NCBI GenBank assembly: GCA_035628755.1
Contig: DASPJG010000542.1
Coordinates: 1-27,690, forward strand
DNA from: Pyrinomonadaceae bacterium
GTDB taxonomy: Bacteria > Acidobacteriota > Blastocatellia > Pyrinomonadales > Pyrinomonadaceae
Direction of reading: 5' to 3'
DNA length: 27,690 bases
The notes under the pieces were generated by a model. It searched no databases. It saw only the letters and a list, made by a program, of their open reading frames with translations, and had not been told where the DNA came from. Shown here piece by piece: positions 1-27,690 of this stretch (positions within the stretch are counted from its first letter, which is position 1; every line of letters begins with the position of its first letter). A program made the position numbers and the translations under genes.

Positions 1-100
1 GAAGCTACCTCTCGACCATGAGAAAGCAAGGGCGCGGTGTTCTCCCAGCCCTTGAAGGGGCGTGCCGCGGAGTGCCGCTAAGTGCTAGAAAACGCTAAGA

Positions 101-140
101 ATAGCTGAACAGATACAAAACGCGGTGTCTATTCAGCTAT
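101..140 (-). terminator. Imperfect 15-bp inverted repeat; possible intrinsic terminator downstream of the UDP-glucuronate decarboxylase gene
   Basis: ATAGCTGAA-C-AGATAC-AAAACGCG-GTGTCT-A-TTCAGCTAT. On the minus strand it is followed by TCTTAGCGTTTT, only partly U-rich, about 190 nt past the stop at 329. Confidence 0.35.
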
Positions 141-328
141 CATGCAAAGACAGGCAAACAAAGGTGATTCCGGTGAGATAAGAGCGTCATAGCTCAAGCG
201 TATTCCTTCTCCTTTCCTGATGCCAGCAGATTTGAGCTTGCGACCTTCCGCACTCTAAAATATTTCTCGCAACACTACCGTCGCTACTATTTGCACCAGA
301 ACCGATTGATTTAGATATCAGGTTCCGT

Positions 329-1291
329 TTACTCATTCTGTCTAATTCTCCACCGCGCTTCAAAGTCGGCGATAGTTTTGCTGATCCCTTCTTGCAGGGA
401 GACGGTGGGTGACCAGCCCAGCAAAGTTTGTGCGCGCGAAATGTCAGGCCTGCGTTGTTTCGGGTCGTCCGGGGGCAGTGGGCAGAATTTGATGCTCACC
501 TCCCGTCCGCATAACCTGATCACTTCTTCAGCCAACTGTCGCATCGTACATTCGTCGGGACTGCCTAAATTGACAGGATCACAGATGTCAAATCTATCAG
601 GGGCTTGCCCCACGTTCATTAAACGAATCAGACCTTGCACCAGATCATCCACATAACAGAAGGAGCGGGTTTGAGTGCCCGTGCCGTAGATCGTCAAGTC
701 TTCGCCCCTGAGCGCTTGCAGGATGAAATTTGATACCACCCGTCCGTCATTTTCCTGCATCCTCGGCCCATAGGTGTTGAAGATTCTGGCGATGCGTGTA
801 TCCACCCCGTGCTGGCGGTGATAATCCATCATCAGCGTCTCGGCCACGCGTTTCCCTTCGTCGTAGCAACTGCGCAACCCAACAGGATTAACATAACCCC
901 AATAATCTTCCGTCTGTGGGTGAACTACCGGGTCGCCATACACTTCGGAAGTCGAGGCTTGCAGGATGCGCGCGCCTGAACGATGCGCGAGGTCCAGCAT
1001 GTTAATCGCGCCTAGGACGTTCGTCTTGATAGTCTTCACTGGATTGCACTGGTAGTGAGCGGGAGAGGCAGGACAAGCGAGGTTGTAAATTTGCTCTATC
1101 TCTAAATGGATGGGGTCTATAACATCGCCCTGTAGTAGCTTGAAGCGTGCGTGTCCCAATAGGTGAAAAATGTTGTCGCGGCGTCCCGTAAAGAAATTAT
1201 CGAGGCAGACGACCTGTTGACCTTCCGCCAATAGCTGTTCGCACAAGTGAGAACCAAGGAAACCGCTTCCGCCGGTAACTAGAATTTTCAT
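329..1291 (-). CDS. uxs: UDP-glucuronic acid decarboxylase family (extended SDR NAD-dependent epimerase/dehydratase), 320 aa
   Basis: [15 protein letters not shown] (GxxGxxG), [28 protein letters not shown] (YxxxK), [28 protein letters not shown]. Start trimmed from 1426 to the ATG at 1291, where the family N-terminus begins. Confidence 0.92.
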
Positions 1292-1716
1292 GTGGCAAGG
1301 TTCGGCATTTTGTCGTTTTGGAGTGCCGCTTGGGAAAGAGCAGCAGCTATTTATCCGTGAGGCTTCCGTGAACGAATACAACACCCGGCAGTAAATTAAG
1401 TCTTGAGCCGCCTGATAAATCATCAAGGATCACGACGGCGCGTAAACTAGGGGCGGATTATAACTGGAAAAGTGATTGCTGCAACACTACTGTATGTTAT
1501 CCTGAGCGAAGCATTAGCTGATTTGCTTTAAGACGAATGGCCATAGCTCATTCAGTTCCGGCATGGCCGTTTCTGGCCGGTCGGATTTAATCAACATCTC
1601 ACACAACTCATGCAACGTCACTTCTTTTTTGAGCCAAGCGATAACGGTTTATCTTGAGACACTGGAAGGGCGCGGCAATCCGCGCAGCCAGCCGCGTCCA
1701 ACAAGGGTACGAAGGA

Positions 1717-1732
1717 TGGCGCACGCTTTGCT
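1717..1732 (+). promoter_or_regulatory. Candidate sigma54 (-24/-12) promoter for the GT-C / oxidoreductase / PaaK-like operon
   Basis: TGGCGCACGCTTTGCT with GG at 1718-1719 and GC at 1730-1731 (canonical GG-N10-GC spacing, TTGCT at -12). It lies in the intergenic region about 165 nt upstream of the GTG at 1896. Confidence 0.55.
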
Positions 1733-1895
1733 TCGGTATAGCCATCAGCCCTCGGGTTGTTACGTCCGATGCGTGTTCAACAGGCCGTCTGTGGTGTAGT
1801 AACCCTCTCACAACCGACACCCAGGTTAAGATGAGATTCGATAGCCCTCTCGTCGCGTTCAAACTCACACACCCTACTGGGCTGGAGAAGTAAAC

Positions 1896-4250
1896 GTGAA
1901 GAAGACCCTAATATTCATGACGGGACTAGGCTTTGGCGCGGTTCTGACATACCTCTTCGAGCCAAGCAAGGGAAGACGGCGTGGGGTGCCCGTGCGAAAC
2001 AGGAGGGCGCGCGGAGTAGGTAACGCGGCGAATGTAATTGATAGTTCTTTGTCGGGTATCGGTCAGTACACGCAACGGGTTGAGGGCGAACCGGCGTTTA
2101 CCATGAGCGGTACACACCCGGCAAAGCATGAAGTTAGTGCGTGGAACTTCGCGGAGCCGGATTCGTCGTGCCGGAGCGACGAGCCGCATCAACTTTCCAT
2201 GCGCGCTCGCACAGCACCTTATCTGGCGGGTGAGGATAGATCGTGGAAATCGTGTAGGCGGGCGAGTAACACGTCGGGGCTAATTAACTCAGACTCCTTA
2301 TCTACCGGATGGTCGGAAGTGCTGCTAACTAAGAGCGATAGCTTAGTCTCCCGCGGCTCATTTTTGAGCACCTGCGTGTGGAGTTTACAGAAGGCTAAAA
2401 GCATTTATGAGCGCACTTCCGAGTGGCCGTTGATGCGTGAATTGTATGGTGAGGTGGTCTGGGGCGGGCGTCTTATCTTTGGTTTGATCTGTCGGATTTC
2501 TTTTGGCGTGTGTCTTTGCACGGCGGGGCTTGGCATACTCACGCGCCGTTCCTCCTCACGCGCGACCGTCTTCCGCACCGAGGGACTGAAAAACAATAAA
2601 TTTACAAAGAAAGAGGTTGCGTTGGTTGCGGGCTTAACGTCTCTGGCCTTGCTCTCACGCCTCTCACTCCTGCGCTTCCAGCAGGTCATGACTCCAGACG
2701 GAGTCTACTACGCGACCTTAGGGAAAAACCTCGTCGCGGGGAACTTCAGGGAGGGGCTGAGTACCTTCTACCCGCCGCTCTATCCACTATTGGTGGGACT
2801 CTCCTCCTGCATCTTCCGTGATGCGGAAGCCGGGGGGAAGATGGTCTCCGCGATGGCTGGCGGCTTGTTAGTCGTCCCCGTTTATTTATTGATTCGAATT
2901 CTTTACGGCGAAGGCGCAGCCGCAATCGGCGCTTTCTTAATCGCCACCCACCCCTCATTAAACTATTACTCGTCGCTTCTTTTAACCGAATCAACTTACA
3001 CGCTTTTATTCATGACCGCAGTGCTGGTGGGATGGATTGCGCTGTCAACGGGAGGCTCGGCCTTCCTCTCAACAGGAATCTTACTGGGAGCTTGCTATTT
3101 AGTTAGACCCGAGGCGATTGGCTATCTCTGCCTGATGTTAGTCTTAGCGTGCGGCAACGGTTTTTCGGGCAAACGCTTGCCGCTCCGAAGAGTGCTATTG
3201 AATGTCCTCAGTTTAGTCACGGGTTTTACGCTGCTGGCTTCCCCATACATTTTGTTACTCCGGCAACGCACAGGCAGGTGGACTATTAGCGATAAGCTGC
3301 GCGCGCTCGCGGGGTCCAACGAAAGTCTGGAAAGAAAATGGTTCGGCCTCGCGGCGGGACGGCGAACAACTCTGGCAGACAGACTGTATGGGGGAATTTA
3401 TGAGGATGACGCCGGAACTGTTGAAGCGGGGTCAACTCGCTCAAGTCCGCGAGACTTACGCCGCGCCGTCGGCCACAGCATCAAGGCATTAAAATGGGAA
3501 ATAAGTTATTTGATCCACCATCTGCTCCCTCCTCACCTCCTGTTGCTCCTGGGATTGGGACTGTTTAAGGCGGAGTGGACGAAGGAGTTTTATCTATTGC
3601 TCTTTTTCGTGGCGACCCTGATCGGGTATGCCATGCTCCCGGACGCCGTCGAGGGTAGACTCCTGCTGCCACTGCTGCCGCTGCTGCTCTGTTGGGTGGC
3701 GAGAGGGATCGAAGAGGTCGAGGACTGGCTCAACAGGTTATTGGAACGTATAAAATTTTCAAGAGCTTTTTCGTTAAAGGCCGGGCAGGTGCTCAGGGCA
3801 GCGGGCATGGCGGCACTGCTGCTATCCCTCCTGCCGTGGATCGCCCATACCTTTATCAGGGGTCAACTGAACCAACTGGTCGAGCACCAACAGGCGGGCG
3901 CGTGGGTGAGAGAACACTCGGACGCGGCGGCCCTTGTGATGGCTACTAATCCCTATGTAGCTTTTTACGCCATGCGGAAATCTCTCTACCTGCCTGCCGA
4001 GGAATATTTAACAGTCGTTGAACATGCGATGCGCCAAAAGGTTGATTACCTCGTGATAGATGAGGGTGTCATATCGAGGGGGCATTGGGGCAATAACGAA
4101 TTCTCGCATTTACGGTTTCTGCTTGACGAGCAAAGCCACCATCCCGAACTCAAACTGATTTATAAATTCGACGGCTTGCCGAATCGCAAAATACTTATCT
4201 ACACGCTGGCCCGAGATTTTCAAACCTTCGACGTCGAATCATTATCCTAA
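1896..4250 (+). CDS. GT-C fold (ArnT/PMT-like, glycosyltransferase family 39-type) polytopic membrane glycosyltransferase with an unusual ~230-aa N-terminal extension
   Basis: From about codon 231: first TM helix, then the loop MTPDGVYYATLGKNL...FYPPLYPLL, LLTESTYTLLF, YLVRPEA, RLLLPLLP and many TM helices, typical of GT-C enzymes. GTG start preceded by GGAGAAG. The true start could be further downstream. Confidence 0.8.
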   Translation: MKKTLIFMTGLGFGAVLTYLFEPSKGRRRGVPVRNRRARGVGNAANVIDSSLSGIGQYTQRVEGEPAFTMSGTHPAKHEVSAWNFAEPDSSCRSDEPHQLSMRARTAPYLAGEDRSWKSCRRASNTSGLINSDSLSTGWSEVLLTKSDSLVSRGSFLSTCVWSLQKAKSIYERTSEWPLMRELYGEVVWGGRLIFGLICRISFGVCLCTAGLGILTRRSSSRATVFRTEGLKNNKFTKKEVALVAGLTSLALLSRLSLLRFQQVMTPDGVYYATLGKNLVAGNFREGLSTFYPPLYPLLVGLSSCIFRDAEAGGKMVSAMAGGLLVVPVYLLIRILYGEGAAAIGAFLIATHPSLNYYSSLLLTESTYTLLFMTAVLVGWIALSTGGSAFLSTGILLGACYLVRPEAIGYLCLMLVLACGNGFSGKRLPLRRVLLNVLSLVTGFTLLASPYILLLRQRTGRWTISDKLRALAGSNESLERKWFGLAAGRRTTLADRLYGGIYEDDAGTVEAGSTRSSPRDLRRAVGHSIKALKWEISYLIHHLLPPHLLLLLGLGLFKAEWTKEFYLLLFFVATLIGYAMLPDAVEGRLLLPLLPLLLCWVARGIEEVEDWLNRLLERIKFSRAFSLKAGQVLRAAGMAALLLSLLPWIAHTFIRGQLNQLVEHQQAGAWVREHSDAAALVMATNPYVAFYAMRKSLYLPAEEYLTVVEHAMRQKVDYLVIDEGVISRGHWGNNEFSHLRFLLDEQSHHPELKLIYKFDGLPNRKILIYTLARDFQTFDVESLS

Positions 4251-4364
4251 TCCAACCGGCTTTAAACGAAACTCAATGGCGCAGCTTGCGAAGTGAAAAG
4301 CGAAACAAAGAAAGAGGGATGCTTCAATTTCACTTGCCCTAATCCGGACGGGCGCGGTGAGGTG

Positions 4365-5843
4365 ATGGCTTGCCCGTCACCTTCCAACTCTTCGCAGCCA
4401 AACGAGAAAATCATCATCCTCGGTGGCGGCATCACGGGACTCACCACGGCATGGGAGTTATCCAAACATTCCACACTCCCCATTCTCCTGATCGAGAAGA
4501 ATGCCTGCGCGGGAGGGCTGGCCGGTTCGCTGCAACGGAAAGACCGGGTATTCGACTTCGGCTCTCATCGAATCCATGAGCAATATGACCCTGAAGTGTT
4601 CAGCATCATCAAAGAACTCTTAGGCAGCGAATTGCTCAAAAGACCCAGAAGAGGACAGATCAGAATTCAGGGTAAATTTCTTGATTACCCGCCCGCAATC
4701 ACTCAGATACTGACGAGTTTCGGCTTTGCCGAGGGGGGACGATTTTTCCGTGACTTCCTGCTTTCAAGAAACTACTTTTTCTTCATACCGGGCCGGACAA
4801 CCACGCATAACCGGAGAACCTCTTTTGAAGCATACGCCACACACGCCGTCGGCAAGAGACTCTACGAGAACTTTTACAAGCCGTATGCCTTGAAACTTTG
4901 GGGAGTATCGCCAGCGGGTTTGTCGTTCGAGCCAGCGGTGAGTCGGGTCAAGAAATTCGAAGTGCGCACGGTCTGGAATGAAGTAAAGAAAAAAGCGACG
5001 GGGGCCGACGCCGCATACTCTTTCTACTATCCCGCGAGAGGCTTCGGCCAGATCGCGGAGAAGATACAGGAGCGGTTCATCGCAAATGGTGGCGAAATAC
5101 TTTTTGAGAGCAGCGTCGAGAGGCTGGAGTTAAATGAAGATTCTGAGATTGAAGCAATCCACATCCGTATGGCGGGGGGAGAATCCCGTCGGGTGCGGTC
5201 TAAACTATTTATCTCCACCGCCCCGATTGACGTCTTGCATCGTTTAGTATGCTCCGCGCAGGGGAACAGCGAGAGCGACAATCTGGGCTTATCCTGGCGG
5301 TCGCTAAGAATTCTCTACCTCTTCACGCCGGATAAAATTCCTTCCGAGCATGAGACCTACTACTTCCCTGAGCCGGACGTGATTTTTGGCCGTGTTTCTG
5401 AACCCGCCAAGTATAGCCCGTTCCTGAACCAAGCTACTGAGAAAAGCGCCCTCGTGATAGAGATACCCTGCACCTTCGACGACGAGATTTGGAATATGGA
5501 AGACAATGTTATCGCGGCGCGCTGCATAAGCGATCTGCGCAAACTTAAAATCCTGAGCCTTGAGTCGCGCGGGGCAGCGGAACACTTCTCACACAAGATC
5601 AAGAATCTTTATCCTGTTTACGAGTTGGGATGGAAAGAGAATCTGAACAAAGCTCTACGGAGATTTAATCTCATCAAGAATCTATATTTCGTCGGGCGTC
5701 CCGCTCTCTTTCTCCATTGCAACGTTGACCATTGTATGGCGATGGCTCTGAAACTCGCGCGCTTTCTCTCGGCAGGAGACGGGGCTCGGGAGGATTGGGA
5801 GCGGTCTCTAAACGATGTCTTCGACCTTTCGCTTCACGACTAG
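4365..5843 (+). CDS. FAD-dependent oxidoreductase (protoporphyrinogen oxidase-like / UDP-galactopyranose mutase-like family often found in glycan clusters)
   Basis: Dinucleotide-binding IILGGGITGLTTAWEL, EKNACAGGLAGS, FDFGSHRIH, YYPARGFGQI, YPVY, and C-terminal VGRPALFLHCNVDH. ATG at 4365 chosen; the ORF track start is 4293. Confidence 0.8.
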   Translation: MACPSPSNSSQPNEKIIILGGGITGLTTAWELSKHSTLPILLIEKNACAGGLAGSLQRKDRVFDFGSHRIHEQYDPEVFSIIKELLGSELLKRPRRGQIRIQGKFLDYPPAITQILTSFGFAEGGRFFRDFLLSRNYFFFIPGRTTTHNRRTSFEAYATHAVGKRLYENFYKPYALKLWGVSPAGLSFEPAVSRVKKFEVRTVWNEVKKKATGADAAYSFYYPARGFGQIAEKIQERFIANGGEILFESSVERLELNEDSEIEAIHIRMAGGESRRVRSKLFISTAPIDVLHRLVCSAQGNSESDNLGLSWRSLRILYLFTPDKIPSEHETYYFPEPDVIFGRVSEPAKYSPFLNQATEKSALVIEIPCTFDDEIWNMEDNVIAARCISDLRKLKILSLESRGAAEHFSHKIKNLYPVYELGWKENLNKALRRFNLIKNLYFVGRPALFLHCNVDHCMAMALKLARFLSAGDGAREDWERSLNDVFDLSLHD

Positions 5844-5867
5844 ATTTTCCTGAGGAGCGAAGCGCGG

Positions 5868-7235
5868 ATGGCACTGGAATTCAAACTCAGCGATTTCGCT
5901 CACCCGGCGGCAATCATTAAGCTGCGCGCGACCTTTGAGAAAACCCAGTGGTTCACCACGGAGGAGCAGACGCTCTATCAAGAACGTCTGCTCCGACGAA
6001 TCGTCGAGCATGCTTACCGCTACGTGCCGTATTATCGAGACCTCTTCGACAGTATCCATCTAAAGCCGGACGACATTCGACGGCTCTCCGACCTCAATAA
6101 AATCCCAATTCTCACCAAAGAGATCTTACATGCGCGGTTTAAGGGGCTAGAAGCGACGAACAGCCGCGCATTTCGCCCGCAAGTTCTTTGCACCAGCGGC
6201 ACGACCGGGCGGAGCATCCAATTCCTCGTTGATAGACCTTCGAACGTTCTGGAGTTTGTGTATTACTGGCGGCATTGGAACTGGGCGGGCTATCGGCTCG
6301 GCGCGCCGTTCGCCGAGTTCTCCAGCGTCTTCTTTTTGCAGGGTGACGAAAAATCCCGGCTCGCGTCGCATCATCAAAGGTTGACCAGCAGGCTGCTGCT
6401 GAACAGCCTCACGATGTCACACGCTAGTGTCAGAGATTACGTCGGAGCGATCAGGAAATACCGTCCGCTCTTTCTTAAAGGTTTGCCGTCGGTGCTCTAC
6501 TACTTCTCACTCTTCCTGCGGCGGCAGGGCGTTGCGGACATATCTTTCAAAGCGGTCTTCTCCACCGGCGAGACGCTCGTTCCGCGCTATCGCAAGCTAA
6601 TCGAAGAGGCCTTCGGTTGTAAGGTTTACGACTCCTACGGCCACATGGAACGAACCGTCGCGATCTCGGAGTGCCCTCACGGCGGTCTCCACATCAATCG
6701 TGACTACGGCATCATGGAACTCATTCCGCAGACTGGCCTCAGGGCAGACCTTACCGGCAAAGGCCGCGATGGGGTGGCTCACAGCGCGAGCGTCATCGGG
6801 ACTTCACTTTACAACTTCAGCATGCCACTCCTCCGTTACGAAGTCGGAGATACGGTCTCGGTTGACCCGGAGAAAAGGTGTGCGTGCGGGCGGCAATTTC
6901 CTCTCGTCAGCGCAGTAGAGGGGAGGCAAAGCGAAGTGCTCTTGACGCCGGAAGGAAAAGTGATTACCGCGGCGTTTCTGGTCTTCGAAGACGTGCCGGA
7001 TATTTTGGAAGGACAAATCTTGCAGGAGTCGCCTGACCGTCTATATGTCAAAATCGTTCCCGCCCCGTCTTTCTCGAAGGCCAGCGAGGCGTTTTTAAAA
7101 TCCCGCCTGCAAATGTTGGTCGGGACAGACGCGAAGATAACAGTAGAACGCTGCGATAGCTCGGAATTGCTTCGTGCGAGTTCAGGCAAAGTTTTAACGG
7201 TAGTATCAAATTACCCGGCGAGACAGGCTATTTAA
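5868..7235 (+). CDS. Phenylacetate-CoA ligase family / CapK-like adenylate-forming enzyme
   Basis: VPYYRDLF, PILTKE, TSGTTG P-loop, STGE, DSYGHMER (YGxxE), PLLRYEVGD, C-terminal SGK. RBS GAGGAG upstream. Confidence 0.85.
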   Translation: MALEFKLSDFAHPAAIIKLRATFEKTQWFTTEEQTLYQERLLRRIVEHAYRYVPYYRDLFDSIHLKPDDIRRLSDLNKIPILTKEILHARFKGLEATNSRAFRPQVLCTSGTTGRSIQFLVDRPSNVLEFVYYWRHWNWAGYRLGAPFAEFSSVFFLQGDEKSRLASHHQRLTSRLLLNSLTMSHASVRDYVGAIRKYRPLFLKGLPSVLYYFSLFLRRQGVADISFKAVFSTGETLVPRYRKLIEEAFGCKVYDSYGHMERTVAISECPHGGLHINRDYGIMELIPQTGLRADLTGKGRDGVAHSASVIGTSLYNFSMPLLRYEVGDTVSVDPEKRCACGRQFPLVSAVEGRQSEVLLTPEGKVITAAFLVFEDVPDILEGQILQESPDRLYVKIVPAPSFSKASEAFLKSRLQMLVGTDAKITVERCDSSELLRASSGKVLTVVSNYPARQAI

Positions 7236-7989
7236 ACGCCTGAATGATGGCGTAGGTGCTCAAGTATTTGAGGGGCGTCAGATATTTGTTGACGAGTGAA
7301 AAATCGAATCTTCCTAAAGGCCGCAACAACCCATCGGTGCCCGTCTTCCAGAGGCAATACTTTATGCTTTCCCGCGTCAAACATTCCATGTAATGGAATT
7401 TAACCTCCGGGAACGCGCTTTCGATCAGTGCCAAATCTTCTCCGCTGAGTTCCCCCTCGTCGTCTGTCAACGGGCTGGGGTGGAAGGGAAGTTTCCCATG
7501 AATCCAGCGCATGGGTTTCAGCAGGCAGACAGGTTCTTCGGCGAGGAAGCGACCACCTTCCACTAAGGATTGATGGACTCGCTCTATGACCTTCGCTAGA
7601 TTCATGTGGTGAAGCGCCCGCTTACAGACCACGACATCGAACTTCTCTTCGAACGACATCTCTTCGCAATCCATCACCACCGCGCAGAGATTTTTTTCAA
7701 TGCCCATTTGCCGTGCCAGTTCATTGGTTTGCCCTGAGGCCACGTCGGAAATATCGACGCTGACAACTCGATTGTTGTTTTTCGCCAAAGACACGCCCAC
7801 GGTGTCAACGCCGCCTCCTATTGTCAGAATCTTCTGGCCGCTGAACTTTCTCAAAAGATCGTTGAAGGCATCTTCGCTGTAGGAAGAATTGGTGAAGGAT
7901 TGGCTCCATACGTATTTCTCGTGATTAAGTCCTTCAGCCCGATACGCTTCATTCCAGTATTGCTTCTCTCTGGTCGCTCGATCATTCAT
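7228..7989 (-). CDS. Class I SAM-dependent methyltransferase
   Basis: Motif I KILTIGGG, acidic motif II VVSVDIS, MDCEEM, FDVVVCKRALHHM, LVEGGRFLAEEP. RBS GAGAGG upstream. Confidence 0.85.
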   Translation of the reverse strand: MNDRATREKQYWNEAYRAEGLNHEKYVWSQSFTNSSYSEDAFNDLLRKFSGQKILTIGGGVDTVGVSLAKNNNRVVSVDISDVASGQTNELARQMGIEKNLCAVVMDCEEMSFEEKFDVVVCKRALHHMNLAKVIERVHQSLVEGGRFLAEEPVCLLKPMRWIHGKLPFHPSPLTDDEGELSGEDLALIESAFPEVKFHYMECLTRESIKYCLWKTGTDGLLRPLGRFDFSLVNKYLTPLKYLSTYAIIQAFK

Positions 7990-8006
7990 GCTTCAGTAGC
8001 CTCTCG

Positions 8007-9044
8007 TCACATAAGCATTCCTTCCCGCTGATTGGTGTACCACCTTTTAAATGTTTTGATGTCGAACCACTGAGCGTCGAAATGCTCCACGGCGAACCGC
8101 GCGTTGTTATCTTCCGCGACCGGCATTCCTTTGAGCAAAAATATTTTCCGCCGGGCCGCATGACTTTCCACCAATGTGGAGATGCCGGGTTTTGTAATAA
8201 TGCTCGCGCACTCTCTAAGCAACGGCGCGAGTGTCGGTACGACGCCGTGAACCTGAATCTTCGCATTGTTCCCGAAGCCGTCTTGCAGCTTCTCGTAAGC
8301 TTTCGTATTCTCGGCGCACACGGCATGGATTCTTAAATCTGGCAAAGCACCAGACAGTTTCTCCACCGTCTCGACGATTGGACCCTGCCCCCAGAAGCCA
8401 CAGACGAGCAAGACACTGTTGATGTCTGCCTGAACTTCCGAAATGTCCAGGTATTCCTGTCTGGCCGGGAGATTGATTTTGATGAACCGCACGTGTCGAG
8501 GCATCTCAAACCTGAGCGCGCTGCTCTCGACGGGAGACAGAAACCCATTCAACTGTTCCCAGAACTGATACTTCCATCCTAAATTTTTTCCATACTCGCC
8601 TAGTACTCCCCACACGGAAAAATCCAGTCGCTCCCGCCTTTTCACATTGGCAACCCAGAAGGCCGGGCGATGACTGACGCAGATTACCGTCTTGACGCCG
8701 AGAGTTTCGATCTTCTCGCGCAGGTTTCCCAGATCAGCTGTGTTGAATAGTTTCTCTCTGAGGTACTTGCGGTAGTAAAAAAGCGGGATTTTGTAAACGA
8801 GGTATAAAAGAAAAGGGAAGTTGTTCGATATGTATTTGTACCGTTCGAGGTCTTCCCTGACCACGTCAGGGGAAACGAACTCCTCGATTGGAACATGGTA
8901 CACGGGATGCTTATCTTTCAATCGCTGCCGGATCGCTTCGCCGAGGGTGTACATGCCCCGCCCGACCACCGTGCTGACGATCAGGACGGGCGGCTCAAAG
9001 TGTTCGGATAAATCTTCGACCTCAAAGAATCTTCCGCTTGGCAT
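8007..9044 (-). CDS. GT28/MGDG-synthase-like (UgtP-like) GT-B glycosyltransferase, divergent
   Basis: N-terminal LIVSTVVGRG, VICVSH, LLVCGFWGQG, VCAENTKAYEKL, and C-terminal ASIITKPGISTLVES...E.NN resembling the GT28 DLxITKPGGxTxxE motif. Confidence 0.7.
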   Translation of the reverse strand: MPSGRFFEVEDLSEHFEPPVLIVSTVVGRGMYTLGEAIRQRLKDKHPVYHVPIEEFVSPDVVREDLERYKYISNNFPFLLYLVYKIPLFYYRKYLREKLFNTADLGNLREKIETLGVKTVICVSHRPAFWVANVKRRERLDFSVWGVLGEYGKNLGWKYQFWEQLNGFLSPVESSALRFEMPRHVRFIKINLPARQEYLDISEVQADINSVLLVCGFWGQGPIVETVEKLSGALPDLRIHAVCAENTKAYEKLQDGFGNNAKIQVHGVVPTLAPLLRECASIITKPGISTLVESHAARRKIFLLKGMPVAEDNNARFAVEHFDAQWFDIKTFKRWYTNQREGMLM

Positions 9045-10188
9045 CGTATAAGTAGAGAGCGTTGCACTTACTGCAAATGGGCAGCGGCCCCTCGCGACGC
9101 AACTCTCTGAATCTCGCGTACTCGGGAGAGTTCCAAACGTCCATGACGCTGCTGTCGTTTAAGTTGCCGAGGGTCAAATCAGGATAGAGCGCGCAGGGCG
9201 TGACCGCACCGTCAGGAGTGACATCCATGCGTAGCCATTGCTTATAGCAGAACGTGTTACCCGGCGGCACCTGCGGCGTATCCACATAGGTGTGAATATC
9301 TTCCGGTTCTTTGAGATAACAGGAAACCGGAATCGGCCATTTCTCGCCCTTGATTCTTTCGTACTGGCGTATAAATTCTTCTTGATCGAGGTCGTAAGGG
9401 AGGAGGTATCCCAAATGTGACGTGGGAGTAATCGCAAAATGCTTCTGCATGTAATCTTCGTATTCCCGGGCTTGTTCCTCCGAAACGAACCAGCATAGAT
9501 TTAGTAGAATCCAATCCACGTCCAGCTTGATCATCTCGCGGCAGAACTCATACATGACGCCCACGTTTTCGGGTCTGATCGTGAACTGGATGCCAATATA
9601 CGGAGGCTTCTTGAGCGACTTGAGCAGCTTAATGTTTCTTACGACCCGTTCATAGACGCCTTTACCCCTGAGTTGATCGTTCTCTTTTTTGAGTCCATCC
9701 AGAGACACCAAATAAGTCAGGTAAGGATTGTCGGCGCTGACATCTTTAAAGCGATGCAAGAGAGTGCCGTTGGTGCAGGTAACTGCGAAACAGCGTCTCT
9801 CTCTAAGTGTCTCGGCCAGTCTCTTGAAATTCGAGTAGAGCAAAGGCTCGCCGCCGATGAGAATGAAAGAGGGATGTTGTTTACCTAACTGGGAGAAGAG
9901 ATTCTCGACCACGTTCCAAGAGAGTTCCTCCGTTATCGCTTCGGGCACTTCTTGTTTGCACCAACCCGCGTCTCCCCACTCGTAGCACATCGTGCATCTC
10001 AGGTCGCACTTGTACGTGAGGGTTAACTTATAAACCAGAGGTGCAGGCACCTGATCATCCTTCCCGACGTTCTCTTCGAGCCATTGATAACGGGAAAAGA
10101 ACTTCAGTTTATTGACGATCAAATGTTCGACGTACCGGGGATGCCTCCACGCCAGTTTAGTGAGACCGCTGATTGAGGGAATCGTCAT
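9022..10188 (-). CDS. Radical SAM enzyme with short 4-Cys SPASM/twitch domain
   Basis: CDLRCTMC (CxxxCxxC), GGEPLL, TNGT, VSLDG, and C-terminal CYKQW...DGAVTPC...LGNL...WNS...CSKC. RBS GAGAGGA upstream. Confidence 0.92.
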   Translation of the reverse strand: MTIPSISGLTKLAWRHPRYVEHLIVNKLKFFSRYQWLEENVGKDDQVPAPLVYKLTLTYKCDLRCTMCYEWGDAGWCKQEVPEAITEELSWNVVENLFSQLGKQHPSFILIGGEPLLYSNFKRLAETLRERRCFAVTCTNGTLLHRFKDVSADNPYLTYLVSLDGLKKENDQLRGKGVYERVVRNIKLLKSLKKPPYIGIQFTIRPENVGVMYEFCREMIKLDVDWILLNLCWFVSEEQAREYEDYMQKHFAITPTSHLGYLLPYDLDQEEFIRQYERIKGEKWPIPVSCYLKEPEDIHTYVDTPQVPPGNTFCYKQWLRMDVTPDGAVTPCALYPDLTLGNLNDSSVMDVWNSPEYARFRELRREGPLPICSKCNALYLYDAKRKIL

Positions 10189-10373
10189 AAAAGTCCTCTC
10201 TGCTGATTGCGGGCGGCGTCAACCTGTCTGATGCATGTGGATGGCCTTACCAGACAGAACTCTTTGCTGTTTTCCATTGTCGGCAAGGTAAAGATTTTCC
10301 CGCGTCGGTAAAGAAGATGTTGGATTACCGCTGCATCCGCGCAATGAGTAACCGGAAAAAATATCGCCTTCGG

Positions 10374-11561
10374 CTAAGTCTTTGACTCGTCGAGTTCGTA
10401 GAGGTCGCAACATCTGCTGCAAGAAGGAAAGAGACCATCCTCGCTTAACGACTTCCTGAACTTTCTCATTCCAGAGTCGTTCCATATCTCCGTGAACTTC
10501 TGCTCTCTGACGTTCCCCATCTTGGCCTCTGGAAACCAGGGACAACCGACCACGTCGCCGTTCGGCATCACGACGGCGCGTTTCCAGGGCACGTGACATA
10601 TCTTCTCTCCGAAAACCGACTCCGGGGATTTGAAGTACAAGTCATAATCAAATCCTGTCACCTCATGCTTCGGGTATCTTTTGAACTTAAAAGTCCAGGC
10701 TTTCTCCCTAACTAACTTTTCCTGCTTCGCTAAGGACTGCGAATTTATCGCGGACACATCCCGAAGAAATCCATTCCAGAGCTTGGGCGTGACCCCGAAG
10801 GTCTCCGCAAACCTTGCTTTTGTTCTCTCTAATAATTCCGGGGTCGTGAACATTCCCAATTGAATCTTAAAATAATCAACTTCTAACCCATCCACGACCT
10901 CCGCGGTTTCCAGAATGTAATCGCTGTTCTCAATGGTTACGGTGGTGCACACTTCAATAATGGGGAAGGCACTTTTCAGCTTTTTCTTTGCGCTAACCAG
11001 AAGGTTTATTCCGCGTATGATCCGATTATAGACATCATTTCCTTTGCGAATTTGATTGTTGATTCTCTCCGGCCCATCGAGGCTGGCGATGTAGTAGTCC
11101 AGCCCTGACTTGACGAGAGAGTCCGCTAGTTCTTCGGTCAACAGCGTCGTGTTGCTGTTTAATGCGGTCAATAAATTTCGGTCGGAAGCGAACTCGATTA
11201 TTCTTGGAATATCTTTTCGGAGCAGTGGCTCGCCCCCGAAAAAGTATAGATAGGGTTTCCAACCACTTATCTCTTCAATCAGGTTTTCCCACTGCTCTGT
11301 CGCCATCTCGTCTTTTAAGACTTTACTCTCAACCTCCTTATAACTTCCCTGATCTCCCCATTCCCAGCACTGAACACATCGAAGGTTACACATATTGTTA
11401 ATCTGTATGGTCATCAAAGGAGGTAACGACGAAGCAAAATGTTCTTGCCGGAATCCCTTCGCGGAAGAGAATTTTGTGGTGTATGCCATCTTTAAAAGAG
11501 ACCCTATTTTATAGGGCTCACGTAAGAGGTAATGCCTGAGTCTCTCAAATTCTTTTTGCAT
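10374..11561 (-). CDS. Radical SAM enzyme with short SPASM/twitch domain (paralogue-like to 9022-10188)
   Basis: CNLRCVQC, FGGEPLL, NSNT, ASLDG, and C-terminal CHVPW...NGDVVGC...MGNV...IWN...CSRCC. Confidence 0.92.
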   Translation of the reverse strand: MQKEFERLRHYLLREPYKIGSLLKMAYTTKFSSAKGFRQEHFASSLPPLMTIQINNMCNLRCVQCWEWGDQGSYKEVESKVLKDEMATEQWENLIEEISGWKPYLYFFGGEPLLRKDIPRIIEFASDRNLLTALNSNTTLLTEELADSLVKSGLDYYIASLDGPERINNQIRKGNDVYNRIIRGINLLVSAKKKLKSAFPIIEVCTTVTIENSDYILETAEVVDGLEVDYFKIQLGMFTTPELLERTKARFAETFGVTPKLWNGFLRDVSAINSQSLAKQEKLVREKAWTFKFKRYPKHEVTGFDYDLYFKSPESVFGEKICHVPWKRAVVMPNGDVVGCPWFPEAKMGNVREQKFTEIWNDSGMRKFRKSLSEDGLFPSCSRCCDLYELDESKT

Positions 11562-11769
11562 GGCGCGCCTTCTTCCGGGAATTTTTCACCCTGTTGGCAT
11601 CCGCAAACAATGACCGGAACACAGGCACAGCTACGGATGAAAATGGTTTTAGGCTATGGAATGTTTCTCGGAAGGGGTTCATGCTTAAGGTTCCCCGCAG
11701 GAATCCGGTTAAAGTGTGAAGAGTCGGTAGTCGCCCGTAATCGCTCGTGATCGATTGTAAGTAACCGGA

Positions 11770-11798
11770 GGTATACTCCTTAGCAGGCACTCCGTCAA
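11770..11798 (-). promoter_or_regulatory. Candidate sigma70-type promoter for the radical SAM cassette, overlapping a short palindrome
   Basis: Minus strand reads TTGACG-N17-TATACC, about 200 nt upstream of the ATG at 11561. The -10 box lacks the last T. It overlaps the palindrome GGAG-GTATA-CTCC (11767-11779). Confidence 0.3.
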
Positions 11799-11894
11799 TG
11801 TTTATTCATCGCGGAGAGCGACTAAATCAGGCACGAAACGGAATCAATCAAGTGTGTCGGATAGTGCGGATGCTGCTGCTTGCGCAGTTGCCGC

Positions 11895-11909
11895 GGCAGT
11901 GTTGCGAAA
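11895..11909. repeat. IS6-family terminal inverted repeat (right end)
   Basis: GGCAGTGTTGCGAAA resembles the IS26 terminal repeat GGCACTGTTGCAAA and lies about 40 nt beyond the transposase remnant's 3' end. Confidence 0.7.
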
Positions 11910-12385
11910 ATTATTTCAGAGCGCAGAGTGTTACCGGCGGCTCTTTCTCAGGCGGCGATCTGAAAGGGCGAAGCGACGAACTTCGTCTGCCCTCGCGCGT
12001 CATTCCCGGCTAATCTTTTAACTTGGCCTTACCTCATCATGTTCACCGCTTCAATGCCTTCCAGTGTTCGTTCCGCCGCGTGAAAACTCTTGAAGCATTG
12101 TGAGGCGCGCACCTCTTTTTTGATGAAGCGGTGATCCTGTTCGATAATATTGTTGAGGTATTTCACACGCCTCAAATGACAATCCGAAGGTAGTGTCTGG
12201 TCAATTTGCGATGTGGTAAACGCCTCCGGATAAGCGGCATTCTTATCTACAGAGATGGAGAACGGGAGTCTGCAATGCTCGGCTCTCATCATCTTCTTAA
12301 AGAATCGTTTTGCTGCGGAAGCGTCGCGTTTCGCACTGAGCATGAACTCGATGGTTTGTCCTTTGAGGTCGAGGCAGTGAACCAC
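11895..12385 (-). mobile_element. IS6-family insertion sequence remnant (3' half of DDE transposase, 5' end lost, premature stop)
   Basis: GQTIEFMLSAKRDASAAKRFF, VDKNAAYP, KYLNNIIEQDHRFIKK, FKSF...TLEGIEAVNMMR*GQVKRL...FQIAA*. The TAA at 12029-12031 replaces the expected Lys and the original stop is at 11948-11950. The N-terminal WRVDETY region is absent or eroded. Confidence 0.9.
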
Positions 12386-12409
12386 TAAGCCGCGGTGATA
12401 TAGGCGGTG

Positions 12410-12700
12410 CCCCGATGTAGGCCGGAACGTCGCGCCACGCGAGTCTGCCCTGCGAAGCGTTGGCGCGTTACTGCCAAGCAGGAGAGTGCCCGTGCCGCCC
12501 GGCAATGGGCTCGCAGCATCGCACTACATCGAGGGAGGTGCATCGCGGCAGTTGCACTGGCGCGGAAACTGTCGGGCATCCTTTACGCGATGTGGCTGAC
12601 GGGACTTCATTCAGGGGCGAGCAGCGCGCGCGCGAACGAGGCACTTCCTGCGCGGGAACCAGCAGGGGTTCTGTGTAAGACACAGTCAGAAAGTGAATAG
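12410..12700 (+). mobile_element. IS110-family transposase C-terminal remnant (frameshifted, 5' part lost)
   Basis: WRV...RQWARSIALHRGRCIAAVALARKLSGILYAMW matches the typical IS110 C-terminus (RRGxxxAxVAxARKLxxILYAMW). Upstream AG...EA-like residues lie in another frame. Confidence 0.75.
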
Positions 12701-12927
12701 GCGGAGCATCAAAAGTAAGCGCCGCAGCGGGTGCGAATCCAGACGCCTTCCCCGTAGTCGTAGCTTCAACGAGTTGGATTATTATTGGCGACGTGTCACA
12801 TAATTGCCCCATTTCGCCCTACCGTAATAGGACAAACGGGCAAATATCCGCTCTGTGGTGAACTCGCCTCACGGGTTCAGCCATGTAAATCTCTATGCAA
12901 AACAAACTTTTTGATCACTGAGTAACC

Positions 12928-12943
12928 TGGCACGGGCGTTGCA
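12928..12943 (+). promoter_or_regulatory. sigma54 (-24/-12) promoter of the pilin-chaperone-usher operon
   Basis: TGGCACGGGCGTTGCA is essentially the consensus TGGCACG-N4-TTGCW (GG 12929-12930, GC 12941-12942). It is intergenic and on the same strand as the operon starting at 13162. Confidence 0.85.
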
Positions 12944-13161
12944 ATCAACAATACTGGTGGGCTTGTTGCCCATCTCGAAGTCGGTTCAATCCTACCTGTT
13001 CTATTCCGACGATGAAGTTCAGCGGTAAGGATACTTCGCAACAGGTTATAAGTTGTGGAAGCCGGATGTCGGTGCGTCATTCCGTCCTCGGCGATCATGC
13101 AGCTGATCCTACCCCCCGAATCTCACCAACACTATCTACTCAGTAAGGAGAAACCATTAAA

Positions 13162-13764
13162 ATGAATTTCCAGACTCCGGCTCGCTTTCTCGTTATTCTC
13201 GCGGCAATCCTCGTCTCGGCCGGTCAGGCATGGGCGCAGGGTACCTGCTCCAATTGTTCGACGGTCGGCTCTAACCTCACCCTCTCGGCGACGGCCGAAA
13301 CGGCGGTGACGTTGACGATTGCCACCGGTTCCGGCGGCGCATCCGTGATGGACGACGGATCGGGAGCCTTCAGCGTCTCTTTCGGCAACGTCAATGGCCT
13401 CGGAATCGGCACTACCAGCGCTGGCGTGAACGTCAGCACATCGGGGAGCGGCGCAACCTACACGACGCCGATCACCGTCACGCCTACCTTCTCGGGATTT
13501 ACCGGAACCACGGCAACCGTCAAGGTCTATCAGGATTCCGGTACATCCTCCGATAGCCAGACGGCAGCGCGAGAAGGTAGCTCGGCGGTCAACGCCGTCT
13601 CTGTTCCCTCGGTGGCAGGCTCGGCGAACACAGTCAGCGCCTCGGCCGCCAGCGATTCAGGCATTACACGTCATGTCGGCGTCTTTGTCAGCAATGCCAA
13701 CGGCGGCGGCAAGGTGGTTGGCTCGCTCGCTCCGAAATTCATCTACACCGTCACAGTCAACTAA
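13162..13764 (+). CDS. Secreted pilin/fimbrial-subunit-like protein (Ser/Thr-rich, beta-rich)
   Basis: RBS AAGGAG at 13145-13150. Sec signal peptide ending in AWA|Q, N-terminal alternating strand NLTLSATAETAVTLTI, C-terminal strand FIYTVTVN. 56 of 175 mature residues are Ser/Thr (hand count). First gene of a chaperone/usher-like operon. Confidence 0.7.
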   Translation: MNFQTPARFLVILAAILVSAGQAWAQGTCSNCSTVGSNLTLSATAETAVTLTIATGSGGASVMDDGSGAFSVSFGNVNGLGIGTTSAGVNVSTSGSGATYTTPITVTPTFSGFTGTTATVKVYQDSGTSSDSQTAAREGSSAVNAVSVPSVAGSANTVSASAASDSGITRHVGVFVSNANGGGKVVGSLAPKFIYTVTVN

Positions 13765-13768
13765 AGCC

Positions 13769-13804
13769 GTGCCGGGAGGGGGCCCCTCACCTCCCTCCCG
13801 GCAC
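13769..13804 (+). other. Strong GC-rich intergenic stem-loop without U-tract (mRNA stabiliser or attenuator candidate)
   Basis: GTGCCGGGAGGG (13769-13780) pairs perfectly with CCCTCCCGGCAC (13793-13804). It starts 4 nt after the pilin stop and no poly-T follows. Confidence 0.7.
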
Positions 13805-13849
13805 TCACACTCAACCGAACACCCCTCGATAACGACCGTAAGAATCCAC

Positions 13850-14689
13850 ATGATCACCCGGCAAAGACTCCTGAACCTGCTCGCCCTGCTCTGCCTGGCG
13901 CTCATCATCGTCCACGGCGGGGCGCGTGCATCTGCACAATCACTCGGCATCTCGCCAGCCTTCGTAGATGCGAAGGTCAAGAGCGGCGCAACCTACATCA
14001 AGGACTACACGATCACGAATAATTCCGGTGTGCGATTGCGCGTCCGTTGCTCCACAGGCGACTACTGGTACGACGAGCAGACGAACGCCCGCGTAGACGG
14101 TAGACCCGGCACGTTCCCACATTCTGCTTCTTCATGGGTGCAGTTCTCGCCGGCCGAGCTTATCGTCGAACCGCACGGCGCAGCCGTGATGAAGGCTGTC
14201 ATCAGCGTCCCGCAGGCGGCGAGCGGAGGCTTCTATACTCTCCCGATCTTCGACATACAGGCGGCCGACAGTTCCGGCGGAGCGACCCGTGAAGGTACGG
14301 CATCGGCTTCCATGTCCGTAAACTTTCGCGGCCTTTTGATGCTCAGCACAATCGGCAACTCCGAATACAACGTCGAGATCATGAGTGGCCATGTTGCATC
14401 GCCAACCCCCGCCGCGCCGCTCAAGATTTTGCTCAACGTGCGCAACCGCAGCACGGCGCATGTGAACCTGCGCGGGCAGTTCGCTGTCCTGAACGCGACG
14501 GGCGGCTTTGCCGGTCGCGGCAAAATTGACGAGCAGCGATTCATGCCGGGGCAACGCAACGAACTCGGAGCCGCATGGGCTAATGATCTTGCGCCGGGTC
14601 GCTATACCGCCATCGTGACGCTGACATACGAACGCGCGGGGTTGGAACCCGCCTCACTGGCCTATGAAATGACTTTCGAGGTCAAGTAG
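13850..14689 (+). CDS. Periplasmic two-Ig-domain pilus chaperone-like protein (PapD/EcpB-like or DUF916/DUF3324-like)
   Basis: Signal peptide MITRQRLLNLLALLCLALIIVHGGARASA|Q. Domain 1 has ISPA..., TITNNS, SASSWVQFSPAELIVEP, ISVP...SGGFY. Domain 2 has VRNRSTAHVNLRG, MPGQR, LAPGRYTAIVTLTY. Start trimmed from 13673 to the ATG at 13850. Confidence 0.7.
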   Translation: MITRQRLLNLLALLCLALIIVHGGARASAQSLGISPAFVDAKVKSGATYIKDYTITNNSGVRLRVRCSTGDYWYDEQTNARVDGRPGTFPHSASSWVQFSPAELIVEPHGAAVMKAVISVPQAASGGFYTLPIFDIQAADSSGGATREGTASASMSVNFRGLLMLSTIGNSEYNVEIMSGHVASPTPAAPLKILLNVRNRSTAHVNLRGQFAVLNATGGFAGRGKIDEQRFMPGQRNELGAAWANDLAPGRYTAIVTLTYERAGLEPASLAYEMTFEVK

Positions 14690-14752
14690 GGTGAGGGGGA
14701 GACGTACAGTTCGCCTGTTGACGCACGCGCTCCAATCTCATTGCGTCCGTCC

Positions 14753-17653
14753 ATGAAACACGCGAGATCAAAACTTCCCTGTACCCGGAACACCTCAACG
14801 CCGAAGCGAGTGCGGTCACGTCTTCAAGCTTACTGCGTGTTCTTACTCGTCTTGGTGCTTGCCGCCCACTGGCTGCCAACGGAGGGAAGTGCAACGCTCG
14901 CTCCGGGCGGACAATCCGAGGCACTCGGACGGCATAGTTACGCTTTGCGCGTAGTGCTCTTCGTGCGCGGTTCACGCGCGGTTCCCTTCGACGCCACCGT
15001 GAACGGCGTCACCGTCGTCAATCCTGAGTTCGTGATGGCGCAGGTAAGTGGCGACCGTACTGTTATCTTTAACGGCATCGCCGTGGGCGAGGCGTTGGTC
15101 TTTGTCACAGGCGCAAGCGGGACGCGCCGCACGGTGGTCGTCGAGGTACGAAGCCCTCCCACCCCTACACTCGCAGAAGTCCGCGCGCGCGCAGATCGTC
15201 GCCGTCGCGAGACGACCCGCCCCACGGGCACATACATGCTCTCCTTTTCGCCCTCCCTGGACGGTGGGCTTGCGCTACTGCGACAGACTTTTGACTTCAC
15301 GCGCAAGCTTGCGAGTAACCGTGCGCTTCGCGTTACCGCCGACGTGTTCAGGTTCTTCGGGCAGGGCGAGCGCGCGCTCACACAGCCAGCCGCCACACTC
15401 GGCCTCGACCGCGTGTCGCTCGGCACGGACTCGGCGAACTGGCGTTTCGACCTGCTCGACAGCGAGTTGAACGTTTCGCCCCTCAGCTTCAACGGCTATA
15501 CAATGCGCGGCCTGCACCTTGCTTCGTCCGAAGCCTCGCCCCGGCGCGGTCTCGAACTCTTCGCAGGCATGGCGCGCCCCGCGCTCACGCTCTTCAACAA
15601 CTCGGAGGGTTATCTCGGCGGGGCAATGCTGCCGCTCTCAAGCGGGGCGACATGGCGCGTGCGCGCGGGATTTCTGGCCGTTGCGCCGCGTCGGCAAACA
15701 GATCAGACCGCGCGTGCGGGCGAAGCGGAAGGCGGCCTCGTCTGGCATGCGGACGCGCGGTTCACGCCGGACGCGCGCACGACCGTCGAGGGTGAAGCCG
15801 CTTACGCCCGCAACGGCTTTTCATGGCGCGCCCGCACCGAACTGCGGCGCGGCGATTTTAACTTTTATGCCGAGACGCTGCGCTTCGACCGCCGTTCGCC
15901 CCTTGCTGCACTTGGCGCGCAGGCGGGTGGGCGCAGGATGGATGCCTTCGCAGTCGCATGGAATCCTCATTCGCGCATCTCTGCGAACTTCAGTTACAAC
16001 CGCGCCGCCAATCGTTTCGTCTCACGGGCGCAGACCGTGACGCTCGACAACTCGGCGCTCTCCACCGGGCTTAATCTTCAACTCACGGCAGGCTCGCGCT
16101 TGAGTCTGCGCTACTCCGGGCAGGAGGTCGAAACCGGCGTGGGAATAACGTCGCTCCTGCGGCTGGATAGTCGTAATTTTGCCGCAACTTACAATGCCCG
16201 TTTCAATCGTCGCTGGTCGAACGAGTTTGAGGCCGGATTGACGACGAGTAGGGAACTGGCGGCGGGATCACAGGTCGAGCGCGGCTTGAGTCTGCGTGAA
16301 GAACTACGACTATCTGGTAACAGGTGGTCAGCGACCGGCTTTCTCAACTATCGTAGCAACATTCCTTCGTTGACGGGTCTCGTCGTCAGCAACCCGCAAT
16401 TGCTCCCGCCCGCGTTACGCAGTGCTTACGAGGCAGACCCCGCGCGCTTTCTCGCCAGCAACCGCGACGCGCTCCCGTCGCTGCTCGGCGGCGTGGTGCT
16501 GCCCGAAACGCGCAGCACCACTCTCGGCCTCAGGCTCCGAGCCGCCTTCGCACGCTACCAGTTCACTGCCGAGCCACGCTATGACTCGGGCGAGGTGCTC
16601 GCGCATGAGCAACGCAGGTTCACCACGGCCTTCAACGCCATCGCCCGGCTCGACGCGGCTCATTCCATCCGCGTCAGTGGCGCGCGTTCCTTCGCCTTTG
16701 ACGGCGGACACAGCCGGACGACGTTCACCCTCTCCTTCATTCACCGCTTCGGCGTTCCGGGCGGCAGCTTCAATCTCGCCAAATTATTTAAACTTAATGA
16801 AGGACGGATCGAGGGGCGTGCGTTCTTCGACCTGGACGCCGACGGGCTGGATGACTCTGAAGAGCCGGGCGTCGCAGGCGTGGCCGTCCAACTCGACGGC
16901 CGACGAAGCGTTACCACGGACGCGCGCGGGCGATATAAATTCTCCTCGCTCCCGCCGGGCGAACACGTAGTTGCGCTCGTCTCGGACAAACTCGGCGTCG
17001 GCTTCCGCGCGAGCGCCGCGTCGGAACAACTTGTGAGCGTCGGGGCGCGGCAGACCGTCGCGGTCAATTTCGGTCTCTCGAACTTCGGTTCAATCGGAGG
17101 GCGCGTCTTCAATGACCTCTTCCTGACGGGCGCGACGGACGCCGCCGGGTCGCCCGGCCTACGCGGCGTGCATGTCCTGCTGCGGGGAGCGAAGTCTGTT
17201 TCGTTGACGACCGACGAGAGCGGCCTTTACGAGTTCAACAACCTAGCGCCGGGAAGCTACACCCTTGAGATCGATCCGATGTCTTTGCCCGCCGATTTTC
17301 GGCTGCCCGCGCGGCTCTCGTGGCCTGTCACCGTCTCTCCCCTGCAACGCTTCTTCATGGATATTCCGCTCGCCGCACAGCGCGCCATCTCCGGCATAGT
17401 CTTCCTCGACCACGATGGCAATGGCCTATTCGATGCCGCTCACGATGCGCAGCTCGCCGGCGCACGCGTGGCGGCGGGAAAGGCGGAAACGATCACCGAT
17501 GGAAACGGCTCTTATCTCTTACGCGGACTTCCAGCCGGACGAATCACCATCCGCGTGACACGTCGGGGTGGCGGCGAGAGCCGCGAGATAAGCCTCGACC
17601 TCGGCCCCGATCCTACTTTCAGGCAAGGCCAGAACATAGGATTCGTGCGTTAA
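14753..17653 (+). CDS. Atypical outer-membrane usher-like protein: N-terminal pilus-assembly Ig domain, beta-barrel, three SdrD-B/carboxypeptidase-regulatory-like repeats
   Basis: Signal-like hydrophobic stretch, then VNGVTVVNPEF...GIAVGEALVFVTG...RRTVVVEV (CpaC/secretin N-domain-like). RFDLLDS...FNGYTMRGLHLAS resembles a usher motif. Many amphipathic strands follow, then three G.I.G..F.D repeats containing TTD..G.Y.F..L.PG. ATG at 14753 (TTG at 14741 in the ORF track). Confidence 0.7.
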   Translation: MKHARSKLPCTRNTSTPKRVRSRLQAYCVFLLVLVLAAHWLPTEGSATLAPGGQSEALGRHSYALRVVLFVRGSRAVPFDATVNGVTVVNPEFVMAQVSGDRTVIFNGIAVGEALVFVTGASGTRRTVVVEVRSPPTPTLAEVRARADRRRRETTRPTGTYMLSFSPSLDGGLALLRQTFDFTRKLASNRALRVTADVFRFFGQGERALTQPAATLGLDRVSLGTDSANWRFDLLDSELNVSPLSFNGYTMRGLHLASSEASPRRGLELFAGMARPALTLFNNSEGYLGGAMLPLSSGATWRVRAGFLAVAPRRQTDQTARAGEAEGGLVWHADARFTPDARTTVEGEAAYARNGFSWRARTELRRGDFNFYAETLRFDRRSPLAALGAQAGGRRMDAFAVAWNPHSRISANFSYNRAANRFVSRAQTVTLDNSALSTGLNLQLTAGSRLSLRYSGQEVETGVGITSLLRLDSRNFAATYNARFNRRWSNEFEAGLTTSRELAAGSQVERGLSLREELRLSGNRWSATGFLNYRSNIPSLTGLVVSNPQLLPPALRSAYEADPARFLASNRDALPSLLGGVVLPETRSTTLGLRLRAAFARYQFTAEPRYDSGEVLAHEQRRFTTAFNAIARLDAAHSIRVSGARSFAFDGGHSRTTFTLSFIHRFGVPGGSFNLAKLFKLNEGRIEGRAFFDLDADGLDDSEEPGVAGVAVQLDGRRSVTTDARGRYKFSSLPPGEHVVALVSDKLGVGFRASAASEQLVSVGARQTVAVNFGLSNFGSIGGRVFNDLFLTGATDAAGSPGLRGVHVLLRGAKSVSLTTDESGLYEFNNLAPGSYTLEIDPMSLPADFRLPARLSWPVTVSPLQRFFMDIPLAAQRAISGIVFLDHDGNGLFDAAHDAQLAGARVAAGKAETITDGNGSYLLRGLPAGRITIRVTRRGGGESREISLDLGPDPTFRQGQNIGFVR

Positions 17654-17708
17654 CTTCCAAAAGCGTCCCGGCGGATTTCGACGCGGCGCGAGAGTCGGAT
17701 GTGAAGTC

Positions 17709-19694
17709 TCAGAATGAAAAGATGGTTGCGAACTCGGAACGGATGTTGTGCGTTTCGCGCGAAGGGATGCCGCGGAAGAGCGGCAGACTGCCTTGCGCCA
17801 GAATCGAGTTGTTCGCGGCGCGCGTGCGAAACAAAGACTGCTCATAGGCGAACGTGACGAAGGCGTTCGCCCTGTAGTGAAGACTTCCCATCAGCACGTC
17901 GCTCTTGGCGCGTCCGCCGAAACGTCGCACGTCGCGTGCCGTGGCCTGGTCGTATCCGTAGTGCAGGTAGGCCGTCCATCCCGCGTGTCGTCCCGCGGGA
18001 GCGGCATCGAAGAGGCGAGAGAGCGGGAAACCCAAATTGACGAACCCGCCCTGCCCGCGCACCGGGCGTTGCGGCGCGAGCGCGGGGATACCATCGAGAA
18101 GACCGAAGACCACCATCGAAGAGCCGTCGATGGACGGCGCGGACGCTGTCGCCGTCAGCCCGGCGGTGTCATTGAAGGTGGAGAACAACTGCCCGCCGAA
18201 ATAGAAGCGCAGGTCTGCGCCGTTATAGTACTTCCCGATGACGGTCAGGAAATCCGTCGGCAGTTGAATCTCGGCGGTGTAGCCGTAGCGTTGACTCCCG
18301 ACTTCAGCGCCGGTCGGGAAGGCGACTCTGAAAGCGGCCGGCACATCCGCCGCGCGGACGATAGCCTTGCGCTCGCCTTGCGTGAAACTGACGATGAGTT
18401 GCGCGGGCACGACGCCCGGTGAGCGGTCGAGTTGGAACTGCGTAACGAAGCGACCCTGAATTTCCGGACGGTTAGAATCTGCTCCCTGCCGCTCGCCGAA
18501 GCCCAGTTGATCGCCGGCGTTGGCGGGCGTGTTGCCGAAGGCGGGGAGGACAAGCGCAATCTCAGGCTGGAATTTCAAGGCGCGTCCGCCGCCCGCATTG
18601 TAGTTAAGGCCAAAGCGAAATTGCGGCGCGCGCTCATAGATGTTGCCGTAACCGACGTGAAGGGCTGTCGTCTCAACCGTGTTCGGGACGGTCGAGGAGC
18701 CGAACGGCGTCCAGTCCTGACCGAAGAGGGCGAAGCCGGTGGTCTTCTCCGTCAGGGTGCGATCAATGCGCATCCAGGCGAGACGCAGGCTGGGCTGGCT
18801 GGAGCGAATCGAAGGGATGCTGCGGTTGTTGGCGCGTGTGAAGTCGCCCTCGAAGTCCAGTTCGACGCGTCCTGTGATAACCGTCTTCGGTGCGGGGTCG
18901 AGCCACTCGAAGTTCGCGCCGATGCGGAAGGCGCGCGCCTTGAGATGAAACTCCGGCGAGCCGTTCGGCCCGGTGTCCCCGGAGAACAGGGGGAGAGGGA
19001 AGTCGTTGCCGCCCGGCGACGATGTGTCATAGACGAGGCTCGCCTTAAAGAAGCCATACGGCTTGACGCGCGCCCCGGAGCCGAGTTTGATGTCGGGCAA
19101 TAAGCCTTCTCGTTTCGGCGGCTCGACTTGCAGCAGACGGAGGGGGGCAACCGCCGCCACCACGGCAGGCAGAGCAGGCGGCTTCGACTGAGGGCCGGAA
19201 ATTTGGTGCTGCCGGTTTTGCCCGTCCGGTGCGACAGTTGCCGTCTCCTTCGGCTCGGAAGGAGCCACACCCGCAGTAGGCGTCACCAGAGGCGTTGCTC
19301 TGATCGCTTCAAATTCCACGGGAGAGATGATTCCCTTATCGCGCAGCAAGGACGCAAGGCGGTCGCGCTGCTCAACCGGGGTGCGCCCGCTCGCCACGAC
19401 GCGCCCTTCCTCGACGCTGATTACCCCTTTTGAAACCAGCACACGCACGAGCGGGTCTGCGATGTCGGCATCGGCGAGCGAGTTTGGCCTGCTTGATGGC
19501 TCGGAGGTTGGGGCGTGTCTCTTTTCGCCGGTCGAGCTTGTGCCGTTGCTGCCTACTCCGGCAAGCGGGGCTATGTGATCGGTGCCAGTCTTACCGTCCA
19601 CTCGTGACCCTTGCCCGTATGATGCTTCAACGGTGCAGACGAGCAGAAGTAGAGTGAGTGAAAAGCGCTGTAAGTTTAGGCGCATGGGGATCAT
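17709..19694 (-). CDS. Outer-membrane porin, DcaP-like, with long N-terminal periplasmic extension
   Basis: Signal peptide, VKPYGFFKASLVYD, ARAFRIGANF, GRVELDFEG, LRLAWMRI, FGQDWTPF, alternating beta-strands, terminal Phe (ATIFSF). Confidence 0.7.
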   Translation of the reverse strand: MIPMRLNLQRFSLTLLLLVCTVEASYGQGSRVDGKTGTDHIAPLAGVGSNGTSSTGEKRHAPTSEPSSRPNSLADADIADPLVRVLVSKGVISVEEGRVVASGRTPVEQRDRLASLLRDKGIISPVEFEAIRATPLVTPTAGVAPSEPKETATVAPDGQNRQHQISGPQSKPPALPAVVAAVAPLRLLQVEPPKREGLLPDIKLGSGARVKPYGFFKASLVYDTSSPGGNDFPLPLFSGDTGPNGSPEFHLKARAFRIGANFEWLDPAPKTVITGRVELDFEGDFTRANNRSIPSIRSSQPSLRLAWMRIDRTLTEKTTGFALFGQDWTPFGSSTVPNTVETTALHVGYGNIYERAPQFRFGLNYNAGGGRALKFQPEIALVLPAFGNTPANAGDQLGFGERQGADSNRPEIQGRFVTQFQLDRSPGVVPAQLIVSFTQGERKAIVRAADVPAAFRVAFPTGAEVGSQRYGYTAEIQLPTDFLTVIGKYYNGADLRFYFGGQLFSTFNDTAGLTATASAPSIDGSSMVVFGLLDGIPALAPQRPVRGQGGFVNLGFPLSRLFDAAPAGRHAGWTAYLHYGYDQATARDVRRFGGRAKSDVLMGSLHYRANAFVTFAYEQSLFRTRAANNSILAQGSLPLFRGIPSRETHNIRSEFATIFSF

Positions 19695-19915
19695 CTTCCT
19701 TTCAGTGGGAACGAACTTGCGAACTCGCCTGCCTGTCGGCTGAGATTGAGGCGCGACGTATTATCAGGTGTTACTATGAGGGATATTCGGGTCCGGTCTG
19801 ATCCAAAACTCTCCAGGCGGTTCTCGTCAGACCTGTTCATAAAGCGCAACTCGACGACCTTCGATTACCGGCGCGCGACACGGTATCCGCTAACGGCGGT
19901 CGCATAAACCAGCGC

Positions 19916-21349
19916 TTACGCCAGACGATTATTTAGCGAAGGGTTCAGTCCCATCTGCATTTTCTTGTTCCGCTTATGCTCGTACATCGCCTGATCCGCT
20001 TCGTTGAGCACAGTTTCGATTGAAGCCGCTTGCTCGGGATCAATCCGCACTATGCCGGTGCTCACCGCGAGCGGGTATGGCAATTTTTCCCGCACGTTGA
20101 AAGCGCGAAGGTTCTCCTCTAATCGCGCAAGCATGATGTTTCCGCCTTCCGGGTCGCTGCCGATTGACAGAACCGCGAACTCGTCGCCTCCGAGGCGGGC
20201 GAGGATGTCGGATTCTCGAAAAGAATCTTTCAGGATTTCCGAGACTTGAACGATGGCCTGCGAGCCGGCCTCATGCCCCAGCGTGTCGTTAATCTGTTTG
20301 AGGCCATCCATATCCGCATAGATCAGCCAGAGGTGCATTCCGAGATGCCTCTGCCGTATCAATTTCAATTCCTGATCTGCCAAAAGAAGAAACCCGCGAC
20401 GATTACGCAGCACTGTCAGGTCATCCGTGAGGGTCAAATCCTGTAACTGTTTTTCGGCTTGCTTGCGTCGGGCGTCAATGCCTAAGAGCAAAAATGAATT
20501 CCACCAGATCAGCATGGTGAGAATCACGATGTGCAGTATCACGGTCAGGGCAACGCCGAATTCATTGTCATAGAAGCCCCGGTGTTGCCCCTGCAATCTC
20601 AGCCATCCTAATATGATCGGCAGAATAATGACGGTGGGCAACAACCGCCGTACCATGATGCCGCTCACGCCTTCATCGAAAATAGTCTTGGTTAGCCCAC
20701 TACCCGGACGTACAAACATGATGCCGATGCTGAGCGACAGAAACGTCACAGCCGTATGCAACGCCATTGGGATAAAAGAGCCGACGCCGTAGAAGGGCTT
20801 CGTGCCGTAGATGTAGCCGACGACGGGAAGCAATGAGGCGAAGATGGATACCCCGACGAACACCTGCGCCAGATAGAAACCGCGCCGCGTCTTCACATGC
20901 AGGAGCAACAGAGCGCAGCCTTGCAGCATGAAGTTCAGCGCCGTATTCGGGGCCATGCGATTAGGCTGCCCCGACGGGTCGCTCGCCAACTTGTCTGTGA
21001 ACAGCCACTGATCGATACCGGTTGTCCAGCCGAACAGGAGTTCACCCAATTTGAGATAGCCAACCAGAACGACGAGGCCGCCGCATACCCACGTGATACG
21101 CATGGCTCGCCGGTTGGTCTTCTCCGGCCGAGAGAGCCACAGCGAAATGCTCAGGAGCATGAACGAGACGGCAGTGGTCGGATTCATGGCGACCATGCCG
21201 GGGAAGATGCGCTTGAGCGGTTCGATATCCAGCGCCCATCCAATCAGCGTTAGGCCGCTGACTGAGACGGCAAACACGCACGCTGTGCTGGCTGCATCGA
21301 ATTTTCGTCGGGATAAGATAATGGTGAGATTATCCAACCGGTTACTCAT
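19916..21349 (-). CDS. Membrane-bound diguanylate cyclase (multi-TM sensor plus GGDEF)
   Basis: About 7 hydrophobic segments, then LTDDLTVLRNRRGF, DMDGLKQINDTLGH, RESD I-site five residues before ARLGGDEF, and ADQAMYEHK. Confidence 0.92.
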   Translation of the reverse strand: MSNRLDNLTIILSRRKFDAASTACVFAVSVSGLTLIGWALDIEPLKRIFPGMVAMNPTTAVSFMLLSISLWLSRPEKTNRRAMRITWVCGGLVVLVGYLKLGELLFGWTTGIDQWLFTDKLASDPSGQPNRMAPNTALNFMLQGCALLLLHVKTRRGFYLAQVFVGVSIFASLLPVVGYIYGTKPFYGVGSFIPMALHTAVTFLSLSIGIMFVRPGSGLTKTIFDEGVSGIMVRRLLPTVIILPIILGWLRLQGQHRGFYDNEFGVALTVILHIVILTMLIWWNSFLLLGIDARRKQAEKQLQDLTLTDDLTVLRNRRGFLLLADQELKLIRQRHLGMHLWLIYADMDGLKQINDTLGHEAGSQAIVQVSEILKDSFRESDILARLGGDEFAVLSIGSDPEGGNIMLARLEENLRAFNVREKLPYPLAVSTGIVRIDPEQAASIETVLNEADQAMYEHKRNKKMQMGLNPSLNNRLA

Positions 21350-21452
21350 AATCGTTCATTTTCATTACCGGAGTGAGGTAGCGACGCAGGGCTTTAGAGA
21401 TGCTATCGTACCCGGTGTGTAAAACATGTCGGTCGCGGTGAGAGCGCCGGTC

Positions 21453-22844
21453 TCAATCTCCCAACTGATATCGTTTAATCATGCGCTCAATCGTTTTGCG
21501 ATCCACCCCCAACAGACGCGCCGCTGCCTGCTTGTTACCCTTGGTGTGTGCTAACACTTTTGCGACGTAATGTTTTTCCCATTCGGCCAGCGTCGGCCAC
21601 TCTTCGATCAACCGCGCGGTCGCCCTATTGTTATCCCCGCTTATATCCGTCAAATCGGCCTCCTGTTGATAGCGTAAACGCTCAGGCAGGTCGTTGGGGT
21701 TGATGTAGCGATCACATAGCGCGGCGGCGCGCACCACTGTATTCTCCAATTCACGAATGTTTCCGGGCCACGAGTATGCCTCCAGAATCTGCATAGCTTC
21801 GGGGGAAAAACCGAGCGGCAGCATTCCTTCATCACGGACGCGCTCGACGAAATGATAGGATAGGGCGCGGATGTCGTCTCGTCGTTCGCGCAGGGGCGGC
21901 AGCCGTAAGCTCACGGCGTTCAACCTGTAGAGCAGGTCTTGGCGAAAGCGTCCGCCCTTCACTTCTTCTTCGACGTTACGGTTGCTGGCGGCAATGACTC
22001 TCACATTTACTTCGGTTGTTTTATTCGCGCCGACTCGCCGAATCTCACCCTCTTGCAAAGTTCTTAAGAGTTTCACCTGAAAGGCCTGTGAAGTTTCCGT
22101 TATTTCGTCGAGAAAGATGGTTCCTCCGTGCGCCTCTTCAAACAGCCCGGGGCGATCTCTCTCGGCTCCGGTGAAGGAGCCGCGCATGTGGCCGAAGAGT
22201 TCGGATTCGATCAACTCGGCAGGCATCGCACCGCAATTGACCGTGACGAAAGGGTGTGCGGCGCGACGGCTTCGCAGGTGAATGGCCCGCGCGACAACCT
22301 CTTTACCTGTCCCTGACTCGCCGGTAATCAGCACCGGGAGATTCGTGGGGGCGATTCTCCCGACCAGCTTCATCATTTCAAGAAAAACCGCGCTCTGACC
22401 GATCAGAGCGATGTCGGATTTATATGCGCGCGAGTTGCTTCCATCGTCAGGGTTGGGCAGGCACTTTTGCTTTCCCAAACGTCTGCGGAGGTTCCCCGAT
22501 AACGTGAGCACTTCGTTAACACTGAACGGTTTGAGGAGATAGTCATAGGCTCCGAGAGCCGTCGCGTCGAGCGCGCCCGCTGCGGAGCCGTATCCCGTCA
22601 TCAGCACAATCTGCGTATGAGGCTGTTCTTTCAGGAAATGCCGCAGCACCGCGAAGCCGTCAGCCCCTCCCAGCATTACGTCGCAGAGGATCATCCCCCA
22701 GCTTTCTTCATCCGACATCTCGAAGACATGCTCTGCGTTTTCGGCCTCGTTGACGCGCCAGCCATCCTCGCGCAGAACTTCGGCTATAAAACCGCGAACT
22801 TGCGGGTCATCATCAACTACCAGGGCTGTGAAGTTTTCAGACAT
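21453..22844 (-). CDS. sigma54-dependent response regulator (NtrC/AtoC family; REC-AAA+-Fis HTH)
   Basis: REC (VVDDD, LCDVML, YLLKP), Walker A GESGTGKE, ESELFGHMRGSFTGA, Walker B IFLDEI, FRQDLLYRL, WPGNIREL, and HTH GNKQAAARLLGVDRKT. Confidence 0.95.
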   Translation of the reverse strand: MSENFTALVVDDDPQVRGFIAEVLREDGWRVNEAENAEHVFEMSDEESWGMILCDVMLGGADGFAVLRHFLKEQPHTQIVLMTGYGSAAGALDATALGAYDYLLKPFSVNEVLTLSGNLRRRLGKQKCLPNPDDGSNSRAYKSDIALIGQSAVFLEMMKLVGRIAPTNLPVLITGESGTGKEVVARAIHLRSRRAAHPFVTVNCGAMPAELIESELFGHMRGSFTGAERDRPGLFEEAHGGTIFLDEITETSQAFQVKLLRTLQEGEIRRVGANKTTEVNVRVIAASNRNVEEEVKGGRFRQDLLYRLNAVSLRLPPLRERRDDIRALSYHFVERVRDEGMLPLGFSPEAMQILEAYSWPGNIRELENTVVRAAALCDRYINPNDLPERLRYQQEADLTDISGDNNRATARLIEEWPTLAEWEKHYVAKVLAHTKGNKQAAARLLGVDRKTIERMIKRYQLGD

Positions 22845-22985
22845 AGAAGAAGTGTGTGAGTAAATACCCGTCCCGGGAACTGTGAAGAACTTTCAGTTCA
22901 ACTCTCAAATCGGCCTACATCTCCGGCAAAGATGCAAAACCCGAATCGAGGAGTCTTACCATTCGCTCTCCGGCCCCTCGGTTTT

Positions 22986-25900
22986 CTAGGTCGAATGTAA
23001 TATGCAATCACGATTATCTGTGATTGACGCTGACGAATTGAGGGCAGCCCGTATCTTCTGTGTCAGAGTCTCGGGCGTAAATGGCTTCTCTATGAAATTG
23101 ATGCCTTCATTCAAAACCCCGTGATGAATGATAGCCTCATGCGTATAGCCGGACATGAAGAGAATACCGATGTCCGGTCGCAACTGCTTGACCTGATCGG
23201 CTAATGCCCGCCCGCTTATGCGCGGCATGACTACATCCGTCAGCAGCAGATGAATCATCCCTTGATGCTGGCGGCATAAGCCAAGCGCGTTTTCTCCGTC
23301 GGCTGCCTCCAACACGGTGTAACCGGCCGAAGTCAGAATGACGCGAGCGATGGCTCTTACCATATCATCATCCTCTACGAGCAAGATGGTTTCTGTGCCC
23401 GGCGCGAGGGACTTCGTATTTTCACTCAATTGAATTTTCTCGGCTTGCCCTTCCACCTGCGGCAAATAAATCTTGAAGGTCGTGCCCAGCCCGACCTCGC
23501 TATAAACCCAGATATTTCCCTGACTCTGCTTAACAATACCGTACACGGTCGAAAGCCCCAGCCCGGTTCCTTTACCTTGTTCTTTGGTGGTGAAGAAAGG
23601 CTCGAAGATGCGCGCCCGTGTGGACTCATCCATGCCGGAGCCGTTATCGCTGACGGCCAGCATCACATATGTGCCGGGCAGGACGGTAACGTGCTGGCGC
23701 GTGTACTCTTCATCCAGATAGACATCCGCGGTCTGGATAGTGAGTTTGCCTCCATCAGGCATGGCATCTCTGGCGTTGACCACGAGGTTCATCAGGATTT
23801 GCTGAATCTGCCCAGGATCGGCTTTAACTCTTCCCAACGCCGGCGTCAGGTCAAAGAGCAGTTCCAGGTCTTCGCCGATCATGCGGCGCAGCATTTTGTC
23901 CATTTCCGAGACGATGCCATTGAGGTCGAGCACTCTCGGTTGCAAAACCTGCTTACGACTGAAAGCCAGCAATTGATGGGTTAAGGCCGCAGCGCGCTCG
24001 GCAGCTCTTTTGATCTCCGTGATGTTGACATGCAGGTGGTCTTCCGGCTTCAGACGGCGCAGGCTTAAATCACTGTATCCGGTAATTGCCGTGAGCAGAT
24101 TGTTGAAATCGTGAGCCACTCCGCCCGCCAGACGACCGACAGCTTCCATCTTCTGCGATTGCTGAAACTGGACGACGCGCTCCTTTTCCTGTTCAAGAAG
24201 CTGCTCGTTCTCAATAGCGTTGGCCGCCAGATTAGCCGCCAAACGCATCGCCGTGACATGTTCATTGCCATAAGCCGCGAGGTCATAACTTTGTATCTCG
24301 ATCACGCCGACCACCCGGCCCATGACGATCATCGGCACAACCATTGCCGAGCGTGGCGTGCGTGCATCGTCAATGTTGCCGCCACTTTGGGCGGTGGCCT
24401 GACGGCCTTCGAGAGTTTCTTGATAATCGTTGTGGACAATGATCCCGCCCGTCGTAATGGCTTGCCCGACCAGATCGTCTCCGAGCGGGAGGGTCTCCAA
24501 TTTAGAGGCATTACCCTCCGCTCCATCCGACCATAAATAGACGATGCGGCGTGCTGATTTAGCTTCACTATAGAGAGATAGGAAGAGCGATGAGCAGGGC
24601 ATGGAGGCGAGGGTGAAGGCGGACAAGGCGCGATAGATGGTTTCCAGATCGCGCGCCGTGCCAAACGTCTGTCCCAAAGATGCGACCCTTTCAAGCAACC
24701 GTTCGTATTCGCGGATGGCGCGGCGATCCGCCTCGCGCAGAGCTTCTTCGGCGAGCTTGCGCTCCGTAAAGTCGCGTGCGATCGCGGAAGCCCCCGTGAT
24801 TCTGCCGGTGGCATCTCGAATGGGAGACACGGTTAGAGAGACATGGATCAACTGCCCGTCTTTTTTACTCCGAACGGTCTGATAGAGCGAGATGCCACGA
24901 CCCGACCGAACACTTTCGAGAATCTCTTTTAACTCCTCGGTGCGCTCCGGCGGGACAATGATTGAGATATGCTTACCGATTGCCTCTTCGGCGGTATAAC
25001 CGTAAATTTTTTCCGCGCCCTTGTTCCAGTTGGTAATAACTCCATCCAGAGCCTTGCCGATGATCGCATCTTCGGAAGATTCGACGAGGAAGGCTAACTG
25101 GGAGCGCATCATCTCGGAATGTTTCTGCTCGGTGACATCCCGGATGATAAGTTGGACGGCGGACTCTCCCTGATAATTGGTTAAAATGCTCGTCGCGTTA
25201 ATATCTATGACGCGCCCGTCAAGCCGCACCAGTCGCAGGTCGCTGACCGGGCTTATCTCTCTTCTCTCCATCGTTCCGCGGAGTTGCTCGGAAATTATCC
25301 GCCGGTCGTCGGGATGCACTAGCTTCCAGATTGAGTCGCCGATTATTTCTTCCGCACTGTCGGCTCCGAAGAGCTTGATGCTGGCGGCATTGCCGTAAAC
25401 GAATTGTTCTCTGCAACTGATAACTATCGCGTCCGGGCATAGTTCGACGAGGCAGCGATAGCGTTCTTCGCTCTCGCGCAGCGCCGCCTCGGCTCGTTTG
25501 CGCTCCGTAATGTCTGTCACCATACCGAGCGCGCCGACGAATTTTCCCGTCGCATCCAGTATTGAATTAGCAGAGACTATCGTACAGAGAGTCGTGCCAT
25601 CCTTACGCCGAAACCCGGTTTCGCGCTGTTCGGCTGTCCCTTGTTTTCGCCGCTCGAAGGCATGCGTCGCTTCAACCCGTGCCTCACTGTCCATAAAATC
25701 AAAGACGGACTTGCCGAGCATCTCTTCGACCGAATAGCCGAGCATCTCGGACATCCGCTGGTTGATATAGTTCGTGCGCGCCTCCGCATCAATCATCCAG
25801 ATGCCCTCTCTGGAAGTTTCAACGATCTGGCGATACTTCTTCTCACTCGCACGCAAGGCGGCAAGTGTTTTAGAACGTTCGATAGTGTAGCGAATGGTAC

Positions 25901-26255
25901 GTTCGAGCAACGGCCTGTCTATTTGACCTTTAATCAGGTAGTCAAACGCCCCTGCCTTCATCGCCTTAACATCTACATCATGATCTTCCTGAGCCGTCAG
26001 TAAGATCGCCGGAACGCGGTAGTCATGTGCCCGTGCTTCGTGTAGAAGATCAACCCCGGTATGTTCACCGAGGCAATAATCAATGAGACAGATATCGTGC
26101 CCGTTTTGTTTTATCAGTTTCAGTGCCTCTTGGTACGTCGCCGCCCAAGTCAACTCAAATCTACTAGACTCGATTTCCGAGAGTAAATCGCGGGTTAATA
26201 TATAGTCATCCTCATCATCCTCGACGAGCAGAACTTTGATTACGTTGTTATACAT
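22986..26255 (-). CDS. Hybrid sensor histidine kinase REC-PAS-PAS-PAS-GAF-HisKA-HATPase-REC
   Basis: N-terminal REC, three PAS/PAC modules ending in DITERK/DVTEQK/DFTERK, a GAF (VVPMIVMGRVVGVIEI), H-box LAGGVAHDFNNLL, NLVVNARDAM, DNGSGM, FFTTKEQGKGTGLGL, and a C-terminal REC (LLTDVVMP). Confidence 0.95.
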   Translation of the reverse strand: MYNNVIKVLLVEDDEDDYILTRDLLSEIESSRFELTWAATYQEALKLIKQNGHDICLIDYCLGEHTGVDLLHEARAHDYRVPAILLTAQEDHDVDVKAMKAGAFDYLIKGQIDRPLLERTIRYTIERSKTLAALRASEKKYRQIVETSREGIWMIDAEARTNYINQRMSEMLGYSVEEMLGKSVFDFMDSEARVEATHAFERRKQGTAEQRETGFRRKDGTTLCTIVSANSILDATGKFVGALGMVTDITERKRAEAALRESEERYRCLVELCPDAIVISCREQFVYGNAASIKLFGADSAEEIIGDSIWKLVHPDDRRIISEQLRGTMERREISPVSDLRLVRLDGRVIDINATSILTNYQGESAVQLIIRDVTEQKHSEMMRSQLAFLVESSEDAIIGKALDGVITNWNKGAEKIYGYTAEEAIGKHISIIVPPERTEELKEILESVRSGRGISLYQTVRSKKDGQLIHVSLTVSPIRDATGRITGASAIARDFTERKLAEEALREADRRAIREYERLLERVASLGQTFGTARDLETIYRALSAFTLASMPCSSLFLSLYSEAKSARRIVYLWSDGAEGNASKLETLPLGDDLVGQAITTGGIIVHNDYQETLEGRQATAQSGGNIDDARTPRSAMVVPMIVMGRVVGVIEIQSYDLAAYGNEHVTAMRLAANLAANAIENEQLLEQEKERVVQFQQSQKMEAVGRLAGGVAHDFNNLLTAITGYSDLSLRRLKPEDHLHVNITEIKRAAERAAALTHQLLAFSRKQVLQPRVLDLNGIVSEMDKMLRRMIGEDLELLFDLTPALGRVKADPGQIQQILMNLVVNARDAMPDGGKLTIQTADVYLDEEYTRQHVTVLPGTYVMLAVSDNGSGMDESTRARIFEPFFTTKEQGKGTGLGLSTVYGIVKQSQGNIWVYSEVGLGTTFKIYLPQVEGQAEKIQLSENTKSLAPGTETILLVEDDDMVRAIARVILTSAGYTVLEAADGENALGLCRQHQGMIHLLLTDVVMPRISGRALADQVKQLRPDIGILFMSGYTHEAIIHHGVLNEGINFIEKPFTPETLTQKIRAALNSSASITDNRDCILHST

Positions 26256-26346
26256 TTTAAATCCTGAGGGCTATGACGAACACAAGGTGAGTAGTGTCGT
26301 TTCTCAAGTGAGGGTTTGCGCTTATAGGCGAACGAGTACGGGTTAA

Positions 26347-27291
26347 TCAATTTGTTTTAGAATGAGCTACTAGGTCGCGGAATTCAACACTGCAATTACG
26401 ACCTCTTCTTTTAGCGGCATAGAGTGCTTGATCGGCAGCGGCAATGAGAGACTCACCGGTGCGCGCGTCGTCCGGCATCTCGGCCACGCCGAGGCTGATG
26501 GTGATCGGAATCTCAACGCGCTGGCCGTCGCTCTGGTAGAACACGAAGGGACGGATACCCACACGGCGGCGCACCCTCTCAGCCATCCCTAAAGCCTGCC
26601 GGCTATTCATCTCCGGCAGAATGATCGCCAGTTCTTCGCCGCCATAACGTGCCAGAAGGTCTACCGAGCGGGCAGTCTCGCGTAGAAGTTGACCCAGCCA
26701 GCGGAGAACCTCATCGCCGACGAGGTGGCCGTAAGAATCGTTAATGCCTTTGAAATGATCTACGTCCAACATCACAAGCGCGGCCGGGCGGTCGTATCTC
26801 TGATGGCGTTCCGTTACTTCCTGCAAAAGAGAGTCCATTGCGCGGCGATTATGAAGACCGGTCAGTTCATCGTGGCTGGCGAGTTTACGTAAGTTCTCAA
26901 TAATCTCCGACCGCTGGAGGGCGTGGCGAATGGAGCGTTCCAACAGAGGCGTATTGATCTGATTTTTAACCAAATAATCGGCAGCGCCCGCCTTCATGGC
27001 CTGTGTGTCAATGTCATACCCGGTGTGGCCAGTCAACATAATCATGGGTGCGACACAGCTAACCTCGACAGCCTCGTGCAGCAATTCTAGCCCGTTGCGT
27101 TCTCCGAGAGAATAATCAACCAGACATATATCGTGCTGGCCGCTCTCCATCTCTCGCAGGGCGTCGGGATATGTGGCTACCCATTTCAGATCGACCTGGC
27201 GACCCGGAATCTCCGAGAGCAGATTACTGGTAATCAGGAAATCGTCTTCATCGTCTTCGACGAGAAGCACTCTGAGTGGTTGGGCTAGCAC
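26347..27291 (-). CDS. Response-regulator diguanylate cyclase (REC-GGDEF, GGEEL motif)
   Basis: VLLVEDDEDD, ICLVDY, YLVK, HDELTGLHNRR, DVDHFKGINDSYGH, RSVD I-site, RYGGEEL, ADQALYAAK. GTG at 27291 has GGAGG 5 nt upstream and directly follows the upstream stop. Confidence 0.93.
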   Translation of the reverse strand: MLAQPLRVLLVEDDEDDFLITSNLLSEIPGRQVDLKWVATYPDALREMESGQHDICLVDYSLGERNGLELLHEAVEVSCVAPMIMLTGHTGYDIDTQAMKAGAADYLVKNQINTPLLERSIRHALQRSEIIENLRKLASHDELTGLHNRRAMDSLLQEVTERHQRYDRPAALVMLDVDHFKGINDSYGHLVGDEVLRWLGQLLRETARSVDLLARYGGEELAIILPEMNSRQALGMAERVRRRVGIRPFVFYQSDGQRVEIPITISLGVAEMPDDARTGESLIAAADQALYAAKRRGRNCSVEFRDLVAHSKTN

Positions 27292-27292
27292 A

Positions 27293-27690
27293 TTAACCTC
27301 CAACTTTCCCGGCCGGCAATTCAACTATTTCAAACCAGTATTTGCCGAGGTCTTTCATGACGTGAACGAGCGATTCGAACATCACCGGTTTGGTGATAAA
27401 AGAGTTCGCCCCGAGATCGTAGGTTTGGTAGATATCCGCCTCCACCTTCGAAGTTGTCAGCACGACGATGGGAATTTGTCGCAAGCTGTGATCGGCCTTA
27501 ATCTCTCTGAGAGCTTCGTGCCCGTCTTTGCGAGGCATGTTGAGGTCTAAGAGGATTAGTCCCGGGCGCGGCGAATCCTTTAACTCGGCGTAAGCGCCAC
27601 GGCGATACAGATAATCCATCAACTCTTCGCCGTCCTGCACCATGTACAGGTCATTAGCCAACCGGCTCTCCGTCAACGCATCTCTCGCCA
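27293..27690 (-). CDS. Single-domain response regulator, Rcp1/phytochrome-associated type (5'-truncated by the window edge)
   Basis: DGEELMDYL, LILLDLNMPRKDG, IPIVVLTTS, DLGANSFITKP, and C-terminal YWFEIVELP. The frame stays open to the window end. Confidence 0.9.
   Translation of the reverse strand, partial: ARDALTESRLANDLYMVQDGEELMDYLYRRGAYAELKDSPRPGLILLDLNMPRKDGHEALREIKADHSLRQIPIVVLTTSKVEADIYQTYDLGANSFITKPVMFESLVHVMKDLGKYWFEIVELPAGKVGG

What the first reader, a model, noticed from the sequence alone, without database searches (positions are those of the whole stretch)
7228..11561. Tandem twitch radical SAM enzymes with a GT28-like protein and a methyltransferase: uncharacterised radical sugar or glycolipid chemistry
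Seen: two ~390-aa radical SAM proteins, each with only about 50 residues before CxxxCxxC (no room for an RRE/PqqD domain) and a short auxiliary domain with C...C...CxxC. They are coupled to a UgtP/MGDG-synthase-like protein and an MTase. Established: this 4-Cys twitch layout is used by carbohydrate/cyclitol-acting enzymes such as BtrN (dehydrogenase), HygY and SpeY (epimerases) and BlsE (decarboxylase). Inference: the cassette performs two radical steps plus methylation on a nucleotide sugar or glycolipid head group, i.e. possibly a new glycoconjugate pathway.
Basis: partly seen in the sequence, partly recalled or inferred. Interest (0 to 1): 0.7.

Follow-up and report, generated by a model that had tools for sequence, protein, structure and literature searches.

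The report
Conserved radical-SAM sugar-tailoring gene cassette
A soil acidobacterium has acquired a rare gene cassette, shared across several bacterial phyla, that pairs two iron-sulfur radical enzymes with a lipid-glycosyltransferase-like protein, a sugar-mutase-like flavoenzyme and a carboxylate-activating ligase; it most likely builds an unusual sugar on a membrane-bound glycoconjugate, and no described pathway matches it.

Summary
The minus strand carries two about 390-aa radical SAM genes (30% identical), each with CxxxCxxC after 57-60 residues and exactly four invariant C-terminal cysteines (twitch layout). They are followed by a GT28-like gene and a class I methyltransferase.

The conserved unit is larger than reported. 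In 13 loci from Acidobacteriota, Planctomycetota (including cultured Saltatorellus ferox Poly30), Thermodesulfobacteriota, Myxococcota, Omnitrophota and others, the constant core has four parts: a UDP-galactopyranose-mutase-like flavoenzyme, a CapK/PaaK-like adenylating ligase, the rSAM2 type and the GT28-like protein. The rSAM1 type is nearly always present. The methyltransferase (8 of 13 loci) and a GT-C transferase (about half) are optional.

There is no conserved small ORF and no RRE domain, so a peptide substrate is unlikely.

The GT28-like protein has a confident UgtP/MGD1 fold and an intact nucleotide-sugar motif. It has lost the canonical G-x-G-H histidine (G-R-G-M/V instead).

Here the cassette lies in a low-GC island (49.5% against 61.8%) beside an IS6 remnant. 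It was not found in 40 relatives or in 400 sampled genomes of the phylum.

The best reading is tailoring of a lipid-linked sugar or glycolipid head group; the product is unknown. This scan met the same cassette before on other DNA (e1-4715615, e1-3300161).

The parts
10374..11561 (-). rSAM1: twitch-type radical SAM enzyme (395 aa). Cluster cysteines C58/C62/C65; auxiliary cysteines C322/C340/C381/C384 (plus C385).
   Evidence: Pfam. Invariant cysteines in 16 orthologues. AF2 pLDDT 95.6. Separate orthologous clade with 98/92 support.
9022..10188 (-). rSAM2: twitch-type radical SAM enzyme (388 aa), 30% identical to rSAM1. The more conserved of the two and part of the universal core.
   Evidence: Clade support 100/99. 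Present in all 13 loci examined.
8007..9044 (-). GT28-like GT-B protein (345 aa). The UgtP/MGD1 fold and the nucleotide-sugar motif are kept (K285, E293, E311, N314). The G-loop reads G-R-G-M instead of G-x-G-H.
   Evidence: AF2 pLDDT 90.9. Foldseek against MGD1 2e-11 and full-length UgtP with TM 0.66-0.74. Profile against UgtP structure 9wde 3.4e-13. Alignments. 53 clusters at E<=1e-30 among 1.84 billion representatives.
7228..7989 (-). Class I SAM-dependent methyltransferase (253 aa). An optional member of the cassette.
   Evidence: Pfam Methyltransf_11/25/31/12. Present in 8 of 13 loci.
5868..7235 (+). CapK/PaaK-like adenylate-forming ligase (455 aa) with a TSGTTG P-loop. Core member. Converges on the methyltransferase gene with an 8-nt overlap.
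   Evidence: Best PDB matches are phenylacetate-CoA ligases, 5e-17. CapK_C family. Present in 13 of 13 loci.
4293..5843 (+). FAD enzyme of the amine-oxidase fold, closest to UDP-galactopyranose mutases (516 aa). Core member, always next to the ligase.
   Evidence: Pfam Amino_oxidase and NAD_binding_8. The best PDB hits are UGMs, top 4dsg at 1.6e-10. The G-x-H loop and the YFP...R arginine are conserved in 12 of 12 orthologues.
1896..4250 (+). GT-C (PMT_2 family) membrane glycosyltransferase (784 aa), first gene of the plus-strand operon with the flavoenzyme and the ligase. A frequent accessory gene.
   Evidence: Pfam PMT_2 40.7 bits. Orthologues in L004, L006 and L011. Other GT-C types in L090 (GT87) and possibly L091.
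329..1426 (-). NAD-dependent sugar-nucleotide epimerase/dehydratase (SDR, 365 aa). Possibly supplies the modified NDP-sugar. Not conserved with the cassette.
   Evidence: Pfam GDP_Man_Dehyd and Epimerase. NCBIfam hits are below cut-off.
12029..12505 (-). Truncated IS6-family transposase remnant at the edge of the low-GC island.
   Evidence: Pfam DDE_Tnp_IS240 93 bits. NCBIfam IS6 match covers only positions 90-201 of 202. GC figures.

Best explanation
The four genes belong to a horizontally acquired six-to-eight-gene cassette that makes and tailors an unusual sugar on a membrane-associated glycoconjugate, either a glycolipid head group or a lipid-linked glycan unit.

Proposed steps, all inferred:
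1. A nucleotide sugar is prepared. The UGM-like flavoenzyme may change ring form or carry out another flavin step, and the nearby SDR may also act.
2. The GT28-like protein binds the nucleotide sugar with its intact C-domain and passes the sugar to an anionic lipid-bound acceptor. The invariant Arg29, which replaces the usual His-containing loop, would hold that acceptor.
3. The two twitch radical SAM enzymes each abstract a hydrogen from an unactivated sugar carbon. The outcome could be epimerisation, oxidation, decarboxylation or ring rearrangement. Their single auxiliary cluster would handle the electron.
4. The CapK-like ligase adenylates a carboxylate, probably a uronic acid, and amidates or esterifies it.
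5. Where present, the methyltransferase caps a hydroxyl or an amine.
6. Where present, the GT-C enzyme transfers the finished lipid-linked unit to an acceptor outside the cytoplasmic membrane.

Shown here: the folds, the motifs, the gene linkage and the lack of a peptide substrate gene. Inferred: the substrate, each reaction and their order.
For: - Gene linkage: flavoenzyme, ligase, rSAM2 and the GT-like gene occur in 13 of 13 loci from at least five phyla, as one co-directional operon in L007, L010, L016, L089 and L090.
- All-against-all ORF clustering over 10 loci found only these families conserved.
- The GT-like model is confident. Its best matches are lipid glycosyltransferases: MGD1 and MurG in the PDB, and UgtP over residues 18-343.
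- The donor-site residues K285, E293, E311 and N314 are invariant, also against generic GT28 proteins.
- The flavoenzyme's best solved relatives are UDP-galactopyranose mutases. The His loop and the YFP...R arginine are conserved in 12 of 12 orthologues.
- The ligase has a PaaK fold and belongs to the CapK_C family.
- A PaaK/CapK-like protein, VpsH, is genetically required for adding glycine to the uronic acid of a polyprenyl-PP-linked disaccharide in Vibrio cholerae (PMC13463779, read).
- GT-C, GT4, GT9, GT87, YdjC, sulfotransferase and SDR genes flank different copies.
- The rSAM1 model matches the sugar-acting twitch enzymes BlsE (Z 25.4) and DesII (24.1). The best sequence match of its C-domain is BtrN.
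- Both rSAM N-termini are basic amphipathic helices, which would suit a membrane surface. This is weak evidence.
Against: - No product, substrate or activity is known for any member.
- The structural neighbours of the rSAMs include peptide enzymes (SkfB, SuiB, anSME), tetrapyrrole enzymes (AhbC, AhbD, NirJ) and lipid-tail enzymes (GMGT synthase, Tes) at the same level.
- The GT28-like protein lacks the canonical G-loop histidine, so it may not be a transferase. The GT28 fold also houses a hydrolase, PseG.
- The cassette has no GT2-type polyprenyl-phosphate sugar synthase and no flippase gene, both of which a GT-C route usually needs.
- The flavoenzyme-ligase pair also occurs without the rSAM and GT-like genes, in a Spirochaetota genome.
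- Similarity of the window's ligase to VpsH was not tested.
Confidence: 0.5

Rival explanations
1. Lipid-tail chemistry. The rSAMs act on alkyl or isoprenoid chains of a membrane lipid (C-C coupling, cyclisation or branching, as Tes, Gms, Mss and GrsA/B do). The flavoenzyme acts as a desaturase, the ligase activates a fatty or aryl acid, and the GT28-like protein only adds or recognises the head group.
For: - GMGT synthase is the second best Swiss-Prot structural match, and its alignment includes the N-terminal helices. Tes (7tol) appears in both the sequence and the fold searches.
- One locus (L091) surrounds the GT-like gene with three rSAM2-type, two rSAM1-type, two B12-binding and one MiaB-like rSAM genes plus one further rSAM, an SDR and the flavoenzyme. 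That pattern suggests repeated chemistry on a repetitive substrate.
- The closest relatives of the GT-like protein use diacylglycerol.
- The rSAM N-termini are basic and amphipathic.
Against: - The flavoenzyme is closer to UDP-galactopyranose mutases than to desaturases (UGM 1.6e-10; phytoene dehydrogenase 2.4e-4, N-terminus only).
- No fatty-acid, polyketide or isoprenoid gene is conserved with the cassette.
- The flanking genes are glycan enzymes.
- The one functional precedent found for the ligase type, VpsH, is glycan amidation.
Confidence: 0.17
2. Soluble specialised metabolite. The cassette makes a modified sugar, cyclitol or nucleoside-type small molecule, in the way BtrN, BlsE, DesII and HygY serve antibiotic pathways. 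The GT28-like protein would glycosylate a soluble aglycone.
For: - The best sequence match of the twitch domain is BtrN, and BlsE and DesII are top structural neighbours.
- The cassette is a rare, mobile, patchily distributed island, as is usual for specialised metabolism.
Against: - No scaffold-forming gene (cyclase, aminotransferase, NRPS or PKS), exporter or resistance gene is conserved with it.
- Membrane GT-C enzymes sit in the same operon here and in other loci.
- The nearest relatives of the GT-like protein are lipid glycosyltransferases rather than natural-product GT1 enzymes.
Confidence: 0.12
3. Peptide or protein maturation. The twitch rSAMs cross-link or epimerise a ribosomal peptide or a protein, which is then glycosylated and methylated, in the style of mycofactocin.
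For: - SkfB (Z 25.6), SuiB and anSME are among the top structural matches.
- Many NCBIfam hits are RiPP maturases, all far below their cut-offs.
- Mycofactocin combines an rSAM, an oxidase, a glycosyltransferase and a methyltransferase. This is from general knowledge.
Against: - No conserved small ORF exists in or beside 10 loci. The 62-aa ORFs upstream in L006 and L007 are unrelated to each other.
- The N-terminus is two helices, not an RRE.
- No peptidase, PqqD-like protein or ABC exporter is conserved with the cassette.
Confidence: 0.06

Closest known systems
UgtP/YpfP and plant MGD1 (GT28 diacylglycerol glycosyltransferases)
   Same: GT-B fold over the whole length (TM 0.66-0.74). The C-domain TKPG...E and E..N donor motifs match.
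   Different: - 14-23% identity, no Pfam hit, and NCBIfam 43 bits against a cut-off of 500.
- The G-x-G-H histidine is replaced by Met or Val, with an invariant Arg inserted in the loop.
- The family is a narrow, separate clade: 53 clusters, followed by a drop in score to the generic GT28 proteins.
- It is always encoded next to a radical SAM gene.
BtrN, BlsE and DesII (radical SAM enzymes acting on cyclitols, sugar nucleosides and NDP-sugars)
   Same: Radical SAM barrel. For BtrN and BlsE there is also a single-cluster twitch domain with the same C...C...CxxC layout.
   Different: - Sequence similarity is weak (E 1e-7 to 1e-4) and mostly limited to the twitch domain.
- The cassette enzymes are 120-150 residues longer than BtrN, with an extra N-terminal helical pair and an insert before the twitch domain.
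- The genomic context is an envelope-glycan type locus, not an antibiotic cluster.
Calditol synthase Cds and hopanoid HpnJ (radical SAM enzymes that rearrange a sugar already attached to a lipid)
   Same: The same logic of a glycosyltransferase followed by a radical SAM enzyme acting on a lipid head group (review PMC13459092).
   Different: No sequence or family relationship was tested or shown. HpnJ is, from memory, a B12-domain type rSAM. Those pathways have no UGM-like or CapK-like partner.
VpsH of Vibrio cholerae and CapK-type ligases in capsule loci
   Same: PaaK-like adenylate-forming fold in a glycan pathway. VpsH is required for adding glycine to a uronic acid on a lipid-linked intermediate (PMC13463779).
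   Different: Direct similarity to VpsH was not measured. The ligase here is always paired with a UGM-like flavoenzyme, which the part of the VPS paper read here does not mention.

Membership tests
Radical SAM superfamily | CxxxCxxC motif in a partial TIM barrel, and Pfam PF04055 above its cut-off | tested here: met
   C58/C62/C65 and C61/C65/C68 are invariant. PF04055 scores 68.6 and 56.9 bits against 29.5. The model shows the barrel.
Twitch subclass (one auxiliary cluster) | A short C-terminal beta-hairpin and helix domain with about four cysteine ligands and no CX2CX5CX3C motif for a second cluster | tested here: met
   Exactly four invariant C-terminal cysteines in each paralogue, with C-x12-G-x4-C ... 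CxxC spacing. The C-domain aligns to the BtrN twitch domain. Cluster content itself cannot be tested here.
Full SPASM subclass (two auxiliary clusters) | Seven or eight conserved cysteines, including CX2CX5CX3C | tested here: not met
   The Pfam SPASM model scores above its cut-off, but only 4 cysteines (rSAM2) or 4 plus 1 (rSAM1) are conserved, and the protein ends 10-13 residues after CxxC.
RRE-dependent RiPP maturases | An N-terminal RRE/PqqD-like winged-helix domain and a co-encoded precursor peptide | tested here: not met
   The N-terminus is two helices, residues 2-31. No small ORF is conserved across 10 loci.
Any curated radical SAM family (NCBIfam) | A score at or above the family's curated cut-off | tested here: not met
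   The best hit is N_Twi_rSAM at 95.7 and 90.7 bits against 170. All others are far below their cut-offs.
GT28 (UgtP, MGD1, MurG) | GT-B fold with the C-domain nucleotide-sugar motifs (TKxG...E; E/Q..N) | tested here: met
   K285, E293, E311 and N314 are invariant, also against generic GT28 proteins.
GT28 (UgtP, MGD1, MurG) | An N-domain G-loop G-x-G-H carrying the histidine proposed as catalytic base or acceptor ligand | tested here: not met
   13 of 14 generic GT28 relatives have G-x-G-H. All cassette members have G-R-G followed by M, V, T or A. The role of the histidine is from memory of the MGD1 literature.
UDP-galactopyranose mutase | An FAD Rossmann motif, the His loop and the diphosphate-binding arginines, and the curated score | tested here: inconclusive
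   The best PDB hits are UGMs. G-x-H and YFP...R align and are conserved in 12 of 12 orthologues. TIGR00031 scores 43.8 bits against 303.75. The residue roles are recalled from memory, not checked.
PaaK/CapK adenylate-forming ligases | The ANL P-loop (T/S-S-G-T-T-G) and the PaaK-type two-domain fold or the CapK_C domain | tested here: met
   TSGTTG can be read in the translation. PaaK structures match at 5e-17 over residues 69-366. PF27533 is on record for the window's own protein. Whether it forms a CoA thioester or an amide was not tested.

The most novel reading that the evidence does not exclude
The His-less GT28-like protein and the two twitch radical SAM enzymes form a new head-group-remodelling system. 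It would convert a lipid-linked hexose or uronic acid into a rearranged sugar (ring-contracted, carbocyclic or doubly epimerised), which is then amidated. That would define a new class of bacterial glycolipid or envelope sugar and two new radical SAM reaction types, with bacterial parallels to archaeal calditol and hopanoid cyclitol-ether formation.
Probability: 0.15. Interest if true: 0.8.

Novelty: new variant of a known kind. Interest (0 to 1): 0.55.

Why it matters
Radical SAM enzymes that work on sugars or on lipid head groups are few, and almost all of them come from antibiotic pathways or from archaeal and hopanoid lipids. This cassette offers two uncharacterised twitch-enzyme families and a divergent GT28 family without the canonical histidine. 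It also offers a recurrent UGM-like/CapK-like gene pair. All are linked in one transferable unit found in soil, sediment and aquatic bacteria of several phyla.

One carrier, Saltatorellus ferox Poly30, is cultured and has a complete genome, so the product can be sought directly. Finding it would add an envelope sugar or glycolipid structure and probably new radical chemistry. It would also give a function to several hundred unnamed proteins. The cassette is rare and its product is unknown, so the wider biological importance is open.

Tried and rejected
1. Complex prediction of rSAM2 with the GT28-like protein gave no verdict (score 0.00). This is no evidence either way.
2. Precursor peptide. 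The small ORFs upstream in L006 and L007 are unrelated. The small ORFs in L091 look like unrelated membrane or phage-type proteins. The 81-aa ORF at 11545-11790 has no conserved counterpart.
3. Literature searches found nothing describing this cassette. The term sets tried were radical SAM with twitch and glycolipid; radical SAM with UGM, PaaK and glycosyltransferase; radical SAM with MGDG synthase and Acidobacteria; and twitch domain with nucleotide sugar. A search for HygY/SpeY returned only unrelated papers.
4. The idea of L-gulose-type double radical epimerisation was dropped. The papers found on gulose biosynthesis concern GDP-mannose 3,5-epimerase, an SDR-type enzyme.
5. Rfam found no riboswitch or other RNA family in the window. 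The promoter and terminator scan was at or below chance.
6. Fold searches with the rSAM1 model do not separate sugar, peptide, tetrapyrrole and lipid enzymes.
7. The archaeal GT28_C protein next to a related rSAM (L097) shares only the generic donor motif with the cassette's GT-like family.
8. Sequencing runs: the DNA is held by soil metagenomes from several studies, and no RNA holder is listed.


Full report
**What is there.** The minus strand between 7228 and 11561 carries four genes:
- rSAM1, 10374-11561, 395 aa
- rSAM2, 9022-10188, 388 aa
- a 345-aa protein without any Pfam hit, 8007-9044
- a class I SAM methyltransferase, 7228-7989

rSAM2 and the 345-aa gene overlap by 23 nt, and 17 nt separate the latter from the methyltransferase. 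Both rSAMs pass the Pfam cut-offs for Radical_SAM and SPASM but reach no curated NCBIfam family. The best is the generic 'twitch domain-containing radical SAM' subfamily, at 95.7 and 90.7 bits against a cut-off of 170. They are 30% identical to each other.

**The twitch claim.** In an alignment of 16 rSAM1 orthologues (36-81% identity) the invariant cysteines are C58, C62, C65, C322, C340, C381 and C384, and C385 is nearly invariant. The rSAM2 alignment holds 14 rSAM2-type sequences and 13 more distant relatives, and its invariant cysteines are C61, C65, C68, C314, C332, C372 and C375. The spacing is C-x12-G-x4-C ... CxxC, and the proteins end 10-13 residues later, so there is no room for the second SPASM cluster motif. 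The best PDB sequence match of the C-terminal 75 residues is the twitch domain of BtrN. The AF2 model of rSAM1 is very confident (pLDDT 95.6). It shows two N-terminal helices (residues 2-31), then the barrel, an insert, and a hairpin-plus-helices C-domain. No RRE fold is present.

**The 345-aa protein.** A model built on 25 homologues has pLDDT 90.9. Foldseek places it with plant MGD1 (2e-11), MurG and PseG among solved structures. Among reviewed proteins it matches full-length UgtP, the processive diacylglycerol glucosyltransferase, with TM 0.66-0.74 over residues 18-343. A profile of the family matches the C-domain of a solved UgtP at 3.4e-13.

The donor-site residues K285 (in TKPG), E293, E311 and N314 are invariant. 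They stay invariant when generic GT28 proteins are added to the alignment. The N-domain G-loop differs. It is G-x-G-H in 13 of 14 generic relatives and G-R-G-(M/V/T/A) in every cassette member. The histidine usually assigned to acceptor activation or binding is therefore lost, and an invariant arginine appears beside it.

The family is small and sharply bounded. There are 53 clusters at E<=1e-30 among 1.84 billion representatives. Below them the scores fall to the level of generic full-length GT28 proteins, near 1e-20. 'GT28-like' is correct; 'a UgtP' is not.

**The real extent of the unit.** I fetched loci around homologues of rSAM1, the GT-like protein and the ligase and mapped the window's proteins onto 13 of them. 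The flavoenzyme (4293-5843), the CapK/PaaK-like ligase (5868-7235), rSAM2 and the GT-like gene occur in all 13.

| Locus | Source |
|---|---|
| L004/L009 | Pyrinomonadaceae |
| L010 | Terriglobia |
| L011 | Saltatorellus ferox Poly30, a cultured planctomycete with a complete genome |
| L006/L013 | Thermodesulfobacteriota |
| L016 | Myxococcales |
| L089 | Omnitrophota |
| L007, L012, L014, L015, L017, L090, L091 | unclassified or only broadly labelled metagenomic assemblies |

In L007, L010, L016, L089 and L090 the cassette genes form one co-directional operon. The rSAM1 type is missing only from L089. The methyltransferase is missing from L004/L009, L011, L012, L014 and L089. A PMT_2 GT-C gene accompanies the cassette in the window, L004, L006 and L011. 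L090 has a GT87 GT-C, and L091 has an unassigned 584-aa multi-pass protein.

All-against-all clustering of every ORF of at least 25 aa in ten loci found no other conserved family and no conserved small ORF. A maximum-likelihood tree separates an rSAM2 clade (support 100/99) from an rSAM1 clade (98/92). Non-cassette relatives lie nearer to rSAM1. The two are therefore old, distinct partners and not a recent tandem duplication.

**The two extra core genes.** The best solved relatives of the flavoenzyme are UDP-galactopyranose mutases, led by the T. cruzi enzyme at 1.6e-10 over residues 38-391. The alignment places a G-x-H loop and a YFP...R arginine opposite UGM residues that I recall as the histidine loop and a diphosphate-binding arginine. 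Both are conserved in 12 of 12 orthologues. It does not reach the UGM family cut-off.

The ligase matches phenylacetate-CoA ligase structures (5e-17), carries the TSGTTG P-loop and belongs to the CapK_C family. A 2026 study shows that VpsH, a PaaK/CapK-like protein, is required for adding glycine to the uronic acid of a polyprenyl-PP-linked disaccharide during Vibrio polysaccharide synthesis (PMC13463779). That is the only functional precedent I found for this type of ligase in a glycan pathway. I could not compare the two sequences directly. The flavoenzyme-ligase pair also occurs by itself in a Spirochaetota chromosome, so it is a module in its own right.

**How it most likely works.** The core combines a nucleotide-sugar-binding, lipid-glycosyltransferase-like protein with a sugar-mutase-like flavoenzyme and a carboxylate-activating ligase. 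Frequent GT-C partners and flanking GT4, GT9, GT87, YdjC, sulfotransferase and SDR genes complete the picture. Together these point to the tailoring of a sugar on a membrane-bound carrier. The rSAMs would supply C-H activation at unactivated sugar carbons, as BlsE, DesII and BtrN do. The ligase would amidate a carboxylate, the methyltransferase would cap the product, and the GT-C enzyme would deliver the unit outside the membrane.

The N-termini of both rSAMs are basic amphipathic helices across orthologues, which fits work at a membrane surface but is weak evidence. I put about 0.5 on this class of explanation. Each individual step is inferred.

**Rivals.**
- Lipid-tail chemistry (0.17). GMGT synthase and Tes are among the structural neighbours. 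Locus L091 packs nine rSAM genes, two of them B12-dependent and one MiaB-like, around the GT-like gene. Against it, the flavoenzyme is closer to UGMs than to desaturases, and no lipid-chain gene is conserved with the cassette.
- A soluble antibiotic-like sugar or cyclitol (0.12). It lacks scaffold, export and resistance genes and does not fit the GT-C linkage.
- Peptide maturation (0.06). It is disfavoured by the absence of a precursor gene and of an RRE, although SkfB is formally the top structural match (Z 25.6 against 25.4 for BlsE).

**Origin in this genome.** The genome averages 61.8% GC, with a standard deviation of 2.7 among contigs over 5 kb. The four genes average 49.5% and the first 12 kb of the window 51.8%, while the rest of the contig is 58%. 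A truncated IS6 transposase lies at 12029-12505. The GT-like marker was not found in 40 relatives, 19 of them in the same genus, nor in 400 genomes sampled across the phylum. Only about ten of 185,579 species representatives carry a close rSAM1 relative. The cassette is a rare, mobile accessory trait. Near-identical DNA occurs in soil metagenomes from several studies.

**Known or new.** No paper found describes the cassette. Two earlier reports of this scan met it on other DNA and reached the same general reading. I re-derived their claims on my own loci.

New here:
- the loss of the G-loop histidine in the GT28-like family
- the UGM-like nature of the flavoenzyme
- the orthology tree of the two rSAM types
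- the hierarchy of modules
- the VpsH precedent
- the evidence for recent acquisition

I class it as a new variant of a known kind, namely radical-SAM-assisted glycoconjugate tailoring, with an interest of 0.55.

Noticed in passing
window 1-12800: The left 12 kb of the contig is a low-GC island (51.8%, the four-gene cassette 49.5%) in a 61.8% GC genome. It ends at a truncated IS6 transposase (12029-12505), so it was probably acquired horizontally. The left boundary is cut off by the contig end.
   Followed up: yes
window 1896-4250: The PMT_2 GT-C protein is 784 aa, whereas its orthologues next to the cassette elsewhere are 513-560 aa (L004, L006, L011). The extra roughly 230 N-terminal residues have no family match. 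The first ATG/GTG/TTG start listed may be too far upstream.
   Followed up: partly
L091 4228-21023 (also L092-L094): In a metagenomic organism assembled in many samples, a GT-like orthologue (53% identical) sits among nine radical SAM genes: three rSAM2-type, two rSAM1-type, two B12-binding, one MiaB-like and one other. An SDR, the flavoenzyme and the ligase are also there. This is a strongly expanded version of the cassette.
   Followed up: partly
L098 7646-10341: The UGM-like flavoenzyme and the CapK-like ligase occur as an adjacent pair in a complete Spirochaetota chromosome, with no radical SAM or GT28-like gene nearby. The pair is therefore an independent module.
   Followed up: no
L097 6788-10211: In a Thermoplasmatota-type archaeon (Ca. 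Saliniplasma) a related twitch rSAM (29% identical to rSAM1) lies tail to tail with a Glyco_tran_28_C protein and next to a PAP2 lipid phosphatase. This may be an independent rSAM-GT28 pairing. The GT shares only the generic donor motif with the cassette family.
   Followed up: partly
L096 5802-8221, and the P0074 contig: Two other branches of the same rSAM family sit directly beside a DUF362 (Fe-S) protein. In L096 the locus also holds a LytB-UbiA fusion and a split B12-rSAM.
   Followed up: no
L006 8649-9911; L090 12013-13245; L091 4228-5508: A MiaB-like (UPF0004 plus Radical_SAM) gene of about 410-426 aa accompanies the cassette in three loci. This hints at a further radical step, possibly methylthiolation, in some variants.
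   Followed up: no
window 7228-7235: The ligase gene (plus strand) and the methyltransferase gene (minus strand) converge, and their ends overlap by 8 nt. In other genomes the same genes are co-directional in one operon, so part of the cassette has been inverted here.
   Followed up: partly

Follow-up and report, generated by a model that had tools for sequence, protein, structure and literature searches.

The textbook example of a fibre assembled across the outer membrane without ATP is the chaperone-usher pilus, a class defined by the Pfam families PapD_N and Usher. Systems with a single subunit are already known in this class, as exemplified by Caf1 (F1 antigen), whose three structural genes include one polymerising subunit and no tip adhesin. 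A second type of donor-strand machine is found in the WxL pili of Gram-positive bacteria: in the Elr WxL pilus, ElrD is the pilin and ElrE, a DUF916/DUF3324 protein, is the chaperone, and a donor-strand chaperone function of WxLIP-type proteins has been demonstrated by experiment (bioRxiv 10.64898/2026.10.17.759780). According to the same study, the WxL system is confined to Bacillota, its chaperones are disjoint from chaperone-usher chaperones, 96.7% of them carry a C-terminal membrane anchor, and tip-less variants are common (bioRxiv 10.64898/2026.10.17.759780).

The locus considered here is a triad of genes at positions 13162-17653 (plus strand) of a 27,690-nucleotide stretch of DNA from a Pyrinomonadaceae bacterium; the window denotes this whole stretch. 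All elements described in the original prediction were recovered at this position, with two corrected start sites. The start listed for the second gene (13673) overlaps the first gene; the periplasmic protein itself is present, and its true start is the ATG at 13850, with a length that matches more than 100 homologues. The predicted 970-aa outer-membrane protein is likewise present; its gene starts either with TTG at 14741 or with ATG at 14753, and the ATG form of 966 aa fits the homologues. We conclude that the triad probably encodes a divergent chaperone-usher-type fibre system outside the classical families, for which donor-strand exchange is inferred. The most likely product of this operon of a soil acidobacterium is a thin surface fibre of chaperone-usher-like build, whose parts go unrecognised by standard annotation. 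The features of the locus are as follows:

12928..12943, plus strand: sigma54-type -24/-12 element TGGCACGGGCGTTGCA, 219 nt upstream of the subunit ATG
13162..13764, plus strand: pilin-like, putative fibre subunit, 200 aa (AF2 model, Foldseek, alignments A4 and A7)
13769..13804, plus strand: intergenic stem-loop after the subunit gene, 14-bp G+C stem, no T-run after it
13850..14689, plus strand: periplasmic chaperone-like protein, 279 aa, signal peptide, no membrane anchor (homologues, profile matches, hydropathy)
14753..17653 (alternative TTG start 14741), plus strand: usher-like outer-membrane protein, 966 aa (AF2, Foldseek)
14945..15151, plus strand: N-terminal periplasmic beta domain of the latter, secretin-N type, T2SS-T3SS_pil_N (Pfam PF13629, AF2)
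15224..16750, plus strand: central beta-barrel of about 26 strands, spanning residues 158-666 (AF2 model, DSSP string)
16802..17650, plus strand: three C-terminal beta-sandwich domains of SdrD_B / CarboxypepD_reg type (Pfam)
21453..22844, minus strand: NtrC-type response regulator / sigma54 activator (Pfam Response_reg, Sigma54_activat and HTH_8)
22986..26255, minus strand: hybrid PAS/GAF histidine kinase (Pfam)

The three genes share one strand, are tightly spaced behind a single upstream promoter, and each encodes a protein with a single N-terminal signal sequence. The predicted three-gene unit is borne out by a survey of related loci: the order of one or more subunits, chaperone-like gene and large barrel protein is found in at least 12 loci, some of them in other lineages, with identities down to 20-30%. 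These comprise L001, L002, L003, L037, L034, L049, L050, L051, L010/L011 and two more loci without DNA sequence. Throughout the syntenic loci the barrel protein consists of an N-domain, the barrel and SdrD_B-type C-domains, and divergent neighbours are homologous by hhalign (98.9% for the barrel protein, 98.1% for the subunit). The superfamily of the chaperone-like protein was detected in about 10% of the sampled genomes of this acidobacterial class. A diagnostic Pfam family is missing for all three proteins, as would also fit secreted proteins that are unrelated and neighbours only by chance, or an artefact of annotation. Such an origin is, however, hardly credible given the tight same-strand spacing behind one promoter and an order that is kept at this degree of divergence, and we regard it as refuted by the synteny data. 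Soil metatranscriptome contigs match all three genes with 85-97% identity, which is weak support for expression because DNA carry-over is possible.

In the chaperone-like protein, the N-terminal signal peptide is the sole hydrophobic segment; hydropathy revealed no C-terminal membrane helix, and the C-terminal end (...YEMTFEVK) resembles a beta-strand. More than 160 full-length homologues were found, none of them with a Pfam domain, and the superfamily comprises more than 5000 clusters at 50% identity. When compared with the PDB, a broad profile of the family matched EcpB (5.7e-6) and EfmWxLIP1, a Gram-positive WxL-interacting protein (2.7e-5). Alignment of the chaperone profile with EcpB by hhalign gave a probability of 95.3% (E 2.1e-8) over 164 columns that extend across both domains. 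The PapD_N model (PF00345) did not match the protein, nor did FimC match the profile (probability 7%). Within the wide family no position holds an invariant basic residue, and an anchor of the Arg8/Lys112 type therefore cannot be mapped. The models WxLIP_PGBD (PF06030) and WxLIP_HBD (PF11797) gave no match in the chaperone-like protein of the window; among 51 distant relatives, ten have a sub-threshold WxLIP_PGBD and one a WxLIP_HBD match. Profile matches and hydropathy together point to a soluble protein with remote homology to the pilus chaperone EcpB and to the WxL-interacting chaperones. The chaperone role originally proposed for this gene is supported by remote homology, limited to one branch, to the chaperone of a genuine chaperone-usher system.

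The relationship to WxL pili is twofold. Both would be chaperone-primed donor-strand-exchange polymers of small subunits, both include tip-less variants, and the chaperone family is linked to EfmWxLIP1 by the profile match above. In contrast to the WxL system, the triad chaperone has no C-terminal anchor, there is no WxL domain, LPxTG motif or sortase step, and the triad includes an outer-membrane barrel protein and resides in a diderm acidobacterial host. In the protein atlas, a WxL cluster is listed only as a weak feature neighbour (score 0.91, 150 shared features).

The subunit consists of a signal peptide (residues 1-26, ending with AWA before QG), a loose N-terminal extension (approximately 27-47) with the putative donor strand SNLTLSATAET, and a beta-sandwich core (48-200) with the C-terminal end G-x7-Y-T-V-T-V-N. 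The AF2 model has a pLDDT above 90 in the core and of 50-69 for residues 26-47. Nearly all of the top 50 Foldseek matches are chaperone-usher pilins, each with E of at least 0.03 and hence individually not significant. No Pfam family matched at E up to 1, including Fimbrial, SCPU and WxL (PF13731), and no sequence link to solved pilins was found. Alignments A4 and A7 show that both the N-terminal extension and the C-terminal strand are conserved. Related loci encode an additional second subunit that lacks exactly the N-terminal extension, and in this respect resembles the tip subunits of chaperone-usher pili. On the basis of the model, the core of the subunit would be pilin-like and its N-terminal strand unstructured.

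We note that the mature subunit is rich in serine and threonine (together 32%) and has only 7% charged residues, similar to glycosylated proteins of the surface-layer type. This composition would suit a module for surface display or anchoring in which no pilus is polymerised: the chaperone-like protein would escort a monomeric beta-sandwich protein, and the barrel protein would export it and retain it at the cell surface, comparable to the older 'static platform' model of WxL clusters. The homology to WxLIP, which is as strong as that to EcpB, points in the same direction, as does the single subunit without tip in the window locus. The conserved extension outside the folded core, together with paralogues that lack precisely this segment, is however hard to account for without strand donation between subunits, and for the WxL clusters themselves the static-platform model has been revised to donor-strand-exchange polymerisation. 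We therefore consider a display module rather unlikely and retain the interpretation as a fibre.

The large protein has a modular architecture. Its N-domain matches PF13629 with E 8e-6 (25.9 bits, cut-off 23; model strands at residues 65-133), and has a weak profile match to residues 38-111 in the N-terminal region of RcpA, a Tad secretin; in relatives, this domain is swapped for AMIN or Cu_amine_oxidN1-like domains. The barrel has a conserved helical insert at residues 540-577. The C-terminal domains match SdrD_B (6.7e-28) and CarboxypepD_reg (6.9e-22) in three stretches each and occupy the position of CTD1 and CTD2 of ushers; C-domains 2-3 match usher CTD1-2 weakly in hhalign (probability 27%, E 7e-4). 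For the full-length AF2 model (mean pLDDT 79), the best structural matches in the PDB are the ushers FimD and PapC (E 4e-16 to 1e-10, approximately 820 columns, TM 0.28-0.47); TonB-dependent receptors and LptD trail by eight orders of magnitude. This ranking rests largely on the flanking beta-sandwiches, because the barrel alone scores barely above BtuB (FimD 3ohn: E 1.5e-8, TM 0.46; PapC: 3.4e-7; BtuB: 2.5e-8, TM 0.40).

At the level of sequence, PF00577 (Usher) matched neither the large protein (hmmscan, E up to 1) nor any other protein of the genome, and is absent from the precomputed Pfam domains of 56 homologues. Barrel similarity was found neither to FimD and EcpC in single-sequence hhalign, nor to a profile of 10 ushers in whole and focused profile-profile comparison. 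The 'usher-like motif' MRGxHLAS..RG, visible by eye next to FRGAQLASDD..RG of FimD, is unsupported by the profile-profile comparison. The notion of a differently built usher fares better: the architecture is unlike that of classical ushers, yet FimD and PapC are the best structural matches.

The barrel-only scores, which are similar for ushers, TonB-dependent receptors and LptD, and the missing sequence link to ushers would also be compatible with a substrate channel or uptake barrel, either TonB-independent or LptD/TBDT-like, with the small proteins as accessory binders and no fibre. Moreover, CarboxypepD_reg domains are established constituents of SusC-type transporters. In SusC, however, this domain is N-terminal, whereas the CarboxypepD_reg/SdrD_B domains of the large protein lie at the C-terminal end, and neither a TonB box nor a plug domain was matched. 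A transporter also offers no role for neighbours that comprise a homologue of EcpB and a pilin-like subunit, and would leave unexplained why, in distant lineages, the barrel gene is strictly accompanied by one or two pilin-like genes. We consider transport quite improbable, and an usher-like pore remains the preferred reading of the large protein.

With the E. coli common pilus (EcpA/EcpB/EcpC) the triad shares the gene order subunit, chaperone, large outer-membrane protein, as well as a soluble periplasmic chaperone that is detectably homologous to EcpB. It differs in that the large protein is unlike EcpC and the subunit unlike EcpA in sequence, in the lack of an EcpD-type tip adhesin and of a second chaperone, and in the presence of a secretin-type N-domain, three SdrD_B-type C-domains and sigma54 control. 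Similarities to Fim and Pap include the periplasmic N-domain, a barrel of approximately 24-26 strands and C-terminal beta-sandwiches, a pilin-like core with N-terminal extension, related loci with an extension-less subunit, and a hairpin after the major subunit gene. Unlike Fim and Pap, the triad has no matches to PF00577, PF00345 and PF00419 and no profile similarity to FimC or FimD; no plug was recognised in the secondary-structure string of the AF2 model, whose barrel has about 26 strands compared to 24, and there are three C-terminal sandwiches instead of two. The layout of Caf1 is that of the window, but Caf1M and Caf1A are ordinary members of PapD_N and Usher, which the triad proteins are not. 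Finally, the N-domain belongs to the same Pfam family as that of Tad/Flp secretins (RcpA/CpaC), and the AMIN domains of triad relatives also occur in PilQ secretins; in contrast to the Tad/Flp secretins, the triad has no secretin domain and a single-chain barrel rather than a multimeric secretin ring.

A second subunit gene is found neither in the window nor in the assembled, 86%-complete genome. The original prediction, which noted no second pilin or tip adhesin before the convergent porin, saw a minimal class without tip subunit. Given the Caf1-type precedents, minimality is not the novelty; most loci of the family have a second subunit without donor strand, and the window locus is therefore a reduced variant rather than a new minimal class. 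The accompanying statement that chaperone-usher pili are proteobacterial is too strong, as the archaic class occurs elsewhere and a Deinococcus control genome matches both the Usher and the PapD_N models. The suggestion that the system may be undescribed holds: we found no family in Pfam or NCBIfam that covers it, and no paper on this diderm family.

With respect to regulation, the -24/-12 element is the only site in the window with at most one mismatch from the consensus TGGCACGNNNNTTGCW. By chance, one such site is expected with a probability of approximately 0.2 per window, hence the support for sigma54 comes from conservation in related loci. In L001, L002, L003 and L037 the subunit gene is preceded, at a distance of 157-193 nt, by a GG-N10-GC element; in L007 such an element lies upstream of the barrel gene. 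A gene for an NtrC-type activator adjoins the triad in L001, L002 and L003; a similar PAS kinase does so in L001, and L037 has a long ORF of 1140 aa at the same position. By linkage, the regulator encoded in the window is a candidate for the cognate activator of the triad, and the hybrid kinase a candidate sensor upstream of it. With element and activator genes conserved within the clade, sigma54 control is plausible. The predicted hairpin after the first gene was confirmed (dG -32 kcal/mol, z -3.9; none of 200 shuffles folds as well). Counting the window, five loci have a hairpin in this place: L001, L002, L037 and L003 also carry a long one, not homologous, behind the gene for the major subunit. 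The hairpin is a putative element of mRNA stabilisation or attenuation that would set the ratio of subunit to machinery.

We propose the following mechanism. Transcription would start at the sigma54 promoter under the control of the linked genes for the NtrC-type regulator, the hybrid kinase and c-di-GMP enzymes, and the hairpin 3' of the subunit gene would provide subunit in excess of machinery. After export through Sec, the Ig-like fold of the subunit would be incomplete, and a strand of chaperone domain 1 would cap its groove; the segment aligned with the corresponding EcpB strand is ...SVNFRGLLMLST.... The chaperone-subunit complex would then dock onto the periplasmic domains of the barrel protein, where the N-terminal strand SNLTLSATA of an incoming subunit displaces the chaperone strand (donor-strand exchange). 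The growing homopolymer would pass out via the barrel in a process that needs no ATP. For this genome, a tip-less polymer of a single subunit would be expected, comparable to the Caf1 type.

The locus and its larger family would extend the chaperone-usher mechanism to machines that are missed by current models. The relation of the chaperone to both EcpB and WxLIP is directly relevant to the question, raised in 2026, of a shared ancestry of WxL and chaperone-usher pili. It is possible, if somewhat short of an even chance, that the triad represents a branch of an unnamed but widespread third lineage of diderm donor-strand-exchange fibre machines, with a soluble chaperone between PapD/EcpB and the membrane-anchored WxLIP chaperones, and with a secretin-N-module 'usher' that is either independent of PF00577 or diverged beyond recognition. 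In that case, the WxL pili of Gram-positive bacteria would have a common origin with the chaperone-usher pili of Gram-negative ones. Which parts of an usher are essential would furthermore become apparent from a pore of this kind, with its secretin-type N-domain and without a recognisable plug. The Acidobacteriota are poorly studied despite their abundance in soil and biocrust; for them, the triad would represent a first candidate adhesive fibre, and one that offers a regulatory handle through sigma54, an NtrC-type regulator and c-di-GMP enzymes.

The three co-directional genes at 13162-17653 (+) probably encode a divergent chaperone-usher-type fibre machine that uses donor-strand complementation and exchange. 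The operon proposed in the original prediction is present, with corrected gene starts; the locus and its immediate surroundings comprise the following features.

12029-12505, - strand: fragment of an IS240/IS6-type DDE transposase, shortly before the promoter region of the operon
12928-12943, + strand: perfect sigma54 -24/-12 element TGGCACGGGCGTTGCA, the sole site in the window within one mismatch of the consensus
13162-13764, + strand: subunit gene (gene 1), 200 aa, signal peptide ending AWA, followed by QG
13769-13804, + strand: stem-loop 3' of gene 1, 14-bp G+C stem, dG -32 kcal/mol, z -3.9, no T-run
13850 (ATG), + strand: chaperone-like gene (gene 2), 279 aa, typical signal peptide
14753 (ATG; TTG at 14741) to 17653, + strand: large-protein gene (gene 3), 966 aa
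17709-19694, - strand: convergent ORF, 661-aa secreted protein ending ...FSF

The listed start of gene 2 (13673) overlaps gene 1; the ATG at 13850 yields a 279-aa product, in agreement in length with more than 100 homologues. The gene 3 product of 966 aa likewise has the same length as its closest homologue. Each of the three proteins has a single hydrophobic segment, which is N-terminal; the C-termini have none. The mature subunit is rich in Ser and Thr (32%) as well as Gly and Ala (26%), with only 7% charged residues.

The chaperone-like protein has no match in Pfam or NCBIfam, and nor does the subunit. An exhaustive profile search with the former returns more than 5000 clusters (50% identity) at E <=1e-3 and 1208 at <=1e-10, including many tandem-duplicated forms of about 550 aa. 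A broad profile built from 50 distant members (19-31% identity to the window protein) matches in the PDB both EcpB, the chaperone of the E. coli common pilus (5.7e-6), and the WxL-interacting protein EfmWxLIP1 of Enterococcus faecium (2.7e-5). With hhalign, EcpB aligns to this profile over 164 columns and both domains (probability 95.3%, E 2e-8), its strand ...ASARIGTILVV... being placed on ...SVNFRGLLMLS... of the window protein; FimC does not match the chaperone profile. Sub-threshold WxLIP_PGBD matches are found in 10 of 51 family members, PapD_N matches in none of the 51. Neighbouring clusters in a protein atlas, which are leads only, include some named PapD-type chaperone, DUF916, and WxLIP. 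In WxL pili, DUF916/DUF3324 proteins serve as chaperones and, anchored in the membrane, prime the pilins by donor-strand complementation; the WxL system is reported to be confined to Bacillota, with chaperones disjoint from those of the PapD_N family, in a screen conducted at Pfam gathering thresholds (bioRxiv 10.64898/2026.10.17.759780). The window's chaperone family does not reach these thresholds. Unlike the membrane-anchored WxL chaperones of Bacillota, the window protein is soluble and encoded by a diderm. Its distance to the PapD-side group and to the WxLIP group is about equal.

The AF2 model of the subunit (mean pLDDT 84) has a confident core at residues 48-200, with residues 26-47 loose. 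Foldseek returns no significant match for this model. Nearly all of its top 50 entries, none individually significant, are chaperone-usher pilins, namely CfaB, FimF/G/A/I, Caf1, PapA/E, CsuA/B, CS20, CupB6, and CupE. No sequence link is found to EcpA or to any PDB chain. The TLP-1 pond-water fibril structures 9IKJ and 9IKK appear neither in the Foldseek top 50 nor among the profile-search matches, so a relation of this subunit to TLP-1 is not borne out. Among 38 aligned homologues, the extension S-x-L-x-h-S/T-A-T-x-x-T-A ahead of the first core strand is conserved, as is a C-terminal strand G-x7-Y-T-h-x-h. A CxxC of the mature N-terminus was considered as a family feature and rejected, as it is found in the closest clade only, with GPSVTS and other sequences elsewhere. 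A second class of paralogues begins exactly at the first core strand, without the extension and with a Cys pair. These short-N paralogues constitute the second gene of four-gene loci (e.g. 7001-7567 in the related locus L003), and L034, L050, and L051 likewise have a long-N subunit gene followed by a short-N one. Such an extension-less second subunit gene is present in most related loci, the Cys pair being found in the close clade.

Tip subunits of chaperone-usher systems accept a strand and cannot donate one. The extension-less second subunit is a candidate for a tip or cap, and the short-N second subunits provide the strongest of the indirect arguments for donor-strand polymerisation. A surface-display module that does not polymerise would also involve a secreted subunit, a chaperone-like protein, and an outer-membrane barrel; given the conserved extension and its absence from the second subunit class, we consider this reading improbable, and prefer the fibre machine. 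The window itself has no second subunit gene, as originally stated: the subunit with the putative donor strand is the only one in the window and in its source genome, a soil MAG (86% complete, 836 contigs). Since most related loci carry the second subunit, the window represents a reduced, Caf1-like layout rather than the minimal class that had been proposed.

The large protein matches T2SS-T3SS_pil_N at its N-terminus (25.9 bits, cut-off 23) and three SdrD_B / CarboxypepD_reg domains at its C-terminus; Usher, PapC_N, and PapC_C domains are all absent according to Pfam and NCBIfam. Across the whole genome there is no Usher or PapD_N match, with positive E. coli and Deinococcus controls. The AF2 model, built with 34 homologues (mean pLDDT 79), consists of a beta domain (residues 65-133), a helix (140-154), about 26 transmembrane-type strands (158-666) with a conserved helical insert at 540-577, and three beta-sandwiches (684-966). 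In Foldseek searches against the PDB, full-length FimD and PapC rank first (E 4e-16 to 1e-10, about 820 aligned columns), followed by TonB-dependent receptors and LptD (1e-8 to 1e-6). TM-scores are low (0.28-0.47), and when the comparison is restricted to barrel-only entries FimD (1.5e-8) has no advantage over BtuB (2.5e-8). The high rank of ushers thus owes as much to the shared order of domains as to the barrel itself. Sequence comparisons with FimD, EcpC (the common-pilus usher), and a profile of ten ushers are negative, with the lone and weak exception of usher C-terminal domains versus SdrD_B-type domains (probability 27% in profile comparison). The conserved segment MRGxHLAS..RG, initially read as an usher-like motif, resembles FRGAQLASDD..RG of FimD and lies at similar barrel depth; it was dropped because neither whole-profile hhalign nor motif-focused sub-alignments (probability 0.6%) support it. 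In its modelled architecture the large protein resembles an usher, and it falls outside the usher family. A transport barrel with accessory proteins is a rival reading in whose favour the barrel-only matches count; we regard it as improbable, somewhat less likely than surface display, and retain the fibre machine as the preferred reading.

With respect to regulation, a GG-N10-GC element precedes the major subunit gene by 219 nt in the window, 176 nt in L001, 193 nt in L002, 176 nt in L003, and 157 nt in L037; in L007 such an element is also found upstream of the barrel gene. A supposed second sigma54 promoter at 1717-1732 deviates from TGGCACGNNNNTTGCW at more than one position; the site at 12928 alone comes within one mismatch. 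Genes for sigma54 activators flank the triad in L001, L002, and L003. None are seen beside the distant loci L049-L051, and the putative sigma54 control is therefore a trait of the window's clade. Each of the five loci folded has a long hairpin 3' of the major subunit gene (z -2.1 to -3.9), without conservation of sequence; in L003 the hairpin precedes the second subunit gene. Parts of each of the three genes (window 13354-16771) have matches of 85-97% identity in short contigs of a soil metatranscriptome (X25). These contigs come from relatives and suggest transcription of the operon by such relatives in soil, with carry-over of DNA possible.

At 13-20 kb, in the stretch that holds the triad and the convergent ORF, the G+C content reaches 0.60-0.65, up from about 0.50; this block may be an acquired insertion. 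The convergent 661-aa protein, originally taken for a porin, matches no Pfam or NCBIfam family, and its ORF is absent beside the triad in L001, L002, L003, and L037. As it is not kept beside the triad, we do not count it as part of the system, and it probably stands outside. Genes for a GGDEF protein, an NtrC-type sigma54 activator, a PAS/GAF hybrid kinase, and a REC-GGDEF protein are located 3' of the triad on the opposite strand. Elsewhere in the window, two tandem radical SAM/SPASM enzymes adjoin a class I methyltransferase (9022-11561 (-) and 7228-7989 (-)), as far as seen unrelated to the fibre operon. The window also contains a gene for a GT-C glycosyltransferase.

Named homologues derive from Pyrinomonadaceae and Blastocatellia (Acidobacteriota) MAGs, and near-identical DNA is contained in soil, biocrust, and moss metagenomes. 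Of 201 genomes sampled from the class, 20 (in 13 of 63 genera) carry the chaperone family. A single-protein scan with the barrel protein returns only two close relatives, both Pyrinomonadaceae, and no match emerges when 300 other Acidobacteriota genomes are surveyed with the barrel profile. The same search missed a divergent system in genome G211, and the null result reflects either rarity of the narrow barrel family or a first-look filter blind to divergent barrels. Literature searches found no description of this diderm family, nor of an acidobacterial or 'usher-like' system.

Homologues of the large protein form 56 clusters of common architecture, with identities down to 37%. In every readable context (L001, L002, a 37%-identity locus, L003, another locus, and L037) the large-protein gene is preceded by two others, one for about 190-200 aa and one for about 280 aa. 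More distantly related chaperones (20-31% identity) show the same arrangement, among them L049, L050, and L051. In L010/L011, homology of the neighbouring proteins to the subunit (98.1%) and to the large protein (98.9%) is confirmed by hhalign, the latter match taking in N-domain and barrel. The barrel protein of L034 has a Cu_amine_oxidN1-like N-domain; across loci, the N-domain of the barrel protein varies among modules otherwise typical of secretin N-termini. An expanded variant, L035 (G346:C20:76000-95000), combines two chaperone-like genes and several subunit genes (about 230-275 aa, products without Pfam match) on one strand with an AMIN-bearing 1074-aa barrel protein on the other and an adjacent ClpB-like AAA+ gene. 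The chaperone cluster of L049 includes proteins from MAGs labelled Deltaproteobacteria. L051, from an unclassified 'bacterium' assembly, encodes a 568-aa tandem duplication (7001-8707) with two chaperone modules per polypeptide. That the three genes are neighbours by mere chance is hardly credible given this recurrence, and the conserved synteny in near and distant loci establishes the triad as a real and widespread unit.
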